Assembly (NCBI GenBank): GCA_943371515.1
Contig: CALRVC020000006.1
Span: 50,435 to 114,434 of the forward strand
Direction: 5' to 3'
Origin: Synechococcus sp. UW140
Lineage (GTDB): Bacteria; Cyanobacteriota; Cyanobacteriia; PCC-6307; Cyanobiaceae
DNA: 64,000 bases
Part shown: positions 1-64,000 of the stretch, one piece after another
Numbering within the stretch: position 1 is the first letter of the stretch
Layout of the letters: the number at the start of each line of letters is the position of its first letter
Notes under the pieces: model-generated
Database searches by the model: none
Seen by the model: only the letters and a program-made list of their open reading frames with translations
What the model was told of the DNA's origin: nothing
Translations under genes and position numbers: made by a program

Positions 1-1
1 C

Positions 2-1015
2 CCATTGGCCGATGGGTTCGCGATCAGCGGCACCTCCTTCGCCCTTTTCCAGGGAATGTTCGCGATCATCACCCCTGCCCTGATTTCGGGTGCCGTGGTT
101 GAACGGATCAACTTCAAGGCCTGGTTCTGGTTCTGCCTGCTCTGGAGCCTCCTCATCTATTGCCCCATGGCCCATATGGTGTGGGGCGGCGGTTTTCTCG
201 GCAGCTTTGGAATTGGCGCGGTCGACTTTGCCGGCGGCACCGTGGTCCACATCGCCTCCGGTGTGGCGGCTCTGGTGTCGGCGGCCATCGTCGGGGCCCG
301 CACCGGCTACCCCGAAAGCGTACGTCCACCCCACAATGTGACCCACATCCTTCTGGGCGCGGGCCTGTTGTGGTTCGGCTGGTTCGGCTTCAACGGTGCC
401 AGCTACTTTGCCGCCAAGGGAGCCGGCTTCTCGTTCCTCACCACCACCACCAGTGCCTCCGCCGGCATGCTCACCTGGTGCCTGATCGAGTGGTTCAGGA
501 ATGGAAAACCCAGTGCCGTTGGCGCCGCCAGTGGTGCCGTGGCTGGTCTTGTGGGCATCACCCCTGCCGCCGGGTTTGTCTACATGCCGCAGTCGATCCT
601 GATCGGGGCGGTCACGTCCTCAGCCTGCTTCGTAGCGGTCCAGATCTCCGGCTTCGGAGGTTACGGCGGGACCAAAAAAACCATGCTGGATGAATCCCTC
701 GACGCCTTCTCCGTTCATGGCGTCGGCGGTACGGTCGGCGCCCTCCTCACCGGAATCCTGGCTGCCAAGGAACTTGTTCCTGCCGACTACTTTCCCGTTT
801 CGGCAGAGCTGCTGGCAACCGGTGGAAACTTCGCCCTGTTCGTAGCCCAGTTCAAGGCTGTCCTGATCACCTATGGTTTTGTGGGACTCGGTACAGTCAT
901 CATTCTGAAGGGCTTGGGCGCAATTATGCCCCTGCGTGTCACTCCTCAGGATGAAGAACGTGGACTCGACTACGTAGCCCATGGCGAAGATGCCTATGAA
1001 CCCATGACCTCCTGA
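2..1015 (+). CDS. amtB: Ammonium transporter (5' end outside window)
   Basis: FQGMFAIITPALISGA, DFAGGTVVH, LWFGWFGFN, GLVGITP and DAFSVHG motifs; twin His present. Confidence 0.96.
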   Translation, partial: PLADGFAISGTSFALFQGMFAIITPALISGAVVERINFKAWFWFCLLWSLLIYCPMAHMVWGGGFLGSFGIGAVDFAGGTVVHIASGVAALVSAAIVGARTGYPESVRPPHNVTHILLGAGLLWFGWFGFNGASYFAAKGAGFSFLTTTTSASAGMLTWCLIEWFRNGKPSAVGAASGAVAGLVGITPAAGFVYMPQSILIGAVTSSACFVAVQISGFGGYGGTKKTMLDESLDAFSVHGVGGTVGALLTGILAAKELVPADYFPVSAELLATGGNFALFVAQFKAVLITYGFVGLGTVIILKGLGAIMPLRVTPQDEERGLDYVAHGEDAYEPMTS

Positions 1016-1026
1016 GGCCCTCTCCA

Positions 1027-1365
1027 ATGCAGCAGATCACAGCAATCGTCCGTCCTTCCAAGGTGGACGCCGTCAAGGAAGCTCTTGTTGCTCTTGATGT
1101 GGTTGGCCTCACGCTCACCGAAGTGCGGGGCTTCGGCAGGCAGAAAGGCCAGGTGGAACGGTATCGCGGCAACGAGTTCAGGGTAGATTTCCTGCCCAAG
1201 GTGCGGCTCACCACCGTGGTTCCCGACGACAAGGTGGAGGCCGCCATCTCCGCCATCAGTGAGGCGGCCCACACCGGAGTGATCGGTGATGGCAAGATCT
1301 TCGTCACCCCGGTGAGCATCGTTGTGAGGATCCGCACCGGCGAACGCGGCGAAGCGGCTCTCTGA
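1027..1365 (+). CDS. glnK: P-II nitrogen regulatory protein (GlnK-like, amt-linked)
   Basis: EVRGFGRQKG, ERYRG and GDGKIFV..RIRTGE motifs; 112 aa; directly downstream of amt. Confidence 0.93.
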   Translation: MQQITAIVRPSKVDAVKEALVALDVVGLTLTEVRGFGRQKGQVERYRGNEFRVDFLPKVRLTTVVPDDKVEAAISAISEAAHTGVIGDGKIFVTPVSIVVRIRTGERGEAAL

Positions 1366-1370
1366 GCGAC

Positions 1371-1398
1371 AGCCCCCCACCGGCGCGGGGGCTTTTCC
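1371..1398 (+). terminator. Intrinsic terminator after amt-glnK
   Basis: AGCCCCC...GGGGGCT stem followed by TTTT. Confidence 0.7.
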
Positions 1399-1429
1399 AT
1401 AGAGTTGCTGCCAACCGAGGCCTGCTGCC

Positions 1430-2626
1430 ATGGACACCCGCGCCTTCAAACGCTCGCTGCACCACTCCGAGCGCTACAACCGCCGCGGTTTCGGTCTGGG
1501 TGAGCAGGTGGCCGTCAACCTCAAGCAGGCCTATCAGAGCGAGCTGATCGCCACGATCCGCGAGAACGGCTACGAGCTGCGCCATGGCCGGCTGACCGTG
1601 CGCCTGGCGGAGGCCTTCGGCTTCTGCTGGGGGGTGGAGCGCGCCGTGGCCATGGCCTATGAAACGCGCCGTCACTACCCGAGCGAGCGGATCTGGATCA
1701 CCAACGAAATCATCCACAATCCCTCGGTGAACGCGCATCTGCGCGACATGAACGTGTTGTTCATCCGCGTCGAGGAAGGGGTCAAGGACTTCTCAGAGGT
1801 GGGCATCGGTGATGTGGTGATCCTGCCGGCCTTCGGTGCCACCGTGCAGGAAATGCAGCTCCTGAACGAGCGCGGCTGTCACATTGTCGACACCACCTGC
1901 CCCTGGGTCTCCAAGGTGTGGAACACCGTGGAGAAGCACAAGAAGCACGCCTTCAGCTCGATCATCCACGGCAAGGTGAAGCACGAGGAAACACTCGCCA
2001 CCAGCTCCTTCGCCGGCACCTATCTGGTGGTGCTGGATCTGGCCGAGGCCCAGATGGTCTGCGATTACATCCTGGGCAAGGGAGACCGAGAGGCCTTCAT
2101 CACCCACTTCGCCAAGGCGTCCTCCCCGGGATTCGATCCCGACCTGGATCTGGTGCGCGTCGGTGTGGCCAATCAGACGACGATGCTCAAGAGTGAAACC
2201 GAGGAAATCGGGCGCATGTTCGAGCACACCATGCTGCAGCGCTACGGTCCGGCAGAACTCAACGACCACTTCCTGGCCTTCAACACCATCTGCGACGCCA
2301 CCCAGGAGCGGCAGGACGCCATGTTCTCCCTGGTGGATGAACCGCTCGATCTGATGGTCGTCATCGGCGGGTACAACTCCTCGAACACCACGCACCTTCA
2401 GGAGATCGCCATCAGCCGCGGCATCCGCTCCTTCCACATCGATACACCAGAGCGGATCGGGCCTGGCAACCGCATCGAGCACATGCCCCTTGGGGGCGAT
2501 CTGGAGGTGGTGACGCCCTTCCTGCCGGAGGGTCCCCTGCGCGTGGGGATCACCTCCGGCGCCTCGACTCCCGACCGGGTGGTGGAGGACGTGATCCGCC
2601 ACCTCATGGAGCTTTGCGGCAACTGA
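1430..2626 (+). CDS. ispH: 4-hydroxy-3-methylbut-2-enyl diphosphate reductase
   Basis: [37 protein letters not shown] and TSGASTP motifs. Confidence 0.97.
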
Positions 2627-2676
2627 GGGCGAATGCCGGTAGCGGCTGAGCGGAGCCCCTGCCAACCCTCAGCTAC

Positions 2677-3492
2677 ATGGCTGTCACAACCGCCCCGGCC
2701 GCCCATGCAAGCTGCAGTTACATTGATTCATCGTCTCCCGCCATCACGGGGTACTTGCTCGGGCATCGAGGAGATCGAACAATTTTGAGCACCGCCCTGT
2801 CCCGCGACGCCTCGACAACCGTGGCCTTTGCCCAGGATCCGGAGTCTGCCCACTGCCCTCCAGCCGAAGCCCTGCCCCTGCGCCATAGCGACGATCTTCG
2901 GGTTCGCCGGTACAGCAGCCGCTTCGCCGATGTCATGGAGATGCGGGCACCGTCCCACTCCGTGGCCACCTATCTCGACCACCACGATGGCTGGTTCCGG
3001 CGTTGCGCAGCTCCGATGACGGTGCAACCGCTCGGGCCCAATGGCTATGCCCTGACCCTGGGGCGCTTCGGCAATTTCGGCTTCGAGGTGGAACCCACCA
3101 TCGGCCTGGAGCTCCTGCCCCAGAGCGAAGGCATCTATCGCATCGTCACGGCGGCTTTGAGCGACCCCGACGCCAGCCTGCAGGAGATCTACGACGTCGA
3201 ATTCAACGCCGCCCTGCAACTGGAGCAGGGCTCAGAGGGCGAGCCTGATCCAGGGACAGAGGCCGGTGCCGGCATCCTCACCCAGGTGCGCTGGGAACTC
3301 GACCTGTGCGTGTGGATCCGGCTGCCAGCGGTGATCGGTCTGCTTCCCGACAAGCTGGTCCAATCCAGCGGCGATCACCTGCTGCGTCAGATCGTGCGTC
3401 AGATCTCGCGCAAGCTCACCTGGAAGGTCCAGGAAGACTTTCACGCCACCCACGAGCTGGCATGCCCGCCCCGACGCCGAGCTCCCTTCTGA
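2677..3492 (+). CDS. DUF1997 family protein (true start probably downstream)
   Basis: YLDHHDGWFRRCAAPM, LGRFGNFGFEVEP and LTWKVQEDFH, typical of cyanobacterial DUF1997. Confidence 0.75.
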   Translation: MAVTTAPAAHASCSYIDSSSPAITGYLLGHRGDRTILSTALSRDASTTVAFAQDPESAHCPPAEALPLRHSDDLRVRRYSSRFADVMEMRAPSHSVATYLDHHDGWFRRCAAPMTVQPLGPNGYALTLGRFGNFGFEVEPTIGLELLPQSEGIYRIVTAALSDPDASLQEIYDVEFNAALQLEQGSEGEPDPGTEAGAGILTQVRWELDLCVWIRLPAVIGLLPDKLVQSSGDHLLRQIVRQISRKLTWKVQEDFHATHELACPPRRRAPF

Positions 3493-3511
3493 CAACCTTC
3501 TGAGCAAGGCC

Positions 3512-3976
3512 TCAGCGCTCGGTCCAGATCTTGTTGACGATCTGCATACCAGTGACCGCCTGCCAGAGGAAGAGGGTCATCAGGGTCATGTTCAGGCCGA
3601 CGTGAGCCTTGCGGGCAATCAGATTGCCCTTGAGCATCAATGGGGAGAGGGAGGCCGCCACGGCGATCAGGCTGACCATGGCGATGCCCACCAGCAGGTG
3701 AGGACCCACGAACAGCTTGCCGTTGTTGATGTAGGTGACGGCCATGCCGCCGAAGCTGCCGAGCACCATCACCGCCAGCACGATCGAGCCGATCTGGAAG
3801 TGGCGCTGACCGAACTTGCCCTTGATCAGCTCCTTGCGTTGCTCCGCATCGGCGGTGCGGGTCTTCTTGGCCTTGATGCCCAGGATCAGGGCATAGCCGG
3901 AGAGGGCCAGCAACACCCACATCAGCAGCGGGTGCAAAAAATTCAGATTGAAAGCGAGAGCGTCAGGCATGGTCAC
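3512..3976 (-). CDS. DUF4079 family membrane protein
   Basis: HPLLMW, RHFQIGS, GPHLLVG and AHVGLN motifs; 4 hydrophobic segments. Confidence 0.8.
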   Translation of the reverse strand: MTMPDALAFNLNFLHPLLMWVLLALSGYALILGIKAKKTRTADAEQRKELIKGKFGQRHFQIGSIVLAVMVLGSFGGMAVTYINNGKLFVGPHLLVGIAMVSLIAVAASLSPLMLKGNLIARKAHVGLNMTLMTLFLWQAVTGMQIVNKIWTER

Positions 3977-4050
3977 GGGGTGAAGCCGTTGGCAGCGAAA
4001 CTACTGCTTCACATTCTCCCCGTGCCGTTCAGCACCCACGGCTGCCCCGT

Positions 4051-5604
4051 TCAGTGCAGAAAGTGCCGGCGGCCGGTGCAGATCATCGCCAGATCGAGCT
4101 GGTCACAAGCCTGGATCGACTCCCCGTCGCGCATGCTGCCGCCCGGCTGGATCAACGCGGTGATCCCGTGCTCCGCCGCCAGCCGCACGCTGTCAGCGAA
4201 GGGGAAGAAACCATCACTGGCGAGCACCGCCCCCTGGCTGGCCACTCCAGCCGACTCCAGGGCGAGCCGGGCGGAGCCGACCCGGTTCATCTGGCCGGCA
4301 CCGATCCCCAGGCTGACCCCGCCCCTGGCCACCACGATCGCGTTGGAGCGCACATGGCGCACCAGGCGCCAGGCGAAACGCAGGTCGTCGAGCTCGGCGG
4401 GGCTGGGCGGCCGCTGACTGACGACCTGCCAATCGACTTCGCTGACGGGCTGGTCATCGAGGTCCTGGGACAGGAGACCGCCGAGCACGGTGCGCAGCTG
4501 GCGCCGCGGCGCCAGAGCCACTGCCGCCGCGGGCAGCTCCAGCAGGCGCAGGTTGGCCTTGACCCCCAACCGCGCGAGGGCCTCCTCGCTGTAACCGGGC
4601 GCCACAACGCATTCCAGGAACAGGCTGGTGAGCTGCTCGGCACTGGCCCCATCGACCCCAGTGTTGAGGGCGACAATGCCTCCGAAGGCCGAGACCGAAT
4701 CCGCCTCCAAGGCCCGCTGCAGGGCCTCGGAGGCGCTTCTGCCCTCGGCCGCACCGCAGGGGTTGGTGTGTTTCACCACAACAGCCGCGGGCTTCACGTC
4801 GGTGCCGTAACCGAACTCCCTCACGGTGGCCAGGGCCGCATCGAGGTCGAGCAGGTTGTTGAAGCTGAGCTCCTTGCCCTGCAGCTGCCGGGCCCCGCCC
4901 CAGCCCGCCCCGGGCTCGCTGTACCAGCCGGCCTGCTGGTGGGGGTTCTCGCCGTAGCGCAGGGGCTGGCGCAAGGGCAACTCCAGCCGCAGAGGAAGCT
5001 CCTGCTCCACCGCCGCAGGCTCCAGCTTCTCCGCCAGCCAGCCGCTGATGGCACTGTCGTAACTGGCGGTGTGACGGAAGGCCTCCAGGGCGAGCTGGCG
5101 GCGCAGGGAGGCATCGACACGACCGTCGGCCAGGGCCGCGAGGAAGTCGCCGTACTGGCCGGGGTCAGTGAGCACCGCCACGTCAGCATGGTTCTTGGCG
5201 GCGGCACGCACCATGGCCGGGCCACCGATGTCGATTGTTTCCACAGCCGTCTCCCAGGAGACAGCTGGGTCGGCCACCGTTTCGCGGAAGGGATAGAGGT
5301 TCACCACCACCACATCGATTGGGGTGATCGCCTGGGACTCCAGATCAGCTCGGTGGGCTGGATCCTCCCGGCGGGCCAGGATGCCGCCGTGAATACGCGG
5401 ATGCAGGGTCTTGACCCGGCCGCCGAGAATTTCCGGTGATCCGGTGTGATCGGCCACCCGGGTCACCGGCAGGCCGGCGGCGGCCAGGATGGCCGCGGTG
5501 CCGCCGCTGGAGAGCAGGCTGTAGCCATGGCGGTGATGCAGGGCCGTGGCGAGTTCCACCAAGCCCTGCTTGTCCGACACACTCAGCAGCGCGGTGGGGG
5601 CCAT
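4051..5604 (-). CDS. purH: Bifunctional AICAR formyltransferase / IMP cyclohydrolase
   Basis: ALLSVSDK, GRVKTLHP, IDIGGP, LRYGENPHQ, KHTNPCG and ASDGFFPF motifs. Confidence 0.98.
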   Translation of the reverse strand: MAPTALLSVSDKQGLVELATALHHRHGYSLLSSGGTAAILAAAGLPVTRVADHTGSPEILGGRVKTLHPRIHGGILARREDPAHRADLESQAITPIDVVVVNLYPFRETVADPAVSWETAVETIDIGGPAMVRAAAKNHADVAVLTDPGQYGDFLAALADGRVDASLRRQLALEAFRHTASYDSAISGWLAEKLEPAAVEQELPLRLELPLRQPLRYGENPHQQAGWYSEPGAGWGGARQLQGKELSFNNLLDLDAALATVREFGYGTDVKPAAVVVKHTNPCGAAEGRSASEALQRALEADSVSAFGGIVALNTGVDGASAEQLTSLFLECVVAPGYSEEALARLGVKANLRLLELPAAAVALAPRRQLRTVLGGLLSQDLDDQPVSEVDWQVVSQRPPSPAELDDLRFAWRLVRHVRSNAIVVARGGVSLGIGAGQMNRVGSARLALESAGVASQGAVLASDGFFPFADSVRLAAEHGITALIQPGGSMRDGESIQACDQLDLAMICTGRRHFLH

Positions 5605-5741
5605 GGACGGTCGTGATGGCGTGCTGGCCACAACTTACGCAGCAGAAGCCCCCCCCAACAGCACCAACCGCGCAGCACCATGTCCCCAGCTCCGGCCCTG
5701 ACGCCGGCACCCCCACCCGAGCGCGCCAGGACCCCATTGCC

Positions 5742-6347
5742 ATGACGGACGACCTTCTGATCCGCGGACCCGCCGCCGCCGAGCAACGGCTGGTGCTGCT
5801 GCATGGCTGGGGCGCCGATGCCGACGACCTGCTGGATCTGGGTGAGGAACTCGCCAGCCGCGACACGGGGGTGATCAGCCTGCGCGCCCCCGAACCCCAC
5901 CCCTACGGAGTCGGGCGCCAGTGGTATGACCTGCAGCAGCCGGAGTGGCCAGGCCTGGCGGAGGCCCGGCTCCTGCTGCGCCAGCGGCTGGAGGCCCTGG
6001 CGGACAGCCTGCCCCTGGAGCAGACCATTGTTCTCGGCTTCTCCCAGGGGGCTGCCATGGCCCTGGATGTGGCCGGCGATCTGCCGGTGGCCGGGGTGAT
6101 CGGCTGCAGCGGCTATCCCCACCCCGGCTGGAGCCCGCAATCCCCCTTACCGCCGATCCTGCTCACCCACGGCCGAGAGGACCCGGTGGTGCCCTATGGC
6201 GCCAGCGAAGAGCTGCAGCGGCTCTGGCGGAGCGCCGGGGGGGAGAGTGAGTTACTGGGCTTCCCAGGGGGCCACAGCATTGACCCGGCCCTTTTCCCCG
6301 CTCTGCGCTCCTTCCTGCAGAGACACTGGCCGCAGCCATCCCCATAG
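5742..6347 (+). CDS. Phospholipase/carboxylesterase (alpha/beta hydrolase)
   Basis: LHGWGA, GFSQGAAM nucleophile elbow, HGREDPVV, GGH. Confidence 0.9.
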   Translation: MTDDLLIRGPAAAEQRLVLLHGWGADADDLLDLGEELASRDTGVISLRAPEPHPYGVGRQWYDLQQPEWPGLAEARLLLRQRLEALADSLPLEQTIVLGFSQGAAMALDVAGDLPVAGVIGCSGYPHPGWSPQSPLPPILLTHGREDPVVPYGASEELQRLWRSAGGESELLGFPGGHSIDPALFPALRSFLQRHWPQPSP

Positions 6348-6350
6348 ACA

Positions 6351-6382
6351 AACCCCTGTGGATCCATGGATCCACAGGGGTT
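6351..6382. repeat. Perfect 32-bp palindrome between convergent genes (probable bidirectional terminator)
   Basis: AACCCCTGTGGATCCATGGATCCACAGGGGTT equals its own reverse complement. Confidence 0.9.
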
Positions 6383-6410
6383 GATCGGGGCAGCGCCCCA
6401 GGGGCAGACT

Positions 6411-6782
6411 TCAGACGAAAGCGTATTCGTACTCTTCCATCTCTTCCCAGTCGTCGGAGCCGGTGGACTCAAGGCCGGCGAAGAGGTTGTCTTCACCGAC
6501 CTGATCGACGATCAGGCGCAGGGAGGGGAAGAGGAAGTGGTTCTCCTCGGCGTACTGGGCGCTGAACAGGCCCTTCTCACCCCAGAAGAAACGATCGGTG
6601 GTGTGCTCGTTGCGGCGGACGTTGAGCAGTGCGGGCGCTTCAAGGCCGGTTTCGGCGATGTAGCGGCGGGCTGCGGTGACCGGCTTGTGCTCTCCGGTCT
6701 CAAGGTTGTGGGTGGGCACGTGGGCGAGCACGCGCTGACCGGCGAGACGACGGCGACTGATCCGCTTGCGCTTCTTGGACAT
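6411..6782 (-). CDS. DUF3155 family protein
   Basis: MSKKRKRISRRRLAGQRVLAH, RRNEHTTDRFFWGEKGLFSAQYAEENHFLFPSL. Confidence 0.85.
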   Translation of the reverse strand: MSKKRKRISRRRLAGQRVLAHVPTHNLETGEHKPVTAARRYIAETGLEAPALLNVRRNEHTTDRFFWGEKGLFSAQYAEENHFLFPSLRLIVDQVGEDNLFAGLESTGSDDWEEMEEYEYAFV

Positions 6783-7094
6783 GAAACAACTCCCTAGGGG
6801 GAGATGGAGAGGGATGGAGAGGATGGGGCGGTCTCGCAGGACGAGACAAATCTGCTGAGCGCTCCCTGGGGAAGCGCAGGCACGTCCAGACATCTGGCTA
6901 CCGGGAGCGGAATTCCTGGGGCGGCTGCTGGCAGCTGCTCAGGGAATCGCCAGACAGGGAGCAACTCGGAGGCATCCCAGGGAATGCCTCCGAACAGCGG
7001 AGGGACGGGTCTCTCTCTGCTGTAGCCTCGTTTGCAGAAAAGTGCAACCGATGCGTTCGCCCCTGCACCTGGAGGTCCGCTCGCGGACCGCGAA

Positions 7095-7108
7095 GTAGTG
7101 GTCGATAC
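7095..7108. promoter_or_regulatory. Candidate NtcA binding site
   Basis: GTA-GTGGTCGA-TAC is an exact GTA-N8-TAC match in the divergent intergenic region. Confidence 0.5.
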
Positions 7109-7187
7109 GTAAATCTTAAGGCAAAATCCCAGATTTCAACCACGGTTCCCGGAACTTCTTTTTGCAGGCTTTCCCGGCCAGGCCACG

Positions 7188-8303
7188 ATGCAGGTGTCGC
7201 CGCATTTCCTGACCTTGCTGCGCTTGCAGCTCGAGCAGTTCTCCGACCGCAGCGACATCCGCTCTCTGGTGGTCTATCTGGCCATTCCCCGCGCTGACGG
7301 CAAGCCGGCCCTGATGCCGGCAGGCCACTGGCCTCCACAACGCATGGCCCTTCCCCCCGTCGAGGAAGACAAGACTCTGTTGCTGCCCAGTGAGCAGCGC
7401 CGCTGGCTGCCCCTGCGCCACCAGAGCACCCTGCTGGGCGCCCTGCGGGTGGAACTGGCTGGGAATGCCTGGCCAGCCAACCTCCATCCACGGCTGCAGG
7501 CGGCGGCCCAGGTCCTCACCGAGGCCTTGCTGCTGGATCTGGAGCACCAACGCCTGACCGAGCAGCTGGAGCGGCAGCAGCAGCAGTTGCGCCTGCTGGT
7601 GCACCAGATGCGCAACCCCCTGGCCGCCCTGCGCACCTTTGCCCAGCTGCTCAAACGACGCCTCGAGGGCGATCCCGAGAACCGCGCACTGGTGGAGAAC
7701 CTGCTGGTGGAAGGGCAGCAGCTTCACCGTTACATCGAAGCGATCGACGGGCTCACGGATCCAGCGGCGCTCCAGTCCGGCCCCCAGAGCTCAGGCCCCC
7801 TGCTGCTGCCGCCGTCCCTCCACACCGGCAACGCCGCACCCCTGCAGGAGCGAATCGAACCCCTGCTGCAGCGCGCAGCCGCCACAGCAACCCTGCAGGG
7901 GCGCCCCTGGCAGGGCCCCAGCTCGTTGCCGGACTGGCGCGGCGACAGCGCCGCCGTGGCCGAAATTCTGGCCAACCTGCTGGAGAACGCCTTCCGTTAC
8001 AGCCCCGAAGGCAGCAGCGTGGGACTGCACACCGCCATGGCGCCTGGCGGAAGCCCCAGGCTCACGGTCTGGGATGGCGGAAGGGCGATCTCACCGGACG
8101 AGCGGGAGGCGATCTTCGGACGGGGGATCCGGGGGGAGCGGGGCCAGGCCCTTCCTGGCACGGGACTGGGGCTGGCACTGGCCAGGGATCTGGCCCGCAG
8201 CCTGGGCGGTGAACTGAGTCTGCTCTGCCCCCCCAACCTCGCTGCCAGCGAGCTCCCCGAAGCCGGCAACGCCTTCCTGCTGGAGCTGCCGCCCAGCGCC
8301 TAG
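7188..8303 (+). CDS. Sensor histidine kinase, Hik2/CSK-like
   Basis: H box HQMRNPLAALRTF, N box NLLENAFRYS, WDGG, G box GTGLGLA; degenerate N-terminal GAF-like region. Confidence 0.85.
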   Translation: MQVSPHFLTLLRLQLEQFSDRSDIRSLVVYLAIPRADGKPALMPAGHWPPQRMALPPVEEDKTLLLPSEQRRWLPLRHQSTLLGALRVELAGNAWPANLHPRLQAAAQVLTEALLLDLEHQRLTEQLERQQQQLRLLVHQMRNPLAALRTFAQLLKRRLEGDPENRALVENLLVEGQQLHRYIEAIDGLTDPAALQSGPQSSGPLLLPPSLHTGNAAPLQERIEPLLQRAAATATLQGRPWQGPSSLPDWRGDSAAVAEILANLLENAFRYSPEGSSVGLHTAMAPGGSPRLTVWDGGRAISPDEREAIFGRGIRGERGQALPGTGLGLALARDLARSLGGELSLLCPPNLAASELPEAGNAFLLELPPSA

Positions 8304-9079
8304 CCCGCCCCAGCCACGAGGGCGGCCAGGGCCAGCAGCAGCAGGGTCAAGCTCTCCACCCATTCCACGCAGGCGCCATAGCTGTCACCGCTGTGGCCCC
8401 CCAGGCGGCGGCCCAGCCCCAGCGGCACCAGCCACACCGGCAGCAGGCCCAGCCAGCCCTGCCAGGGCCAACCCATCGACGCCGCCACCAGGGTGAGCGG
8501 CACCAGCAACACCAGCGCTGGTCTGAGCTCCCGGCCGAGGCCGAGCCAGTGCCGCTGATGAAACGCGGCCGTGCCGGCGGGCCGCAGGTATGGGAAGAGA
8601 TGCATGGCCAGCAACGGGGCGATGCGGCCCCACACCCCAGCCCAGACCAGGCCGAGAGCCACCAGGGGACCGAGGTTCAGCTCCGCCAGGGTGAGCAGCG
8701 CGGCCGCCCGCAGCAACAGCACCTGGACCAGGGCCAGCACCCCACTGGCCCCGACCCGGCTGTCGTCCATCGCCTCCAGGGCCCGCTCGCCGGCCGCCAG
8801 GCCATCGGCCGTGTCCATCACCCCATCGGCGTGGATGCCGCCCGTCAGCCAGAGGCCAAAGGCCAGGACCAGAGCGACGCGGGCCCCTCCCGGGAGCCAG
8901 GGTTCCGCCAGGCACCAGAGCAGGCCCTGCAGCAGGCCCTGCAGCAGGCCGATCCACGGGGCGAAGCGGGCAATCCGCTCAAAGCGGGGCTGCAGCCGTG
9001 GCCAGGCGGGCAGCACCGTATAGAAGATCCAGGCCCCGGCCAGATCGCGCAGCCAGGAAGGCGCCGCCAGGGGCCTCAT
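8300..9079 (-). CDS. cobS: Adenosylcobinamide-GDP ribazoletransferase
   Basis: TGGIHADGVMDTADG, MDDSRVGASG and GGHSGDSYGA motifs. Confidence 0.95.
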   Translation of the reverse strand: MRPLAAPSWLRDLAGAWIFYTVLPAWPRLQPRFERIARFAPWIGLLQGLLQGLLWCLAEPWLPGGARVALVLAFGLWLTGGIHADGVMDTADGLAAGERALEAMDDSRVGASGVLALVQVLLLRAAALLTLAELNLGPLVALGLVWAGVWGRIAPLLAMHLFPYLRPAGTAAFHQRHWLGLGRELRPALVLLVPLTLVAASMGWPWQGWLGLLPVWLVPLGLGRRLGGHSGDSYGACVEWVESLTLLLLALAALVAGAG

Positions 9080-9132
9080 CGCCCACTCCACGGCGAACGA
9101 ACTAAGTTCAACGCCGAACCGTTCCAGCCGCC

Positions 9133-10278
9133 GTGACCCGCTCCGCCGCAGCGGCCGACCCCTTCCGGTTCGAGATCACGGCCGAGTGCCCCTGGACCCA
9201 GGCCCGCTGCGGGGTCTTTCACACGCCCCATGGCCGGGTTGACACGCCCCGCTTCATGCCGGTGGGCACCCTGGGCACCGTGAAGGGGGTGACCCCGGCC
9301 CAGCTGGCGGCCACCGGCGCCCAGATGGTGCTCGCCAACACGTATCACCTGCACCTCCAGCCCGGTGAGGGGATCGTGGCCGAAGCCGGCGGGCTGCACC
9401 GCTTCATGGGCTGGGATGGGCCCCTGCTCACCGATTCTGGTGGATTCCAGGTGTTCAGCCTCGGCAAGATAAATCTGATAAGTGACGAGGGAGTGGTGTT
9501 CCGCTCGCCCCGAGACGGCTCCCGCATCAGCCTCACACCGGAGCGTTCGATGCAGATCCAGATGGCGCTCGGGGCCGATGTGGCCATGGCCTTCGATCAG
9601 TGTCCGCCCTATCCCGCCAGCGAAAACGACGTGGGCGAGGCCTGCCGCCGCACCCACGCCTGGCTGGAGCGTTGCATGGCCACCCATGACCGCAGCGACC
9701 AGGCGCTGTTCGGCATTGTTCAGGGGGGCACCTTCCCCCATCTGCGCGAGCAGGCGGCACGGACGGTGAGTGCCATGGACCTGCCCGGTATCGCCATCGG
9801 CGGCGTGAGCGTGGGGGAGCCGGTGGAGGCCATGCACCGGATCGTGCGCCAGGTCGCGCCGCTGCTGCCCAGGGATCGTCCCCGCTATCTGATGGGTGTG
9901 GGCAGCCTGCGGGAAATGGCGATCGCCGTGGCCCAGGGCATCGACCTGTTCGACTGCGTGCTGCCCACCCGCCTGGGCCGCCACGGCACCGCCCTGGTGG
10001 GGGGCGAACGCTGGAACCTGCGCAACGCCCGTTTCCGCCACGACCACACCCCGCTCGATTCCAGCTGCGCCTGCCCGGCCTGCACAGGTCACAGCCGGGC
10101 TTATCTGCATCACCTGTTCCGCAGCAGCGAACTGCTCGGCCGGATCCTGCTCAGCCTGCACAACCTCACCCAGCTGATTCGCTTCAGCACAGCCATGGCG
10201 ACGGCCATCCGCGAGGGCTGCTTTGCAGAGGATTTCACTCCCTGGGAGCCCGGCTCCGGGGCCGCTCACACGTGGTAG
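9133..10278 (+). CDS. tgt: tRNA-guanine transglycosylase
   Basis: [32 protein letters not shown]; CxCxxC Zn site. Confidence 0.98.
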
Positions 10279-10312
10279 CGTCCAGCCCATATCACGTTTT
10301 CGCCGTTCAGGG

Positions 10313-10465
10313 ATGGTCTTCTCCGCGCTGATTACCGCCACCACCCTGGCCGAACTTCCCGAGGCCTACCAGGCCTTCGGCCCACTGGTCGACATCCTGC
10401 CGATCATCCCCCTGTTCTTCCTGCTGCTGGCTTTCGTCTGGCAGGCCTCCGTCGGCTTCCGCTGA
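10313..10465 (+). CDS. psbK: Photosystem II protein K
   Basis: [36 protein letters not shown]. Confidence 0.98.
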
Positions 10466-10518
10466 GCCGTCGAGCCAGGCAGGCACACCAAACCAAACCA
10501 CAGCTCGCAGGCAGCGCC

Positions 10519-11250
10519 TCAGCCACCCCGCAGCACTGCCCAGGCAAAAGCTGGCAACGCCAGCATCCGTCGCCAACGGCTCGGCTCCTGGATCAGCCGG
10601 TACAACCATTCGATCTGCAGGGCTCCCATCCAGGCGGGGGCCCTTTTTTTGGTTCCGGCCCAGACATCGAAACTGCCGCCCACCCCCATCCATAGGCCGC
10701 CCTGACCCTGATGCAGCCGCTGGATCCAGGTTTCCTGGCGAGGGACCCCCAGCGCCACCAGCACCAGATCCGGCTGGCTGGCTTGCAACGTGGCTTCCAG
10801 CCCCGGCCAGGCCGCATCGGGTTGATAGCCGTGTACCGCCGCGACCAGATCGAGTTCCGGCAGTCGCCGCAGCAGGCGCTCTCGCAGGCGCTCCATCACC
10901 GTGGGCGATGCCCCCACCAGGGCCACCCGCCATCCCCGCTCGGCAGCCTCCACCAGCAGCCGATCAGCCAGCTCGATGCCCGGGCTGCGTCTCACCCGGT
11001 ACCCCTGCCGCCCCAGGGCCCAGACCACCCCCGCCCCATCGGGGATGACCAGCTCGGCGGCTCGAATCACATCCCCGAGGGCCGGATCCTCGAGCGCTGC
11101 CATCGTCATCTCGGCGTTGAGGGTGACGATCTGACCGCCGCCGCGGCCATGCAGCCCGAGCGCGGCATCCACCACATCTGCGCAGACATCGACCGGCAGT
11201 CCCAGCACCTTCGAGCGGAGGCCCCCGGGAACCTGAGTTTCCGTCACCAT
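10519..11250 (-). CDS. WecB/TagA/CpsF family glycosyltransferase
   Basis: IVTLNAE, PDGAGVVWA, VALGVPRQE, GVGGSFDV and EWLYRLIQEPSRWRR motifs. Confidence 0.93.
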   Translation of the reverse strand: MVTETQVPGGLRSKVLGLPVDVCADVVDAALGLHGRGGGQIVTLNAEMTMAALEDPALGDVIRAAELVIPDGAGVVWALGRQGYRVRRSPGIELADRLLVEAAERGWRVALVGASPTVMERLRERLLRRLPELDLVAAVHGYQPDAAWPGLEATLQASQPDLVLVALGVPRQETWIQRLHQGQGGLWMGVGGSFDVWAGTKKRAPAWMGALQIEWLYRLIQEPSRWRRMLALPAFAWAVLRGG

Positions 11251-11344
11251 CACGGCCAGGTCCCTTCGGACCACAGGGGAGAATCTAGGGAGAGTACCCA
11301 TCTGCAGGGCAGATCCCTCCATCAACCTCGCAACCAGGCCGACC

Positions 11345-14300
11345 ATGACGAGCGAGTGGACCCGCGATGGAGGCCTGGAGCCGCCCCTGCAGGAGCAGCT
11401 GGGCGCCCGACAACTCAGCGATGAGGACGCCCACGAGCTGCTTCGCCACCTCGACAGCCAGATCGAGCGGGTGGTGCTGGCCCGTCAGCATCCGATCAGC
11501 GGACTGCTGCCGGCGAGCACCGCCAACACCGTGCACGGCAACTACGGCGATGCCTGGTTGCGGGATTGCGTCTACTCCATTCAGTGCGTCTGGGGGCTGG
11601 CCCAGGCCCACCGCCGCCTGAATGGACCCTGCACCCGCAGCCATGAGCTGAACCAGCGGGTGCTGCAACTGATGCGCGGCCTGCTTACCGCCATGATGCG
11701 CCAGGCACCGAAGGTGGAGCGCTTCAAGCGCAGCCTTGACCGGCTCGACGCCATCCATGCCAAGTTCGACACCGGCACGGGCAACCCGGTGGTGCCCGAC
11801 GACGGCTGGGGGCATCTGCAGCTCGACGCCACGGCCCTCTATCTGCTGCAACTGGCCCAGCTGACCCGGGCCGGGCTGGTGGTGGTGCAGAGCAGCCATG
11901 AGCGGGATTTCCTGCAGAACCTGGTGTATTACGTGGCCCGGGCCTACCGGATCGCCGACTACGGCATCTGGGAGCGGGGCGACAAGGGCAACCACGGCGA
12001 ACCGGAGCGCAACGCCAGCTCGATCGGTCTGGTCAAGGCGGCCCTGGAGGCCCTGAAGGGCCTCGATCTCTACGGCCCTTATGGCGACGGCAGCTGCTGC
12101 CTGCACATCCCCCATCCGGCGATTGTGCGGCTGCGGCGGGCCCTGCAGGCCCTGCTGCCTCGGGAGTCGGCCAGCAAGGAAGTGGACAGCGCCTGCCTCT
12201 CCGTGATCGGCTACCCCGCCTGGGCGGTGGAGGACCCGGAGCTGGTGGAGCGCACGCGCAGCAAGATCCGCCGTGATCTCGGCGGCGCCTACGGCTACAA
12301 GCGTTTTCGCCGCGACGGCCACCAGACCCTGGTGGAGGACCACGAACGGCTCCACTACGAACCGGAGGAACTGGCCCAGTTCGAGGGCATCGAGTGCGAG
12401 TGGCCCCTGTTCTTCGCCTATGAGCTGGTCACGGCCTGCTGCGAGGAGCGCTGGAGCGAGGCCTGGCAGTGGCGGCGGCGCCTCGAGGCGGTGAGCGTGG
12501 AAGTCGATGGCGTGCCCGAACTGCCCGAGCTCTATCTGGTGCCGGCCGACGCGATTGAGGCGGAACGACTCCATCCCGGGACCCAGGAACGGATCGCCAA
12601 TGAGAACGTGCCTCTGCTCTGGACCCAGAGCCTCACCTGGCTGGGTGACCTGCTGCTCAACGGTCTGTTGAGTCCGGAGGACATCGATCCCAGCCGCCGA
12701 CGCCTGCCGGGCCCCCTCGGCGCTGAGCGGGTGCTGGTGGCCCTGGTGCCTGAGAATGACACCATTGCCGCGGCGCTCGAGCAGGCCGGCCTGCCGGTGA
12801 CCCAACCCCACGGTTCGGTGCGGGTGGCCAGCTCCAGGGAACTGGGCCGACGCATGGCCTCGGTGGGGGCGAACGCCAGGCTTGGCCTCAGTGGCTATCC
12901 GCCGGTACGAATGGAAACCATGGCGACGGCCCTGCTGTATCGCAGACCCGCTGGCAGTGGCCAGAACGGGAGCTGCGACGAGATGATGGCTTTCCTGCCC
13001 TCGGTGCTGGAGGAGGGCACCTTCTACCTGGCGGACGACCCGGAGCAGCTGGTGGACACCGTGACCAGTGAGCTTCGGCTGCTCCAGCGGCAGTGGCGCG
13101 GCGATGGCCTGCCCCTGCTGTTGATCCCCCTGGCGGCCAGCCCCTTTCAGCGGGATCCCGCCACCCTGATCCGCATGGGTGAAGCCCTGCGCAGCGGTCT
13201 GGTGGAAGGCGTACCGGTGCAGCTTGATCGTCTCGAAGGACTGATCGATCAGGTCTGCTGGGAGGAGCTGCCGCCATCCCAGGAGCAGCCCCTGGCGAGG
13301 CGCAGCCAGCCGGCCGCCCCAGTGCTGCGCCACAGCACCAGCCAGACGCCGCTCACGATCCAGCAGGAACAGGAACTGGAGGACATCGCCATCCCCGGAC
13401 TGGCGGATCTGCTCTGGCGCAGCACCTCTCTGCCCGAGCAGGCGGAAGTGCTGGAGCAACTGGTGCAGCGGCTGGGGCGGAGCGCGATCCTGCAGGGCCC
13501 ATCCAGCGCCGGACCGCTGAAGCTGCAGGCACTGGTGGAGGAGATCTACCGCCGGGGCCTGGCCGAGGGTGACTGGAACGTGGTGCGGCGCTGCGCCGGA
13601 CTGATGCAGCTGGTGCATCCACAGCTGGAGGATGCCCTCACCGACATCCTGGTGCGTCAGAAGCAGGTGGTGGTAGGCCGCAACTACACCCACGAGTCAC
13701 TGATCAGCCAACCCCAGGGCAGCGCCATGATCGGGGCCATGATCCGCCGCTTCAGCGGAGACGACGGCCGCGAGTGGATGCTGCAGCAGGAGCTGCTGCT
13801 GGCCCTCGACGGACTGGCCCGCTCGGAGCAGGCCCTGCTCAGCGGCAGCCTGACGATCCAGCTGGGGCAACTGCTGCTCCTGCTCACCAGCGAGCTGGCG
13901 GCCGAGTTGGATCTCACCGCCGACGACGCCTTCGAAGCACTCTGCGATTTGCCGCCCCACGCCATCCGGCGGCGCCTGCGCACGGTGCTGGCGGATGTGG
14001 ACCATGCCCGCGAGGCCCTGCGCCGCAAAGAGCAGCTCCACCTGAGCGGGCGGGTGCGCTGGGAAGTGCCCGATCCCCTCGACGACCTGCCCCTGGGCAG
14101 CGGCTGTGGCTGGATGCAGCACCGCCAGCGCCTGGGGGCCTTGCAGCGGGTCCCTCGCGACTTCTACGCCGGCATCTGGGATCTGCTCCACCATTGCCGT
14201 GGGCTGGTGATCGGCGACAAGCTGGAGCGGCGCAACCGCCTTGAGAGCGAGCCCCTGCTCTCGGAAAAGACCCCAGGTGAGCGCAACTTCGCGGCCCTGG

Positions 14301-14668
14301 TGGACCACCTGCTGAGCAAGATCGAAGCTCCTGAATACCGCCAGCTCTGCACCGAGACCCTGCTCTCGCTGGTGGTGTTCGTGGGCGCCAACCCCCAGGT
14401 GCGCTTCGACGACTACCTGGCCCTCGACGTGGTGATCGGCCACGCGGTGCGGGTGGGCTGGCAACAGACCCACCCGGAGCTGGGCGGAGAGGATTACGCC
14501 AAGCAGAAGTCAGCGGCCTGGGATCTCTTCTACACCTCCTCACCGGCCCGTTGCCGCCGCTGGCAGATCCTGGCCCTGCGCGACCTCACCGAAATCCAGA
14601 CTGGGGATGGGGATGGGGAGCCGGCCGCTCAGATGGGTGCGTCGAGGGCCATGCAGAGCGAGGGCTGA
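11345..14668 (+). CDS. Glycoside hydrolase family 15 / phosphorylase kinase regulatory subunit-like protein
   Basis: AWLRDCVY, WGHLQLDA, DYGIWERGDK, SSIGLVKAALEA, RFRRDG and ECEWPLF motifs; 1107 aa. Confidence 0.85.
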   Translation: MTSEWTRDGGLEPPLQEQLGARQLSDEDAHELLRHLDSQIERVVLARQHPISGLLPASTANTVHGNYGDAWLRDCVYSIQCVWGLAQAHRRLNGPCTRSHELNQRVLQLMRGLLTAMMRQAPKVERFKRSLDRLDAIHAKFDTGTGNPVVPDDGWGHLQLDATALYLLQLAQLTRAGLVVVQSSHERDFLQNLVYYVARAYRIADYGIWERGDKGNHGEPERNASSIGLVKAALEALKGLDLYGPYGDGSCCLHIPHPAIVRLRRALQALLPRESASKEVDSACLSVIGYPAWAVEDPELVERTRSKIRRDLGGAYGYKRFRRDGHQTLVEDHERLHYEPEELAQFEGIECEWPLFFAYELVTACCEERWSEAWQWRRRLEAVSVEVDGVPELPELYLVPADAIEAERLHPGTQERIANENVPLLWTQSLTWLGDLLLNGLLSPEDIDPSRRRLPGPLGAERVLVALVPENDTIAAALEQAGLPVTQPHGSVRVASSRELGRRMASVGANARLGLSGYPPVRMETMATALLYRRPAGSGQNGSCDEMMAFLPSVLEEGTFYLADDPEQLVDTVTSELRLLQRQWRGDGLPLLLIPLAASPFQRDPATLIRMGEALRSGLVEGVPVQLDRLEGLIDQVCWEELPPSQEQPLARRSQPAAPVLRHSTSQTPLTIQQEQELEDIAIPGLADLLWRSTSLPEQAEVLEQLVQRLGRSAILQGPSSAGPLKLQALVEEIYRRGLAEGDWNVVRRCAGLMQLVHPQLEDALTDILVRQKQVVVGRNYTHESLISQPQGSAMIGAMIRRFSGDDGREWMLQQELLLALDGLARSEQALLSGSLTIQLGQLLLLLTSELAAELDLTADDAFEALCDLPPHAIRRRLRTVLADVDHAREALRRKEQLHLSGRVRWEVPDPLDDLPLGSGCGWMQHRQRLGALQRVPRDFYAGIWDLLHHCRGLVIGDKLERRNRLESEPLLSEKTPGERNFAALVDHLLSKIEAPEYRQLCTETLLSLVVFVGANPQVRFDDYLALDVVIGHAVRVGWQQTHPELGGEDYAKQKSAAWDLFYTSSPARCRRWQILALRDLTEIQTGDGDGEPAAQMGASRAMQSEG

Positions 14669-15636
14669 TCCACTGCCAGCTCGATCAGGTTGGCCAGCAT
14701 CAGGGCCCTGGAGGCCTGCTGGCCATCGACAGCTGGCACCTCGCGGCCGCGCAGGCAGAGCAGGAAGTGTTCCAGCTCGGCATAGAGCGGCTCAATCGAG
14801 GTGGTGCTCACTTCCTCGATGAAGCCATCGTTGCGATAGAGCAATTCTCCGTGGTCAGCAGAGACCCACTCATGGGCGCGGCGGTGGATGTGCAGCCGGC
14901 GGTTGAGGAAATCGGTCTCCACCAGACTGGCGCGGCAATGGGCGCTGAGGCTGCGGATCTTGCGGTGGGCCATCTTGCTGGCCGTGAGGCTCGCCACCAC
15001 CCCATTGCTGAAACCGAGGGTGGCATTGACGTAATCGATCGGGCCGTCGGAACTGCGCCCGCCCGCCGCCGCCAGCCTCACCACCTGGGAGCCGGCGAGC
15101 TCAAGCACGAGGTCAATGTCGTGGATCATCAGATCGAGCACCACCGACACATCGTTGGCTCGATCGGCATGGGGGCTGTGACGGCGTGCCTCCAGCACCA
15201 CCACTTCCTCGTTCGCCACCACCTTGAGCAGTTCGCGAAAGGCGGGGTTGAAGCGCTCGATATGGCCCACCTGAAGCTGGCGCCCCGCCAGTTCCGCGGC
15301 CTGAATCAATTCGCTGGCCTCCTCCTGGCTGGCGGCGATCGGCTTCTCGATCAGAACATGCAGCCCGGCCTGGAGGCAGGCCATGCCAACCCGGTGGTGA
15401 AGCAGGGTGGGAACGGCAATGCAGACCGCCTCGACCTCGGGGAGCAGATCGTCGAAGTTCTCGAACCAACGGCAGCCGAACTGCTCAACAGCCAGCTGAC
15501 CGCGACGTTGATCGGGATCGGCCACCCCCACCAGCTCGGCGTCCCGCAGCAGGCTCAGGACTCTGGCGTGGTGCCATCCCATGTTGCCGATGCCGATGAC
15601 CCCCACCTTGACCGGGGTGATGGGATCGCTGCTCAT
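14629..15636 (-). CDS. Gfo/Idh/MocA family oxidoreductase
   Basis: GVIGIGNMG, VLIEKP, VGHIERFNP and DLMIHDID motifs. Confidence 0.92.
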   Translation of the reverse strand: MSSDPITPVKVGVIGIGNMGWHHARVLSLLRDAELVGVADPDQRRGQLAVEQFGCRWFENFDDLLPEVEAVCIAVPTLLHHRVGMACLQAGLHVLIEKPIAASQEEASELIQAAELAGRQLQVGHIERFNPAFRELLKVVANEEVVVLEARRHSPHADRANDVSVVLDLMIHDIDLVLELAGSQVVRLAAAGGRSSDGPIDYVNATLGFSNGVVASLTASKMAHRKIRSLSAHCRASLVETDFLNRRLHIHRRAHEWVSADHGELLYRNDGFIEEVSTTSIEPLYAELEHFLLCLRGREVPAVDGQQASRALMLANLIELAVDQPSLCMALDAPI

Positions 15637-15738
15637 CGCCGCACCAGCACACCCGCCAACGTGATCTCCAGCCGCTCCAGTGCAGGCATTATCAATGATC
15701 ATCCGCTCCGGCGGCTCCAGCGCTGGTGAGGAGTCGTC

Positions 15739-17001
15739 TCAGTCGGAGCCGCGACGGGTGATCTGAACCCGCTCGATGCGGGGGCCGTCCATGGCACTGA
15801 TCTCGAACTGGTGCCCCTTCCAGCGCAGGCTCTCGCCGGGGGCCGGGATGTGCTGCAGCCGCTCCAGCATGAAGCCCGCCAGAGTGTGATGGCCGTCGGC
15901 CTCCGGCAGGGAGAGGCTGAGCTGGCGGTTGAGCTCGAAGATCTCCAGATCGCCGGCCACCAGCCAGGTGTCGTCCTGCAGCCGCTGCAGGTTCTGGCGG
16001 ATCGTGATCAGATCGTCCTCATCGCCGACGATCTCGCTGGTGAGGTCGGCCACGGTGACCAGGCCCTCGGTGCCGCCATGTTCATCCACCACCACCAGCA
16101 GGGGCTGGCCGCTGCGGATCAGCGGCAGAAGCGCCGCCAGGGACACCGCTTCCTGCACCCGCGCCACCGGGGTGATGTAGGGAGCCAGGGGCGTGTCGCC
16201 CTGCAGAAGCCCCTGGGCAATCGGTTCGGCCAGGCGGCGCAGGTCCAGCACACCGCGCACGTCATCAAGCGACTGGCCGATGACGGGGAAACGCGCGTGG
16301 GCGGTGGCGTGCACCGCCTCCATCAGCTCGGCGAAGGTCACCTCCAGGGGCAGGGTGACCATGCCGGAACGGGGCACCATGACCTCACGCACCTGGGTGT
16401 CCCGCAGCGAGAACACCCCTTCGAGGATGCTGCGCTCATCCGGAAGCAGACCGGTGACGCTGTTGGATTCGATCAGGGTTTCCAGCTCGCCGGCGGAGAG
16501 GGCGGGCACCAGCTCATCCCAGTTGCGGGGCAGCCCCAGCAGGCGCAGCAGGCCATTGGCGAAACGCTCCACCAGGATCAGCAGAGGCCAGAGGGTGCGG
16601 ATCACCCACTCCAGCAAGGGTGCCAGCTGCAGTGCCGAGCTCTCCGGCCGGTGCATCACCCAGGCCTTGGGAGCCACGCCACCGATCACCGTGGCCAGCC
16701 CCACCAGGGCCAGAAACACCAGCACATCGACCCAGAGGCGCTCGGCCCCAGGATCGAGCCGCGCCGCCAGACCGCGGCCACCCCAGCCGAGGGCCACCAT
16801 GGCCAGGGCCGCCCCCAGCTGGGTGGCGACCAGCACCCGGCGTAGGCGCTGCTGCAACCGCTCCGCCGAGAGGGCGCCGCCGTGACCGTCGGCGGCGAGC
16901 ACCTTGACCCGGCTGGGCCGCAGGTGAATCAGGGCGAACTCGCTGGCAGCGAAGAAGGCCAGCAGCGCCAGCAGGGCCAGCAGCACAACGAGCAGGCGCA
17001 T
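15739..17001 (-). CDS. Hemolysin/CNNM (DUF21-CBS-CorC) family protein
   Basis: FFAASEFAL, VREVMVPR, VVDEHGGTEGLVT and GFMLERL motifs. Confidence 0.9.
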   Translation of the reverse strand: MRLLVVLLALLALLAFFAASEFALIHLRPSRVKVLAADGHGGALSAERLQQRLRRVLVATQLGAALAMVALGWGGRGLAARLDPGAERLWVDVLVFLALVGLATVIGGVAPKAWVMHRPESSALQLAPLLEWVIRTLWPLLILVERFANGLLRLLGLPRNWDELVPALSAGELETLIESNSVTGLLPDERSILEGVFSLRDTQVREVMVPRSGMVTLPLEVTFAELMEAVHATAHARFPVIGQSLDDVRGVLDLRRLAEPIAQGLLQGDTPLAPYITPVARVQEAVSLAALLPLIRSGQPLLVVVDEHGGTEGLVTVADLTSEIVGDEDDLITIRQNLQRLQDDTWLVAGDLEIFELNRQLSLSLPEADGHHTLAGFMLERLQHIPAPGESLRWKGHQFEISAMDGPRIERVQITRRGSD

Positions 17002-17030
17002 GGGAAGAAGAGCAGCGAGCGGGTAGGGGT

Positions 17031-18956
17031 TCACTCCACGGTGACGCTCTTGGCCAGATTGCGAGGCTGATCCACATCAAGGCCGCGGTGGGCGGCGATG
17101 TGATAGCTGAGCAACTGCATCGGAATCACCGTCAACAGGGGGCTGAGCAGCTCATCCACCTCAGGCACCGGTAACAGCACATCGAAGATCTCCGTGTCGG
17201 GGCCGCGTGGGGCCACGCCGATCAGCCGGGCGTCGCGCGCCTTCGCCTCCTGGGCGTTGGAGAGCACCTTGTCGAAAACAGTGCCGGGCACCGCGATCGA
17301 CACCACCGGCACCCGTGCGTCGAGCAGGGCGATGGGGCCGTGCTTCATCTCACCGGCCGGATAGCCCTCGGCATGGATGTAACTGATCTCCTTGAGCTTC
17401 AGGGCCCCTTCAAGGGCGATCGGGAAGTTGATGCCACGGCCCAGAAAGATCACATCCTGGGTGTCGGCGAACTGGTGGGCCAGCTCGGCGCAGAGCAGAT
17501 CCTGCTCCTCCAGCAGGGTCTGCAGCTGGGCGGGCAGAGCCCGCAGCCCGGCCACCAGCTCGAGCAACTGGGCCGGGGAGCGGCTGGAGCGGCGCTCGGC
17601 GAATGAGAGGGCGAGGCCGTAGAAGGCGAGCAGCTGACCGAGGAAGGTCTTGGTGGCAGCCACGCCCACCTCGATGCCGGCGCCGATGTCGAGCAGGTGG
17701 GGCACCAGCCGGCCCAGGGAGCTCTCCGGCCGATTGGTGATGCCCAGCAGCCTGGGAGCGAAAGCCGGATCAGCGATCAGCTCCCGGCGTTTCTGCTCCA
17801 TCTGCAGAGCCGCCAGGGTGTCGGCGGTCTCACCCGACTGGGTCACGCCGATGGTGAGGGTATGGGGGGCCAGCGGAGGAGGCGCGTAGCGGAATTCACT
17901 GGCGTAGTGCACCGCAGTGGGCAGTCCCGCGAGCTGCTCCAGCAGATAGGCCCCCACCTGGGCCGCATGGCGACTGGTGCCGCAGGCCAGGATCTGGATC
18001 CGCTCCACCCCGTCGAAGAGCTGATCCTGAAGCGGCAGGGCCACCAGCGACGGGGTGCCGGGCACTCCCGGCGACTCGGTGGGCAGATGGCGAGCCACCC
18101 AGAGCGCCGCCGTCTCGGGTTGCTCGTGGATCTCCTTATGCATGAAGTGGCGGAAACTGCGCTTGTCCGCCACGTGCTCGGTGCCCTGCAGCAGGCTGGG
18201 GGCGCGCTGCACCCGCTCGGCCGCCGGCCCATAGAGCTCGATGCCCAGCGGGGTGAGCAGGGCCGTTTCGCCGTCTTCGAGGGGGAGGATGGTGCGGGTG
18301 AAGCCCGCCAGGGCAGGAGTATCACTGGCGCAGAGGAATTCCCCCTCCCCCAGACCGATCACCAGCGGCGCCTGGCGGCGGGCCACCACCACCGCTCCGG
18401 GCGCATCGGCCCAGACCACCGCCAGGGCATAGGCCCCGTGCAGCTGGGGCAGCACCTGCTGCACCGCCTGGAGCAGCAGCTGGGGCGAAGGCTGGCTGCC
18501 CGAGCGCTGAAGCTCCCCGAGCTTCCGGGCCACCAGGTGAGGGATCACTTCGGTGTCGGTGTCGGAGCGGAAGTGAACTCCTTCCGCCTGCAGCGACTCC
18601 CTGAGGAGACGGTGGTTCTCGATGATGCCGTTCTGAACCACGGCAAGACTGCCGCTGCCATCCAGATGGGGGTGTGCGTTGCGCTCCTCCGGCTTGCCAT
18701 GGGTGGCCCAGCGGGTGTGGCCGATGCCGCAATGACCCAGGGCACCCTGGGCCTCATAGCGGCCCGTGAGGTTGACGAGCTTGCCCTCGGCCCGCAGCAG
18801 GGTGAGCCGCCCGGACGGGTGGCCGCTGCCGGGCTCCGGTGCCTGGACGGTGGCGATGCCAGCGGAGTCGTAGCCGCGGTATTCGAGCTGGCGCAGACCC
18901 TCCAGCAGCAGGGGAGCCGCCTCACGGGAGCCGATGACCGCAACGATGCCGCACAT
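17031..18956 (-). CDS. glmS: Glutamine-fructose-6-phosphate aminotransferase
   Basis: MCGIV, LEYRGYDSAG, GHTRWATHG, EGALKLKEISY and PRNLAKSVTVE motifs. Confidence 0.99.
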   Translation of the reverse strand: MCGIVAVIGSREAAPLLLEGLRQLEYRGYDSAGIATVQAPEPGSGHPSGRLTLLRAEGKLVNLTGRYEAQGALGHCGIGHTRWATHGKPEERNAHPHLDGSGSLAVVQNGIIENHRLLRESLQAEGVHFRSDTDTEVIPHLVARKLGELQRSGSQPSPQLLLQAVQQVLPQLHGAYALAVVWADAPGAVVVARRQAPLVIGLGEGEFLCASDTPALAGFTRTILPLEDGETALLTPLGIELYGPAAERVQRAPSLLQGTEHVADKRSFRHFMHKEIHEQPETAALWVARHLPTESPGVPGTPSLVALPLQDQLFDGVERIQILACGTSRHAAQVGAYLLEQLAGLPTAVHYASEFRYAPPPLAPHTLTIGVTQSGETADTLAALQMEQKRRELIADPAFAPRLLGITNRPESSLGRLVPHLLDIGAGIEVGVAATKTFLGQLLAFYGLALSFAERRSSRSPAQLLELVAGLRALPAQLQTLLEEQDLLCAELAHQFADTQDVIFLGRGINFPIALEGALKLKEISYIHAEGYPAGEMKHGPIALLDARVPVVSIAVPGTVFDKVLSNAQEAKARDARLIGVAPRGPDTEIFDVLLPVPEVDELLSPLLTVIPMQLLSYHIAAHRGLDVDQPRNLAKSVTVE

Positions 18957-19055
18957 GGCTGAGGGGCCGGACTTCGGCTGTTTCTAAAGGATCACCGCCC
19001 GCGCGCCTAGCCCGCCGGCGTTGCGGCGGAAGGAGTGAGCGACGCCGGCAGCCAT

Positions 19056-19079
19056 AAAAAAAGCCCGGGAAAGCCGGGC
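19056..19079 (-). terminator. Intrinsic terminator downstream of psaC
   Basis: On the minus strand: GCCCGG-CTTTC-CCGGGC then TTTTTTT. Confidence 0.8.
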
Positions 19080-19105
19080 GGACATGCTCAGAGCGGGTGC
19101 AGGCC

Positions 19106-19411
<306 letters not shown>

Positions 19412-19499
19412 TCAGTGGTCTCAGGCCGTCACCCTTTTTCATACGGACCAGGGAGCCGTTCAGGGCGACCCGTAGGATGCGGCCTCCCACACACCGGCC

Positions 19500-19742
19500 A
19501 TGTCACAGGAAGCGATCTTCGAGAAAGTCCGTTCGATCGTTGCCGAGCAGCTCAGCGTCGATGCCGCTGAAGTGAAGCCGGAGTCGAATTTCCAGAATGA
19601 TCTGGGCGCGGACTCGCTCGACACGGTGGAACTGGTCATGGCCCTGGAAGAGGCCTTCGACATCGAGATCCCTGACGAGTCGGCCGAAGGCATCACCACC
19701 GTTGGTGACGCCGTCAAGTACATCCTGGACAAGCAGGCCTGA
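19500..19742 (+). CDS. acpP: Acyl carrier protein
   Basis: [12 protein letters not shown] motif. Confidence 0.99.
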
Positions 19743-19750
19743 GGGTGTCG

Positions 19751-20998
19751 ATGGTGGAGGGTCTCCGCCGTGTCGTGGTCACGGGCCTCGGCGCGGTCAC
19801 ACCGATCGGCAACGACGTCTCCCAGTACTGGGACGGGTTGCGGCTCGGCTCTAACGGGGTGGCGCCGATCACTCTGTTTGATGCCTCACGGCATGCCTGC
19901 CGATTCGCGGCCGAGGTGAAGAACTTCGATCCCAGCGATGTGCTGGATCGCAAGGAGACCAAGCGCTGGGACCGTTTCTGTCAGTTCGGTGTCGTGGCCT
20001 CCAAGCAGGCGGTGGACCAGGCGCAACTCCTGATCGACGAGAGCACGCAGCACCGCATCGGTGTGGCGATCGGCTCCGGTGTGGGCGGGTTGCTGATGAT
20101 GGAAAGTCAGGCCCATGTGCTCGCCGACCGGGGACCGGACCGGGTCAGCCCGTTCTGCGTGCCGATGATGATTCCGAACATGGCGGCCGGGCTGACCGCC
20201 ATTGCGCTCGGAGCCAAGGGTCCCAGCAGTGCTGTATCCACGGCCTGCGCCGCTGGATCCAATGCCATCGGCGATGCCTTCCGCCTGATCCAGCTCGGCC
20301 TGGCCGACGCCATGGTGTGCGGCGGAGCTGAATCGGCGATCACTCCCCTGGGGGTGGCGGGCTTCGCCAGTGCCAAGGCCCTCTCCTTCCGCAACGACGA
20401 CCCCGCCACCGCCAGCCGCCCCTTCGACGCCGAACGCAACGGCTTCGTGATCGGTGAGGGCTCAGGAATCCTGGTGCTCGAAAGCCTGGAGAATGCCCGC
20501 GCCCGCGGGGTCGAGATCCTGGCCGAGGTGGTGGGCTACGGCATGACCTGTGACGCTCACCACATCACCTCCCCGACCCCGGGGGGCCTGGGTGGCGCCG
20601 AAGCGATGCGGCTGGCCATGGCCGACGCACGGCTGGAGCCCGAGCAGGTCGACTACGTCAATGCCCACGGCACCAGCACCCAGGCCAACGACAGCAACGA
20701 GACCGCGGCGATCAAGGCAGCTCTGGGCGAGCACGCCTACCGGATTCCCGTCAGTTCGACCAAGTCGATGACCGGTCACCTGCTCGGCGGCAGCGGAGGG
20801 ATCGAGGCCGTGGCCGCCGTCCTGGCGATAGGCCACAACCTCGTACCACCTACCATCAATTACCAAAATCCGGATCCGGCCTGTGATCTGGATGTCGTGC
20901 CCAATCAGGCGCGGGAACAGAAACTGAACGTCGTGCTCTCGAATTCGTTCGGGTTTGGCGGTCACAACGTCTGCCTCGCCTTCCGTCGGATGCGCTGA
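19751..20998 (+). CDS. fabF: 3-oxoacyl-ACP synthase II
   Basis: [31 protein letters not shown] and NSFGFGGHN motifs. Confidence 0.98.
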
Positions 20999-21062
20999 AG
21001 AGCTGGCACTGCCAGCTCTGGGCCGCCCGGAACGCCTCACTCCCCCCACTCCTTCCCCAACC

Positions 21063-23075
<2,013 letters not shown>

Positions 23076-23137
23076 GCAACTCACCCTCCACAAGCCAGGA
23101 TTCGGAGCCGAAGGGCACCCCGGAACGCCTGTCGATC

Positions 23138-24211
23138 GTGCTGCCGACCTACAACGAACGGCAGAACGTCGCCCGAATCCTGGAGGAACTGCTGCCACTG
23201 AAGCAACGCTTCGACCTCGAAGTTCTCTTCGTGGACGACGACTCGGCCGACGGCACGGCGGATCTGGTCAAGCAACTGGCCCATGGCCAGGCGGGTGTGC
23301 GCCTGATCCGCCGGGTGGGGCGCGCCGGCCTGGCCAGCGCCATCAAGGAAGGCATCCTCGATGCAACCGGCGATGTGATCGTGGTCATGGACTGCGACGG
23401 CCAGCACGAGCCGGCTGCGGTGGAAGCAGCTGTTGAGGCTCTCCTGAGCAGCGGCAGCGATCTGGTGGTGGGCAGCCGCTTCCACGCCGAGGCGGCCATT
23501 CATGGCCTGAGTGAGAAGCGCACCCGCAACTCCACCTGGGCCAACACCATTGCCCGCTTCAGCCTTCCGGGCTACCGCCGGCTCACGGATTACATGAGCG
23601 GCTTCTTTGCCCTGCGCCCCGAGGCCGCGCTGCGCTATGTGCGGCGGGTGGATGTGAATGGATTCAAGTTTCTCTACGAGCTGCTCTCAATCAGCCGCGG
23701 TTCGCTGCGGGTGAGTGAAATCCCCCTGCACTTCCAGGCCCGGGTGGCTGGTGATTCCAAGCTGGATCTGGCGATCGTCTGGGATCTGGGGGTGTCAATT
23801 CTGCACACCCTGCTGCTGCGCTCGATTCCCCGCCGAGCCATCAGCTTCGCCCTGGTGGGCCTGAGCGGAGTGGCGGTTCAGATGCTGGTGGTGCAGGCGC
23901 TGATGGGCGCCGCGGGGCTGGTCTTCAAGCAAGCACTGCCGATTGCGGTGGTGGTGGCTGCCAGCTCCAATTACCTGATCAACAACGCACTGACCTTCCG
24001 CTTCCAACGCCAACAGGGAACAGCGCTGCTGAAGGGCCTGCTCAAGTTCCTGCTGGTGGCCTCCCTGCCGGTGCTGGCCAATGTGGGCGTGGCCTCCACG
24101 TTTTACAACCTGGTGTCCCGCAACACCTTCTTGGCGCAACTGGCCGGCATTCTGGTGGTGTTCGTTTGGAACTACGCGGCGTCGTCCAGGCTTGTCTGGA
24201 ACACACCTTAG
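23138..24211 (+). CDS. Polyprenol-phosphate glycosyltransferase (GT2, DPM1/GtrB-like) fused to C-terminal GtrA domain; true start probably upstream
   Basis: LSIVLPTYNE, VDDDSADGT, MDCDGQH, DYMSGFF; C-terminal four-TM segment FALVGLSG...SSNYLINN..TF...WNY. Confidence 0.88.
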   Translation: MLPTYNERQNVARILEELLPLKQRFDLEVLFVDDDSADGTADLVKQLAHGQAGVRLIRRVGRAGLASAIKEGILDATGDVIVVMDCDGQHEPAAVEAAVEALLSSGSDLVVGSRFHAEAAIHGLSEKRTRNSTWANTIARFSLPGYRRLTDYMSGFFALRPEAALRYVRRVDVNGFKFLYELLSISRGSLRVSEIPLHFQARVAGDSKLDLAIVWDLGVSILHTLLLRSIPRRAISFALVGLSGVAVQMLVVQALMGAAGLVFKQALPIAVVVAASSNYLINNALTFRFQRQQGTALLKGLLKFLLVASLPVLANVGVASTFYNLVSRNTFLAQLAGILVVFVWNYAASSRLVWNTP

Positions 24212-25812
24212 GGGTCCTGAGTCCATGTGACAGGTCCATCTGGGCGATGATGCTGGAGAAGTACCACGACGCTTTTCCCAGAGAGAAAAACGGAAGTATC
24301 AGCCGGCCAAGGACTAACTTTCTCGGCTTGATTCAGAGCGACCTGCTTTTCCTTCTCGCTAGGCCTGCGGAGCAGATTCTCTCCGAGAAGAAAGTTGAGG
24401 ATCTCAATCTGGCGATAGCTGGCGAAGGCTTCGGTGGTGAGCATATGGGGGGCGTCCTTTACGGACGGCCAGCGCACGAAGTCCGCGATTCGGAAGGGAG
24501 GATAGCGACCGATGACCACAAGCGCTGTCCGCTCCTTAATAGGTGTGCCCAGCAAGGGCTCAACCCGCACCAGAACACGATTGATCATGTTGAGTTCATA
24601 GGTCGTCTTGAGCTGGGCGGCATTGGATTGCTGGGTGCCGAGCACCAGGAAGAACCAGAGCAGCAGCCAGGCCAGCGGCAGGGCCGCCCAGCGAAGCGAT
24701 CTTGGCTGCAGCGCAAGCCCCAGAAAGAAAAGGAGCGCGTAGCCGTGGGCCGCATAGAACCTGCCGCTGTCAGTGGGCGTGGCGCTGTTCACGATGTTGG
24801 CGGCGTTCACCGCCACCGGAACCAGAAGAACGGCGGCGAGCAGGGCCAGCCGAACCGATCGATCCAGGCCCGGCCAGGCCTGCAGAGCGAGCAAACCCAG
24901 GGCAACAAGGATCAGGGGAATCAGGCCGAGCACTCCCCGGGGCACACCCCCCACTCCCGAAGCCAGATAGTCAAAGAACGTCCGGTAGGACTCACCCACC
25001 TCCTCGATGGCCTGACCCGCGCCGTTGAGACGGGTACTGGGCCAGATCGGAGCTGTAATCACGACCTTCGAGCTGATCCAGAACAGCACGGCCGACAGCA
25101 ATAAAGGAGCCGGAGCGAGCAGTGCCTCACGCAGGACTGCCGGCGGTTCGGCGTCGGGAGCGGACCGACGCCGAACCGCATGAACCGTCAACACGAGAAT
25201 CAGATTGAACAGCAGGAAGACACTGACCGAGGCGATCTTCGGCGCATAGGTGGCCAGGGCCATGAAGTAGAACGTGGAGGTGCCCAGAATTCTCGTGGGG
25301 TCACGCCTGCTCAGCACCCACACCAACGAGCCCAGAATCACGAACGTATCGGCGATCACGAACGAGATGTGGTCAGCGGCAAACGAGTAATAGTCAAGAA
25401 AAGCGGGGTACAGGCAAAGAATTCCAGCCAGCAGGAAGACATGCATCTTTCTCTGCAGCCCCACCAACCGGGCAAAAAGAATGCCATTCAATGCCTGAAG
25501 AAGGGCCGCACCGATCATCTGCAGGGACTGGACTCCGCTGCCGCCCTGAGCCAGGATGATCAGGTCGGCCAGCCATCGGCCTTCGCCCGATGTCTTGAAG
25601 CTTGGATAGTCGTAGAGCCTGCTGTTGGGAAAGGTATGATCCGTCAGCGTCATCTCCGTGAAGAAGTAGCTGTAGGCCACGATCTGCAGCAGGAGCAGCG
25701 CTATGAAGACGAGGCGATACCGAGCGGCCCAGGCGATGAAGGTCCGAAGCAAGGCCCGCAGAGAGATCCTGCCATAGGAAAGTCCTGCGTTCCAGCTCTC
25801 CGTTGCGGACAT
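24208..25812 (-). CDS. GT-C membrane glycosyltransferase, GtrII/GtrC-like
   Basis: About 11 hydrophobic segments, early EGRW and LYP motifs, soluble C-terminal domain; adjacent to GtrB-GtrA fusion. Confidence 0.6.
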   Translation of the reverse strand: MSATESWNAGLSYGRISLRALLRTFIAWAARYRLVFIALLLLQIVAYSYFFTEMTLTDHTFPNSRLYDYPSFKTSGEGRWLADLIILAQGGSGVQSLQMIGAALLQALNGILFARLVGLQRKMHVFLLAGILCLYPAFLDYYSFAADHISFVIADTFVILGSLVWVLSRRDPTRILGTSTFYFMALATYAPKIASVSVFLLFNLILVLTVHAVRRRSAPDAEPPAVLREALLAPAPLLLSAVLFWISSKVVITAPIWPSTRLNGAGQAIEEVGESYRTFFDYLASGVGGVPRGVLGLIPLILVALGLLALQAWPGLDRSVRLALLAAVLLVPVAVNAANIVNSATPTDSGRFYAAHGYALLFFLGLALQPRSLRWAALPLAWLLLWFFLVLGTQQSNAAQLKTTYELNMINRVLVRVEPLLGTPIKERTALVVIGRYPPFRIADFVRWPSVKDAPHMLTTEAFASYRQIEILNFLLGENLLRRPSEKEKQVALNQAEKVSPWPADTSVFLSGKSVVVLLQHHRPDGPVTWTQDP

Positions 25813-26084
25813 ATCCCGCCAAGCGATGCGGAATGATTATGCCTCAGAGCTCCCCAGTGATCCCTACGGCCACCTCAGCAGCCTGGATGCCCACCGACCG
25901 CATCCACAGGCAGAAATTGCCCTCCCACCGGAATCAGCGGAAAACAATCGAAGCCACCCTTGTGCAGAGCTGCTGCATGGCGCGAGGTCCACAGTCCCCT
26001 CAGACAGGATCAGATGGCGTTCAGGGCAATTAGAGAAGAATCCCTGCGATACGCCTCGGTGCACGTGTGTAAAATGGTTCGCGA

Positions 26085-27776
26085 ATGCCGTGCCTGGCTC
26101 GATCAGCCATGCATGCCCCTAGTGGACCTATCCCGCCTGTGTCCATAAACGAAGGAAGAGCGAGCAGAACCCGGCCAGTCGGTCTGCTGGTCTGGTGCGC
26201 AGTCCTGGCCAGCAGTCTGTTCACCCTCTGGTTCTGGCTGAGTACGGCTTCACAACCTCTGGTCGATCAGCATGGCTTTCGGCAGACGCAGACCGCACTT
26301 TCGGCTTTTCATCTGTTCCAGAACGGGAACGGCCTCCTGAACTACGAGACCCCTGTCCTGGGGAAACCGTGGTCCATCCCCTTCGAGTTTCCCACCTTCC
26401 AGCTGGCAGCTTACTCGCTAAAGAGAATCTCAACCTTTGATCTTACCAGCGCGGGACGGCTGACCAGCATCGGCTTCGCCATGGGCTGCCTAGCCATCGG
26501 CATTGCCATTCTCAGACAGTTCTCGATATCGAAAGCTGGCATCATTGTCTTTACACTGCTTTATCTTTCTTCGCCGATTTACCTGTACTGGAGCAGAACT
26601 TTCATGATCGAAAGTACTGCCTTGCTGCTCAGCCTGGCAGCTCTCTACCTGTATTGGGCATCAAGGCGACTTGATGACAGGCACTGGGGGAAAATCCTTA
26701 CGGTCCTCACCTCTCTTCTGATTTGCCTGACGCTGGCGCTGCTGACCAAGGCCACCACCGCCTTGCCGGTGTTCCTGCTGATCCTGATCGACCAAACCTA
26801 TGCGATGGGGGCCGCCACCCTGCGCCGAACCCACAGCATCGACAGACGCAGAATCCTCGCCCGTGGCATCATAGTTCTCGCTATTCTCCTACTGTCGTTT
26901 CTTACCTTGAAGGGTTGGACTGCTCACGCCGACGCACTCAAGGAGCTCAATCCATTTGCACGATTCCTCACTTCCAAACAGCTTGCTAGATGGAACTTTG
27001 GTGATTTTCGTCAACGCCTCTCAGGCGATCTGTGGGTCGGCGCTGTGTGGCAAAGGATGCTGACTCCAAGTGGATCCATTCCAATTGCCATTATTTTGAT
27101 TCTCGGCACCATCAAGACTCGCCCAAATAGCCAGAGCCGCTATCTCATTCTCTGCTTTATGGGCTTGGCGCTGGTACCGCTGTTCATCTTCACCAATCTC
27201 CACATCATACATAACTACTATCAGTACGCCAATGAGATTTATCTACTTCTCGCAATCGCCGTCTCCATCGATGCTCTGACTAGCTCAGGACGCCGATCGT
27301 GGAATCTCCTTGCTGGCATCTGCCTGACTATCATTATCATCAGCTTCTATGGAAACTTCTTCCAATCTTACTATCGTGATGCTCAGATCACGGACAATGC
27401 AGAAAGCATGGCAGGCGCCTACACAAGAAGTATCACGGACCCAACGGAAGCCATCCTTGTGTTCGGCGACGATTGGAGTTCGGCCATGGCCTTCCATTCA
27501 CAACGCAGAGCGTTCACCTTCCGTCCGGCCCTTACGACCTCAGGCGACGGGATCAATCAGAATTATATTCTGGCCAACCCAGCTGATTTCATCGGTCCGC
27601 TCAGACTCGGAGCCATCGCAAGCAGGGGAGAAAAGATTCCTGCCGACAAAGTGTCCATAGCCTGCGGTCGAGCCACCAGTGGGGAACCCCATGTCGAGGG
27701 CGATTGGCTGATCTACTCCTGCCGATCCAGCGCAGCGCGTGTACAGCCTGATGCGTCATCAGATATCAGGTCTTGA
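26085..27776 (+). CDS. GT-C membrane glycosyltransferase, ArnT/PMT-like
   Basis: HGFRQTQT..., YETPVLGKPWSIPFEFP, YWSRTFMIES and HNYYQ motifs; multiple TM segments; visibly low GC. Confidence 0.72.
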   Translation: MPCLARSAMHAPSGPIPPVSINEGRASRTRPVGLLVWCAVLASSLFTLWFWLSTASQPLVDQHGFRQTQTALSAFHLFQNGNGLLNYETPVLGKPWSIPFEFPTFQLAAYSLKRISTFDLTSAGRLTSIGFAMGCLAIGIAILRQFSISKAGIIVFTLLYLSSPIYLYWSRTFMIESTALLLSLAALYLYWASRRLDDRHWGKILTVLTSLLICLTLALLTKATTALPVFLLILIDQTYAMGAATLRRTHSIDRRRILARGIIVLAILLLSFLTLKGWTAHADALKELNPFARFLTSKQLARWNFGDFRQRLSGDLWVGAVWQRMLTPSGSIPIAIILILGTIKTRPNSQSRYLILCFMGLALVPLFIFTNLHIIHNYYQYANEIYLLLAIAVSIDALTSSGRRSWNLLAGICLTIIIISFYGNFFQSYYRDAQITDNAESMAGAYTRSITDPTEAILVFGDDWSSAMAFHSQRRAFTFRPALTTSGDGINQNYILANPADFIGPLRLGAIASRGEKIPADKVSIACGRATSGEPHVEGDWLIYSCRSSAARVQPDASSDIRS

Positions 27777-27815
27777 GTCCTCAAGCCCCCTCCTGTCTCT
27801 CCCATCGCTGAGTCC

Positions 27816-28739
27816 TTGGCCTTTGTTCCTTCCCTGATCCGTTCTTGCCGACCCCGGCAATGGAGCAAGAACCTGCTGGTGTATGCCTCGGCCGTGTTCG
27901 CTTTCTCGCTGGCTCCGTCGGTCTGGTGGAATTCCAGCCTTGCCCTGATCTGCTTTTGCCTGATCTCCAGCAGCGTCTACCTGGTCAACGACATCATCGA
28001 CGTCGAGGCCGATCGCCGACACCCCAGAAAATGCCACCGGCCGATCGCCTCTGGAGCCGTTCCGATCCCGGCGGCCCTGACGGCCTCCGCCTTTCTGGCG
28101 TTGGCGAGCCTTTCCCTGGCAGCGACCCTGACGCCCAGTCTCGCCATGGTGGTTCTGGCCTACGCCCTGATCCAGCTCGCCTACTGCCTGGGGCTCAAAC
28201 GCCAGCCCCTGATCGACCTGTTCTGCATCGCCTCCGGCTTTTTGCTGCGGGCCGTCGCCGGGCTGGTGGCCACGGGGCTCGGCAGCTCCCCCTGGTTCCT
28301 GCTCTGCGTGGGCCTGCTCGCCCTCTTCCTGGCGGTGGAGAAACGCAAGGCCGAACTGCGGGTCTCCATGGATCGAGGGGTGATCACCCGGCAGGTGCTG
28401 GAGCGCTACTCGCTTCCCCTGCTCCAACGGCTGGAATCCTTGGTAGCGAGCAGCGCCTTCATGGCCTACAGCCTCTGGAGCGCAGGTCCCACGCTCCAGG
28501 GAGCTCCCACCAGCTGGATGCTGCTGACGGTTCCATTCGTGCTGGTGGGAATCTTTCGCTACCAGCTTCTCAGTGACCCCGAGGAGGCCGAACGACGGGC
28601 CAGTCGGCATCCCGACCAGAGCACAGAACGTCCGGAGGAGATCCTTCTGGGCGACCGCGGCATCCAGCTCACCCTGTTGGGCTGGATGACCACCGTGGTC
28701 ATGGTAGGGATGGGCCACAGAATGGCTTGGTTCCCATGA
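27816..28739 (+). CDS. Polyprenyl-phosphate phosphoribosyltransferase (UbiA family, DPPR synthase-like)
   Basis: RPRQWSKNL, YLVNDIIDVEADRRHPRK.HRPIASG, GFLLRAVAG, KRKAEL, GIFRY and PEEILLGD motifs. Confidence 0.88.
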   Translation: MAFVPSLIRSCRPRQWSKNLLVYASAVFAFSLAPSVWWNSSLALICFCLISSSVYLVNDIIDVEADRRHPRKCHRPIASGAVPIPAALTASAFLALASLSLAATLTPSLAMVVLAYALIQLAYCLGLKRQPLIDLFCIASGFLLRAVAGLVATGLGSSPWFLLCVGLLALFLAVEKRKAELRVSMDRGVITRQVLERYSLPLLQRLESLVASSAFMAYSLWSAGPTLQGAPTSWMLLTVPFVLVGIFRYQLLSDPEEAERRASRHPDQSTERPEEILLGDRGIQLTLLGWMTTVVMVGMGHRMAWFP

Positions 28740-29464
28740 TTCGCAGCGCCTTCGTGCTCGGCAGCACCAGTGCTGTCGCAGCGGCGCTCTGCAGGGCGCT
28801 GGCCAGGCAGGGCTGTCGCCGCTTCCACCTGGTCGCCCGCGACGCCCCCGCCAACGAACGGCTGGCCGCCGAACTGCGTGTGCGCCATGGGGCCGACGTC
28901 AGCCTGGAAACATGCGATCTTTTCGCCACAGCCTCCCTGGACAAGCCGCTGAGGCCCAGCATCGATCAGAGCTTCGATCTCTATCTCATCACTGCAGGCT
29001 CGCTCGGGGATGCCGAGGTGGCACGGTCTGATGCAGCTGAAGCGCTGGCGATCACAGCCGCCAACTACAGCGGGCTGCTTCCCTGGCTGACCGCCATCGT
29101 CACATCCGAACGGATCGCCAGGCCCGGCAGACTGTGGGTGTTCACTTCAGTGGCCGCCGACCGGGGCAGGCCCTCCAACTACCACTACGGCGCAGCGAAA
29201 GCGGCCCTCACCACCTACTGCGAAGGGCTGCTGCTGCGCTGTCAGGGCCAGCCGTTCTGCGTGCGCATTCTCAAGGCGGGTTTTATGGCCACACCGATGA
29301 CGCTCGGCAAGGCCCCACCCCTGCTCTGCGCCAGCCCCGAGTCTGTGGCCCTGGACCTGCTGCGACGGCCCGATCGCCGTGGCATCGAGTACATCCCCTG
29401 GTGGTGGGCACCGCTGATGTGGATGGTTCGCCTGCTGCCACGCCAGCTGGCCAGCAAGCTATGA
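28736..29464 (+). CDS. DprE2-like short-chain dehydrogenase/reductase
   Basis: LGSTSAVA, SVAADRGRPSNYHYGAAKA (YxxxK), KAGFMATPMT; between DPPR synthase and DprE1 homologues. Confidence 0.8.
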   Translation: MIRSAFVLGSTSAVAAALCRALARQGCRRFHLVARDAPANERLAAELRVRHGADVSLETCDLFATASLDKPLRPSIDQSFDLYLITAGSLGDAEVARSDAAEALAITAANYSGLLPWLTAIVTSERIARPGRLWVFTSVAADRGRPSNYHYGAAKAALTTYCEGLLLRCQGQPFCVRILKAGFMATPMTLGKAPPLLCASPESVALDLLRRPDRRGIEYIPWWWAPLMWMVRLLPRQLASKL

Positions 29465-30834
29465 CCCTCTCCTTTCCCTCGGAAACCCGCACCCTCACGG
29501 GCTGGGGCCGCACGATGCCCGTAAAGGCGACGGTCTGGAAACCAGCGTCGCTGGAGCAGTTGCAGCAGCTGGTGCACCAGGCCAGGCCGGGCAGCCTGAT
29601 TCCCCGCGGCCTCGGCCGGTCCTACGGGGATGCTGCCCAGTGCGCCGATGGGAATGTGATCGATCTGGGCGGATTCGATCGGATCGAACTCGATCCGATC
29701 CAAGGCACGGTCACGGCCGGAGCTGGTGTCAGCCTCGCCTCGGTGCTGCGGGTGATCGTTCCGGCCGGATTTTTCCTGCCCGTCACCCCCGGCACCCGCA
29801 ACGTGACGGTGGGCGGTGCCATCGCCGCCGACGTGCACGGCAAGAACCACCACGTCGAGGGCAGCTTCGCCAGCCACGTGCGCCACCTTCAGCTGGTCGA
29901 CGGCAACGGTGACCAGCACACTCTGCAGCCGGATGGCGAGGAGGAAGCCGCGGCCGCCTTCTGGGCCACCGCCGGCGGCATGGGTCTCACTGGCGTCATC
30001 ACCGAGGCCACCTTCTCTCTCCTGCCGATCCGCACGTCCCTGATCAGCGTCGATACCGACCGCCACAGCACGCTCGACTCCCTGATGGCGGCGATGGTGG
30101 AGGGGGACGCGCGCTACCGCTACAGCGTCGCCTGGGTGGACAGTCTCCACCCCCGGGGCCGGGGCGTGCTCACCCGCGGGGACCACAGCAGCCGTGAACA
30201 ATTGCAGGAGCTGGGCTCAGCTCAGACGGCGGAACCCCTGGCCTACGACCCCAGGGCGCTGGCTTCGGCCCCGGCCTTTCTGCCCGGGGGACTTCTGAAC
30301 ACCTGGACGGTACGGGCCTTCAACGAAACCTGGTTCCGCAAGGCCCCCGCGCATCGGATCGGCGAGCTTCAGGCCATCGGCCCCTTCTTCCATCCCCTCG
30401 ATGGTGTCGCCGACTGGAACCGCATCTATGGACCGGCCGGCTTCCTGCAGTACCAGTTCACCGTGCCGGACGAGGCTGCCGAGCTGGTGCCCCGCGCCCT
30501 GGAGGCCCTGCGCGGCATCGGCGCGCCCAGCTTCCTGACGGTGCTCAAACGTTTCGGGTCCGCCAATGCGGGACCCCTCTCATTCCCACAACCCGGGTGG
30601 ACCCTCGCCGCCGATGTGCCAGCGGCCGTGCCCGGACTGTTCGAGCTGCTCGATCGGCTCGACGAGCAGGTGGCGGCCAGCGGCGGACGTCTTTACCTGG
30701 CCAAGGATTCGCGCCAGTCCGCTGCCATCTTCCAGCGCAGCTATCCGCGACTCGATGACTGGCGGCGGCAGCGGAACCGACTCGATCCCCGCGCTGTCTT
30801 CAGCTCCGACCTGGCCCTGCGAGTCGGACTCTGA
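29461..30834 (+). CDS. DprE1-like FAD-dependent oxidase
   Basis: RGLGRSYGDAAQ, PVTPGTRNVTVGGAIAADVHGKNHH, WNRIYG..GFLQYQ, VLKRFG and GRLYLAKD motifs. Confidence 0.92.
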   Translation: MTLSFPSETRTLTGWGRTMPVKATVWKPASLEQLQQLVHQARPGSLIPRGLGRSYGDAAQCADGNVIDLGGFDRIELDPIQGTVTAGAGVSLASVLRVIVPAGFFLPVTPGTRNVTVGGAIAADVHGKNHHVEGSFASHVRHLQLVDGNGDQHTLQPDGEEEAAAAFWATAGGMGLTGVITEATFSLLPIRTSLISVDTDRHSTLDSLMAAMVEGDARYRYSVAWVDSLHPRGRGVLTRGDHSSREQLQELGSAQTAEPLAYDPRALASAPAFLPGGLLNTWTVRAFNETWFRKAPAHRIGELQAIGPFFHPLDGVADWNRIYGPAGFLQYQFTVPDEAAELVPRALEALRGIGAPSFLTVLKRFGSANAGPLSFPQPGWTLAADVPAAVPGLFELLDRLDEQVAASGGRLYLAKDSRQSAAIFQRSYPRLDDWRRQRNRLDPRAVFSSDLALRVGL

Positions 30835-31147
30835 TGCGCAGGGACAGCCGCACCGACTGTTCAGCCACCTCAATCACGTTCCGACACTTTCCTTTTGTCA
30901 TCGACGATCTCAATGCGGATGGTATTGTCTTCAGGAGCCACAGGGCGGCGCCAGAAGCGATGACCAGACTGCTCGTATTCCCGGTGATCAAGAATAGAAA
31001 TGAGCGGCTTGACATGACGAAGAGAAGAGCTGTTCGGCAGAACAAATCAATCCGCCACCAGCAACAGCTCTCGGCCGGGAGAGTCTCAGTGAACGCCGTC
31101 GATAGTCCCTTCAAGTTGATTCCCGACAGGATGGAGATGATCCGGCG

Positions 31148-32086
31148 ATGAGGGTGTTCCTCCCCGGTGGGGCCGGCCTGGTGGGCCTCAACCTGATCGC
31201 AGTGATTCAGCAACACCATCCCGACTGGCAGTTGCTCGTGGTGGACAAGAAGACCGAAGCGCTGGAAATCGGCAGGCGTCTGTTTCCCTCCGTCAGCTTC
31301 GTCGACGAGGATCTGACCCGCACGAGCGGACAGACCTGGCCGGCCCTGCTCAGCGGCTGTCACGCCTGCGTGATGCTTCAGGCCGAAATCGGCAACACCG
31401 ATCCCCAGGCCTTCGAGCGCAACAACATCACCAGCACCGAGGTGGTGCTGGCTGAATTGCGTCGACAGGGAATCCCCAGGCTCGTCCACGTGAGCAGCTC
31501 AGTGGTGAACTCCGTGGCCACCGACCTCTACACAAGCACTAAGCGCCGACAGGAGGAACTCGTCAGGCGTGCCTGGCCTGAGGCCGTCGTGCTGCGCCCC
31601 ACCCTGATGTTCGGATGGTTCGACCGCAAGCACCTCGGCTGGCTAGCACGCTTCATGCAACGCCTGCCGGTGTTCCCCATCCCCGGCTCAGGTCGGTTCA
31701 TCCGCCAGCCCCTCTATGTCGGCGACTTCTGCAGCATCATCGTGCGCTGCCTGGAGAGACCCTCCTTCAGCGGCACTTACGACATCACCGGCACAGAGCG
31801 GGTGACCTACATCAGCCTGATGCGTCAACTGCGCACTGCCGTGTCCGCGCGGCCATTGATCCTCCATCTGCCCATTCCCCTGTTCGGTTGGCTTCTGCAG
31901 CTCTGGGCCCTGATCAGTCGCCAGCCGGCCTTCACCCGGGATCAGCTTCAGGCACTCACAGCAGGTGATGAGTTTGAGGTGATCGACTGGCCGGGGATCT
32001 TCTCGGTTTCGCCCACGCCGCTGGCAGAGGCTCTGCGGATCGCCTATCGAGATCCCCGCTATTGCAACGTGGTGATCCCCTTCTGA
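31148..32086 (+). CDS. NAD-dependent epimerase/dehydratase family protein
   Basis: GGAGLVG Rossmann motif, HVSSS, YTSTK, LRPTLMFG. Confidence 0.85.
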   Translation: MRVFLPGGAGLVGLNLIAVIQQHHPDWQLLVVDKKTEALEIGRRLFPSVSFVDEDLTRTSGQTWPALLSGCHACVMLQAEIGNTDPQAFERNNITSTEVVLAELRRQGIPRLVHVSSSVVNSVATDLYTSTKRRQEELVRRAWPEAVVLRPTLMFGWFDRKHLGWLARFMQRLPVFPIPGSGRFIRQPLYVGDFCSIIVRCLERPSFSGTYDITGTERVTYISLMRQLRTAVSARPLILHLPIPLFGWLLQLWALISRQPAFTRDQLQALTAGDEFEVIDWPGIFSVSPTPLAEALRIAYRDPRYCNVVIPF

Positions 32087-33390
32087 TGAGCAGCACCTCC
32101 AGCATCGCTGTCATCGGCGGCGGCCCGATGGGTCTGGCCGTGGCCTACGAGCTCTGCCTCCAGGGCTTCCGGCCCGTGTTGCTCGAAGCCGACGACCGGC
32201 TCGGCGGCATGGCGGCCAGCTTCGATTTCGCCGGTGTTGAGCTGGAGCGTTATTACCACTTCCACTGCCTCAGTGACCGGGCCTTCTTCCAGCTGCTACA
32301 GGAACTGAACCTTCAGGATTCCCTGCGCTGGGAGCAGACCCGGATGGGATTCTTCCTCGATGGGCGTCTCTATCCGTGGGGTTCGGCCGGGGCCGTACTC
32401 GGTTTCAGGCGGTTGCCGCTTTCAACGCGCCTGCGCTATCTACTCCATGCTGCGCGTTGTCTCACGATCCGCGACTGGCGCCACCTCGATGGCCTGTCGG
32501 CGACGTCATGGCTGAAACGCTGGCTAGGCGAACAGGGATATCATGTGCTGTGGGGAAAACTCTTCGCCTACAAGTTCTATCACCACACTGATTCGCTCTC
32601 GGCCGCCTGGATCTGGAGCCGGATCCGCCGTGTCGGCCAGTCACGCCGGGGGCTGAAGGAAACCCTAGGCTATCTGGACGGTGGATCGAAGCGTTGGATC
32701 GAGGCCCTTGCCAACGAGATCCGCCGGCAGGGTGGCACGATCCGCCTCAACAACCCCGTGGGACAGCTGGGTGGCAGTGCTGAGGCTGGAGGCGTCGAGC
32801 TCTCCACACCAGCGGGAATGGAGCGCTTCGATGCTGTCATCTCCACGGTGCCGCTGCCACTGGTGGCTCCGATGCTCACGACCGGCGGCGTTGATGCGGC
32901 ACTGGTGCAGCCATTCGAAGCGCAACTCTCTGTGGCCTGCGCCTGCGTGGTGATCCAGACCAGACAGCCGATCACCCAGAATTTTTGGACCAACGTCAAT
33001 GACGAGCGATTCCGGATCCCCGGCATTATCGAAATGTCGAACCTGCAGCCGCTCCAACCCCACATCACCTACGTACCCTTCTATATGCCGGCCGACCATC
33101 CCGACTACGGCCGTCCGAACGAAGCCTTCATCAACGATTCGATCGCTTGCCTGAAGGCGATCAACCCGTCTCTCCAGGACGAGGACTTCCTGGCCTGCCA
33201 CTGCAGCCGTTATCGCCATGCCCAGCCGGTGTGCGGCGTTCACTTCCTGCGCACCCTGCCGCCGCTGCAGCCCCTGCCGAACCTCTGGATTGCCGACACC
33301 ACCGTGTACTACCCGGAGGACCGGGGCATCTCAGAGAGTGTTCAGTTCGGTCGAGAACTGGCGCGTAAGATCGCCGACAGCCTGAGATGA
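32086..33390 (+). CDS. FAD-dependent oxidoreductase (HemY/amine-oxidase fold)
   Basis: IGGGPMG, EADDRLGGMA, ERYYH, LGYLDGG, YYPEDRG. Confidence 0.85.
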   Translation: MSSTSSIAVIGGGPMGLAVAYELCLQGFRPVLLEADDRLGGMAASFDFAGVELERYYHFHCLSDRAFFQLLQELNLQDSLRWEQTRMGFFLDGRLYPWGSAGAVLGFRRLPLSTRLRYLLHAARCLTIRDWRHLDGLSATSWLKRWLGEQGYHVLWGKLFAYKFYHHTDSLSAAWIWSRIRRVGQSRRGLKETLGYLDGGSKRWIEALANEIRRQGGTIRLNNPVGQLGGSAEAGGVELSTPAGMERFDAVISTVPLPLVAPMLTTGGVDAALVQPFEAQLSVACACVVIQTRQPITQNFWTNVNDERFRIPGIIEMSNLQPLQPHITYVPFYMPADHPDYGRPNEAFINDSIACLKAINPSLQDEDFLACHCSRYRHAQPVCGVHFLRTLPPLQPLPNLWIADTTVYYPEDRGISESVQFGRELARKIADSLR

Positions 33391-33800
33391 CCGCCACCGG
33401 GAATCAACGTCGGCAATTCACGGCATTCGTACTCACCGGGGGACTGGCCGCCATGGTGAACGTGGTGAGCCGGGTCGGATTCTCCACAGTCGTGCACTTC
33501 GATCTGGCGGTTCTGCTCGCCTACGGATGCGGCATGCTCACGGCCTATCTCCTGGCTAGGAAGTTCGTGTTCATGAGCAGCCGCGTCAGCGTACGTCGAT
33601 CCTTCGCTGCCTTCTGCCTCGTGAATGCCTTCGCAGTGCTGCAGACCTGGGCGGTGAGCCTTGGGATGCGCAACTGGGTACTGCCGCTGCTCGGCATCGT
33701 GCTGTTCCGCGATCTGATCGCCCACACCATCGGCGTCGCCGTGCCGGTGGTCAGCAGCTATTTCGGGCACAAGCATATTTCCTTCCGTGATCACACCTGA
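33387..33800 (+). CDS. GtrA family polyprenyl-P-sugar translocase
   Basis: FVLTGGLAA..N, AY..AR.FVF, F..VN, SYFGHK..SF; 137 aa with 4 TM segments. Confidence 0.88.
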   Translation: MTATGNQRRQFTAFVLTGGLAAMVNVVSRVGFSTVVHFDLAVLLAYGCGMLTAYLLARKFVFMSSRVSVRRSFAAFCLVNAFAVLQTWAVSLGMRNWVLPLLGIVLFRDLIAHTIGVAVPVVSSYFGHKHISFRDHT

Positions 33801-35361
33801 CGACAAACTTCCGGTGGTGGCCGCCTTCGATTTTGACGGCACCCTCATCCGTGGCGACTGCCTGCTGATGCTGCACCGCCAGCTCAAGGGAGTCGGAGGC
33901 ATGGCGCTCGACTGGTTGCGCCTGATCAGGCCATTCCTCGCCTGGTCCAGGGGCCGTCTGAGCACAGCCGGCTTCAAGGAGCGCTATCTGTGCGTAGTGC
34001 TCCTGGACATGACACGGGAGACCCTCTCCATCGCGTTGAGCCATGCGCTGCCGGCCGTGGAGTGGCGCGCCCTGCGGCCTGGAGCCCTCGCCCGCCTGCG
34101 CTGGCATCAGACCCAGGGCCATCGTGTGGTGATCATCTCTGCTTCGCCCCGTCCCCTGATCGCTCCACTCGCTGATCGACTGGGGGTGGACCTGCTGGCC
34201 ACCGAGATCAGCGATCCTCTGGAGCATGGGCCGTCCACTCCCCTGCGGCTCACCTCGGCCAACTGCAAAGGAGCCGAGAAGGTCCAACGACTCAAGGACT
34301 GGCTTGATCTGCCCCTGGAGGAGATCAGCCTGTATGCCTACGGCGACAGCCGCGGGGACCGCCAGCTGTTGGAGGTGAGCACGGCGCCCCACTGGCGCAG
34401 CTTCGGCCCGGAACCGCGGCCCTACCCAGGCAGGAGGGCGACAGCGGGACCACCGGGTGGCTGGATCCCGCTGGCGGCGCTCATTCTGCTGAGCCTGGCC
34501 TTGTTCGGGCTGGCAGGCCTGAGCCCGGCGGAGCGACTCGGCCTCCAGGAGAGCCTGGGCCGTGTGCTGGCCTGGCTGCCGGCCATCTACGTGATCCTGG
34601 GATTGGCCTACTTGGGGCGTTACTGGCGCTGGCGACTGCTATTGAGCTCCGCCGACATCGGCCGCTGGAGCTGGCGCGATGCCGGAGCCTGGTTCGTGGG
34701 CTTCGCCCTCACCGCCACCCCCGGCAAACTCGGTGAGCTGAGCAGGGTGCAGCAGCTGCACCGGGAACTTGGCTATTCGCGCGCAGCGCTGGTGCATGTT
34801 TTCGTGGCGGAAAGGCTCTGCGATGGCGTGGCCGTGCTGCTGTGGCTGGCACTGCTGGCGCCCTCCGTCCTTCGGGCTGGCCTTGGGCGACTCCAACCGC
34901 CCGCGATCGGCCTGATGCTGCTGATGGGAGCCGCAGTCCTCGTTGCCATTGTCTGGATCTGGAGACGGTGGGGAGCGCCCTGGCGCCACCGTCTTCCCAG
35001 CGGTGCCCTGGGCAGGGCCTGCCTGCCTGCCAGCATCGTGAGTATGGGGATCTGGGCCTGTGAATCGCTGATTCTCTGGCTTCTGGTTCGGGTGGTCAGC
35101 CCCGCTCACCCGGTGCAGATCCAGGCGGCGATCAGCACTTACCTGCTTTCAGGATCACTCGGGATGCTCTCCACCCTCCCGGGCGGGGTGGGCGTCAACG
35201 AGGGAGCCACGATCGTGCTGCTGGCTCGCCTGGGTGTTCCAACCTCCGCAGGACTCGCCATCGCCATCCTGCGGCGCCTCTGCACGGTGTGGAGTGTGAC
35301 CGGACTGGCCGTGATGCTTGGCTGGTGGCGAGAGAGCCGAGAAGGCCTGAAACGGGCCTGA
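33787..35361 (+). CDS. HAD-IB phosphatase fused to lysylphosphatidylglycerol-synthase-TM (UPF0104 flippase-like) domain
   Basis: DFDGT, ISAS, NCKGAEK and YGDSRGD HAD motifs; C-terminal RYWRW, TPGKLGE, ERLCD and PGGVGVNEG motifs. Confidence 0.82.
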   Translation: MITPDDKLPVVAAFDFDGTLIRGDCLLMLHRQLKGVGGMALDWLRLIRPFLAWSRGRLSTAGFKERYLCVVLLDMTRETLSIALSHALPAVEWRALRPGALARLRWHQTQGHRVVIISASPRPLIAPLADRLGVDLLATEISDPLEHGPSTPLRLTSANCKGAEKVQRLKDWLDLPLEEISLYAYGDSRGDRQLLEVSTAPHWRSFGPEPRPYPGRRATAGPPGGWIPLAALILLSLALFGLAGLSPAERLGLQESLGRVLAWLPAIYVILGLAYLGRYWRWRLLLSSADIGRWSWRDAGAWFVGFALTATPGKLGELSRVQQLHRELGYSRAALVHVFVAERLCDGVAVLLWLALLAPSVLRAGLGRLQPPAIGLMLLMGAAVLVAIVWIWRRWGAPWRHRLPSGALGRACLPASIVSMGIWACESLILWLLVRVVSPAHPVQIQAAISTYLLSGSLGMLSTLPGGVGVNEGATIVLLARLGVPTSAGLAIAILRRLCTVWSVTGLAVMLGWWRESREGLKRA

Positions 35362-35440
35362 CAGAAATACTTTGGCCTCCAGAGCAGCAGCCTGCCACGC
35401 AGAAGCCAAGCCGCCAAGTCGTGGTGAAAAAGTCAGCGCG

Positions 35441-35542
35441 TCGGTGCCGCCGGAGCAATTGCTGCTGCAGCAACTCCACAACAATCTGCTGTTCCGTTAG
35501 TTTGTGGATCTGCACCCAGATGATCCGATCTGGCACCCGACC
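35441..35542 (+). pseudogene. IS5-family transposase fragment
   Basis: In-frame SVPPEQLLL-QQLHNNLLFR*FVDLHPDDPIWHPT resembles the IS5 segment PEQLL...EQL.YNLLFRWFVG..DD..W; TAG at 35498 replaces Trp. Confidence 0.75.
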
Positions 35543-35943
35543 AAGGATGGCCTACGGCCGGCCCCGGGTTCAGAAAACGAATCAGTACACACGTACGCCC
35601 TCGCGCCCGAAACACCTACGGCCAAGCCAGAGTACCCTTGCCACTCTGGTCATGAGGACATCGGGCCATGGCCGATGACATCTTTGGAGGCCTGACCCCG
35701 AAAGGAAACGTGGCCTGGGATTTGAATTGCGCTCAAAGATCCTGAGGCTGCTCCACCTCTTTATTGTGTTCTTTTTTTCCTGTCTTTGCAGGCTTGTCCG
35801 GCTCCATATCTCACCAGGGAAGGCCTGGACAATTACCGACGAAAGATGGAAGGATTGGCCAGTCACCGCATAGACGTGGCCATAGCCTCCGTAAGCCCTC
35901 CTCAGATGCCCGTTGCGGCGCGATGTGGCATCGGTTGTTTTTC

Positions 35944-36015
35944 ATGAGTCCCTACTGCCGTGAGCGGGGCTTGTCTCCCGAGCAGGTGGATCGCTGGCGA
36001 GCAGCGTCCCAGTAA
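35944..36015 (+). mobile_element. IS3-family OrfA fragment
   Basis: YCRERGLSPEQVDRWR resembles the YCRERGL.PEQ..RW helix of IS3 OrfA. Confidence 0.65.
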
Positions 36016-36212
36016 GTGCTTCTCGGGAGGCGAACCGTCAGATATCAGCTGTGGCCATGGGTGGGCCGGTCTGTGACCCTGTTTGGAGCACAACCACCAA
36101 ACCGAACACAGACCATGACCCTGTGCCCCGTGTCAATCAGGTTGAGGTCCGCGCCCTGAAATCAGGCTCCAGCTCAGCTCCCTTCCACGACTGGCATTCA
36201 GAGGCAGTCGGT

Positions 36213-37373
36213 TCAGCGGGTCGGGGTACCGACAACATCCGTGGCTTGTTGACGCAGGGAGCTCACCACGCCACTGCGCTTGAGTTCGCTGATCGCCAGA
36301 TCGATCCGTTGAGCAGTGGCCTCAGGCAACCCAGGGGCAAAGACAAACGCCTGGGATTCAGGCCGAATGCCCTGCAGGGCCAGGCTGGGCAGGAAGCCTT
36401 TCAACGGAGAATGGATCAAAAGATAGCTCAGCTGCAGGTTGTCGCCCAGCAACGCATCGATTCGCCTGGAGACCAGAAGATCGACCCCCGAACGAATGCT
36501 GGCAAGGGGCAGGATCGAGACCTTCGGGCCCATGGTGGCGGCGTTGAGTTCCTGCAGCAACGCTTCGCTCACAGTGCCGCTGCGCACTCCCACCCGCAGA
36601 CCGAGCAGATCTGACTCAGAACGGATCCCTCCGCTGGCCGTGCCCTGCACCTCCCGTGCCACATTCACGGTGAGATAGCCCACCAGCAGGGAGGCTGAGA
36701 CGATCCTCACCATGTAGGCCATCAACACGATGGCATTCCCCCTGGTGGTGGCCACGAGGGTGTTGCTGCCTGGCCCGGTCGCGAGCACCTGGAACACTTT
36801 GCTGAAGCTGCGAACGCGCCCTTGGCTGAGGGTCTGGGGCAGCTGGGGGTAGCGCTCCACGGTCCAGGTCAGCAGGGACAGAAGCGCGATCGCCAGCAGG
36901 TAGCCGCCCAGCAGCTGCAGCAGCGTGGGCGTCAGCAGCGCAGCCAGGAATGAGCGGCCTAAATCAAGTCGGCTCTGCACCACCATCACCGCGAGCCCAT
37001 CCTCCTGGAAGGGAAGACTGAAGCGGTAACGCTCCAGCCGATCAGGCGACACGTTGAGGCAGCCCACCGCCAGATCCAGCCTGCCGTCGCGGGTGCCCTC
37101 CAACATCTCCTGGACCGAGGGCATCTCCGAAACCACGTAAGGAAGACGCTCGCGCGTGGCAATCCGGTTCCATAGATCGATGGATAGCCCCCGCCAGGCA
37201 CCTGCGTCCCGGTAGCTGCACGGAGGCGCCCCATCCACCACTCCCACCCGCAACACTGGCGCCGACGTTCCGGCAGAAACCGGGAACCCCACTGCCAGTA
37301 GCAGGGCGTAGCCCGAGCCCACCAGCACACCTCTGATGCGGACGTCAATGCTGAAAGCTCTGCTTCGTGCCAT
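36213..37373 (-). CDS. GluR0-like ligand-gated channel / PBP type 2 protein with internal TM segments
   Basis: Signal peptide; S1 lobe (LRVGV..PP, GLSIDLW, DLAVG..VSPDR..FSLPF); two TM helices with a re-entrant segment; S2 lobe (DL.GLRVGV, DALLGD). Confidence 0.75.
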   Translation of the reverse strand: MARSRAFSIDVRIRGVLVGSGYALLLAVGFPVSAGTSAPVLRVGVVDGAPPCSYRDAGAWRGLSIDLWNRIATRERLPYVVSEMPSVQEMLEGTRDGRLDLAVGCLNVSPDRLERYRFSLPFQEDGLAVMVVQSRLDLGRSFLAALLTPTLLQLLGGYLLAIALLSLLTWTVERYPQLPQTLSQGRVRSFSKVFQVLATGPGSNTLVATTRGNAIVLMAYMVRIVSASLLVGYLTVNVAREVQGTASGGIRSESDLLGLRVGVRSGTVSEALLQELNAATMGPKVSILPLASIRSGVDLLVSRRIDALLGDNLQLSYLLIHSPLKGFLPSLALQGIRPESQAFVFAPGLPEATAQRIDLAISELKRSGVVSSLRQQATDVVGTPTR

Positions 37374-37888
37374 GGGGTCATTCTGGCGGGGCCTAAAGGA
37401 TCGTCCCGATCCCAATCAGGGAAAGCATGCCCTGCAAGAGAGGGACCTTGGAGCAAGCCGGCTCCCCTCATTAAAAGTTTTGCCGATCACTTCATGGCAC
37501 CATGAACAGTCTATCCCCCTGCTTGATCGAGTGTCGCTCTAAAAAGTAGAACAATAGTTCTCGACTCCAGAGTTTCGAAATAGCAGCTTTTCACGGCGCC
37601 CATTAGTCTCAGTGCAGAGCTCCCTTGGGCGACAGTCCCGGCATGCAAAGCACCGCCCAGTATCACCTGAGGGGATCGAGGCGATCGACCAGGTCGTGGT
37701 GATAGATCTGGTTCGGGCGGATCCCATGCAGGGAGATCACCCGCTCGGGTGTGGTCAGAAAATAGAGCGCACCGCCTGGGATCGCCGCTGTCAGGAAACT
37801 CTCGGCCATCTGGCCGCAGGTGTGATCGGGAGCCAGGCCCACCCAGGCGATCACCTGCTGGGCCGTAGGGACGCGCCGTGCGCCCAAA

Positions 37889-39449
<1,561 letters not shown>

Positions 39450-39485
39450 ACTGCATCAAACTAGCAAGGCTGGACCGAATGGGGT

Positions 39486-40121
39486 TCAGGCCTGAAGACC
39501 GTTCAGGGCTGCCGCCACCACCCGGTGGTCCGCGTCCTGCTGCAGGCCGCGGAGCAACTCGCGCGCAACCTCCACCGCCTGGCCGGGGGGCTGGCTGCTG
39601 GGAGCAACCTCACGCACCACCCGGCTGAGAATCTCCGCGCCCCCTACCCTGACGCTGCCGTCGGCAACAGCCACGGCCATACGCGCCAGCTCCAGCAACA
39701 CCTGGGGGTCGATCTGCGGTTGCTCCGCCAGGGCCGAGAGGATGCTGCAGCGCACCAACCACTGGTCGTCCCGTTGGAACGACTCCCGCAGCAAGGGCCA
39801 GGCCCGCTCCAACCCGTAATTGGCCAGGGCGTTGGCGGCTTCGGCCCGCACGTTGGCATCCTCGTCACCCTGGAGCGCCTCCACCAGGGCCGACCAGCCA
39901 GCTTCATTGCGCTTCACCCCCAGACCCGCGCAGCTGATGGAGCGCACGATGAAGGGCTCCTGCTCCAGACCCAGCAGCAACAGGGGAACGGCCTGTTCGG
40001 CCTCCAACTTGCGCAATCCCACCAGGGCCGGCAGAGCCTGAGCAGGGTCGTCCGAGACAATCGCCTGGCGAATCGCCTCAGGGTCAAAGTCGGCTGGTGA
40101 TGACGTTTCCGTGCCGTCCAT
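39486..40121 (-). CDS. HEAT/PBS-lyase-like repeat protein
   Basis: Repeated D..VR..AA.AL units (ANVRAEAANAL, WLVRCSILSAL, HRVVAAAL). Confidence 0.8.
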   Translation of the reverse strand: MDGTETSSPADFDPEAIRQAIVSDDPAQALPALVGLRKLEAEQAVPLLLLGLEQEPFIVRSISCAGLGVKRNEAGWSALVEALQGDEDANVRAEAANALANYGLERAWPLLRESFQRDDQWLVRCSILSALAEQPQIDPQVLLELARMAVAVADGSVRVGGAEILSRVVREVAPSSQPPGQAVEVARELLRGLQQDADHRVVAAALNGLQA

Positions 40122-40144
40122 GGGAGGTGGCTGGTGGAGGAGTT

Positions 40145-40411
40145 TCACCCTGCCACGTTGCTGCCCTGGCCATCACCAGACCCGCTCGCCGGTGGGGGAG
40201 CAGCCAGGCGCAGGGCCTCCAACAGAATCCGCCGCCTCTGGGCCCGGCGCAGGCCACTGCTCACCAGCAGGCCGGTGCCGATGACCAGGGCCGGCACCGC
40301 CTCAAGCCGCTGGGTGCCTCGGCGGGAGGCCATGCTCACCAGCGCCAGCAGAATCAGCAGAGGGGCCGAAAGGGCCAGCACCATCCTCAGGGCAGGACGG
40401 AAGCGGCTCAA
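40145..40411 (-). CDS. Small membrane protein (DUF3188-like)
   Basis: Two TM segments, LSAPLLILLAL...AVPALVIGTGL. Confidence 0.65.
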   Translation of the reverse strand: MSRFRPALRMVLALSAPLLILLALVSMASRRGTQRLEAVPALVIGTGLLVSSGLRRAQRRRILLEALRLAAPPPASGSGDGQGSNVAG

Positions 40412-41631
40412 GCCTGGCGCTCCATCCAGAGCAGCAGGCTGAGGGTGAGCACCTCGACCCCCACCGCCAAGGAGCCTTCATCGGGGTTGAAGCCGCCGTT
40501 GTGGAGAGCGGCACAACCATCGGCTCCAGCCACCCCCAGACGGAACATCGTTCCCGGCGCCACCGAGAGCAGTTGGGCGAAATCTTCCGCCCCCAGAGAC
40601 GGTTGATCCAGGCGCAGCACCTGCGGGCGGCCCAACAGGGCCTGGGCGGCCTCCTCGACCAGATCGGTGAGGGCGGGGTCGTTGTGCACCGGGGGCGAAA
40701 TGCAGCGGTAGCGCACCCGGGCCTCGCCGCCATACCCCCGGCAGATGGAGTGGACGGTGTCCTCGATCCAGCCCGGCAGCTCGGCATGCACGGTGGTGTC
40801 CAGACAGCGGACGGTGCCCAGCAGACGCACGTGGTCGGCGATCACGTTGAACGCCTTGCCCCCCTCGATCCGCCCGAAGCTCACCACCACCGGGTGCAGG
40901 GCATCGAGCCGACGGCTGATCGCCTCCTGCAGGCCGCTCACCACCCGGGCCGCGATCCAGATCGCATCGGTCGACTGGTGGGGCCGGGCCCCATGGCCCC
41001 CTTCCCCCAGCACCTCCACCTCAAGCTCACCCGCGGCGGCGGTGAGGCTGCCGCTGCGCACCCCGATCGTTCCCACCGTCAGGCTGGGGAACACATGCAG
41101 CCCGAACAGGGCCTGAACGCCCTCCATGGCGCCATCGGCCAGCATCCAGGCCGCCCCCTGAGCCGTTTCCTCCGCCGGTTGGAACAGCAGCCGCACCCGG
41201 GCGCTCAGCTGGCCGGCCAGAGGAGCGAGCAGTCGCGCCACACCGAGTCCCACGGCGGTATGGAGATCGTGCCCGCAGGCATGCATCAAACCCTGCTGGC
41301 TGGAGGCGAAAGCCAGGCCGGTGCGCTCCTCCACCGGCAAGGCATCCATGTCGACCCGCACGGCCAGCAGCGGAGCTCCCTCCGGCCCCAGCTCACCCAC
41401 CACACCGGTGCGGCCGACCCCTTCGCGCACCTGCCAACCGAGCAGGCGCAACTCACCGGCCACCAGGGCCGCCGTCTGGTGTTCGGCTCCGCTCAGCTCG
41501 GGGTGGGCATGGACATGGCGGCGCAGACCGATCAGCTCGGGCGTGGCCTGCTCCAGAGCCCTGGCCAGATCCAGCCGCCGCCACAGATCCGCCGCGGTGC
41601 CGCTGGAACGGGGTGGGGCGGCAGAACTCAT
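40408..41631 (-). CDS. M20 family amidohydrolase
   Basis: HAHPELSGAE, RVDMDALP, MHACGHD, FQPAEE and AEDF motifs. Confidence 0.93.
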   Translation of the reverse strand: MSSAAPPRSSGTAADLWRRLDLARALEQATPELIGLRRHVHAHPELSGAEHQTAALVAGELRLLGWQVREGVGRTGVVGELGPEGAPLLAVRVDMDALPVEERTGLAFASSQQGLMHACGHDLHTAVGLGVARLLAPLAGQLSARVRLLFQPAEETAQGAAWMLADGAMEGVQALFGLHVFPSLTVGTIGVRSGSLTAAAGELEVEVLGEGGHGARPHQSTDAIWIAARVVSGLQEAISRRLDALHPVVVSFGRIEGGKAFNVIADHVRLLGTVRCLDTTVHAELPGWIEDTVHSICRGYGGEARVRYRCISPPVHNDPALTDLVEEAAQALLGRPQVLRLDQPSLGAEDFAQLLSVAPGTMFRLGVAGADGCAALHNGGFNPDEGSLAVGVEVLTLSLLLWMERQA

Positions 41632-42479
41632 CGCTGGACCAACTGGAGAAAATCCTCAAGAGCCTGGACCGGCCCCGGGGGCCAGCGTCGGATCTCCAGC
41701 AACCATTCTGGCTGGCGGTAGCGGGGATCCAGACCCGAGGCTGCCGCCCAGTTGCTTTCCGCTTCGCCGGCGGCGCCCCGTTGCCAGAGCAGGGCCGTCA
41801 GGGCCGCCCGAGCGTCGGCGAAGAGGGGATAGCGGCGCACCAGCTTGCGCAGTTCCCGCTCGGCCTCGGCCGGCTCCCCCAGCTGGAAAGCAGCCAGGGC
41901 CGCACTGGAGCGGGCCATGGCAAAGCCCGGCCGGGCCGCCGCCGCCGCCTCGAAGCAGTCCCTGGCCTGATCCCAGTGACCAAGCGAACCTTCCACATTG
42001 CCGAGGTTGTAGAGGGCGGAAGCCTCCTCGGGATCCCGCTCCAGAATCCAGTGGTAATCGGCGGCGGCCAGGTCCCACTGGCCCAGGGCCTCTTCGGCGG
42101 TGCCGCGGTTGAGGTGGGGATCGGCGTTGACCGGATCAAGCGCCATCGCCTGCTCCTGGTCAGCGATCGCGGCCTCAGCCCGCCCCAGGGCGAGCTGCAC
42201 ATTGCCCCGGTTGCTCCAGGCGGCAGCATCGTTGGGAGCCTGCTCCAGCACCCGGTCCCAGAGGGGCAGGGCGTCACCGAAGCGGCCCTCGCGGCCAGCC
42301 GCGAGGGCCTGCTCGAACAACTGCTGCAGCGGCGCTGCTTTGGCGGGGCTGGCCCAGAGCGGTCGTGGGGCCGGCAGCAGCGCCAGAGCCACGGCAAGAC
42401 CGAGCGCCAGCAGGCCCCATCCCATGGCCCGCAAGCCAATCGCGCCGCACACCTGGAGCCCCTGGCGCCAGCCAGCCAT
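41628..42479 (-). CDS. Tetratricopeptide repeat protein
   Basis: Repeats AWSNRGN, PHLNRG, ALYNLGN; N-terminal signal-like segment. Confidence 0.88.
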   Translation of the reverse strand: MAGWRQGLQVCGAIGLRAMGWGLLALGLAVALALLPAPRPLWASPAKAAPLQQLFEQALAAGREGRFGDALPLWDRVLEQAPNDAAAWSNRGNVQLALGRAEAAIADQEQAMALDPVNADPHLNRGTAEEALGQWDLAAADYHWILERDPEEASALYNLGNVEGSLGHWDQARDCFEAAAAARPGFAMARSSAALAAFQLGEPAEAERELRKLVRRYPLFADARAALTALLWQRGAAGEAESNWAAASGLDPRYRQPEWLLEIRRWPPGPVQALEDFLQLVQR

Positions 42480-43558
42480 CAGGCGGCCTCAGGCCAGGCC
42501 AGATGACGCCGTGCCGCCTCGGTGGCCACCCGGCCCCTGGGGGTGCGTTGCAGGAATCCGAGCTGCAGCAGAAACGGCTCCACCACGGTTTCCAGGGTGA
42601 TCGGGTCTTCGCCGAGACCGGCGGCCAGGGTGTCGAGGCCCACGGGGCCGCCGCCGTAGCCACCGAGCAGCAACTCCAGCAGGCGGCGATCGCTGGCATC
42701 GAGGCCAAGGGCATCCACCCTGTGCAGGCTGAGGGCCTCGGCCACCAGCCCCGGGCCGATGCGCGCTTGCCCCTGAACGCTGGCCACATCCCGCACCCGC
42801 CGCAGCAGCCGGTTGGCGATGCGAGGCGTGCCGCGACAGCGGCGGGCCACCTCCACAGCCGCCTCCGCCTCCAGCACCAGACCGATCAACCCGGCGGCCC
42901 GCTCGACGATCGCCCGCAGGTCGTCGACGGTGTAAAACTCCAGCCGCTGGATCAGCCCGAAGCGATCGCGCAGGGGTGAGCTGAGGGCTCCGGCCCGCGT
43001 GGTGGCGCCCACCAGGGTGAAAGGGGCCAGCGGCACCGCCCGGGTGCGGGCCGTGGTGCCCTTGCCAACGGTGAGGTCGAGGCGGAAGTCCTCCATCGCC
43101 GGATAGAGAAGTTCCTCGGCCACGCGGTTGAGCCGGTGGATCTCATCGATGAACAGCAGCTCGTTCGGGCGCAGGTTCACCAGCAGACCGACGATGTCGC
43201 GCGGCCGCTCCAGGGCGGGGGCGCTGGTGATGCGGCAGCGCACGCCCAGTTCCTCCGCCAGCACCAGCGCCATGGTGGTCTTGCCGAGGCCGGGGGGGCC
43301 GTAGAGCAAAACATGGTCGAGGGCCTCCGCCCGCTGACGCGTGGCCTCCACGGCGATACCCAGCACCTGCTTGAGCTCGCTCTGGCCGATGTAATCACTG
43401 AGGCGCCGCGGCCGCAGGCCGTCCTCCCGGTTGGGTAGGGGGGCCTCCTCTTCAGCCTCGAGCGGATCGAGGCTGCGGCTTGCCGTCTGCTGGCGTGGAT
43501 CCAGCAGCCGCGGTGGCGGCTGGGCGCCGGATCCGGCTGCGGAGGAGACGATCGCCAT
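42479..43558 (-). CDS. ruvB: Holliday junction branch migration helicase RuvB
   Basis: [38 protein letters not shown] and RTPRGR motifs. Confidence 0.99.
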
Positions 43559-43617
43559 GGCCCTGAGAGTAGGCAGGCCAGGACGTGGATAGGGTCAGTT
43601 CAGCAGAGGGGAGGCCG

Positions 43618-44115
43618 ATGGCCAAAGGCGCGGGCAAGAAGGCGGCCAGGGCGGCACGGGATGCCGCCAACCGGCTGCTGGCCGACAACCGCTTCGCACG
43701 ACATCAATACGAGATCCTCGAAACCCTGGAAACGGGCATCGAGCTGGTGGGCACCGAGGTGAAGTCGATCCGGGCGGGCAAGGCCAACCTGCGCGACGGC
43801 TTCGGCCTGATCCGCAACGGTGAACTCCAGCTGCACAACGTGCACATCTCCCCCCACAGCCACGCGGGCGCTTACTTCAACCACGAGCCTCTGCGCACCC
43901 GCAAGCTGCTGGCCCACCGCAAGGAGATCGACAAGCTGCGGGTGGCCGTCGACCAGAAGGGCCTCACCCTGGTGCCGCTGAATCTGCACCTCAAGGGCTC
44001 CTGGATCAAACTCACCCTGGGGCTGGCCAAAGGCCGCAAGCTGCACGACAAGCGCCAGGATGAGCGGCGCAAGGACGCCGACCGGGAGGTGCGTTCGGCC
44101 CTGGCGCGGATCTGA
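43618..44115 (+). CDS. smpB: SsrA-binding protein
   Basis: [20 protein letters not shown] and KGRKLHDKR motifs. Confidence 0.98.
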
Positions 44116-44180
44116 CCCCCACCCCGATCCGCCCGGCTTGCACGCCATACAGTCGCTTCGCTCCATCGCCTGCAGCAGAT

Positions 44181-45179
44181 ATGTCGGCATTGACGCGCTG
44201 CCTGCAGGAAGAGGCCGCAGCCATCGCCGCAACGGCCGGCCGGCTGGACAGCCATCAGGTGGATGCGGCCCTGGTTCTGCTGGACCGCTGCGCCGACGAG
44301 CGCGCCAAGCTGGTGATCACCGGGGTGGGCAAGAGCGGCATCGTGGCGCGCAAGATCGCCGCCACCTTCTCCTCGATCGGGCTGATGGCCCTCTACCTCA
44401 ACCCCCTCGACGCCCTGCACGGGGATCTGGGAGTGGTGGCCCCCCAGGACGTGGTGTTGCTGCTCTCGAATAGCGGCGAGACCCAGGAACTGCTGGAGAT
44501 CCTGCCCCACCTGCGCCGCCGCGGCACCGGCCGCATCGCCCTGGTGGGCCGGGTGGCCTCGAGCCTGGCCCGGGGCTGCGAGGTGGTGCTCGATGGCTCC
44601 GTCGACCGGGAAGTGTGCCCCCTCAACCTGGCGCCCACGGCCAGCACCGCCGTGGCGATGGCGATCGGCGATGCCCTGGCGGCGGTGTGGATGGAGCGAC
44701 GCGGCATCTCACCAGCCGATTTCGCCCTCAACCATCCTGCCGGTGCCCTGGGCAAGCAACTCACCCTCACGGTGGGTGATCTGATGGTGCCGACCGCTCA
44801 GCTGCATCCCCTTGAGGAGGGCGCCAGCCTCAGCGACGTGATCGCCAGGCTCACCGGCGATGGGGTGGGGGCCTGCTGGGTCAGCCGTGCCGACAACGAC
44901 TCCCTGCTGGCTGGGCTGATCACCGATGGCGACCTGCGCCGGGCCCTGGAGCATCATGCTCCGGCCACGTGGGGGGAACTGCAGGCCACCGATCTGATGA
45001 CCGTCGACCCGATCACCGTGGGGGCGGATCTGCTGGCGGTGCAGGCGCTCGAGCGGATGGAGCACAATCGGCGCAAGCCGATCGGTGTGCTGCCTGTGCT
45101 GGCAGACGGGGGGCCGATGCTGGGGTTGCTGCGCCTGCACGATCTGGTACAGGCGGGCCTGGCGCCGGGAGCAGTCTGA
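44181..45179 (+). CDS. kdsD: Arabinose-5-phosphate isomerase (KpsF/GutQ; SIS + CBS)
   Basis: TGVGKSG, HGDLG, SNSGET, LAPTAST, HPAGALG and ITDGDLRR motifs. Confidence 0.95.
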   Translation: MSALTRCLQEEAAAIAATAGRLDSHQVDAALVLLDRCADERAKLVITGVGKSGIVARKIAATFSSIGLMALYLNPLDALHGDLGVVAPQDVVLLLSNSGETQELLEILPHLRRRGTGRIALVGRVASSLARGCEVVLDGSVDREVCPLNLAPTASTAVAMAIGDALAAVWMERRGISPADFALNHPAGALGKQLTLTVGDLMVPTAQLHPLEEGASLSDVIARLTGDGVGACWVSRADNDSLLAGLITDGDLRRALEHHAPATWGELQATDLMTVDPITVGADLLAVQALERMEHNRRKPIGVLPVLADGGPMLGLLRLHDLVQAGLAPGAV

Positions 45180-45183
45180 GCGC

Positions 45184-46026
45184 TCAGCCGTCTGCCGTCG
45201 CTGCGATCGCCCGGGCCTGCTCCAGCTGCTCGGCGGTGTCCACCGAGAGGAAATCACCGTCCACGGGGAACGTGCCCACCGGGATGCCGGCCTCGATCAG
45301 CCGCAGCTGCTCGAGCTTCTCGGTGTGCTCCAGGGGGGAGTGGGGCAGATGCGCCCAGCGGGCGAGCACGTCGGCCCGGTAGCCGTAGATGCCCACGTGC
45401 CCCCAGTAGGGAACGTGCCGGGACCAGTCAGCGGACTCGACGCCACGGACGTGCGGGATCGCCGAGCGGGAGAAGTAGAGGGCACGACCGTCCGCCGCCA
45501 GCAGCGTCTTGACCACATTCGGGTTGTGCACCTTCTCCGCACCCATGCGGTACACCGGGGTGAGCACGGCGGGGGCTGGCGTGGTGCTGGCGAAGACCTC
45601 GGCCATCGCATCGATCACCGCCGGATCAATGAAAGGTTGATCCCCCTGGACGTTGATGATCACCGTACGGGCAGGGTCAGGCGGGGCAGCGTCCGCCCCG
45701 GCGACTGCGGTCGCGGCCAGGGCCGTGAGCGCGTCCACCACCGAAGCGAGGCGGTCGCTGCCGGAGCTGCAGGAGGCCGCTGTCATCAGGACGGGGAAAC
45801 CCCAGCCCTCGGCCTCCTGCCGCAGCAGGTCGCTGTCGGTGCAGAGCACCACCGCTGCGGCCCGCCGGGACTGCCGGCAGCACTCCAGCACCCGCCGCAG
45901 CATCGGCTGCCCGCCGATTTCGGCCATCACCTTGTTCGGCAGCCGGGAAGACTCCAGCCGGGCGGGTACCGCCACCAGGTAGCGCCAGGGGGCCGCTGCC
46001 TCCTGCTGCAGGTCTGCCTCGTTCAC
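45184..46026 (-). CDS. kdsB: CMP-Kdo synthetase
   Basis: PARLESSRLPNK, SGSDR, NVQGDQP, ALYFSRSAIP, HVGIYGY, EKLEQLR and SVDT motifs; GTG start at 46026. Confidence 0.93.
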   Translation of the reverse strand: MNEADLQQEAAAPWRYLVAVPARLESSRLPNKVMAEIGGQPMLRRVLECCRQSRRAAAVVLCTDSDLLRQEAEGWGFPVLMTAASCSSGSDRLASVVDALTALAATAVAGADAAPPDPARTVIINVQGDQPFIDPAVIDAMAEVFASTTPAPAVLTPVYRMGAEKVHNPNVVKTLLAADGRALYFSRSAIPHVRGVESADWSRHVPYWGHVGIYGYRADVLARWAHLPHSPLEHTEKLEQLRLIEAGIPVGTFPVDGDFLSVDTAEQLEQARAIAATADG

Positions 46027-46054
46027 CGCAGGGCCCCGGTCGCTGCTGCGGAGC

Positions 46055-46564
46055 CTATCGCCAGGCCGCAGTGAGCTCCCTGGCTTGGCGCACCAGCTGC
46101 TCCACCTGCCGCTCTGGCGCCGCGGCCCGCTCACCCGCAGACACCGCCCGGTAAAGGTCCGCCACCCTCCAGGCCTCACTGCCAGGGTCGTCCCCGTGGC
46201 GGGGAATGAGATGAACATGCAGATGCCGGGCCCCTTCACCGAAGGCGATCGCATACACCCGCCCGCAGCCAGTGAGCTTTTGCACAAGGGAGCTGCAGCG
46301 CTGCAGCATCGGACCGAAGGCCACGGCCTCCTCCGGCAGGAAGTCGATCGGTCCACCGAGATGGCGACGGGCATCCAGCAGCAGCCAACCCGCCAGGGGT
46401 GCCGGCCGGGGGTGATGGCGCAGCAGCCAGAGGTCCTGGCGAAGGATTTCGTCACTGGCCACGGCCTCCCCATCGCCATGGAGGCGGCAGATGCCACAGA
46501 GGGCCTCGCCGCTTGGCTGACCGGGGCCATCCTGCGAAGCTGCGCTCAGCCGCGGGTCGCTCAT
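46055..46564 (-). CDS. HIT family hydrolase
   Basis: CGIC, then HLHVHLIPR histidine triad. Confidence 0.88.
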   Translation of the reverse strand: MSDPRLSAASQDGPGQPSGEALCGICRLHGDGEAVASDEILRQDLWLLRHHPRPAPLAGWLLLDARRHLGGPIDFLPEEAVAFGPMLQRCSSLVQKLTGCGRVYAIAFGEGARHLHVHLIPRHGDDPGSEAWRVADLYRAVSAGERAAAPERQVEQLVRQARELTAAWR

Positions 46565-46586
46565 CACTGCCGTTCCTCCCGGTTCC

Positions 46587-47528
46587 GTGCCCGTGGTGCT
46601 CAGCGTGGCGTACCACAGCCTCGACGCCCTGCAGCAGCTGGGGTGTGATCTGGCCCGCCAGAGCCTGCACCCGTTCTGCTGGTTGGTGGTGGACAACAGC
46701 CCGCAGTCGGCGCCGCTGCGGGCCAGCGACCTCATCGCCGGCGGCGTGCTGCAGCTGGAGCTGGTGGCGGGCCTTGAAGGGGATGGCTTCGGGGCAGGCT
46801 GCAACCGGGGCTTCGAGTACCTGGCCGGCCGGGGCTGGGAGGGCTGGATCTGGCTGCTCAATCCCGACACCGCCCTGCCAACCGGCCATGAACTGGAGCG
46901 GCTGAGCGAGGCCCTGGCGCAACTGCCGCCCCGGGCGCTGCTGGGCACCGCCGTGCGCGCCGGGAGCGGAGAGCTCGAGCCCAGCGGCGGCTGGATCGAT
47001 CCCGGCCTCGATTTCCGCCGGCGGCGGGTGGATGAGGCCAGCCTGGCCAATGCTTTCGCCACTGCTGTCGCCTCTGCCTCCGCCACTGCCATCCCTGGCG
47101 GCGCCGCGGTGCAGCTCGACTGGCTGAGCGGCTGCAGCCTGCTGATCCGGCCCAGCGCCCACCTCCCCCCGGCTCGCTTCGATCCCGCCTTCCCCCTTTA
47201 CTACGAAGACATGGACCTCTGCCTGCGGCTGGGGGCGGCGGGCGCCCCGGTGCTGTGGTGGCCGGCGCTGGCGGTGACCCACCAGCGGGGTGCGGGCAGC
47301 CACACACCCAGCGAGCGGCGTCAGCGACTCTCGACCCTGAGTTATCTGCGCTTCCTGCACCGCCACCGACCCGGCTGGGTGCTGGCCCTGCGCAACCTGA
47401 GGCTGCTGCTCATGACGCTGCTGCGGCTGCCGGGGCGGCCGAAACGCAGCTGGGCGACGCTGGTGGCGATGGCGGAGGCCATGGGTCCCTTCCCCACCGC
47501 TTCGCCGGCGGTTCCCCCAAGGCGATGA
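46587..47528 (+). CDS. GT2 glycosyltransferase (rhamnosyltransferase-like)
   Basis: VVDNS, GFGAGCNRG, LLNPDT, WLSGC and LYYEDMDLC motifs. Confidence 0.88.
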   Translation: MPVVLSVAYHSLDALQQLGCDLARQSLHPFCWLVVDNSPQSAPLRASDLIAGGVLQLELVAGLEGDGFGAGCNRGFEYLAGRGWEGWIWLLNPDTALPTGHELERLSEALAQLPPRALLGTAVRAGSGELEPSGGWIDPGLDFRRRRVDEASLANAFATAVASASATAIPGGAAVQLDWLSGCSLLIRPSAHLPPARFDPAFPLYYEDMDLCLRLGAAGAPVLWWPALAVTHQRGAGSHTPSERRQRLSTLSYLRFLHRHRPGWVLALRNLRLLLMTLLRLPGRPKRSWATLVAMAEAMGPFPTASPAVPPRR

Positions 47529-48601
47529 GTTCGGTGATGCCCCTGGCCCTCTTCAACGGCAGCTACCTCGGGCAGCGGCCAACAGGCATCGGCGTGGTGG
47601 CCCGGGAATTGGCGGCGGCCCTGGATCCGGCCCTGGTGCCGCTGCTGGATCCCTGCGGCGGCGATCGCCCCGGCAGCCTTGCCATCCCCGCCAACCTCTC
47701 GCCCGAGCACGGCCGCGCCGGCCACATGCGCCGCCTGCTCTGGACCCAGCGGGAGCTGCCGAAACTGCTGCGCCGCAGCGGGGCGCCGCTGCTGCTCTCG
47801 CCCCTTCCGGAAGCCCCCCTGGGACGGGGGGTGCGCTCAGTGGTGCTCGCCCACGACCTGCTGCCTCTCCGCTACCCGCAGCTCACCCCTCTGCTGGCGT
47901 ACCACCTGGCCTACGTGCCGCTGGTGCTGCACCGGGCCGTGCGCGTGCTCTGCAACTCCGAAGCCACGGCCAGGGAGGTGCACCAGCGCCTGGGAGTGCC
48001 CGCGAGGCGGTTGGTGCCGATCCGGCTGGGATTCAGCCCGGGGCTGCTGCGGCCCCTGGGGCTGGAGCGGCAACCGTTTTTCCTGGTGCTCGGCCGCCAC
48101 GACCCGCACAAGAATCTGGAGCGGGTCCTGCGGGCCTTCGCGGATCTGCGCGACCGCGACCACCGCCTGGCGCTGGTGGGCCCCCAGGATCCCCGTTACA
48201 CCCCCCGCCTGCGGCGTCTGGCCAGTGAGCTGGGCATCGCCGACCGCTGCGACTGGCGCGAGTGGGTGAGCGATCAGGAACGGCTGGACTTACTCAACCG
48301 CTGCCGTGGGCTGGTGATGGCCAGCCTCTGGGAAGGATTCGGGCTGCCGGCCCTGGAGGGGATGGCCTGCGGCGCCCCCGTGATCGCCGCCGAGGCCGGG
48401 GCCCTGCCGGAAGTGGTGGGAGAGGCGGCCCTGCGGGTGGATCCCCGCTCGGTGGCCGCCATCGGCTCGGCCATGGCGGCCCTGATCCAGCAACCGGGCC
48501 TCGCCGCTCAGCTGGGGGAGGCGGGCCTGCTCCAGGCCGCCCGCTTCCGCTGGGAGGACACCGGCCGAGCGGTGGAAGAACTGCTGCGGCAACTGGCCTG
48601 A
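47525..48601 (+). CDS. GT4 glycosyltransferase
   Basis: HDLLPL, CNSEAT, PHKNL, SLWEGFGLPALEGMACG. Confidence 0.93.
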   Translation: MSSVMPLALFNGSYLGQRPTGIGVVARELAAALDPALVPLLDPCGGDRPGSLAIPANLSPEHGRAGHMRRLLWTQRELPKLLRRSGAPLLLSPLPEAPLGRGVRSVVLAHDLLPLRYPQLTPLLAYHLAYVPLVLHRAVRVLCNSEATAREVHQRLGVPARRLVPIRLGFSPGLLRPLGLERQPFFLVLGRHDPHKNLERVLRAFADLRDRDHRLALVGPQDPRYTPRLRRLASELGIADRCDWREWVSDQERLDLLNRCRGLVMASLWEGFGLPALEGMACGAPVIAAEAGALPEVVGEAALRVDPRSVAAIGSAMAALIQQPGLAAQLGEAGLLQAARFRWEDTGRAVEELLRQLA

Positions 48602-48612
48602 GCCGAGCTTGG

Positions 48613-49485
48613 TCAGACCAGGCTCACCGCCGGATCCCGGCTGGCCAGGCGAGTCACCAAGGCACGCAGGTGGGAATCACTGCTGGCCGGCAGGGCCACC
48701 AGCAGGGGCGATCCAGCCGGACGCAGGGCCAGGGCCGCCAAAAGGGCCATGCTCTCCCCCACCACGATCAGGCCCGAAAACCGGGCGATGCGCTGCTCCA
48801 GCGCGATCAGGACTTCACTCCCCCCTTGGGATGCCTCACACGGCAACGGCCACGACCGTTTCGAGCGCACCGGATGAGGGACCAGCTGCCACGGCCGGGG
48901 TAGCTGGTCCACTGTCGCCATCAGCCGCTCCACCCCGGGGGAATCCACGATCAGGCTGCCCTGGTGTGCACCTGGTGGGGGGGCAACGGGCCCGGGCGCG
49001 GATTGATAAAGCGGCCCGAGCTCCAGCACGTGGAAGCGCTCGCACCAGGGGGCCCGACTCTCGCGCTGGTCGGAGAAAAGGGCGAGGGGCGTTCCCGGCG
49101 GGAAGCGCCCGGGGTCGAGGGCCCGGGGCTGGCCGCGGTACTGATCGAGGCCGTCATCGAGCAGAAGCAGGCGGGGGCAGCGACGTACCAGCCAGCGCAG
49201 GGCTCGGCCCGCTCCACGGAGGTGGGGCAGACGCACCTCACCGACGAGCCCGAGGGTGGTGAGCAGGGCCAGGACAGCCATCACCGTCGGCTGGATCGGC
49301 AGGCGCAGGGGCCAGAGCTGACGGTCTTCGCGCTCCAGGCACAGGCGGCTGCCTTCGAGCACCAGCACCTGCAGCATCGGCGTGGCCCAGTGCCACCGCG
49401 ACGGCGAATCCGGCGCCGCCCCCCTGCGCAGGCGCCGTGCCGCCTCAAGGTTGATCCCGTTGAAGACGAAGGTGAGGCGGATCAC
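48613..49485 (-). CDS. Hypothetical GT-B-like protein with DDG and HP motifs
   Basis: LLLDDGLDQY and LVPHPVR; open frame inside the glycan cluster. Confidence 0.5.
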   Translation of the reverse strand: MIRLTFVFNGINLEAARRLRRGAAPDSPSRWHWATPMLQVLVLEGSRLCLEREDRQLWPLRLPIQPTVMAVLALLTTLGLVGEVRLPHLRGAGRALRWLVRRCPRLLLLDDGLDQYRGQPRALDPGRFPPGTPLALFSDQRESRAPWCERFHVLELGPLYQSAPGPVAPPPGAHQGSLIVDSPGVERLMATVDQLPRPWQLVPHPVRSKRSWPLPCEASQGGSEVLIALEQRIARFSGLIVVGESMALLAALALRPAGSPLLVALPASSDSHLRALVTRLASRDPAVSLV

Positions 49486-49513
49486 AGGGGCGCTGGGGCG
49501 GGTGGGGCTGCGC

Positions 49514-50521
49514 TCACGACGGCCGTCCGGCCACCCGCTTCATCCCCTGCAGGCGGCCGCGGCCCAGGGACAGCAGCCAGACCGGCAGCTCCAGCAACCG
49601 CCGGCCCGTCTGCCAATGCAGTCGATGCCACCAGTGCACCGGCCAGACCCCGTGGCGATCGAGGGGCACCAGCTTGATCGGCAGCCGCTCCAGAAAGATC
49701 TCGGGGATGGCCAGGAAGCAGCCCCAGAACACCATGCGCCGGGCGTGATCAATTTCATCAGCAGTGTCCGCCGGGAGCTTCGGCAGGCTGCCGGGCTCCA
49801 GGCGCCAGAGGCCGGGCTGGATCTGCTGATAACGGGACCGGCGACTGGCGGTGCCCCAGGGGCAGTGGGCCGCCACCAGGCGGTTACCGAGGCGGGAGGC
49901 CCGCATCGTGGCCAGGCCAAGGCTGTGACGCAGGCTGCCGCGGCCATTCGCCCGCGGCTGGCCCATGCGCTCCTCGTTCGAATGGGTGATCACCCCGATC
50001 GCAGCGACTGGGATCTCCCCCAGGGACCAACCCTGCTGGAAGGCCAGCCGGGCGCGCAGGTCCTTGTCCTCGAAGCCCCAGCCCCGCATGCACTCGTTGA
50101 AGCCTCCCACCGCCTCGAAGCGCTCGCGGGTCATCAGGAACTGGCCGTAGCGGCCCTCGGTCCCGGTGCCCACCCAAAGGGATCCATCCACCAACAGAGC
50201 CTCCGGATCGAAGTCGGCCGTGGGCCAGCAGTCGGCGTCCATGCGGATCAGCCGATCGCCATGGGCCTGGGCGAGGGCGAAGTTGTAAGCGCGGGAGGGG
50301 TTCCAGCGGGTCTCCCCCTCGACGCGCAGCAGACGCAGGCGCGGATCGGGCGGCAGATCGGAGCGGCGCAGGGGCTCGTCACTGCTCCAGTCGACCACCA
50401 GGTGTTCCTGGTGATGGGGCCAGGCGGCTACCGCGGCGGCGGAGCGCAGCAGGTGCTCGCGCCGGTTCATGCAGACGGTGACCAAGCTGAGGGAAGGGAT
50501 CGCGCCCACGGGAGATGGCAC
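49514..50521 (-). CDS. GT2/GT7-like glycosyltransferase, paralogue B
   Basis: VTVCMNR, VVDWSS, RMDADCW and GGFNE..RGWGFEDKDL motifs. Confidence 0.85.
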   Translation of the reverse strand: MPSPVGAIPSLSLVTVCMNRREHLLRSAAAVAAWPHHQEHLVVDWSSDEPLRRSDLPPDPRLRLLRVEGETRWNPSRAYNFALAQAHGDRLIRMDADCWPTADFDPEALLVDGSLWVGTGTEGRYGQFLMTRERFEAVGGFNECMRGWGFEDKDLRARLAFQQGWSLGEIPVAAIGVITHSNEERMGQPRANGRGSLRHSLGLATMRASRLGNRLVAAHCPWGTASRRSRYQQIQPGLWRLEPGSLPKLPADTADEIDHARRMVFWGCFLAIPEIFLERLPIKLVPLDRHGVWPVHWWHRLHWQTGRRLLELPVWLLSLGRGRLQGMKRVAGRPS

Positions 50522-50541
50522 GCTCAATGTAAGAATGGGAC

Positions 50542-51573
50542 TCAGCGGCGTTCCCGGCGGCGGCGGGCCAGCTGCAAGGCCTCGCGCACCAGGGCCAGGG
50601 CGAGCACAGGCAGCTGCAGCAGCTGGCGGCCGCTGACCCAGTAGAGGCGATGCCACCAGCGCACCGGCCAGGGCCCGCCCCGCGCCGGGGGCAGCAGGGG
50701 GTAAGGCATCTGCTCGAGAAACACCTCCGGAATCGCCAGGAAGGTGCCCCAGAAGGTCATGCGCCGGGCGTGCTCCACTTCCTCCTGCAGCGCCGGCGAG
50801 GGCTGGGGAAGGCTGCCCGGCTCCAGCCGCCACACCCCCTGGGGCTGCTCCAGGTAGCGGGAAGCCCGAGAGCGCCGGCCCCAGGGCTGCTGGGCAGCCA
50901 GCAACCGGTTGGCCAGGCGGGAGGCCCGCATGGCGGCAAACCCCTGGGAGCGCCGCAGCCCGAAGGGGCCAGCGGCCGGAGCCTGCTCAGCCCGCTCCTC
51001 ATCGGAATGGGGGATCACCACCAACCATTCGGCAGGGATACGGGCCGGCTCCACACCGAGACGCTGCACCAGCCGCGCCGCCAGGTCCTTGTCGTCGAAG
51101 CCGTAGCCCACCAGCACTTCATTGTAGCCACCCACCTCCGCCAGCAGGGAGCGGTCCATCAGGAACTGGCCCTTGCGGCCCTCAGGCCCACTGCCGAGGG
51201 CACAGAGCATCGTCTGGTCGACGGCTCCCAGGACGGGGTCAGGGGCTTCGAGGGCCACCATCAACGCGGCGGCGACAGGATCGAATCGCTCGCTCGGCCA
51301 GCAATCCGCATCCAGCTTCAGCAACAGGGAACCGCGGGCACGGGCGATGGCGAAGTTGTAGGCGCGGCAGAGGTTCCAGCGGTCTTCCCCCTCCACCCGC
51401 AGCAGCCGCAGGCGGGGATCCGCGGGCAGGTCCTCGCGGCGCAGGGGCTCGGTGCTGCTCCAGTCCACGATCAGGTGTTCGTTGTGGTGGGGCCAGCGAC
51501 TGAGGGCGGCGGCGGAGCGCAGCAGGTGGGCGCGGCGGTTCATGCAGACCGTGACCACGCTCAGTTCCGGCAC
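50542..51573 (-). CDS. GT2/GT7-like glycosyltransferase, paralogue A
   Basis: VTVCMNR, IVDWSS, KLDADCW and GGYNE..VGYGFDDKDL motifs. Confidence 0.85.
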   Translation of the reverse strand: MPELSVVTVCMNRRAHLLRSAAALSRWPHHNEHLIVDWSSTEPLRREDLPADPRLRLLRVEGEDRWNLCRAYNFAIARARGSLLLKLDADCWPSERFDPVAAALMVALEAPDPVLGAVDQTMLCALGSGPEGRKGQFLMDRSLLAEVGGYNEVLVGYGFDDKDLAARLVQRLGVEPARIPAEWLVVIPHSDEERAEQAPAAGPFGLRRSQGFAAMRASRLANRLLAAQQPWGRRSRASRYLEQPQGVWRLEPGSLPQPSPALQEEVEHARRMTFWGTFLAIPEVFLEQMPYPLLPPARGGPWPVRWWHRLYWVSGRQLLQLPVLALALVREALQLARRRRERR

Positions 51574-51604
51574 CGTCGGCTCCGTCTCGCGCGCTGCCAA
51601 CAGG

Positions 51605-52375
51605 TCAGTCCCAGAGCCTGAGGGCGTCGTCGCGGGCGGAGAACCATTCCGCCGCCAGCGGGCCGCCCATGGTGCGCTGCTCCCGGAACCAGGGTCCCCC
51701 CAGGGTCCAGTGGAGCAGGGTTGGGCCTCCTTCGGCCACGGCTGCCGTCGGGGCGGCCTGCACATCCACCAGGTGGTTCCAGCGACCGTCGAGGGCACCG
51801 ATCTCATGGTCACCTGCCAGCCAGTGGAAGCGGTGCAGCTCCAGGCCGCTGGCGCTGTTGACGTAATCGGGGGTCAGGGCCTGGCAGCGGCCGCAGTTGA
51901 GCAGCATCAGGGAGCTCCAGTTCTTCTTCGGGTAGGCGCTCTGCACCTCGCCGAGGAATTTCACTGTTTCCGCAGGCACGTGCTCGTGCTGAACGCACAT
52001 CAGGGCATAGTCGTCGCTGCGCTCGGCCCAGAGCTCGGCGATATCACCGCGGCAGAGCATGTCGCAGTCCATGAAGACGGCCCAGCCCTGATAGCCCATC
52101 AGATGGGGCACCAGGAAGCGGGTGAAGGAGAAGGCCGTGCTCTGCTTCGGATCCTTCTCCCGGTGGTAGAGACCCTGCTGCTCCAGCTGGGGGGTCACCA
52201 GGGGTGTGATCGCCAGCGGTGCGCTGCTGTGCTGATAGAGGCTGTCGATCAGCACGGTGGTGGCGGCCCGCTCGCGCGGGTCGTAGCCAATGAAGATGGG
52301 GATCGGTGCCGGACCCCGCCGATCCGTTGCCGCGATCACGCTGGAATTGTCTGCGACAGGGGAGGGCTGTTCCAT
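51605..52375 (-). CDS. GT-A glycosyltransferase similar to plant CDI (GT8-like)
   Basis: IFIGYDPRE, STAFSFTRFLVP, FMDCDML, YPKKNWSS, LHRFHWL and HWTLGGPWF motifs. Confidence 0.82.
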   Translation of the reverse strand: MEQPSPVADNSSVIAATDRRGPAPIPIFIGYDPRERAATTVLIDSLYQHSSAPLAITPLVTPQLEQQGLYHREKDPKQSTAFSFTRFLVPHLMGYQGWAVFMDCDMLCRGDIAELWAERSDDYALMCVQHEHVPAETVKFLGEVQSAYPKKNWSSLMLLNCGRCQALTPDYVNSASGLELHRFHWLAGDHEIGALDGRWNHLVDVQAAPTAAVAEGGPTLLHWTLGGPWFREQRTMGGPLAAEWFSARDDALRLWD

Positions 52376-52479
52376 GGGGGCCAATCCTGCGGACATTGAT
52401 CAGGGGGTCAGAGTAAGAGCTGGACGTTGCTTGCCCGAGGCCGGCTCAGCCTCGTCTCGGCAGGGTCCTGACCGGAGGC

Positions 52480-54165
52480 TTAGCGCAGGTTTCCCTCTCG
52501 GCAGCGATTTCTGAAAGTGGCAAGCTTTCCAGCAACCACCTCACGCAAGTTGTCCGAGTTGGCATAGAGCAGGACGCAGGGTCCGGAACCGTCTTCCCGG
52601 CATCCCAGCCGACCCGATGGGGGCCCATAGGCGGCAAGAACGTCCTTGGCCTTGATGAGGCTTGGCTGTTCTTCATCGGCCCTCAGATACACGAAGCTGA
52701 AGGTCCCAAGCCGCTCACTGAGGGGTGCATCCAGAGGCTGAGCTGAGGCGGAAAGGAAGGCCTCCCGATTGTGCGCCCAGAGATCAGGCTCGCCATCGCT
52801 GTCGATGGGAAGCACCTCAACGCTGCCACGGGATACGGCCGTCAGATGGGCACCCCAGAAGTCGGACAAGCCTTTGTGATGTCCCAGGGAAGCCAACCGT
52901 TCCAGCATGACCACGTCGGCTGGGTCATACCGGCTCTGGAAGCGGGCGGCCAGAGGGGGTGACGCCACGCGCAAAAGGGCCCAGGCCATGGGCAGGGCAA
53001 GGAGAAGGGCCATGACGGCACCCAGGACTGACCTCCTCCTCGTCGTGGCCAGCGGGGAAGCCGGAGCGCCTGCGGCTGCGAAGACCAGCATCGCGATCAT
53101 GACAAGCAACAGCAGGGGCAGGGTGAGGAAATAGCGCGATGGAGTGTCGGGAAGGAACCAGCTGTAGGCATGGGGACTCAGGGCCGAAAGAGCCACGGCC
53201 AGGGCCACGGGCCCCAGGGATGTCGTGGCGCGAAACAGCAGGAGCAGACCCAAGGCTGTGGCCAGGAGAACAAGGGGCGAGTCCCGGTACTCCGCCAGCA
53301 GGTTGCTGTCAGGAAAGACGCCCAGGTTGAACTCGCATTGGAGATTGAAAGAGCGTGCGGCGATCACCCCAAGCAGGGCCGCCGCCAGCAGTGAAGCCAG
53401 CAAGGGGCCCATCTGGCCGCGCAGCCACCCCTGCACAGGGTCCGTGCGCCCGGCCTCCCGGCTCACCCCGGACGAGCTGAACAGGATCAGCACAAGCCCC
53501 ATCCCCACCGGAGCGACGGCCGTGAAGAGCAGCAGCACATTGGACAGGGTGCCGATGAAAGCCAGTGCCACAAGGGCGGCGGCAGCCAGGCGGGATCGCA
53601 GCGGCGACCGGCTCCTGACCATGAGGGCCATCAGGACCAGCAGCAGCAGCGTGTTGAACACGTTGCCGCCGTGGTGCACAGGTGTCTGCGTGAGCCCGAT
53701 GGCTTCTCGATAAAGCGGGCTGACCTGCACCAGGACGGAGGTTCCCAGCACTGTGACCATCCACGCCCACCAGCGGCTCAGAGGGGTTGTCAGAAAGATC
53801 AGCGCTCCCTGCAGAGCCAGCAGCAGGGACCCGATCAGGATGGAGTACCAGGCCAGAAGCAGCTCGATGGTTTCCGGGCCGTCCATCCATTGGAGCCCTA
53901 GCCCTGCCCGGAGGATCAGCAGATCCGGCAAGAAACTCGGGATCCTTGCCAGCCGAAGCTCCTGAAGGCTGTCCACCCGGCCATGGGTCAGCAGAAGCAA
54001 CTGGGCGATCGGTGCCGAGCTGTCCGTGTTGAGAACCACCTCGCCCTGATTCCAGGTTGCGAGGATGATCCCTCCCACCAACCAGGCCAGCAGGAACACC
54101 AGATCGGCGGCCGCCCGGGCTGCGATCACGGTGACATCGTCGCGGCTCAACGGCGTTCGCAGCAT
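52480..54165 (-). CDS. Multi-pass membrane protein, putative GT-C glycosyltransferase
   Basis: More than 10 TM segments, early NTDSS and SFLPDL motifs, soluble C-terminal domain with GLSDFW. Confidence 0.5.
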   Translation of the reverse strand: MLRTPLSRDDVTVIAARAAADLVFLLAWLVGGIILATWNQGEVVLNTDSSAPIAQLLLLTHGRVDSLQELRLARIPSFLPDLLILRAGLGLQWMDGPETIELLLAWYSILIGSLLLALQGALIFLTTPLSRWWAWMVTVLGTSVLVQVSPLYREAIGLTQTPVHHGGNVFNTLLLLVLMALMVRSRSPLRSRLAAAALVALAFIGTLSNVLLLFTAVAPVGMGLVLILFSSSGVSREAGRTDPVQGWLRGQMGPLLASLLAAALLGVIAARSFNLQCEFNLGVFPDSNLLAEYRDSPLVLLATALGLLLLFRATTSLGPVALAVALSALSPHAYSWFLPDTPSRYFLTLPLLLLVMIAMLVFAAAGAPASPLATTRRRSVLGAVMALLLALPMAWALLRVASPPLAARFQSRYDPADVVMLERLASLGHHKGLSDFWGAHLTAVSRGSVEVLPIDSDGEPDLWAHNREAFLSASAQPLDAPLSERLGTFSFVYLRADEEQPSLIKAKDVLAAYGPPSGRLGCREDGSGPCVLLYANSDNLREVVAGKLATFRNRCREGNLR

Positions 54166-54280
54166 GGACAGGAACGAGGCTTGGCTGTTCTCCCCCGAAC
54201 CAGCTGGGGCTCTGCTGAATAGCCCGGGAGTCGCCAGGGCAGGGCGTGAAACCCAGCCAGGCGTCGATACAGTAGGTGCA

Positions 54281-56674
54281 ATGAGCTTCCTCGCCGGCCT
54301 CAACGACGCGCAGCGCCGAGCGGTCGATCACCACAACGGCCCCCTGCTGGTGGTGGCCGGTGCCGGCAGCGGCAAGACCCGCGCCCTCACCCACCGGATC
54401 GCCCATCTGATCGGCCACCACGGCGTTGATCCCCACCAGCTGCTGGCCGTCACCTTCACCAACAAGGCGGCGCGGGAGATGAAGGAACGGCTGGAGCTGC
54501 TGCTGGCCCAGCGGCTGGCCGGCAGCCAGTTCGGCCAGCCCTTCAGCACCCTGCAGCCCCAACAGCAGCGGCAGCTACGCAACCGCATCTACCGGGAGGT
54601 CACCAAAGAGCTCTGGATCGGTACCTTCCACGCCCTGTTCGCGAGGCTGCTGCGCTTCGACATCGACAAGTACAAGGATCCCGAAGGCCTCACCTGGACC
54701 CGCCAGTTCTCGATCTACGACGAATCCGACGCCCAGACCCTGGTCAAGGAGATCGTCACCCAGGAGCTGGGTCTCGATCCCAAGCGCTTCGAGCCCAAGA
54801 AAGTGCGCTGGGCTATCAGCAATGCCAAGAATCAGGGCTGGCTGCCCGATGTGATGGAGGCGAAGGCCGAGGGGATGCGCGGCCGCAAGGAAGCCGAGGC
54901 CTACCGGCTCTACCGGCGTGCCCTCGCCGCCAACAACGCCCTCGACTTCGACGACCTGCTGTTGCTGCCCGTCCAACTGCTGCAGAGCAACGAGCAGGTG
55001 CGCCACTACTGGCACGGCCGCTTCCGCCATGTGCTGGTGGATGAATACCAGGACACCAACCGCACCCAGTACGACCTGATCAAGCTGTTGGTGACGGGCG
55101 GCCGCGATCCCGAGCACTTCGACGACTGGGGCCAGCGCTCGGTGTTCGTTGTGGGCGACGCCGACCAGAGCATCTACAGCTTCCGGGCGGCTGATTTCAC
55201 GATCCTGATGGGGTTCCAGGAGGACTTCGGCGACCGGGCTAGCGACGAGGCCACCCGCACGATGGTGAAGCTGGAGGAGAACTACCGCTCCACCGCCACG
55301 ATCCTGGAGGCGGCCAACGCCCTGATCGCCCACAACAGCGAACGCATCGACAAGGTGCTGCGCCCCACCCGCGGTGAAGGGGAACCGATCACCCTCACCC
55401 GCTGCGACGACGAGATCGCCGAGGCCGAGGCGGTGGTGCACCGCCTGCGCATGCTCGAGGCGGCCCACCCCGAGCTGAGCTGGGGCGACATGGCGATTCT
55501 CTATCGCACCAACGCCCAGAGCCGGGCGATGGAGGAATCGCTGGTGCGTTGGGGCATCCCCTACATCGTCGTGGGGGGTCTGCGCTTCTATGACCGGCGT
55601 GAGATCAAGGACGTGCTCGCGTACCTGCGCCTGCTGGTCAACCCGGCCGACAGCGTCAGCCTCCTGCGGGTGCTGAACGTGCCCCGGCGCGGCATCGGCA
55701 AGACCACTGTGCAGCGGCTCACCGATGCCGCCGCCCAGCTGGGGCTGCCGCTCTGGGAAGTGGTGAACGATGCGGAGGCGGTGCGCTCCCTGGCGGGTCG
55801 CTCCGCCAGGGGACTGCTGCAGTTCAGCGAACTGATCACGGATCTGAACCGCCGCATCCAGGACGCCCCCCCATCGGAACTGGTGCAGCGGGTGATGGAG
55901 CAGAGCGGCTACCTGGCCGAGCTGATCACCGAGGGCACCGATGAGGCCGAGGAACGCCGCCGCAACCTGCAGGAGCTGGTGAACGCCGCCCTGCAATACC
56001 AGGAGGAGAACGAGGAGGGCTCTTTGGAGGGTTTCTTGGCCTCCGCCGCCCTGGCCAGCGACGCCGACAGCAAGGACACCGAGCAGGACCGGGTCACCCT
56101 GATGACCCTGCACGCCAGCAAGGGCCTGGAGTTTCCCGTGGTGTGCCTGGTGGGACTGGAGCAGGGTCTCTTCCCCAGCTACCGCTCCCTGGAGGATCCC
56201 GCCGCCCTGGAGGAGGAGCGGCGCCTCTGCTACGTGGGCATCACCCGGGCCAAGGAGCGCCTGTTCCTCTCCCACGCCAGCGAGCGGCGCCTGTGGGGCG
56301 GCATGCGCGAGCCGGCGGTGCCGTCGGTGTTCCTCTCCGAGCTGCCGCCGGAGCTGGTGCAGGGAGACATCCCCCACAGCGGTGGCGCCGCCATTCGGCG
56401 GGAGCAGCGGCTGGATCGCCTCACCCGAATCGATCGAGAGGAGAGCCAGCGGGTGGCCGCCGGCGGCAGCGCCGCGGCCCCGACCAATGCCGTGCGCCGC
56501 CGGGCCCCAGCAAGGGCCTGGGCCATTGGCGATCAATTGCGCCACGCCAGCTTCGGCGACGGCACGATCACCCACCTGTTCGGCAGCGGCGAGAAGATCT
56601 CGATCGCGGTGAAGTTCGAGGGCATGGGCCCGAAGATCCTCGATCCGCGCCTGGCGCCGATCGAGCCCCTGTGA
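54281..56674 (+). CDS. pcrA: UvrD/PcrA DNA helicase
   Basis: AGAGSGKT, TFTNKAA, VDEYQDTN, VGDADQSIYSFR, LEENYRS, HASKGLEF and EERRLCYVGITRA motifs. Confidence 0.97.
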   Translation: MSFLAGLNDAQRRAVDHHNGPLLVVAGAGSGKTRALTHRIAHLIGHHGVDPHQLLAVTFTNKAAREMKERLELLLAQRLAGSQFGQPFSTLQPQQQRQLRNRIYREVTKELWIGTFHALFARLLRFDIDKYKDPEGLTWTRQFSIYDESDAQTLVKEIVTQELGLDPKRFEPKKVRWAISNAKNQGWLPDVMEAKAEGMRGRKEAEAYRLYRRALAANNALDFDDLLLLPVQLLQSNEQVRHYWHGRFRHVLVDEYQDTNRTQYDLIKLLVTGGRDPEHFDDWGQRSVFVVGDADQSIYSFRAADFTILMGFQEDFGDRASDEATRTMVKLEENYRSTATILEAANALIAHNSERIDKVLRPTRGEGEPITLTRCDDEIAEAEAVVHRLRMLEAAHPELSWGDMAILYRTNAQSRAMEESLVRWGIPYIVVGGLRFYDRREIKDVLAYLRLLVNPADSVSLLRVLNVPRRGIGKTTVQRLTDAAAQLGLPLWEVVNDAEAVRSLAGRSARGLLQFSELITDLNRRIQDAPPSELVQRVMEQSGYLAELITEGTDEAEERRRNLQELVNAALQYQEENEEGSLEGFLASAALASDADSKDTEQDRVTLMTLHASKGLEFPVVCLVGLEQGLFPSYRSLEDPAALEEERRLCYVGITRAKERLFLSHASERRLWGGMREPAVPSVFLSELPPELVQGDIPHSGGAAIRREQRLDRLTRIDREESQRVAAGGSAAAPTNAVRRRAPARAWAIGDQLRHASFGDGTITHLFGSGEKISIAVKFEGMGPKILDPRLAPIEPL

Positions 56675-57753
56675 GCACGGCTCCCAGGGTGCTGGTGCTC
56701 AGCGGAGGGCTGATCCATCTCGTCAACCAGCTGGCGGTGGTGCTGGAGCGGCCGGAGCTGCGTGGGGGTGCCACGGAGATCGCTCTGCTGCTCACCGGTG
56801 CCATCACCTGGGATCCCCTGCGACTGGCCGAGCAGCACGGGGCAATCGAGCGCTGGCTGGAGCGGCTGCGCCAGCTGGATCCTGAAGCCATGGCTCCGGT
56901 GCACCTCGTGCGGGAGCCGGAGGCCCTTGAGCCGGGCACCTACGACCTGGCCTGCCTCAACAACCAATGGCAGCAGGTGCAGCGGGACCCCTGCGAGCGG
57001 CTGGGGATCCCCACCTGGCTGATCTGCGGCGATGGCCTGGGCCTTTACTACCGCTGCGCCCGCGAGCTGAAGGCGATCCTGCCCAGCCTGCTCAACCGGC
57101 CGATCCCGGAGCCGGGCCGACGGGTGCACACTGTGCTAGAAGGCGCCCAACCGTGCTGGCATCGCCCCCACGGTCCGGTGGATCCTGTGCCGCTGGGCAC
57201 CCGCGTGCGACTGTTTGAAGCCCTGGTGGCCAGTTTCGATGCGGCCGGCCAGCCGTTCGTGGAGGCCTGTCTGACGGCCACCCTGCCAGACCGGCCCCTC
57301 TGGCTCTGCTCCCTCCCCAACCTGGCCCATCAGTTCCCAGGGGAGCGGCTGCCACCGGAGCTGCTCGGGGCCTGGATCGCCAAGCTGCCGGGCTTCGATC
57401 CGTCCCTGGATCGCCTGCTGCTGATCGAGCATCCGAAGGCACCGACCGCCGGCAGCTTCGGTCCCGAACCGCCCGCCGTGGTGGCCGCCGTGTTGCGCAG
57501 TGCGGTACCTGTGGAGGTGCTGGTGCGGACTCTGGAGCAGGCGGCACCCGGCCGGCGCCTGGTGGTGGCCGGCCTCACCTCGGCGCTCTATGGCGTGCGC
57601 AGCCTGAGCGGCGCCGAGGTGGTCTGGCTCAGCCTTCGGCCCCTGTGGACCCACAACCCCCGCTACCGGCGTCATCCCCTGGAATTCCTGCATCGTCTGG
57701 TGCGGATGCGGCGCATGGCCTGGCTGACCCGGCGGCTGGTGACCCCGTGCTGA
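56671..57753 (+). CDS. Hypothetical GT-B-like protein (polysialyltransferase-like motifs)
   Basis: N-terminal GLIHLVNQL, then ICGDGLGLYY and LIEHPK; GTGA overlap with the pcrA stop. Confidence 0.5.
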   Translation: MSTAPRVLVLSGGLIHLVNQLAVVLERPELRGGATEIALLLTGAITWDPLRLAEQHGAIERWLERLRQLDPEAMAPVHLVREPEALEPGTYDLACLNNQWQQVQRDPCERLGIPTWLICGDGLGLYYRCARELKAILPSLLNRPIPEPGRRVHTVLEGAQPCWHRPHGPVDPVPLGTRVRLFEALVASFDAAGQPFVEACLTATLPDRPLWLCSLPNLAHQFPGERLPPELLGAWIAKLPGFDPSLDRLLLIEHPKAPTAGSFGPEPPAVVAAVLRSAVPVEVLVRTLEQAAPGRRLVVAGLTSALYGVRSLSGAEVVWLSLRPLWTHNPRYRRHPLEFLHRLVRMRRMAWLTRRLVTPC

Positions 57754-59069
57754 TCCAGCTCGATCCCCCCCTGCGGCGGGCCCTGCAGCTGGTGCTGGAA
57801 GCCGCTGCCCCCCTGCCGGTGGCCCTGGTCGGCGGAGCCGTGCGGGATCTGCTGCTGCACCGGGTGCATCGAGATCCCTGGCTGGGCCTGCCCGATCTCG
57901 ATCTGGTGGTGGAGCAACAAGGGCCTGAAAACGGGCCGCCGGCCGCCCACCGCATCGCCCGCCAGCTGGCCGAGCGGCTGGGTTCCAGCCTGCGCCGCTG
58001 CCAGCTGCACGAGGAGTTCGGCACCGCCGAACTAGACATCGACGGGGTTCTGCTGGATCTGGCCACCGCCCGGCGTGAGTGGTACGAGGAACCTGGCGCC
58101 AATCCCAGCGTCTGCTATGGCTCCCTGGCGGATGACCTGGCGCGCCGCGATCTGAGCATCAACGCCATCGCCCTGCTGCTGGATGCCGAGCAGCTGGAGC
58201 GGGCCGAGGCAGCCCACGCCGATGCCCTCGAAAGCCAGCTGCTGGACCCCTTCGGCGGGCGGGAGGATCTGGCGGCCCGGCGCCTGCGTTTCCTGCACGG
58301 GCACAGCCTTCAGGACGATCCCACCCGGATCGTGCGGGCGGCCCGCTACAGCGCCCGGCTTGGCCTGGAGCTGGCCCCTGAGGCCCTGGCGCAGTGGCGC
58401 CGCACCCTCGCGGCCTGGCCCTGGCGCCGAGGTGAGGCAAAACCCAGTGCCAGCCCGGGGGTGCCCCCCTCCCTGGGCAGCCGCCTGCGCAAGGAGCTGG
58501 AGCTGCTGCTCGGACGCGAACCCTGGCCGCGGGCCCTGGAGCTGCTGCAGCGCTGGCAGGCCCTCGAGCTGCTGGATCCGGTCCTCCAGCACGACCGGAA
58601 CTGGCGACGACGGCTGCGCTGGGCCCAGCGGCTGCTGGCCCTGACGCAGTTACCCCCCTGGCCCCAGGAGCAGTGGTTGATGGTGGCTCTGCTGGCCCCC
58701 CTGGCGGATCCCCTGGCCCTGGCCGACCAGCTGCAGCTGCCTCACCGCAGTCAGCTGAGCCTGCGCGGGCTGGTGCGGCTGCGCCACTGGTTGGCGAGAC
58801 CCGACCTTGAGCCAGGCGTCAGCCCGGCTCAGCTGAGCCTGGCCCTGGAGCGGGGGGGGCTGACGCCGGAAGCGGTGATCCTCGCGCTGGTGAGCGGGCC
58901 GCCTGGTGTCTGGCGACGGGGACTGCTGCGCTGGTTGCTGCGCTGGCGCTGCCTGGCCTCCCCCACCAGCGCCCGGCAGCTGCTGGGAGCGGGGTATGCC
59001 GCAGGACCGGCCCTGGGGGAGAAGCTGCGCCAGTTGCGCGGTGAGCGCCTCGATCAGGAGCGCTGGTGA
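57747..59069 (+). CDS. Class II tRNA nucleotidyltransferase (probably A-adding type)
   Basis: VGGAVRD, DLDLVV, RRDLSINA, DPFGG..DL and DDPTRIVRAARY motifs. Confidence 0.9.
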   Translation: MLIQLDPPLRRALQLVLEAAAPLPVALVGGAVRDLLLHRVHRDPWLGLPDLDLVVEQQGPENGPPAAHRIARQLAERLGSSLRRCQLHEEFGTAELDIDGVLLDLATARREWYEEPGANPSVCYGSLADDLARRDLSINAIALLLDAEQLERAEAAHADALESQLLDPFGGREDLAARRLRFLHGHSLQDDPTRIVRAARYSARLGLELAPEALAQWRRTLAAWPWRRGEAKPSASPGVPPSLGSRLRKELELLLGREPWPRALELLQRWQALELLDPVLQHDRNWRRRLRWAQRLLALTQLPPWPQEQWLMVALLAPLADPLALADQLQLPHRSQLSLRGLVRLRHWLARPDLEPGVSPAQLSLALERGGLTPEAVILALVSGPPGVWRRGLLRWLLRWRCLASPTSARQLLGAGYAAGPALGEKLRQLRGERLDQERW

Positions 59070-59082
59070 GGCCTGGGCCGGA

Positions 59083-60309
59083 TCACCAGCGCACCTGCCA
59101 GGGCCAGCGATCAGGCACGCAGAGGAAGTCGTCGTTCTGGCCGCAATCCAGGCCGGCGGAAGGAAGGATGCGGCCCTCGAACCAATACTGGAACGTGACG
59201 TAGACCGCTGGGATCACACACCAGTGGGCCTCGTAGTGGTTGAGCCAGATCAGGAAGCTGATCAGCAGCAGGAAGGCGACGCTGTCGGCCAGGCGGCTGG
59301 TGACCTGGGGCAGCCACTGGTGGCTGACCGAGGCCTGTATCAGCAGGTAGGCCACCCCGAAGACCATCAGCAGCCGGGTCTGTTCACAGCGCAGCAACCG
59401 CAAGGGTGAGAGCCGCTTCTGGGCGCAGGCCAGCAGGACGCCCAGGGTCAGGGCGCGTTGCAGTCGGCCCACGATCCTGCGGATTGAATAATCACTGAAA
59501 TAGGCATCGAAGGAGTAGTCCTGCAGGCGCTGGAGGGCCGTGATCCCCACCAGGGTGATCAGGCCCCCACCAGCGAGCACCGACAGCAGAACCAGCCAGC
59601 GCCGCCAGCCGGCGAGCGACCAGACAGCTCGGCAGCGCCCGGCCGCCAGGGCCAGCGACTCCGGCAGGCGCATGGCCAGGGGGGTGAGGCTGATCAGCAG
59701 ATTCCAGACGATGGTGCTGTGGGTGAGTGCCGAGAGGATCACCCCCAGCCCCAGCCAGAGACGTTGGGGGCGAAACTGGCGGGCCGCCCAGAGCATCAGC
59801 GGCAGCAGCAGCAGCACCGCCAGGGCCTGACGGCTGTGGGCGTTCTGCATGAAACCCCGCAGCATCGGGCTGCAGCAGATCAGCAGACTCCACCAGCCGC
59901 CCCAGGCGGGCACACCCCAGGCCCGAGCCATCAGCAGCGGCGCTGCCGCATAACCAGCGGCCACCAGGCCATGCACGGCGGCCATGCGGTAGGGCAGCAG
60001 CAGCACCAGCGGCCGCAGCAGGCGCCAGAGGGGCTCCGGCGGTCCCCGCTCCGGATCTACAGCCATGTAATGGGAAAAGCGGGTGGTGTCGCTGTTGCCC
60101 CAGCTGGCCAGGGTGAAGAACACCAGCACCAGCAGCAGGAGCAGCACGGCGGCGCCCCACCAAAGGCGTGGCCTCCGGCAGGCCCCGGCCAGATGCATCA
60201 GCAGCGCCATCAGGACCTGGGCCAGGAACAGGGCAGCCATCAGACCCGGGGCCTGGGTGACCTGGTCGATCCGGAAGGGAGCCTCGAGCGGAAAGGCCGC
60301 AGACAGCAT
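59083..60309 (-). CDS. EpsG/Wzy-like polysaccharide polymerase, paralogue B
   Basis: About 10 TM segments; SRQALA, THST and TSRLAD motifs; paralogous to the upstream gene. Confidence 0.65.
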   Translation of the reverse strand: MLSAAFPLEAPFRIDQVTQAPGLMAALFLAQVLMALLMHLAGACRRPRLWWGAAVLLLLLVLVFFTLASWGNSDTTRFSHYMAVDPERGPPEPLWRLLRPLVLLLPYRMAAVHGLVAAGYAAAPLLMARAWGVPAWGGWWSLLICCSPMLRGFMQNAHSRQALAVLLLLPLMLWAARQFRPQRLWLGLGVILSALTHSTIVWNLLISLTPLAMRLPESLALAAGRCRAVWSLAGWRRWLVLLSVLAGGGLITLVGITALQRLQDYSFDAYFSDYSIRRIVGRLQRALTLGVLLACAQKRLSPLRLLRCEQTRLLMVFGVAYLLIQASVSHQWLPQVTSRLADSVAFLLLISFLIWLNHYEAHWCVIPAVYVTFQYWFEGRILPSAGLDCGQNDDFLCVPDRWPWQVRW

Positions 60310-61547
60310 CAGCGTGAGGGGAGATCCCAGTAGCGGATCTGCCAGGGCCAGCGATCGGGAATGCAGAGAAAGCTGTCGTCAAGGCCGCAGGGCAGCAGGC
60401 GCGAGGGCAGCAGGCGCTCCATCAACCAGTAATCAACCGTGACGAACAAAGCTGGCAGCACCGCCCAATGGCATTGGTAACGGTTCAACCAGGCCAGATA
60501 CACAACCAACAGAAACAAGCCCACCACATCGGCGAGGCGACTGGTGATCTGCGGAAACCATACGGCCTGCACCGACCATTGCATCAGGTGGTAGAGAAGG
60601 CCGAACAGGATCAGCTGACGGGTGACACCGCAGCTCAACAAGGTGCGCCAGCTCAGCCTCCGCCGCCAGCAGGCGAGCAGTACCCCCAGCAGCATCGCCT
60701 GCTGGAGCCTCCCCACCGCCGGATCCAGGGGGTACTTGTTGAAGTAGCTCTCCTGCTGGACGTAGGTCGCCAGTTTCTCCACCGCCGTTGGCAGGGCCAG
60801 AGCCACCAGCAGCGCCAGGCCGGCGACCAGTGCGGCGACGGCCACCAGGGCGATCGCACCAGCAGGCCGGCGCAGACGCCGACGCAGCAGGGCCAGAGTC
60901 GTGGTCCGCCCCGCCAGCAGCCCCGGCAGAAGTGCCAGCGTGAGGGAGCCGGCGAAGGCGGTGTGCATCGTGAGTGAGAGCAGGGCGAGCAGGCCGGCCC
61001 AGCGCCTCCGCACCTCGGCCAGCTGACCCGCCCAGAGCAGCAGAGGCACCAGCAGCAGCGTGGCCAGGGCCTGGCGGCTGACGCCGTTCTGGAGAAAGTT
61101 GCGCAGCAGCGGACTGCAGCAGATCAACAGGCTCCACCAGCCTGCCCAGGCAAGGGCCCGCCAGCGCCATGCCAACAACAGCGGCGCCAGGGCATAGCCG
61201 GCCACCACCAGCCCATGCACGGCCGACATGCGGTAGGGCAGCCGCACCACCCAGGGGGCCACCAGCAGCCAGAAGGCCTCCCCCTTGACGCGGGAGAGAT
61301 CGAAACTGAAGTAGTAGCTCAGCTTGGTGGTGTCACTGTTGCCCCAGCTGGCGAGAGTGAAGAACAGCCCCACCAGGGCCACCAGGGCCAGGGCCGCCAT
61401 CCACCAGAAGGCAGCCCGCTGGCGCACCCCCGCCCAGGCCATGGCGGCCGCCAGCACCAGCTGGGCGGCAAAGAGACCAGCCATCAGCAGCGGCGCCGCT
61501 GTGACCTGATCAAGGCGAAACGGCGCGACCGACGGGAAGGCCAGCAC
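60309..61547 (-). CDS. EpsG/Wzy-like polysaccharide polymerase, paralogue A
   Basis: About 10 TM segments; SRQALA, MHTA and TSRLAD motifs; TGATG overlap with paralogue B. Confidence 0.65.
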   Translation of the reverse strand: MLAFPSVAPFRLDQVTAAPLLMAGLFAAQLVLAAAMAWAGVRQRAAFWWMAALALVALVGLFFTLASWGNSDTTKLSYYFSFDLSRVKGEAFWLLVAPWVVRLPYRMSAVHGLVVAGYALAPLLLAWRWRALAWAGWWSLLICCSPLLRNFLQNGVSRQALATLLLVPLLLWAGQLAEVRRRWAGLLALLSLTMHTAFAGSLTLALLPGLLAGRTTTLALLRRRLRRPAGAIALVAVAALVAGLALLVALALPTAVEKLATYVQQESYFNKYPLDPAVGRLQQAMLLGVLLACWRRRLSWRTLLSCGVTRQLILFGLLYHLMQWSVQAVWFPQITSRLADVVGLFLLVVYLAWLNRYQCHWAVLPALFVTVDYWLMERLLPSRLLPCGLDDSFLCIPDRWPWQIRYWDLPSR

Positions 61548-61552
61548 GGCGC

Positions 61553-62677
61553 TCAGGAGGCGGGAGCGGACCGGCGCCGGTCCAGCAACAGATCACGCAG
61601 GGCCGGGACCGGCTGCAGCGCATCGAAGCCCCAGTAGGGATCGAGCAGGCGTCGCACGCTGTCCTGGTAACCAGGCTCCGCCGACCCCAGCACCTCCCGC
61701 AGGAGAGTGCTCAGGCGCTGCCGCTCGGTCCACTCAGCGGCCTCCTCCTCAGCCTTGGCGCCGGCCAGGGCCGAGAGGTCCTGCTCGGCTTCCGCCTCGA
61801 TCCAGTGCAGCCGTGCTCCCAGGGCCACCCCATAGCCGAGGTGGGTGCCGAAGGCATTACTGGCCAGACCATCACTGAGCTCCAACAGGGTGCGCATCGC
61901 GTCGAGGAACCAGGGGTTGGAGCGATGCCCATTGCAGGCCACGATCCATTCCGGCGGCAGCTGCAGGAGCTCGGGGTCCTTCCAGTGGCGCAGCCAGATC
62001 AGCGAGCGGTAACCGCCGGACTCCATCAGCCCGCGGACCTCCGCCACGCAGCGGTCCAGATCCATGCGCCGCTCCACCTGATCCCAGCTGTGGGCCAGCA
62101 CCACCAGCAGGGTGGGGCCGAGCTCGGCGCGCAACTGGCTGATCGCCTCGACCGTGAGCAGGGGGCGGGCATAGGCGATCCAGGGGCCGATGGCATGGGC
62201 TGGCAGCCCGAAACGCTCCCGCAGCCAGCGGGCCCGCAGGGGTCCCATGCAGAGGTAGCCGCGGGTCCAGGGGCGCGGACTCTCGAAGGTGGCCTCCCGG
62301 CTCACCTTGAGGCCGTGCTCCAGCAGGTGGGGGAGCGGCGCCCCGATCAACGGCAGGCCCGCATGGCGCTTGAGCTGGATGTCGTGGCCATAGTGGTGGG
62401 AGGAGTTCTCCAGCTCGCGCCGGGCCGGGCTGAAGAACGGCTTGGTGGAGACGGCGGAGCGGAAGGCATGACGATCCCAGAGGTCGGCACTCACCCGGGG
62501 GGAGAAAGGCCGCTGGCCGAAGGCCTGATGCACCAGTCCCCTGTAGGCGGCCAGGGCCTGCCACTCATCCCGGTCCAGCCGTTCCAGCCGGCCGATCGGA
62601 CCGAGCCGTCCGGCCCTGACAGCCTGGCGCAGCCCGGCGCGCAACCGCTCCCGCAGGCCTGTAAGGCGCTCAGCCAT
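61553..62677 (-). CDS. Hypothetical protein coupled to kdsC; putative glycosyltransferase
   Basis: Long ORF with YGH..LK.HAG, LEHG, IGPWIAYA, LAHS, RHWKD and SNAFGTHLGY segments; overlaps the kdsC stop. Confidence 0.55.
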   Translation of the reverse strand: MAERLTGLRERLRAGLRQAVRAGRLGPIGRLERLDRDEWQALAAYRGLVHQAFGQRPFSPRVSADLWDRHAFRSAVSTKPFFSPARRELENSSHHYGHDIQLKRHAGLPLIGAPLPHLLEHGLKVSREATFESPRPWTRGYLCMGPLRARWLRERFGLPAHAIGPWIAYARPLLTVEAISQLRAELGPTLLVVLAHSWDQVERRMDLDRCVAEVRGLMESGGYRSLIWLRHWKDPELLQLPPEWIVACNGHRSNPWFLDAMRTLLELSDGLASNAFGTHLGYGVALGARLHWIEAEAEQDLSALAGAKAEEEAAEWTERQRLSTLLREVLGSAEPGYQDSVRRLLDPYWGFDALQPVPALRDLLLDRRRSAPAS

Positions 62678-63251
62678 TGCGGTCACGCCAGCCGGCACGG
62701 CTCAGCACCCGCCACTCGTCCCGTGCCCTCAGGATCGCCTCGGCCAGGGAGCGCACGGCGCCTTGGCCGCCGCCGGCAGCGAGCACCGCATCGGCCTGAC
62801 GGCGCAGGGGCCTCACCGCATCAGCCGGACAGAGCAGCAGGCCAACCCCCGGCCGCACCGCCAGATCATTGAGGTCGTCACCCACAAAAGCGGTCTGGGA
62901 GATGGTCATGCCCAGGCTGCTCTGCAGCTGCGCCAAAGCCTCGGGCTTGTCCTTGACTCCGGTCAGGCACTGGCTGATGCCCAGATAGCGGGCCCGCTGC
63001 TCGGTGGCACCGCTCTTGCCGCCGCTGAGCAGCGCCACCTCGAGGCCCGCCTGCTGCAGCAGCCGGATCCCGAGACCATCGCGCACATCGAAGCGCTTGA
63101 TCACCTCCCCAGACTCCGTGGTCCAGAGACCCCCGTCGGTGAGCACCCCATCCACATCCAGCACCAGCAGCCGCAGGGCCCGCAGCCGCTGACGCCAGCG
63201 CCAGGCCAGCAGGGCCGGCTGGCGCCAGGGCAAGACCAGAGGCCCACTCAC
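62670..63251 (-). CDS. kdsC: Kdo-8-phosphate phosphatase
   Basis: [21 protein letters not shown] and FVGDDLNDL motifs. Confidence 0.95.
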
Positions 63252-64000
63252 AGCACCGTGACGGCCTCCCCCTGCTCCTGCAGGGGGGCGCGGATGGCCA
63301 GCAACTGCTCCAGCAGCGGCTCGACCCGATGCAACGGCACCATGTTCGGCCCATCGCTGAGGCCCCGGTCGGGATCGGGATGCACTTCCATGAACAGGCC
63401 ATCGATGCCGACCGCAGCTGCTGCCCGCGCCAGGGGTGCCACGAATTCACGCTGGCCACCGCTGCTGCTGCCGCGGCCTCCAGGCTGCTGCACCGAATGG
63501 GTGGCATCGAAAATCACCGGGCAACCCAGGGCGCGCAGCTGGGGCAGACTGCGGAAATCGACGACGAGGGTGTTGTACCCGAAGCTGGAGCCCCGCTCGG
63601 TGAGCCAGAGGTTCTCCACCCCGGCCTCCCGCAGCTTGGTCACCACCTGGGCCATATCCCAGGGGGCGAGGAACTGGCCCTTCTTGACGTTGATGATCTT
63701 GTCGGTGCCACGCACCGCCTCGGCAGCCGCCAGCAGCAGATCGGTCTGGCGGCAGAGGAAGGCAGGAATCTGCAGCACATCCACCACCTCAGCCACGGGG
63801 CCCGCCTGCTGGCTTTCGTGGATGTCGGTGAGCACCGGCAGGCCGAAGCGCTGCTTCACTTCCTTGAGCACCTGCAGTCCCCCGCTGACTCCAGGGCCGC
63901 GGAAGGAGCCCCCGGAGCTGCGGTTGGCCTTGTCGAAGCTGGCCTTGAAGATGTAGGTGATGCCCAGCCGCTCGGCGATCGCCTGCATCCGCTCAGCCAC
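63248..64000 (-). CDS. kdsA: Kdo-8-phosphate synthase (5' end outside window)
   Basis: [36 protein letters not shown] and [10 protein letters not shown] motifs. Confidence 0.98.

Follow-up and report, generated by a model that had tools for sequence, protein, structure and literature searches.

The gtrABC clusters of Shigella and Salmonella are modules of serotype conversion. In these modules, which are summarized in PMC11127046, a conserved GtrB (GT2) and GtrA function is followed by a polytopic transferase that varies between genomes. In aquatic bacteria, flexible genomic islands of the replacement type (Lopez-Perez, Martin-Cuadrado and Rodriguez-Valera, 2014, PMC4033161; for the Alteromonas pangenome, PMC4898812) occupy a fixed locus between core genes and vary in content among close relatives, with much of that content devoted to exposed glycans. 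They lack integrases and tRNAs, they appear as similar clusters in divergent genomic backgrounds, and a core gene beside them bears a substitution peak that is largely synonymous. The islands of Prochlorococcus and marine Synechococcus (Coleman, 2006; Dufresne, 2008), as far as PMC7522525 outlines them, are likewise hypervariable regions of atypical composition, rich in laterally acquired genes, many for the cell surface. Three-component systems for periplasmic pentofuranosylation (Kelly et al., 2024, PMC11127046) and the DPA pathway of mycobacteria (Rv3806c, DprE1/DprE2, Rv3789, Aft/Emb) combine a polyprenyl-phosphate phosphoribosyltransferase of the UbiA type and a HAD-type phosphatase with DprE1, its SDR partner, GT-C transferases and a small membrane protein of the GtrA type.

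The junction between tkt and thiC in Synechococcus sp. UW140 (G000), analysed within a window of 64,000 nucleotides, combines features of all these systems, and no description of a tkt–thiC island was found in the literature searched. We regard it as likely that a flexible genomic island of the replacement type sits here, that the site is a recombination hotspot across Cyanobium-like genera within the Cyanobiaceae, and that the cassette is exchanged by homologous recombination. The island is of a well-known kind; its cargo is unusual. It shares with replacement islands every property listed above, and with the picocyanobacterial islands their hypervariability, surface genes, lateral acquisition and composition. 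Unlike replacement islands, the junction varies between species and across genera rather than within one species, several of its alleles carry transporters or almost nothing instead of glycosylation genes, its substitution peak lies on one flank only, and IS debris is abundant.

The convergent tkt and thiC genes enclose 14,813 bp. The preliminary description of a 14.8 kb island reaching from one stop codon to the other was correct for the interval, but the true indel is narrower, at 12.0 kb. Homology in blastn to the three nearest relatives (G003, G001 and G002; 97% nucleotide identity) ends at 24211 and restarts at 36208–36212; G003, like the other two, has only 65 bp in place of the cassette. 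The GC content of the variable segment is 62.1%, against 65.5% for the genome (mean 0.655). The low-GC segments remarked on earlier were recovered at 26.1–27.9 kb (0.51–0.55), 24.0–24.6 kb (0.57) and 35.4–36.3 kb (0.57–0.58), and g3 falls at the 3.5th percentile of GC among 1-kb genome windows. The locus lies mid-way along a 127-kb contig, and the order tkt-g1-g2...g11 is reproduced on one contig of an independent assembly (G034). In relatives, assemblies are often interrupted here (contigs of G001, G002 and G034), in G034 at an IS adjoining thiC.

The genes on either side of the indel are shared with relatives. The tkt product is 98% identical to those of G003, G001 and G002. The GtrB-GtrA fusion gene g1 is genus-core and outside the variable segment: it lies directly 3' of tkt in 10 of 10 congeners (69–99% amino acid identity), and its fourfold-site identity is core-like (90% to G003, 58% to G034), with atypical divergence from all relatives in its final ~30 nt. 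To the right, 36208–37888, comprising the SBP gene and a small open reading frame (ORF), is common to the three closest relatives and lies outside the indel. The SBP protein is 92% identical in G003, G001 and G002, where its gene directly follows g1. The small ORF, at best a weak IS110-like remnant, has a homologue in an 86-aa ORF adjoining thiC in G034, and the region is conserved in G003.

Table 1. Features of the tkt–thiC interval and its flanks (positions in the window).
Feature	Position	Strand	Evidence
tkt (transketolase), left core flank	20955..23075	+	Pfam Transketolase_N/pyr/C, E 1e-156
g1, GT2 polyprenyl-phosphate glycosyltransferase-GtrA fusion (GtrB-GtrA fusion)	23138..24211	+	Pfam Glycos_transf_2 4.5e-28 and GtrA_DPMS_TM 3.5e-20
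Variable segment, 12.0-kb cassette and IS graveyard	24212..36207	.	blastn against G003/G001/G002
g2, GtrII-like polytopic glycosyltransferase (GT-C type)	24208..25812	-	Pfam Glucos_trans_II 3.9e-10, 39.8 bits (cutoff 30)
g3, ArnT/PMT-like GT-C glycosyltransferase	26085..27776	+	Pfam PMT 22.7 bits, at cutoff
g4, UbiA-family polyprenyl-phosphate phosphoribosyltransferase (DPPR-synthase type)	27816..28739	+	NCBIfam NF008978, 263 bits (cutoff 207)
g5, SDR, DprE2-like reductase	28727..29464	+	Pfam adh_short
g6, DprE1-type FAD oxidase	29467..30834	+	NCBIfam NF053785, 541 bits (cutoff 500)
g7, C-terminal remnant of 696-aa polytopic membrane gene	30834..31151	+	Alignment with G034 ORF
g8, NAD-dependent epimerase/dehydratase-like protein	31148..32086	+	Pfam Epimerase 9.9e-15
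g9, FAD amine-oxidase-like oxidoreductase (PRK07233 family)	32062..33390	+	Pfam Amino_oxidase 7e-26; NCBIfam NF005560, 449 bits (cutoff 252)
g10, GtrA-family small membrane protein, candidate lipid-sugar flippase	33387..33800	+	Pfam GtrA_DPMS_TM 1.3e-12
g11, HAD-IB phosphatase fused to LPG_synthase_TM (flippase-like) domain	33787..35361	+	Pfam HAD 3.5e-31 and LPG_synthase_TM 1.1e-32
IS fragment 1, 3' end of IS5/IS1182-like element	35736..35954	+	90-93% identity to C64:5583-5800 and ends of contigs C21, C70, C8 (same genome)
IS fragment 2, 54-bp piece of IS3-family orfA	35951..36004	+	87% identity to G005 L007:7707-7759, inside ORF with Pfam HTH_Tnp_1
IS fragment 3, 5' end of IS256-family element	36035..36122	+	93% identity to starts of two 436-aa Transposase_mut genes
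SBP_bac_3 membrane-anchored binding-protein gene	36213..37415	-	Pfam SBP_bac_3 1.8e-15
Small conserved ORF abutting thiC stop	37663..37887	-	Pfam Transposase_20, E 0.11 only
thiC, right core flank	37889..39367	-	Pfam ThiC_Rad_SAM 4e-186

The cassette is one divergently organized module, with g2 on the minus strand and g3–g11 forming a translationally coupled operon on the plus strand. The g2 product has eight hydrophobic segments and is 90%, 71% and 56% identical to its homologues in G034, G087 and G005, respectively; its gene is convergent with g1, and the two stop codons overlap. The operon is opened by g3, the gene lowest in GC (54%). An AlphaFold model of its product (pLDDT 89.7) matched ArnT in Foldseek (5f15; E 1.7e-7, TM 0.57–0.60), as well as PglB, ALG12, AftD and AftA; close homologues were confined to G034 (81%) and G087 (79%), the next among 5.8 billion proteins being 43% identical. 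Matches of g4 to PDB 8j8j (E 1.2e-50) and of g6 to 4aut (E 2e-113) agree with their family assignments, and g11 also matched TIGR01490, TIGR01488 and TIGR00374. A homologue of g5 adjoins DprE1 in every related cassette, and g8 is kept in the cassette across genera. The 105 aa of g7 match the last 96 aa of a 696-aa ORF in G034 (51% identity); the full-length gene is intact in G034 and G087, and 1.84 kb present there is missing from G000. The g5 product scores 97.7 bits against the DprE2 family (NCBIfam NF053786), below the cutoff of 250. As its DprE2 falls below the family cutoff and g7 is truncated, the system may be partly decayed.

Judged from these families, the cassette probably adds a pentose sugar, arabinofuranose, to the cell surface. 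PRPP would be converted by g4 to polyprenyl-P-ribose-5-P, which the HAD domain of g11 would dephosphorylate; g6 (DprE1) with g5 (DprE2-like) would epimerize C2 to give polyprenyl-P-arabinofuranose. This could be exported by g10, by the flippase-like domain of g11 or by both, and the GT-C enzymes g3 and g2 may then pass the sugar to an acceptor in the periplasm or at the surface, either a glycan or a protein. Like the pentofuranosylation systems and the DPA pathway, the cassette assembles these components in one cluster. In contrast with them, it has no MATE flippase, its HAD phosphatase has an LPG_synthase_TM-like domain, not the synthase, as fusion partner, it carries an additional epimerase-like and FAD-oxidase pair (g8/g9), and its host is a cyanobacterium. 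No paper pairing DprE1 with cyanobacteria or Synechococcus was found; the nearest non-cyanobacterial DprE1 proteins are from Actinomycetota (~50–55% identity). A link to PRPP supply through the neighbouring transketolase, proposed previously, comes down to adjacency, and tkt also adjoins thiC in relatives lacking the cassette.

In other genera of the family, thiC mostly follows tkt at 42–1270 bp, in agreement with the picocyanobacterial synteny given in the preliminary description. The junction is closed to this extent in small-genome members of the sampled family and is open only in larger genomes of Cyanobium and sub-cluster 5.2-like genera. In the genus of G000 the gap measures 2.9, 3.5, 3.7, 4.6, 6.9, 10.5, 12.7, 14.8 or 18.9 kb; its eleven species show no fewer than six distinct gene contents, bearing out the proposed hotspot. 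The cargo consists of low-GC GtrB-like GT2 and GtrA genes in G004, G005 and G008, with a GtrII-like gene in addition in G005; unrelated polytopic membrane proteins encoded by low-GC genes in G004 and G006; CorA and SulP in G007 and G009; PhyH in G010; and the SBP gene only in G003, G001 and G002. The term glycosylation island therefore suits the G000 cassette but not alleles made up of CorA/SulP transporters, PhyH or the SBP gene. None of the ten congeners has the cassette genes, contrary to what a core content in nearly all relatives would predict, and DprE1 occurs in 34 of 401 genomes and 18 of 64 genera of the family. The cassette occupies the tkt–thiC site in G034, G312, G144, G080, G357 and G413 (four other genera, five with that of G000) and other loci in G102, G197, G278, G381, G283, G109, G177, G368 and G419.

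Movement of the cassette between lineages, as suggested earlier, is indicated by synonymous sites and by trees. Fourfold-site identity between G000 and G034 is 72–91% in the cassette and 50–73% (mean 61%) in 22 flanking core genes (Mann–Whitney p 2e-5). DprE1 and tkt give conflicting trees: that of DprE1 unites G000 (genus g1), G034 (g25) and G087 (g78) as a clade supported at 100, places G148, also of genus g78, at a distance from that clade, and groups G381 (g62) with genus g10, apart from G357 and G413. Since the cassette's ancestry with two other genera is more recent than that of their hosts, it has crossed genus boundaries. No candidate donor exceeded 92% protein identity.

It is unlikely that the cassette was instead resident at the junction in the common ancestor of these genera, descended vertically to G000 and was lost independently in the other congeners, with no need for horizontal transfer. 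This would account for the occupation of the same site in five genera and for the rough tracking of tkt identity by DprE1 identity across many genomes. It would also account for a 152-bp remnant of the 3' end of g11 that lies 10 bp from thiC in G005, has a G000-type end and is 88% identical, about the level of the G000–G005 core. It is at odds with cassette fourfold-site identities to G034 and G087 of 72–92% where the core gives 50–73%, with DprE1 proteins 92% and 75% identical to that of G000 in G087 and G148 of one genus, with the separation of G381 from G357 and G413, which share its genus, and of G368 from G312, and with different cassette loci within single genera (g62 and g88). Given the shared site in five genera and the near-core identity of the remnant, vertical descent with many losses does explain part of the distribution. 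The G005 remnant shows that losses of the cassette also occur, and the earlier word 'inserted' is too simple: the cassette, not itself core, was already in the genus and has repeatedly gone missing, so that each of the remaining ten species has lost it or carries a replacement.

Exchange by homologous recombination in the flanks, as first put forward, would take the 3' end of g1 or tkt as its left anchor; the right anchor is probably thiC, which is exceptionally conserved. The expected synonymous-substitution peak was found there. Fourfold-site identity of thiC is the lowest of all shared genes, 81% to G003 and 77% to G001, against a baseline of 91–92% (binomial p 3e-7 and 3e-10, respectively), and in the flank at 36.5–40.0 kb mean nucleotide identity drops to 92.9% from a baseline of 96.4% (p 1e-4). 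The nucleotide tree of thiC places G148, from another genus, inside the G000 clade and is incongruent with the tkt tree. Replacement islands carry a matching signature (PMC4033161). The SBP gene, which separates thiC from the indel, has baseline synonymous identity to G003 (91.6%; 86.9% to G001), so that contiguity of the divergent tract with the indel is not demonstrable. On the left, substitutions show no peak outside the final ~30 nt of g1.

The right border itself carries, between g11 and the SBP gene (35736–36122), fragments of three IS families side by side, not the two scars first counted. The C64 copy related to fragment 1 encodes a 523-aa transposase (DDE_Tnp_1_2 and DUF772), and the genes matching fragment 3 lie in the G004 island; fragment 3 also matches the end of contig C38 of G000. 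The position of the three fragments exactly at the border makes an IS-mediated step possible. Mobilization of the whole cassette by flanking IS copies, whether as a composite transposon or by recombination between those copies, and not through the core flanks, appears quite improbable, even with these fragments, the intact IS3, IS21, IS256 and IS5-like elements packed into the G004 and G005 islands at the same site, and the G034 contig ends at the thiC-adjoining IS. The left border, where the g1 and g2 stop codons overlap, has no IS remnant, no inverted or direct repeats bracket the segment, and the cassette sits at the same site in G144, G080, G357 and G413, where no IS was noted in passing. 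In homologous exchange, IS elements would add local rearrangements and site-specific machinery would play no part.

In keeping with the preliminary description, the ORFs of the interval contain no integrase or recombinase domain, the whole window contains no tRNA, and the search for flanking direct repeats gave only imperfect matches of 14–40 nt, at chance level. A site-specific integrative element (a prophage-like gtr module, a tycheposon or an ICE) is brought to mind by gene content recalling phage-borne gtrABC modules, and frequent contig breaks in relatives might suggest such an element or an assembly chimera. Either is highly improbable: integrase, recombinase, tRNA, att repeat and phage genes are missing and the coding density leaves no room for them, while the independent G034 contig and the mid-contig position speak against a chimera.

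Surface-antigen switching at tkt–thiC is plausible from gene content, and might serve in the evasion of phages or grazers. The likeness to gtrABC lies in a conserved GtrB and GtrA function, fused as g1, followed by a variable gene. Unlike gtrABC, the module is chromosomal without phage context, and its GtrB-GtrA fusion is genus-core. The variable position is held by g2 in G000, by its 56% homologue in G005, and in G004 and G006 by unrelated membrane proteins of 517 and 597 aa, which are putative transferases.

In Synechococcus sp. UW140 (G000), tkt and thiC are convergent and separated by 14,813 bp. Both genes were queried against 60 relatives, with one genome per species. In most genera of the family tkt is adjacent to thiC, with a gap of 48–231 bp in eight genomes and ∼1.1–1.3 kb in seven more; the gap was 42–1908 bp in a further 15 DprE1-positive genomes. 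The tkt–thiC adjacency that a preliminary description had given for picocyanobacteria was thus borne out. Within the genus of UW140, gaps of 2.9, 3.5, 3.7, 4.6, 6.9, 10.5, 12.7, 14.8 (UW140) and 18.9 kb were found, and contigs break at the site in two more genomes; the genus is hypervariable at this site. Variable DNA bounded by tkt, or tkt and g1, on one side and thiC on the other was present on one contig in UW140, 8 of its 10 congeners and several other genera. The gene g1, encoding a GT2–GtrA fusion, follows tkt in all 10 congeners with 69–99% amino-acid identity (tblastn and blastn, fetched intervals).

Homology of 97% at the nucleotide level to the three nearest relatives (G001, G002 and G003) ended at the g1 stop codon (24211) and restarted at 36208–36212, the stop of an SBP_bac_3 gene that these relatives share together with the sequence up to thiC. 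In G003 only 65 bp occupy this position. Because homology breaks off and restarts at these points, the true indel is a 12.0-kb cassette. The preliminary description had drawn an island from the tkt stop to the thiC stop; that 14.8-kb interval is real, but its borders are corrected here to those of the cassette.

Features of the tkt–thiC region and of other segments of the window discussed in the text
Feature	Position	Strand	Assignment or observation
tkt	20955-23075	+	left core gene
g1	23138-24211		GT2–GtrA fusion
Cassette (true indel)	24212-36207		g2–g11 and IS debris
g2		-	GtrII-like polytopic transferase; above Pfam GtrII cutoff
g3		+	PMT/ArnT-like; AlphaFold pLDDT 89.7; best fold matches ArnT, PglB, ALG12, AftD, AftA
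g4		+	UbiA-family polyprenyl-phosphate phosphoribosyltransferase; NF008978 263 bits, cutoff 207; PDB 8j8j, E 1e-50
g5		+	SDR, DprE2-like; 97.7 bits, below DprE2 cutoff of 250; adjoins g6
g6		+	DprE1; 541 bits, cutoff 500; PDB 4aut, 2e-113
g7	30834-31151	+	C-terminal leftover of a 696-aa polytopic membrane protein gene
g8		+	epimerase-like protein
g9		+	FAD amine-oxidase-like protein
g10		+	GtrA
g11		+	HAD-IB phosphatase fused to LPG_synthase_TM-like domain
IS fragments	35736-36122		pieces of three IS families
Small ORF	25826-26122
Small ORF	35289-35678
Small ORF	36051-36614
Small ORF	37612-37965
Small ORF	37663-37887		74 aa; abuts thiC stop
SBP_bac_3 gene	36213-37415	-	between cassette and thiC
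thiC	37889-39367	-	right core gene
Identity dip	42001-42500		88–89% to G003 and G001
Second variable segment	52000-54500		presence/absence difference
607-aa ORF	52480-54303	-	absent from G001

Stretches of 51–58% GC occur inside the tkt–thiC interval, against a genome GC of 65.5%; g3 (54.2% GC) and g7 (54.4% GC) rank among the lowest 4% of 1-kb windows in the genome. The IS pieces adjoin one another and comprise the 3′ end of an IS5/IS1182-like element, other copies of which lie at contig ends of UW140, a 54-bp piece of IS3 orfA and the first 88 bp of an IS256-type element. No tRNA or tmRNA gene was detected in the whole 64-kb window (ARAGORN), no integrase or recombinase domain in any ORF of the interval (Pfam and NCBIfam scans), and no bracketing direct or att repeats, the repeat search yielding only imperfect 14–40 nt matches at chance level. 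The interval, low-GC segments, IS scars and absence of integrase, tRNA and flanking repeat reported earlier are therefore all confirmed, and the descriptive part of that account holds. A site-specific integrative island (tycheposon, ICE or prophage) was rejected, the locus having no integrase, tRNA/tmRNA target or att repeats. So was a composite transposon: IS fragments lie at the right border only, and the left border consists of the overlapping g1 and g2 stop codons. Searched for integrases and transposases, the five small ORFs gave only a Transposase_20 match (E 0.11), a marginal likeness of the 74-aa ORF beside thiC to the C-terminus of IS110-family transposases. This ORF is kept beside thiC in G003 and in G034, a different genus, and so was not taken as an IS scar.

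The genes g3–g11 overlap by 4–25 nt at most junctions, in an operon-like arrangement, and every cassette gene is single-copy in the UW140 genome. The 696-aa membrane protein gene from which g7 derives is intact in G034 and in G087, of another genus (L037:10416-12506 and L036:6734-8824), and UW140 carries a 1.84-kb deletion at g7. The intact protein matches no Pfam family, has some 10 hydrophobic segments and may be a third, unclassified cassette transferase. Neither g2 nor g3 matched PDB entries by sequence. A closer donor of g3 was not found among 5.8 billion proteins, the best match being 81% identical.

The gene set follows the same logic as three-component periplasmic pentofuranosylation, in which DprE1/E2 act for arabinofuranose (PMC11127046). 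The phosphoribosyltransferase of such systems corresponds to g4, which scores above its family cutoff; the DprE1/DprE2 2′-epimerase pair may correspond to g6, which is above the DprE1 cutoff, and g5, which is below that for DprE2. For the GT-C transferase using the lipid-linked donor, the cassette has predicted candidates in g3 (fold model) and g2 (Pfam GtrII). The flippase is a MATE protein in Citrobacter and GtrA/SMR-like in mycobacteria; Pfam and NCBIfam scans found no MATE protein in the cassette, and GtrA (g10) with the LPG_synthase_TM-like domain of g11 would be the putative counterpart. No paper pairing DprE1 with cyanobacteria or Synechococcus was found in a literature search. Arabinofuranose-type and other pentofuranose decoration is known in mycobacteria and a few proteobacteria; the cargo suggests that it may occur sporadically in cyanobacteria too.

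Of 401 family genomes, 34 had a DprE1 homologue; they represent 18 of 64 genera, and all 10 congeners lack one. The nearest DprE1 proteins outside the family are from Actinomycetota (about 50–55% identity). Twenty of the 34 loci were fetched to place the cassette. Four genomes from two genera, G144 with G080 and G357 with G413, have it between tkt and thiC, and it adjoins tkt in G034 and G312, where thiC is on another contig; in G087 (of a genus other than those of UW140 and G034) it is on a separate contig. In nine genomes (G102, G197, G278, G381, G283, G109, G177, G368 and G419) it is 50 kb to >1 Mb from a closed or otherwise filled tkt–thiC junction. Both placements occur within single genera (those labelled g62 and g88). 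Named carriers include Cyanobium usitatum Tous, Synechococcus sp. CB0101, Synechococcus sp. MIT S9503 and a Cyanobium MAG; in the Tous and CB0101 strains it is located elsewhere than at tkt–thiC.

Genes were compared at fourfold-degenerate sites, gene by gene, and quick single-gene trees were built. Between UW140 and G034, fourfold-site identity was 50–73% (mean 61%) for 22 core genes of both flanks, with tkt at 66% and g1 at 58%, whereas that of the cassette genes was 72–91% (g2 91%, g3 76%, g4 83%, g5 85%, g6 84%, g8–g11 72–74%; Mann–Whitney P = 2 × 10−5). A similar but mosaic excess was seen with G087 (g5 92%, g2 72%). Codon bias is not the cause, since GC3 is lower in cassette genes than in core genes. 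In the DprE1 tree UW140, G034 and G087, representing three genera, formed one group (support 100), G087 was separated from G148, which shares its genus, and G381 from G357 and G413, whereas the tkt tree held genera together. The fourfold-site excess and the conflict between the two trees indicate that the cassette has crossed genus boundaries more than once.

In the congener G005, a 152-bp remnant of the g11 3′ end (L007:14804-14955) lies 10 bp from the thiC stop. It has the UW140-type ending, not that of G034 and G087, and its identity of 88% is roughly that of core genes between the two genomes; the rest of the G005 island consists of IS elements and a different gtr-like set. The remnant indicates that this genus already had the cassette and that losses have occurred as well. 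The cassette differs from its G034 and G087 counterparts by about as much as core genes differ within a genus, a level that would fit exchange with a donor or recipient from the genus of UW140.

Other cargoes occupy the site in congeners. In 5 of 11 species (UW140, G004, G005, G006 and G008) it holds glycosylation-type genes or orphan polytopic membrane proteins, the rest having CorA/SulP, PhyH or the SBP_bac_3 gene only. G008 and G005 carry a low-GC GtrB-like GT2 and GtrA, with a 56% g2 homologue among IS3 and IS5-like elements in G005; G004 and G006 each encode a low-GC polytopic protein, of 517 and 597 aa respectively, accompanied in G004 by a second GT2/GtrA pair and by elements of the IS3, IS21 and IS256 types; G007 and G009 have CorA and SulP, with a P-type-ATPase-like ORF in G009 identified by reading the sequence; and G010 a PhyH dioxygenase. 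G020, of another genus, has NeuB, GT2 and, again by reading the sequence, a GtrA-like ORF. The locus is enriched for glycan-modification genes, not restricted to them.

No Pfam family was found for the polytopic proteins of G004 (517 aa), G006 (597 aa), G034 (696 aa), G144 (606 aa) and G413 (558 aa), and BLASTP linked these orphans only as G413 to g3 (32%) and G034 to g7. From their size, about 7–10 hydrophobic segments and position, we would guess that they are GT-C proteins. Those of G004 (L008/L009) and G006 (L003) have 43–45% GC, follow a GtrB–GtrA fusion and lack similarity to each other, g2 or g3; they are candidate undescribed lipid-sugar transferases. A conserved GtrB–GtrA fusion followed by a variable polytopic protein, here a putative transferase, recalls gtrABC.

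Nucleotide identity to G003 and G001 had a baseline of 96.4% per 500 bp (SD 1.7; 66 windows), and seven 500-bp windows at 36.5–40.0 kb averaged 92.9% (P = 1 × 10−4). At fourfold sites the baseline was 91.6% for G003 (6443 sites) and 90.9% for G001 (8638 sites); thiC, at 81.3% and 77.2%, was the lowest of the shared genes (P = 3 × 10−7 and 3 × 10−10), its protein still being 96–97% identical. In the thiC nucleotide tree, G148 (another genus) fell within the clade of UW140, G003, G001 and G002, and G034 within the other clade of the genus, in conflict with the tkt tree. Replacement by homologous recombination has a published signature, a peak of synonymous change in the core genes that border an island (PMC4033161). 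Here the peak is on the right flank only; on the left, just the last ∼30 nt of g1 are atypically divergent. They differ in UW140 from all relatives, G034 included, and could hint at a crossover, no more. The SBP_bac_3 gene, between thiC and the indel, has synonymous identity at the G003 baseline and somewhat lower to G001, so that the divergent tract may not run continuously from indel to thiC. The IS fragments beside the right border, together with the IS-rich islands in G004 and G005, make an IS-assisted contribution to exchange possible. The locus has a history of both loss and exchange between lineages, the exchange most likely by homologous recombination.

We conclude that the tkt–thiC locus is a real replacement-type flexible genomic island at a conserved junction. 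Like other such islands, it occupies the same core-bounded locus in related genomes, shows raised, mostly synonymous flank divergence (at thiC, on the right flank only) and carries a cluster common to divergent backgrounds (G034, at the same site, and G087). Among small phototrophs, picocyanobacteria are dominant in lakes, estuaries and oceans; replacement-type islands are well known in these organisms and in other aquatic bacteria, and those carrying surface-glycan genes are thought to set susceptibility to phage and grazers. A surface-antigen switching role, as predicted from gene content, would be reasonable for this locus. A literature search found no description of a tkt–thiC island, and the hotspot and its DPA-like cargo appear undescribed. 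The locus has exact borders, an empty counterpart of 65 bp in the nearest relatives, six or more alternative cargoes, one decayed remnant and copies in other genera; its gain, loss and recombination can therefore be dated and modelled, and tkt–thiC is a place to seek strain-specific glycan genes in any Cyanobium-type genome or metagenome.

Across genera thiC is about 89–93% identical in nucleotide sequence, and neighbouring genes 72–83%; either its alleles circulate between genera or it is under unusual nucleotide-level constraint. Tentatively, and with more doubt than confidence, we suggest that thiC, and less so tkt/g1, serves through high nucleotide conservation as a cross-genus landing pad, by which periplasmic glycan-modification modules are swapped by homologous recombination among freshwater and brackish picocyanobacterial genera, one module making a mycobacterial-type lipid-linked D-arabinofuranose donor, a pathway undescribed in the phylum.

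The SBP_bac_3 protein contains a span of roughly 330 residues with hydrophobic segments and a weak glutamate-receptor ligand-binding match. Compared with G003, the gene is no more conserved in amino acids (92%) than at fourfold sites (91.6%), a pattern suggestive of relaxed or diversifying selection. Further into the window, a local dip in identity to both G003 and G001, in surroundings of 95–98%, may reflect a further small patch of recombination. UW140 and its nearest relatives also differ in the presence of a second segment: homology to G003 ends near 52.0 kb, and G001 lacks about 52.5–54.5 kb, including the 607-aa ORF, inside a Kdo/polysaccharide region.

Follow-up and report, generated by a model that had tools for sequence, protein, structure and literature searches.

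A picocyanobacterial genomic island encoding a putative periplasmic pentofuranose glycosylation system

The stretch of Synechococcus sp. UW140 DNA analyzed here (64,000 nucleotides, hereafter the window) raises the question of what a picocyanobacterium would do with genes resembling those of the mycobacterial decaprenyl-phosphate-arabinose pathway, and on which sugar and which acceptor they might act. A sequence-only reading had proposed a mycobacterial-type route to a lipid-linked arabinofuranose (Araf) donor, used by adjacent GT-C enzymes in a picocyanobacterial host, with camouflage against phage or grazers as a possible role. The host assignment is upheld, the nearest named relatives being Cyanobium and Synechococcus (Prochlorococcaceae), and the features on which the remainder depends are as follows.

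23138..24211, + strand: GT2 (GtrB/DPMS-like polyprenyl-P-hexose synthase) fused to a GtrA membrane domain (Pfam Glycos_transf_2 and GtrA_DPMS_TM)
24208..25812, - strand: GtrII-like GT-C membrane glycosyltransferase (Pfam Glucos_trans_II, 39.8 bits, cut-off 30)
24212..36211, no strand: inserted island, between the stops of the core GT2-GtrA and core SBP_bac_3 genes
26109..27776, + strand: ArnT/PMT-like GT-C, candidate pentofuranosyltransferase (Pfam PMT, 22.7 bits, exactly at cut-off)
27816..28739, + strand: polyprenyl-phosphate phosphoribosyltransferase, UbiA family, Rv3806c/DPPRS type (NF008978, PDB 8J8J)
28727..29464, + strand: DprE2-like SDR, 2-keto-pentofuranose reductase (top PDB match M. 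tuberculosis DprE2)
29461..30834, + strand: DprE1, FAD-dependent polyprenyl-P-ribose 2'-oxidase (NF053785, PDB DprE1)
30834..31151, + strand: orf105, 3' remnant of the 696-aa polytopic membrane protein c10 (tblastn/blastn)
31148..32086, + strand: extended SDR (NAD epimerase/dehydratase, NDUFA9-like; Pfam Epimerase, 55 bits)
32062..33390, + strand: FAD flavoprotein of the PRK07233 family, protoporphyrinogen-oxidase/phytoene-desaturase (PPO/PDS) fold (NF005560, AF2 model)
33387..33800, + strand: GtrA-family small membrane protein, candidate flippase/hub for lipid-linked pentose (Pfam GtrA_DPMS_TM, 48 bits)
33787..35361, + strand: fusion of a HAD-IB phosphatase (residues 1-210) to LPG_synthase_TM (MprF flippase-like; Pfam)

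Positions 27816-35361 form one translationally coupled operon on the + strand. From UbiA through the HAD fusion, successive genes overlap by 13, 4 (ATGA, in which the dprE1 start at 29461 meets the DprE2 stop), 1, 4, 25, 4 and 14 nt, and the fact that every junction overlaps is consistent with a single operon. The same-strand run of UbiA, DprE2-like SDR, DprE1, GtrA and HAD phosphatase genes first described is present in full, but that gene list omitted three ORFs (30834-31151, 31148-32086 and 32062-33390), among them the two conserved genes that lie between dprE1 and gtrA and encode the extended SDR and the PPO/PDS-like flavoprotein.

Two of the enzymes that would build the donor pass curated family cut-offs. 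UbiA scores 263 bits against the NCBIfam equivalog for decaprenyl-phosphate phosphoribosyltransferase (NF008978, cut-off 207), being the only match above cut-off in the genome, and aligns with PDB 8J8J (E 1e-50) with identity in the 45% range to the solved Rv3806c structure, including its Asp-rich motif (NDxxDxxxD). DprE1 likewise exceeds its equivalog cut-off (NF053785, 540 bits against 500), so that the HMM comparison with the Rv3806c and DprE1 families bears out the initial assignments, and among 14 control genomes the UbiA and DprE1 cut-offs are exceeded by Corynebacterium glutamicum only. Against the M. tuberculosis DprE1 structure (E 1e-112) K418, Q334 and V365 are retained and C387, the residue that benzothiazinones target, is replaced by Ala. 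The DprE2-like SDR lies under its model cut-off (NF053786, about 98 bits against 250); it is the best DprE2-model match of the genome (97.6 bits vs 52 for the next) and aligns over its full length with M. tuberculosis DprE2 (E 6e-14), with YGAAK present. The HAD fusion (Pfam HAD 109 bits, LPG_synthase_TM 114 bits, about seven transmembrane segments) is a candidate 5'-phosphatase and possibly a translocator too. It is found together with UbiA and DprE1/E2 in either type of picocyanobacterial cassette, of which type B is without GtrA, and its HAD domain resembles the phosphatase domain of the Pseudomonas UbiA fusion at motif I only.

Taken together, homology and gene order, from which the steps, donor, lipid carrier, acceptor and linkage proposed here are all drawn, make it likely that the island encodes a periplasmic "three-component" pentofuranose glycosylation system. 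The gene content for converting PRPP to polyprenyl-P-ribose-5-P and polyprenyl-P-ribose, followed by 2-epimerization, is catalytically intact. The HAD domain of the fusion would strip the 5'-phosphate, after which C2' would be oxidized by DprE1 (FAD) and reduced by the DprE2-like SDR to the arabino configuration, yielding polyprenyl-P-D-Araf; the carrier is probably undecaprenyl rather than the decaprenyl of M. tuberculosis. GtrA and/or the MprF-like membrane domain may then carry the lipid-linked sugar across to the periplasmic side, where the ArnT/PMT-like GT-C would transfer it to a surface glycan, most likely O-antigen or another polysaccharide. The extended SDR and the flavoprotein, which are strictly co-conserved, would act somewhere on the same lipid-linked intermediate; the canonical scheme has no step for them, and they could alter the product.

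Three-component extracytoplasmic pentofuranose systems were described by Kelly, Duong, Nothof, Lowary and Whitfield (PNAS 2024; PMC11127046), with ORF15/ORF14/ORF12(/ORF13) of Citrobacter youngae O1/O2 as prototype and Araf versions using DprE1/E2 in Stenotrophomonas and Rathayibacter. Like them, the island pairs a polyprenyl-P phosphoribosyl synthase of the UbiA type with a HAD phosphatase and has a GT-C, a small membrane protein as flippase candidate, auxiliary epimerases that set pentose identity and a location in variable surface-glycan loci. It differs in that HAD has an MprF-type flippase-like domain as its fusion partner in place of UbiA, the flippase candidate is GtrA instead of MATE, the GT-C is ArnT/PMT-like, the SDR and PPO-like flavoprotein pair is extra and the host is cyanobacterial. 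A second experimentally defined system, pilin arabinosylation in Pseudomonas (para)aeruginosa Pa5196/PA7 (PsPA7_6245-6251 plus TfpW/TfpX; Pa5196, bioRxiv 10.1101/2020.04.19.049825), is likewise an accessory island of a Gram-negative host, in which UbiA, GtrA, DprE1 and DprE2 lead to polyprenyl-P-D-Araf and a GT-C acts in the periplasm. The match in mechanism to these two systems supports the three-component reading.

The mycobacterial label holds in part. As in the M. tuberculosis pathway (Rv3806c, Rv3807c, DprE1 Rv3790, DprE2 Rv3791, Rv3789 and Emb/Aft GT-C enzymes), the Rv3806c and DprE1 counterparts are joined by a DprE2-like SDR, a GtrA-family protein and a transferase whose modeled GT-C fold is similar to AftA and AftD, and the island DprE1 nests among Actinomycetota sequences, far from the proteobacterial clade. 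In contrast, the phosphatase is a HAD enzyme and not of the Rv3807c type, the GT-C is ArnT/PMT-like and not Emb/Aft by sequence, and the system is accessory instead of essential. As a whole, the cassette has its closest relatives in a proteobacterial operon that combines six shared genes (HAD-UbiA, DprE1, DprE2, extended SDR, PRK07233 flavoprotein and GtrA) with GT-C-like genes on Pseudomonas fluorescens-group chromosomes, in Burkholderia stagnalis, Rhodobacteraceae SC52 and Rhizobium tumorigenes, and on an Agrobacterium salinitolerans conjugative plasmid. The gene set and the SDR-flavoprotein-GtrA order are the same, but the island runs UbiA-DprE2-DprE1 instead of UbiA-DprE1-DprE2 and its HAD domain is detached from UbiA. 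The D-arabinose of Azorhizobium caulinodans, another Gram-negative, is also supplied by DprE1/DprE2/UbiA-type genes, noeC/noeH/noeO/noeP arabinosylating Nod factors; there the acceptor is a lipochitooligosaccharide signal and not a surface glycan.

Plain Araf as the sugar of the lipid-linked donor is not assured, because conservation between phyla is higher for the SDR/flavoprotein pair than for DprE1/E2. Identities to Pseudomonas reach 47% for the SDR, 51% for the flavoprotein and 53% for GtrA, against 42% for DprE1, 38% for DprE2 and 34% for UbiA, and each of the six proteobacterial cassettes examined in context (Pseudomonas, Burkholderia, Rhodobacteraceae, Rhizobium tumorigenes, Agrobacterium) contains the pair. 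The catalytic motifs of the SDR (GGAGLVG and YTSTK) are intact, with NDUFA9 as its best PDB matches, and the flavoprotein exceeds its family cut-off (NF005560, 449 bits against 252), its AF2 model (pLDDT 85) matching PPO and PDS in Foldseek (TM 0.75-0.79). A tentative alternative, of lower probability than D-Araf itself, is that the extra SDR, alone like Citrobacter ORF13 or with the flavoprotein, epimerizes or oxidizes another position such as C3, giving a different pentofuranose, for example D-Lyxf via Araf; or Xylf could be produced alongside to serve as a second donor. In C. youngae O2 one extended SDR suffices to turn undP-Ribf into undP-Xylf (PMC11127046), and two GT-C-like membrane proteins are encoded in several of the islands. 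Set against this, the type B cassettes of sister picocyanobacteria do without the pair, Lyxf is not known from any solved glycan (PMC11127046) and the PPO/PDS fold typically dehydrogenates hydrophobic substrates, not sugars. Moreover, other cyanobacteria and archaeal control genomes have PRK07233 flavoproteins without DprE1, encoded beside GtrB-like GT2 genes, so the substrate of these proteins may be the lipid carrier, or polyprenyl-P-sugars in general.

Both adjacent GT-C enzymes that had been noted, the PMT/ArnT-like protein at 26109-27776 and the GtrII-like protein at 24208-25812 (-), proved real. The first, directly upstream of UbiA and with the lowest GC of the island genes (0.54), has no PDB sequence match, but its AF2 model (pLDDT 91.6) confirms a predicted GT-C fold, with Foldseek matches to PglB, ArnT (TM 0.58), AftD and AftA (TM 0.56). 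The cassettes of Pseudomonas (34% identity), CB0101 and MIT S9503 each include a homolog, and the family is co-located with the cassette in the window and in genomes G024, G053 and G254 as well. The second, with about ten hydrophobic segments, probably uses a hexose donor from the core GT2-GtrA enzyme.

Gene context favors a polysaccharide or LPS acceptor over pili: the cassettes of sister loci L015, L016 and L023 are embedded among genes named by eye as rfb-type (dTDP-sugar), GT2, GT4-like and WbaP-like. A protein acceptor, whether type IV pilin (the case in P. aeruginosa group IV strains) or something else, seems unlikely. In its favor, the donor pathway has homologs in PsPA7_6245-6251, the GT-C_A fold is common to the protein O-/N-glycosyltransferases PglB, STT3 and PMT, and pilin arabinosylation is reported to block phages in Pseudomonas (bioRxiv 10.1101/150227). 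However, the Pa5196/PA7 transferase TfpW, which forms alpha-1,5 Araf oligomers on the pilin, is encoded beside pilA and apart from the donor genes, whereas here the GT-C belongs to the island, and the annotated island genes showed neither a pilin nor a TfpX-like gene. The homologous cassette of Pseudomonas is a neighbor of gyrA, and none of the genes called in its 20-kb locus has a pilin Pfam family.

The island (24212-36211) is cleanly inserted: its 12.0 kb stand where the same-genus genome G179 (L143) has a 65-bp spacer, and blastn identity with that genome ends at 24211 and restarts at 36212. The island has a GC content of 0.62 and the window one of 0.667, and no tRNA was found between 18 and 42 kb of the window. 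The flanking GT2-GtrA gene lies outside the insertion and is kept beside tkt in four island-less same-genus genomes (94-98% amino-acid identity), and a 152-bp remnant from the 3' end of HAD-LPG_TM adjoins thiC in G118, which points to turnover at the site. As cargo, the cassette is accessory and varies among strains; it occupies a glycosylation hot spot beside the core GtrB-GtrA gene, a setting that suggests cell-surface diversification.

Such turnover bears on whether the cassette is decaying or silent in this genome, with an incomplete transferase set and no product under normal conditions, which we regard as improbable. DprE1 is absent from the ten other same-genus genomes, and a 1.84-kb blastn gap relative to sister island L020 leaves a 105-aa remnant of c10; this remnant (orf105, with no Pfam match) is 51-54% identical by tblastn to the C-terminus of c10, which is intact in L020 and L021. 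Lacking the c10 that the sister islands keep, the window copy may be partly inactive. Nonetheless, none of the eight enzyme genes is truncated, their motifs are intact and their GC3 (0.76-0.83) is host-like, translational coupling is retained, and the cassette-linked GT-C family still has one intact member here. Finally, the proposal that UbiA is a quinone, chlorophyll or heme prenyltransferase among oxidoreductases of unrelated metabolism has nothing beyond superfamily membership in its favor and is effectively refuted by scores of 47 bits or less for the heme o synthase, ChlG, HPT, MenA and UbiA models, by the DPPRS assignment given above and by operon coupling to DprE1 and DprE2.

Although the pathway class was published in 2024 (Kelly et al., PNAS; PMC11127046), neither that article nor its supplement mentions cyanobacteria, and of units like the proteobacterial operon, which has no characterized member, it says just "more elaborate systems with multiple epimerases". 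The literature searched yielded no characterized cyanobacterial example, as had been anticipated, nor any that links DprE1 or Araf with cyanobacteria. The pathway type is common in other bacteria, the UbiA, DprE1, DprE2, SDR, flavoprotein, GtrA and GT-C set being found also in Pseudomonas, Burkholderia, Rhizobium and Agrobacterium, and the cyanobacterial member is a new case. It is not rare within its family: DprE1 is present in 26 of 301 family genomes, including those of the cultured strains Synechococcus CB0101, MIT S9503 and Cyanobium usitatum, so that about 9% of them carry the cassette.

The same-strand gene run claimed by the sequence-only reading is present at exactly window positions 27816-35361, as confirmed by six-frame ORFs and profile searches, and all the genes named in it were recovered. 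The six-frame ORF listing and GC3 screening from which the ORF series was derived revealed, however, three ORFs within the same coordinates that had been missed (a 105-aa ORF, an extended SDR and a PRK07233 FAD protein). The operon, located between tkt and thiC, reads as follows:

27816-28739, + strand, UbiA of the DPPRS type (NF008978)
28727-29464, + strand, DprE2-like SDR (NF053786 score, PDB match)
29461-30834, + strand, DprE1 (NF053785)
30834-31151, + strand, orf105, 105 aa, C-terminal remnant of the membrane protein c10
31148-32086, + strand, extended SDR (profile search, motifs)
32062-33390, + strand, FAD flavoprotein (NCBIfam PRK07233)
33387-33800, + strand, GtrA protein (GtrA_DPMS_TM)
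33787-35361, + strand, HAD-IB phosphatase fused to an LPG_synthase_TM (MprF flippase-like) domain (profile search)

All junctions in this cassette are overlapping, by 13, 4, 1, 4, 25, 4 and 14 nt in gene order, and the start of dprE1 is the ATG at 29461, within the ATGA overlap with the dprE2 stop. Judged from its sequence, the cassette is a genuine and probably functional member of a pathway class that was published in 2024 and is common across bacteria; what is new in the present case is the cyanobacterial host, the mosaic origin and the fusion of a HAD phosphatase to a flippase-like domain.

The UbiA protein scores 263 bits on the NF008978 decaprenyl-phosphate phosphoribosyltransferase equivalog (cut-off 207), matches the Rv3806c structure 8J8J with an E-value of 1e-50 and presents the NDxxDxxxD motif, whereas it obtains at most 55 bits on each of the heme, chlorophyll, tocopherol and quinone prenyltransferase models. 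These scores place it with the DPPRS equivalog and rule out a quinone, chlorophyll or heme prenyltransferase; its predicted activity is that of the PRPP-using polyprenyl-phosphate phosphoribosyl synthases of the systems described by Kelly et al. 2024 (PMC11127046). DprE1 reaches 540 bits on NF053785 (cut-off 500) and an E-value of 1e-112 against the M. tuberculosis DprE1 structure, the PDB alignment revealing conservation of the catalytic Lys418, of Gln334 and of Val365, together with replacement of Cys387 by Ala; it is a predicted orthologue of the DprE1 of the mycobacterial DPA pathway. The proposed relationship to Rv3806c and DprE1 is hence borne out, with both proteins matching above equivalog cut-offs. 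The case of DprE2 is less clear-cut: in a genome-wide profile search the island SDR is the best DprE2-like match of the host, and its top PDB match is Mtb DprE2, aligned over the full length and with YxxxK present, but its 98 bits on NF053786 fall under the family cut-off of 250, and DprE2 is the second-best family model for it. The same search identified a single DPPRS and a single DprE1 above cut-off in the host genome, and C. glutamicum (Corynebacterium glutamicum) was the only one among 14 control genomes to pass both cut-offs.

The interpretation of the cassette as a DPA-like pathway is thus supported in part, by UbiA and DprE1, but not by an Rv3807c-type phosphatase or Emb/Aft enzymes, which were not recognised in the island. 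In place of the former, which the literature on the mycobacterial pathway describes as unrelated to HAD-family phosphatases, the window presents a HAD-IB candidate (Pfam, 109 bits), and no other phosphatase family was detected among the island ORFs scanned against Pfam. The HAD always accompanies the cassette in picocyanobacteria, and its likeness to the UbiA-fused HAD of Pseudomonas is confined to motif I.

A 555-aa membrane protein, here termed the ArnT/PMT-like GT-C, is encoded on the same strand 40 nt upstream of ubiA. Its Pfam PMT score lies exactly at threshold and no sequence match to PDB chains was found at E<=1, but an AlphaFold (AF2) model built from 50 homologues (pLDDT 91.6) retrieved PglB, ArnT (TM 0.58), STT3, AftD and AftA (TM 0.56) in Foldseek searches, and the protein is predicted from this model to be a GT-C_A glycosyltransferase. 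The resemblance to mycobacterial AftA and AftD is restricted to the fold; Pfam points to PMT and GtrII for the island enzymes. The claim of adjacent GT-C enzymes is supported by this fold assignment and by a second, GtrII-like GT-C further upstream on the opposite strand, beyond which lies a GT2-GtrA fusion of the GtrB/DPMS type. As regards translocation, the GtrA_DPMS_TM protein of the operon is predicted to act as the small transporter (MATE or SMR/GtrA-like) of the systems of Kelly et al., and the MprF flippase-like domain of the HAD fusion is a second candidate. Two further membrane proteins are associated with related cassettes. One of them, c10 (696 aa, polytopic, without Pfam family), is intact in two sister islands (L020 10916-13006 and L021 6734-8824), where it sits between dprE1 and the SDR gene; in the window, a 1.84-kb deletion has removed all of it except the last ~100 codons, which constitute orf105 (30834-31151). 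The other, a 555-aa orphan termed c2, precedes ubiA in three other cassette loci (L015, L016 and L023). Both are candidates for unrecognised GT-C enzymes, and their comparison with the cassette GT-C by hhalign yielded no homology, except for a weak match to the C-terminal domain in the case of c2.

Taken together with gene linkage, these homologies outline a mechanism in which UbiA would couple PRPP to polyprenyl phosphate, the HAD domain would dephosphorylate the product, DprE1 and DprE2 would carry out 2-epimerisation, GtrA and/or the MprF-like domain (the sole candidate in the type B cassettes described below) would translocate the lipid-linked sugar and the ArnT/PMT-like GT-C would transfer the pentose. 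A periplasmic pentofuranose glycosylation system is the reading best supported by the sequence evidence. Such a three-component system has been shown experimentally in Citrobacter youngae, in which alpha-pentofuranose side chains are joined to the O antigen in the periplasm by means of a HAD-UbiA polyprenyl-phosphoribose synthase, a small transporter and a GT-C enzyme, and in which the SDR ORF13 alone converts undP-Ribf to undP-Xylf (PMC11127046). As in the three-component systems, the predicted GT-C of the window is encoded with the donor genes. The same work finds DprE1/E2 homologues with systems of Araf-containing glycans and, for Burkholderia, Rhizobium, Xanthomonas and Bacillus, reports "more elaborate systems" that combine several epimerases and GT-Cs. 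Neither that paper nor its supplement mentions cyanobacteria, and full-text searches of the literature for DprE1 and cyanobacteria, DPPRS and Synechococcus, and arabinofuranose with Synechococcus and LPS returned nothing relevant, in agreement with the earlier statement that no characterised cyanobacterial example is known.

The acceptor is more likely to be a polysaccharide or LPS than a pilin. In the Pa5196/PA7 system of P. aeruginosa (PsPA7_6245-6251 plus TfpW), alpha-1,5-D-Araf is added to pilin (bioRxiv 10.1101/2020.04.19.049825), and the group IV GT-C, TfpW, lies beside pilA. In contrast, no pilin-like gene was found near the island, among the annotated ORFs from fabF to ruvB (19.7-43.6 kb); moreover, the Pseudomonas homologue of the cassette is not pilin-linked and sister cassettes reside in polysaccharide loci. 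In particular, L015, L016 and L023 carry the cassette amid dTDP-sugar (rfb-type), GT2, GT4 and WbaP-type genes that, judged by eye, are polysaccharide-like.

The canonical pathway has no place for the extended SDR and the flavoprotein, a strictly co-conserved pair whose sequences are nevertheless better conserved between phyla than those of the canonical enzymes. The SDR retains intact GGAGLVG and YTSTK motifs and resembles NDUFA9 in its PDB matches, while the flavoprotein scores 449 bits on PRK07233 (cut-off 252) and its model (pLDDT 85) adopts a protoporphyrinogen-oxidase/phytoene-desaturase fold (TM 0.75-0.79). Families of the NDUFA9-like and PPO/PDS-fold types typically act at membrane surfaces on hydrophobic substrates. 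Relatives of the flavoprotein at 27-33% identity occur without DprE1 at six loci of other cyanobacteria (L046-L050 and L055), four of which harbor a GtrB-like GT2 gene within a few kb, and the control genomes of Haloferax volcanii and Methanosarcina acetivorans contain members of the family as well. These occurrences tentatively suggest that PRK07233 flavoproteins act more generally with polyprenyl-P-linked sugars or carriers; a literature search for such flavoproteins and polyprenol or dolichol saturation returned nothing relevant. The SDR and flavoprotein of the cassette may act on a second sugar carbon by epimerisation or oxidation, supply a second donor or alter the lipid carrier. In a more specific version, which we regard as rather unlikely, DprE1/E2 would invert C2 and the SDR and PPO-like flavoprotein would invert or oxidise C3 of the same polyprenyl-P-pentofuranose, yielding, for instance, polyprenyl-P-D-lyxofuranose or a pentofuranose carrying a keto group or another modification, with the HAD-MprF-like fusion as a coupled phosphatase-flippase for lipid-linked pentoses. 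Since Pseudomonas, Burkholderia and Rhizobium possess the same redox module, one solution would annotate thousands of genes. In P. aeruginosa, PsPA7_6250 and PsPA7_6251, possible counterparts of the SDR and flavoprotein, are reportedly dispensable for pilin arabinosylation, and the homologue search contained only P. fluorescens-group proteins among the matches listed. The D-lyxofuranose configuration has so far been found in no solved glycan (PMC11127046). The question posed by this redox pair is a general one and not peculiar to the window.

In a survey of relatives, 26 of the 301 genomes examined from the family, distributed over 15 of its 64 genera, contained DprE1, but no other member of the host's own genus did (10 genomes); across the phylum, 15 of 401 genomes were positive. 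Two types of cassette can be distinguished. Type A, that of the window, consists of UbiA, DprE2, DprE1, SDR, flavoprotein, GtrA and HAD-LPG_TM, while type B comprises UbiA, HAD-LPG_TM, sometimes a second LPG_TM, DprE2 and DprE1, without GtrA, SDR or flavoprotein; the SDR-flavoprotein-GtrA block of type A behaves like a mobile sub-module. The cassette or its flavoprotein is carried, among others, by Cyanobium usitatum Tous and Synechococcus MIT S9503, CB0101, CB0205 and CBW1107. Genomes of two other genera (G024 and G053) present the island at 86-88% nucleotide identity with c10 retained, in G024 at the same tkt site. In Cyanobium sp. EUL_250 (L057 9019-12632), the same tkt site holds UbiA, DprE1 and flavoprotein genes in that order, with no DprE2, SDR or GtrA detected between them, a reduced or rearranged variant of the cassette. 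A tblastn search with DprE1 against 50,697 phage records gave no match that would indicate carriage by cyanophages.

Picocyanobacteria are major primary producers, and surface differences between strains are believed to determine how susceptible they are to phages and grazers. The island provides a defined and experimentally tractable surface modification, a putative lipid-linked pentofuranose side-chain system found in about one in 11 species of the family, including culturable strains (Synechococcus CB0101, MIT S9503 and Cyanobium usitatum). No earlier example from cyanobacteria would then precede it in the pathway class behind mycobacterial arabinan and Pseudomonas pilin arabinan, and both the second oxidoreductase pair and the phosphatase-MprF-type flippase-like fusion could expose new steps in lipid-linked sugar handling.

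The limits of the island were set by comparison with a congeneric genome, G179, the tkt end of which is 97% identical in nucleotide sequence to the window. Identity ends at 24211 (stop of GT2-GtrA) and restarts at 36212 (stop of a convergent SBP_bac_3 gene), with just 65 bp between the same two points in G179, and the island was hence defined as the 12.0 kb from 24212 to 36211. Its GC content is 0.62 against 0.667 for the window, and that of the GT-C gene deviates further (0.54). The GT2-GtrA gene (a GtrB-GtrA fusion, 23138-24211) adjoins tkt and is core to the genus (compared loci L143, L144 and L145), and the slot downstream of it, empty in G179, is occupied in a second congener, G118, by a different insert of ~11 kb with a 56%-identical GtrII-like gene. 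G118 lacks the cassette and retains, next to thiC, a 152-bp relic of the 3' end of HAD-LPG_TM (L145 13204-13355, 88% identical to window positions 35230-35381), which suggests that it once had the cassette and later replaced it. On this sequence evidence, the tkt-side site appears to be a hot spot for cassette exchange and looks like a slot dedicated to surface-glycan variation without recognisable mobility genes: no tRNA lies within 18-42 kb, and no integrase or transposase was detected among the ORFs around the island scanned against Pfam. Promoter and terminator scans gave chance-level results. The right end of the island (35362-36211, 850 bp) presents a GC of 0.58, a GC3 of 0.56, no codon-position GC bias and no Pfam-recognisable ORF, and could represent either decayed sequence or regulatory DNA.

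Vertical inheritance or transfer from a single donor is too simple an account of this island, the component genes of which point to different relatives. In a maximum-likelihood tree of 101 DprE1 sequences, with outgroups picked by query-derived patterns and hence biased to close relatives, the picocyanobacterial copies of types A and B form a single clade (support 99), the sister of which is an uncultured lake bacterium; both are nested in a clade dominated by Actinomycetota (support 99), outside which fall the DprE1s of other cyanobacteria and of the proteobacterial units. UbiA, on the other hand, is closest to other cyanobacteria (52-53%), and proteobacterial units provide the nearest relatives of the SDR, flavoprotein and GtrA. 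Given these affinities and the deviant GC of the GT-C gene, the island is best described as a mosaic. Homologues of the GT-C at 32-34% identity were found in the Pseudomonas fluorescens group, in an operon located beside gyrA that encodes HAD-UbiA, DprE1, DprE2, GT-C, extended SDR, amine-oxidase-fold flavoprotein and GtrA, with identities to the window of 34% for GT-C and UbiA, 38% for DprE2, 42% for DprE1, 47% for SDR, 51% for flavoprotein and 53% for GtrA. All six families of this UbiA-DprE1-DprE2-SDR-flavoprotein-GtrA unit are represented, as assigned by homology, in the one coupled operon of the window, although dprE2 precedes dprE1 here and the HAD is separate from UbiA. Further copies of the six-gene unit, with large hypothetical membrane proteins downstream, were found in Burkholderia stagnalis, Rhizobium tumorigenes, a plasmid of Rhodobacteraceae and a conjugative plasmid of Agrobacterium, and the carriage of the unit on plasmids indicates that it is horizontally mobile among Proteobacteria. 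The plasmid-borne copies include those of Agrobacterium salinitolerans pDG3-1a (L147) and Rhizobium tumorigenes pRt932 (L146); one of these two plasmids, a 110-kb conjugative element (MOBP/MPF_T), bears an IS3 transposase gene ~4.7 kb downstream of gtrA.

What the first reader, a model, noticed from the sequence alone, without database searches (positions are those of the whole stretch)
33787..35361. HAD phosphatase fused to a flippase-like UPF0104 membrane domain
Seen: one uninterrupted 524-aa ORF with all four HAD-IB motifs, followed by a LPG-synthase-TM-like domain. Inference: it could dephosphorylate polyprenyl-P-ribose-5-P and hand the product to a translocase or transferase domain, replacing the PAP2-type phosphatase proposed for mycobacteria. 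This would give the island up to three translocase-like modules.
Basis: partly seen in the sequence, partly recalled or inferred. Interest (0 to 1): 0.62.

Follow-up and report, generated by a model that had tools for sequence, protein, structure and literature searches.

The report
Phosphatase fused to lipid-flippase domain
A picocyanobacterium carries a real, conserved gene that joins a sugar-phosphate phosphatase to an MprF-type lipid-translocator domain; the gene always sits with the genes that make lipid-linked arabinofuranose, so this domain is a concrete candidate for the flippase that has never been pinned down in that pathway.

Summary
Window 33787-35361 (+) is one uninterrupted 524-aa ORF with an N-terminal HAD-IB phosphatase domain, catalytic motifs intact, and a C-terminal PF03706 (MprF flippase-type) membrane domain.

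The fusion is not an assembly artefact. More than 100 protein clusters from picocyanobacteria have the same two-domain architecture.

In every informative case the fusion lies within a few kb of UbiA-type polyprenyl-P phosphoribosyltransferase and DprE1/DprE2 genes: 11 of 11 sister genomes, 37 of 37 informative metagenome contigs, and one other cyanobacterial family.

In Nitrosomonadales/Gallionella the same parts occur as separate genes in one operon (GT-C, DprE1, DprE2, HAD, UbiA, PF03706). Domain trees show that the HAD was joined to two different PF03706 paralogues.

No PAP2 phosphatase lies in the island.

Most likely the HAD domain removes the 5-phosphate from polyprenyl-P-ribose-5-P, and the membrane domain translocates the polyprenyl-P-pentofuranose, or at least holds it.

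A HAD phosphatase doing this job, but fused to the UbiA enzyme, was shown in Citrobacter in 2024. PF03706 domains were already predicted to be flippases. Linking them to this pathway appears new, so this is a new variant of a known kind. All evidence is comparative; there is no biochemistry.

The parts
33787..35361 (+). HAD::PF03706 fusion gene (524 aa), the last gene of the + strand operon.
   Evidence: Open frame. Two Pfam domains over their cut-offs. AlphaFold2 model with mean pLDDT 88.8.
33787..34440 (+). Cytoplasmic HAD-IB phosphatase domain plus a Pro/Gly-rich linker (residues 1-218). Predicted polyprenyl-P-ribose-5-P 5-phosphatase.
   Evidence: PF12710 and TIGR01488 hits. Catalytic residues D15, D17, T19, S120, K165 and D191 are invariant across the family representatives. 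By Foldseek it resembles 3fvv and SerB-type phosphatases. Stand-alone homologues of 36-43% identity sit between DprE2 and UbiA in Nitrosomonadales-type operons.
34441..35361 (+). PF03706 / UPF0104 / MprF-TMD1-type membrane domain (residues 219-524). Eight helices with two re-entrant hairpins. Predicted translocator or binding site for polyprenyl-P-pentofuranose.
   Evidence: PF03706 E 1.1e-32. NCBIfam MprF profile positions 120-298, E 1.7e-10. Foldseek matches to MprF structures 9goe, 9j8s and 7duw over about 325 columns. Helix pattern and invariant motifs TATPGKxGE (309-317) and LPGGxGxxE (464-472).
27816..28739 (+). UbiA-family polyprenyl-phosphate 5-phosphoribosyltransferase (DPPR synthase type). 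It makes the presumed substrate of the HAD domain.
   Evidence: NF008978, 263 bits against a cut-off of 207.
28727..29464 (+). DprE2-like classical SDR reductase (245 aa). Easily missed because the DprE1 ORF call overlaps it.
   Evidence: ORF. NF053786 (DprE2) 97.7 bits, below its cut-off of 250. Best match is PRK07102 SDR. GSTS...A and YxxxK motifs, no signal peptide.
29458..30834 (+). DprE1-type FAD oxidase (458 aa from the ATG at 29458). The longer ORF starting at 29134 is a spurious extension.
   Evidence: NF053785, 541 bits against a cut-off of 500, profile positions 1-449. The N-terminal 108 residues of the long ORF are low-complexity and overlap DprE2.
30834..31151 (+). 105-aa ORF. It is a decayed C-terminal remnant of a 696-aa membrane protein that is intact in two sister genomes (a deletion scar).
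   Evidence: tblastn gives 51-54% identity to the last 96 residues of L021:7916-10006, while the flanking genes are about 90% identical. No Pfam hit.
31148..32086 (+). Extended (GalE-like) SDR, part of the accessory trio of type-A clusters.
   Evidence: PF01370, E 9.9e-15. Conserved next to the FAD oxidoreductase and GtrA in relatives.
32062..33390 (+). FAD-dependent amine-oxidase-fold oxidoreductase (PRK07233 family).
   Evidence: NF005560, 449 bits against a cut-off of 252.
33387..33800 (+). GtrA-family small membrane protein, the second translocase-like module. It is translationally coupled to the fusion gene.
   Evidence: PF04138, E 1.3e-12. Overlap with the fusion gene's start.
26085..27776 (+). 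GT-C (PMT/ArnT-like) glycosyltransferase, the candidate user of the lipid-linked pentofuranose on the outer face of the membrane.
   Evidence: PF02366, 22.7 bits, exactly at the cut-off. Homologues of 41% identity lie just downstream of the fusion in other type-A clusters.
23138..24211 (+). GT2-GtrA fusion (a polyprenyl-P-hexose synthase with a built-in GtrA domain), the third translocase-like module of the island.
   Evidence: PF00535 E 4.5e-28 and PF04138 E 3.5e-20.

Best explanation
The gene encodes a bifunctional inner-membrane protein of a polyprenyl-phosphate-arabinofuranose (DPA-type) pathway.

Proposed sequence of steps:
1. UbiA transfers ribose-5-P from PRPP to polyprenyl-P.
2. The cytoplasmic N-terminal HAD-IB domain removes the 5-phosphate. 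In mycobacteria this job is ascribed to the PAP2 enzyme Rv3807c.
3. Cytoplasmic DprE1 and DprE2 epimerise C2 to give polyprenyl-P-Araf.
4. The C-terminal PF03706 domain, a homologue of the MprF translocator domain, binds the lipid-linked pentofuranose and moves it to the outer leaflet.
5. A GT-C transferase uses it there.

Tethering the phosphatase to the translocator keeps the soluble enzyme at the membrane, next to its lipid substrate and the export site.

What is shown: the domain identities, the intact catalytic residues, the MprF-like fold, and the strict gene linkage.
What is inferred: the substrate of the HAD domain (my estimate about 0.75), the translocating role of the membrane domain (about 0.5), and the order of steps.
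For: Domains and motifs.

Fold: AlphaFold2 model with pLDDT 88.8, eight TM helices and two re-entrant hairpins. Foldseek matches SerB-type HAD structures and MprF structures 9goe, 9j8s and 7duw.

Linkage in related genomes: of 151 genomes of the same family, 11 hold the fusion. All 11 hold a true DprE1, 9 of the 10 others on the same contig within about 6 kb.

Linkage in metagenomes: of 42 contigs with HAD+PF03706, 37 carry UbiA, DprE1, DprE2 or the GtrA/FAD-oxidoreductase genes. The other 5 are cut off within 200 bases upstream of the gene.

Linkage in another cyanobacterial family: G340 has UbiA-DprE1-DprE2-...-fusion.

Two different cluster architectures both keep the fusion:
- Type A: UbiA-DprE2-DprE1-SDR-FADox-GtrA-fusion.
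- Type B: UbiA-fusion-solo PF03706-DprE2-DprE1.

Unfused version: a Nitrosomonadales MAG has GT-C-DprE1-DprE2-HAD-[TPR protein]-UbiA-PF03706 as separate genes; in a closely related metagenome operon, L097, the genes overlap by 4 nt. PF03706 therefore has its own role in the pathway.

Independent joinings: the TM domain of type-A fusions is sister to the solo PF03706 of type B (support 100/100). An AU test rejects a single clade of fused domains (p = 3.5e-6). The HAD domains stay sister groups.

Other points:
- No PAP2 gene in the island.
- A Bacteroidales locus has UbiA next to a stand-alone PF12710 HAD.

Precedents in the literature:
- A HAD-family phosphoribose phosphatase fused to the UbiA-like synthase is required for undP-Ribf synthesis (PMC11127046).
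- The MprF translocator domain is a promiscuous scramblase whose substrate preference may come from the fused enzyme (PMC11980842).
- PF03706 domains are fused to the dolichol-P-hexose synthase AglD and are predicted to be flippases (PMC5898192).
Against: There is no biochemical or genetic test of either domain.

The HAD domain does not match the N-terminal phosphatase part of the HAD-UbiA family NF006088 at E <= 0.01. The Nitrosomonadales homologue matches it only weakly, at 7e-4. It is therefore a different HAD subfamily from the characterised one.

Some type-A relatives keep the HAD domain but lack PF03706 (L057, L059, L074, L077). Two genomes with the cluster lack both (G046, G112). All of these have GtrA, so the membrane domain is dispensable when GtrA is present.

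The immediate HAD product, polyprenyl-P-ribose, must still be epimerised before export. A simple 'dephosphorylate then flip' relay is therefore unlikely unless epimerisation takes place outside the cytoplasm.

The lipid carrier and the final sugar are unknown. An extra SDR/FAD-oxidoreductase pair in the operon may change the sugar.
Confidence: 0.55

Rival explanations
1. The HAD domain is the polyprenyl-P-ribose-5-P phosphatase, but the PF03706 domain only anchors it. It would act as a lipid-binding dock that presents the substrate, like lipid site I of MprF. The actual flippase would be GtrA, or an ABC or MATE transporter in other lineages.
For: GtrA is encoded directly upstream and is translationally coupled. 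Relatives with HAD but no PF03706, and clusters with neither, all carry GtrA. One low-GC cluster has an MsbA-like ABC half-transporter instead. The MprF study suggests the cytoplasmic lipid site of this domain may feed the fused enzyme rather than start transport (PMC11980842).
Against: Type-B and low-GC clusters have no GtrA but one or two PF03706 units. In Nitrosomonadales the HAD is a soluble stand-alone protein and PF03706 is kept as its own gene in the operon, so it is not merely an anchor for the HAD. In vitro, the MprF homologue of this domain does scramble lipids.
Confidence: 0.25
2. The HAD domain acts on a soluble sugar phosphate or nucleotide-like metabolite rather than on the lipid-linked intermediate. 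Candidate substrates are a phosphopentose, PRPP-derived products, or phosphoserine- or histidinol-phosphate-like compounds. It would then supply or regulate precursors.
For: HAD-IB relatives include phosphoserine and histidinol phosphatases. One relative of 39% identity is fused to a TerD domain, not to a lipid enzyme. Some stand-alone homologues lie away from any UbiA or DprE gene (L095, L004, G188).
Against: Fusion to an integral membrane lipid-handling domain, made twice independently, and strict operon linkage with the enzyme that makes a lipid-linked 5-phosphoribose both point to a membrane substrate. The pathway needs a 5-phosphatase, and no other candidate lies in the island.
Confidence: 0.1
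3. The fusion belongs to an unrelated membrane-lipid pathway, for example head-group dephosphorylation and flipping of a glycerophospholipid, as in MprF- or GpgF-type systems. On this view it sits in the glycosylation island only by chance or co-transfer.
For: All characterised PF03706 proteins act on glycerolipids: MprF, and the predicted GpgF.
Against: Linkage to UbiA/DprE1/DprE2 holds across two cluster architectures, GC contents from 0.26 to 0.71, two cyanobacterial families and Betaproteobacteria. The genome has a separate stand-alone PF03706 gene elsewhere, on contig C5, available for housekeeping roles.
Confidence: 0.05

Closest known systems
Citrobacter youngae O1/O2 ORF15 (HAD-family phosphoribose phosphatase fused to a UbiA-like polyprenyl-P phosphoribosyltransferase) and its three-component pentofuranose glycosylation system (Kelly et al., PNAS 2024, PMC11127046)
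   Same: It has the same pathway logic. PRPP is transferred to polyprenyl-P. A HAD-fold phosphatase that is physically fused to a membrane partner removes the 5-phosphate. Optional epimerases act, a flippase exports the donor, and a GT-C transferase uses it in the periplasm.
   Different: Here the HAD domain is fused to the putative translocator (PF03706), not to the synthase. The HAD is a HAD-IB/PF12710 type that does not match the NF006088 phosphatase part. The flippase candidates are PF03706 and GtrA rather than a MATE protein. DprE1/DprE2 are present, plus an extra SDR/FAD pair.
Mycobacterial decaprenyl-P-arabinose pathway (Rv3806c UbiA, Rv3807c PAP2 phosphatase, DprE1/DprE2, Rv3789 GtrA-like protein)
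   Same: UbiA and DprE1 score above the NCBIfam cut-offs built on these enzymes. A DprE2-like SDR and a GtrA-family protein are present.
   Different: There is no PAP2 gene in the island; a HAD-IB domain takes that position. A PF03706 domain is added that has no counterpart in the mycobacterial cluster. The host is a Gram-negative picocyanobacterium, and both the acceptor glycan and the lipid carrier are unknown.
MprF (aminoacyl-phosphatidylglycerol synthase fused to a flippase/scramblase domain; PDB 7duw, 9goe, 9j8s)
   Same: The membrane domain is homologous and shares the fold: eight helices with two re-entrant hairpins. The design principle is the same, a lipid-modifying cytoplasmic enzyme fused to this translocator.
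   Different: The enzyme is N-terminal here and C-terminal in MprF. There is no second six-helix TM domain (TMD2) and no aminoacyl-transferase domain. The presumed substrate is a polyprenyl-P-sugar, not a glycerophospholipid.
Archaeal AglD-type proteins (GT2 dolichol-P-hexose synthase fused to PF03706), and stand-alone UPF0104 proteins such as YbhN/PplT and GpgF
   Same: A PF03706 domain is attached to, or encoded beside, an enzyme that makes a lipid-linked sugar. It is predicted to flip that product and is associated with GT-C-like transferases (PMC5898192; PMC12713373). A preprint lists 'dehalogenase-like hydrolase + PplT' as a rare architecture without interpreting it (10.1101/2022.03.11.483950).
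   Different: The partner enzyme is a phosphatase acting one or more steps before the exported product, not the synthase of that product. None of these proteins has been linked to the DPA or pentofuranose pathway.
Pseudomonas aeruginosa Pa5196/PA7 D-arabinofuranose pilin glycosylation cluster (PsPA7_6245-6251)
   Same: It is a Gram-negative DPA-type pathway with a UbiA homologue, DprE1, DprE2 and a GtrA-like protein. The flippase is still unidentified (10.1101/2020.04.19.049825).
   Different: That cluster has an Rv3807c homologue as its phosphatase and no PF03706 component.

Membership tests
HAD superfamily, subfamily IB (Pfam PF12710; NCBIfam TIGR01488) | Profile score above the curated cut-off | tested here: met
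   PF12710 109.5 bits against 27. TIGR01488 81.5 bits against 45. TIGR01490 91.1 bits, below its cut-off of 98.3.
HAD superfamily, subfamily IB (Pfam PF12710; NCBIfam TIGR01488) | Four catalytic motifs: DxDxT, S/T, K, and (G)DxxxD | tested here: met
   D15, D17, T19, S120, K165, G186 and D191 are invariant in 17 representatives down to 25% identity. D187 is conserved in about 90% of them.
HAD superfamily, subfamily IB (Pfam PF12710; NCBIfam TIGR01488) | Rossmannoid core with a helical C1 cap | tested here: met
   The AlphaFold2 model has pLDDT above 90 over residues 10-210. Foldseek matches 3fvv (TM-score 0.71-0.73 on the target) and SerB-type phosphoserine phosphatases.
Phosphoribose phosphatase (PRP) acting on polyprenyl-P-ribose-5-P (Kelly et al. 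2024) | HAD-fold domain encoded with, or fused to, a PRPP-dependent phosphoribosyltransferase | tested here: met
   It is in one operon with the UbiA-type synthase here and in all informative relatives. In type-B clusters it lies directly downstream of UbiA.
Phosphoribose phosphatase (PRP) acting on polyprenyl-P-ribose-5-P (Kelly et al. 2024) | Sequence membership in the HAD part of the HAD-UbiA fusion family (NCBIfam NF006088 / PRK08238, positions about 1-190) | tested here: not met
   No NF006088 hit for the fusion protein at E <= 0.01. The Nitrosomonadales homologue gives only E 7e-4 over profile positions 71-159. I assumed, but did not verify, that NF006088 represents the ORF15 family.
Phosphoribose phosphatase (PRP) acting on polyprenyl-P-ribose-5-P (Kelly et al. 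2024) | 5-phosphatase activity on the lipid-linked phosphoribose | not testable with these tools
   This needs an enzyme assay or lipid analysis.
MprF translocator domain / UPF0104 / PplT (Pfam PF03706, TIGR00374, COG0392) | Profile score above the curated cut-off | tested here: met
   PF03706 114.2 bits against 33.4, covering profile positions 4-300 of 302. TIGR00374 52.4 bits against 43.2.
MprF translocator domain / UPF0104 / PplT (Pfam PF03706, TIGR00374, COG0392) | Eight-helix bundle with re-entrant hairpins at TM3 and TM7, as in MprF TMD1 | tested here: met
   Model helices: 226-243, 247-288, 296-308/315-328, 332-365, 371-395, 406-437, 445-461/470-481 and 486-523. Foldseek matches 9goe, 9j8s and 7duw over about 325 columns, probability 1.00. 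The architecture is described in PMC11980842.
MprF translocator domain / UPF0104 / PplT (Pfam PF03706, TIGR00374, COG0392) | Conserved TM7-TM8 salt bridge (E295-R319 in P. aeruginosa MprF) | tested here: inconclusive
   E472 (hairpin 7) and R497 (TM8) are invariant in the family and sit in the right helices. No residue-level alignment to MprF could be obtained.
MprF translocator domain / UPF0104 / PplT (Pfam PF03706, TIGR00374, COG0392) | Transbilayer lipid movement | not testable with these tools
   This needs reconstitution or in vivo accessibility assays.
Rv3807c-type PAP2 phospholipid phosphatase | PAP2 (PF01569) domain | tested here: not met
   The fusion protein has no PAP2 hit. The genome's three PAP2 matches are on contigs C5, C50 and C1, not in the island on C6.
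Three-component extracytoplasmic pentofuranose glycosylation system (GT136 type) | Polyprenyl-P phosphoribose synthase plus phosphatase, a flippase, and a GT-C transferase in one locus | tested here: met
   UbiA 27816-28739, the HAD domain, GtrA and PF03706, and GT-C 26085-27776.
Three-component extracytoplasmic pentofuranose glycosylation system (GT136 type) | MATE-family flippase and a GT136-family GT-C | not tested
   No MATE gene was seen among the island ORFs scanned. GT136 membership of the GT-C was not examined.

The most novel reading that the evidence does not exclude
PF03706 (UPF0104/PplT) proteins would be a dedicated family of flippases for polyprenyl-phosphate-pentofuranoses (polyprenyl-P-Araf or -Ribf), used by cyanobacteria and Betaproteobacteria. 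On this reading the cyanobacterial HAD::PF03706 fusion, formed twice with different paralogues, marks a physical complex that couples the last cytoplasmic steps of donor synthesis to export. That would supply the translocator that is still unidentified or disputed in the mycobacterial and Pseudomonas D-arabinofuranose pathways. It would also extend MprF-type translocators from glycerophospholipids to isoprenoid glycolipids.
Probability: 0.4. Interest if true: 0.72.

Novelty: new variant of a known kind. Interest (0 to 1): 0.55.

Why it matters
How lipid-linked arabinofuranose or ribofuranose crosses the membrane is unresolved:
- In mycobacteria the role of GtrA-like Rv3789 is disputed.
- In P. 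aeruginosa no flippase is known.
- In Citrobacter the MATE candidate is untested.

A domain fusion, backed by conserved operons in two phyla, names a specific candidate from a fold already shown to scramble lipids. That candidate can be tested in non-pathogenic hosts.

The result also shows three further things. DPA-type pathways with a HAD-IB phosphatase are widespread in picocyanobacteria and in Nitrosomonadales/Gallionella. Picocyanobacterial surface glycans probably contain D-arabinofuranose or a related pentofuranose. Such a variable glycosylation island (here between tkt and thiC) probably changes how phages and grazers recognise the cell surface.

Tried and rejected
1. Assembly or frameshift artefact: rejected. 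All 120 listed relatives from independent sources carry both domains.

2. DprE1 with a 108-residue N-terminal extension that might be a signal or anchor: rejected. The extension is low-complexity and overlaps the DprE2 gene at 28727-29464 in another frame. The NCBIfam profile starts at the ATG at 29458.

3. Cluster lacking DprE2, with the extended SDR as its replacement: rejected once DprE2 was found.

4. The first genome-contig scan with the single protein gave only 5 loci, mostly HAD-only hits. Whole-genome searches and an alignment-based metagenome scan were needed.

5. Residue-level alignment of the membrane domain to solved MprF chains failed. This was tried with the single sequence and with a 17-sequence TM-only profile. 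Only the 38-sequence full-length profile reached MprF, at E 1.2e-3. The salt-bridge equivalence therefore stays inferred.

6. Taxonomic assignment of the low-GC (0.26-0.31) marine fusions: unresolved. The flanking genes are glycan genes, 40-72% identical to the window's genome, so they are not decisive.

8. Literature searches for DprE1 or arabinofuranose in cyanobacteria found nothing relevant. The 2024 PNAS paper and its supplement mention neither cyanobacteria nor MprF-type flippases.
Full report
**Observation**

Window 33787-35361 (+) is a single 524-codon open frame. Pfam finds HAD (PF12710, residues 12-196, E 3.5e-31) and LPG_synthase_TM (PF03706, residues 230-506, E 1.1e-32). Both score far above their gathering cut-offs. 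NCBIfam agrees: HAD-IB TIGR01488 and flippase-like TIGR00374 are over their cut-offs, and there is a local match to the MprF profile at positions 120-298.

In an alignment of 17 representatives down to 25% identity, the HAD catalytic set is invariant: D15, D17, T19, S120, K165, G186, D191. So are charged and glycine residues of two internal motifs of the membrane domain, TATPGKxGE (309-317) and LPGGxGxxE (464-472), together with R278, R281, E342, D346, E426 and R497 (a 38-sequence alignment gives the same picture).

The start codon may be GTG 33787, which overlaps the GtrA stop by 14 nt, or GTG 33814 or 33817.

**Reality of the fusion**

The protein database search returned 326 relatives. The best 120 (47-82% identity) all carry both Pfam domains in proteins of 442-562 residues. 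The named ones are 'HAD-IB family hydrolase/phosphatase' of Synechococcus strains and other picocyanobacteria.

An exhaustive search of 1.84 billion cluster representatives found only 44 proteins at E <= 1e-30, of which about 17 are full-length fusions. The family is real but small. The independent assemblies make an artefact untenable.

**Neighbourhood in the window**

The + strand operon reads as follows:
- GT-C transferase, 26085-27776.
- UbiA-type decaprenyl-phosphate phosphoribosyltransferase, 27816-28739 (NF008978 over cut-off).
- DprE2-like SDR, 28727-29464.
- DprE1, 29458-30834 (NF053785, 541 bits, over cut-off).
- A 105-codon remnant, 30834-31151.
- An extended GalE-like SDR, 31148-32086.
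- An FAD oxidoreductase, 32062-33390.
- GtrA, 33387-33800.
- The fusion gene.

The apparent N-terminal extension of DprE1 in the ORF list is spurious and hides DprE2. Upstream lie a GT2-GtrA fusion and a GtrII-like GT-C. Downstream are core genes: thiC, ruvB and others. The genome's PAP2 genes are all on other contigs.

**Does the fusion travel with DPA genes?**

Yes, in every sample examined.

- Same family: among 151 genomes, 11 hold the fusion or a remnant of it. All 11 hold a high-scoring DprE1, which otherwise occurs in only 4 more genomes. In 9 of the 10 other genomes the two genes are on one contig within about 6 kb.
- Metagenomes: an alignment-based scan gave 79 loci, 42 of them with HAD and PF03706 fused or adjacent. 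Of these, 35 carry UbiA, DprE1 or DprE2 and 2 more carry the GtrA/FAD-oxidoreductase genes. The remaining 5 are cut off within 200 bases upstream of the gene.
- Whole phylum: a sample of 300 cyanobacterial genomes found one more fusion, in a different family (G340). It again follows UbiA-DprE1-DprE2.

Two architectures exist:
- Type A, as in the window: UbiA-DprE2-DprE1-SDR-FADox-GtrA-fusion-(GT-C).
- Type B: UbiA-fusion-stand-alone PF03706-DprE2-DprE1-(GT-C).

Low-GC marine versions with 23-31% identity in each domain keep UbiA, the fusion, DprE2 and DprE1 together.

**The same parts, unfused**

HAD homologues of 36-43% identity occur as stand-alone genes between DprE2 and UbiA, with a stand-alone PF03706 gene (25-33% identity) after UbiA. 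In locus L097 these genes overlap by 4 nt. Named relatives are from Nitrosomonadales, Gallionella and other Betaproteobacteria.

One Nitrosomonadales MAG shows this order: GT-C(PMT_2)-DprE1-DprE2-HAD-[TPR protein]-UbiA-PF03706. A Bacteroidales MAG has UbiA next to a stand-alone PF12710 HAD. Both domains of the cyanobacterial protein are thus recurrent, separately encoded members of one variety of DPA-type operon. The fusion is a classic Rosetta-stone link between them.

**Two independent joinings**

In a maximum-likelihood tree of the membrane domains, type-A fused domains (including the window's) group with the stand-alone PF03706 of type-B clusters (support 100/100). They do not group with the fused domains of type-B and low-GC proteins. 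An AU test rejects a single clade of all fused domains (p = 3.5e-6). I named that group after seeing the identities, so the p-value is indicative only.

The HAD domains of types A and B/low-GC remain sister clades. The phosphatase has therefore been tethered to two different PF03706 paralogues. This argues for selection on keeping the two close together.

**Structure**

AlphaFold2 with 38 sequences gives mean pLDDT 88.8 and pTM 0.65. Only the linker (residues 217-220) falls below 50. The N-terminal domain matches HAD-IB structures (3fvv, SerB). The C-terminal domain matches MprF from P. aeruginosa and R. tropici over about 325 columns.

The helix pattern is eight helices, the third and seventh being re-entrant hairpins that carry the invariant motifs at their tips. 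This equals the TMD1 architecture described for MprF (PMC11980842). There is no signal peptide before the HAD domain, and the first hydrophobic segment starts near residue 226. The phosphatase should therefore face the cytoplasm. That topology is an inference.

**What is known**

- Kelly et al. 2024 (PMC11127046) showed in Citrobacter youngae that a HAD-family phosphoribose phosphatase domain, fused to the UbiA-like synthase, is required to make undecaprenyl-P-ribofuranose. They proposed a MATE flippase and a GT-C transferase, with DprE1/E2 or a GalE-like epimerase diversifying the sugar. They note that Rv3807c is unrelated to HAD enzymes and that no flippase activity has been shown. Neither the paper nor its supplement mentions cyanobacteria or MprF-type domains.
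- PF03706 was predicted to be a flippase, including as the C-terminal domain of AglD, in 2015 (PMC5898192).
- A preprint lists dehalogenase-like hydrolase fusions among rare 'PplT' architectures without comment.
- P. aeruginosa MprF scrambles many lipids in vitro. Its authors suggest that substrate preference comes from the fused enzyme.
- No D-Araf flippase is known in P. aeruginosa.

**Mechanism proposed**

1. UbiA makes polyprenyl-P-ribose-5-P.
2. The HAD domain removes the 5-phosphate.
3. Cytoplasmic DprE1/DprE2 make polyprenyl-P-Araf. The extra SDR/FAD pair may modify it further.
4. The PF03706 domain, GtrA, or both move the donor outward.
5. The GT-C transferase uses it.

Clusters without PF03706 carry GtrA or an ABC half-transporter, and clusters without GtrA carry PF03706. 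This fits interchangeable translocators, but the sample is small and phylogenetically dependent.

**Weak points**

- There is no experiment.
- The HAD subfamily differs from the characterised one.
- The membrane domain is dispensable in some relatives.
- The order of steps is unknown.

**Verdict**

The phosphatase idea is no longer novel, since HAD-for-PAP2 substitution was published in 2024. The recurrent association of MprF-type PF03706 proteins with DPA-type pathways appears undescribed, as does the fusion itself as evidence for it. Class: new variant of a known kind. Interest: 0.55.

Noticed in passing
window 30834-31151: The 105-codon ORF between DprE1 and the extended SDR is a diverged C-terminal remnant (51-54% identity) of a 696-aa multi-pass membrane protein with no Pfam hit. 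That protein is intact at the same place in two sister genomes (L021:7916-10006). The window therefore carries a deletion scar of about 1.8 kb.
   Followed up: partly
window 28727-29464 and 29134-29458: A mechanical ORF call for DprE1 (29134-30834) hides a 245-aa DprE2-like SDR in another frame. The real DprE1 start is the ATG at 29458, overlapping the DprE2 stop.
   Followed up: yes
window 31148-33800; L029, L030, L035-L038: The trio of extended GalE-like SDR, PRK07233-type FAD oxidoreductase and GtrA is a conserved add-on of type-A clusters and is absent from type-B clusters. A GalE-like SDR converts undP-Ribf to undP-Xylf in Citrobacter O2 (PMC11127046). Combined with DprE1/E2, this island might therefore make a pentofuranose other than Araf. 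I did not test this.
   Followed up: no
L029 12418-13749 (G046) and L030 (G112): Two sister genomes have UbiA-DprE1-SDR-FADox-GtrA next to thiC but no HAD and no PF03706. Instead, a 443-aa membrane protein with no Pfam hit sits between the SDR and the FAD oxidoreductase. The phosphatase of these clusters is unknown.
   Followed up: partly
L121 (Nitrosomonadales MAG GCA_016218415.1), L096, L097, L102, L108, L093: There is a widespread betaproteobacterial operon, GT-C(PMT_2)-DprE1-DprE2-HAD-UbiA-PF03706. Its PF03706 protein is highly conserved: 3437 relatives at E <= 1e-10, the top 120 at 75-95% identity. This suggests D-arabinofuranose-type glycans in Nitrosomonadales/Gallionella.
   Followed up: partly
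L031 (G029, low-GC member of the same family): This is a minimal cluster, UbiA-DprE2-DprE1, convergent with a PMT_2 GT-C and next to an MsbA-like ABC half-transporter. It has no HAD, GtrA or PF03706 within 8 kb.
   Followed up: partly
protein P0186 (metagenomic, 383 aa): A TerD domain is fused to a PF12710 HAD that is 39% identical to the window's HAD domain. From memory, Ter-type clusters also encode phosphoribosyltransferases, so this HAD-IB branch may generally remove 5-phosphates from phosphoribosylated products. I did not check this.
   Followed up: no
L079 955-2631 and L080: In these metagenome contigs (GC about 0.5) the HAD gene (241 aa) ends with a stop codon immediately followed by the GTG start of a 316-aa PF03706 gene, directly after DprE1. 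This is a split version of the fusion.
   Followed up: partly
window 23076-37888; L029, L030, L057, L059: thiC lies directly beside the DPA-type cluster in several other picocyanobacterial genomes and contigs too. The tkt-thiC region therefore looks like a recurrent site for variable glycosylation genes.
   Followed up: partly
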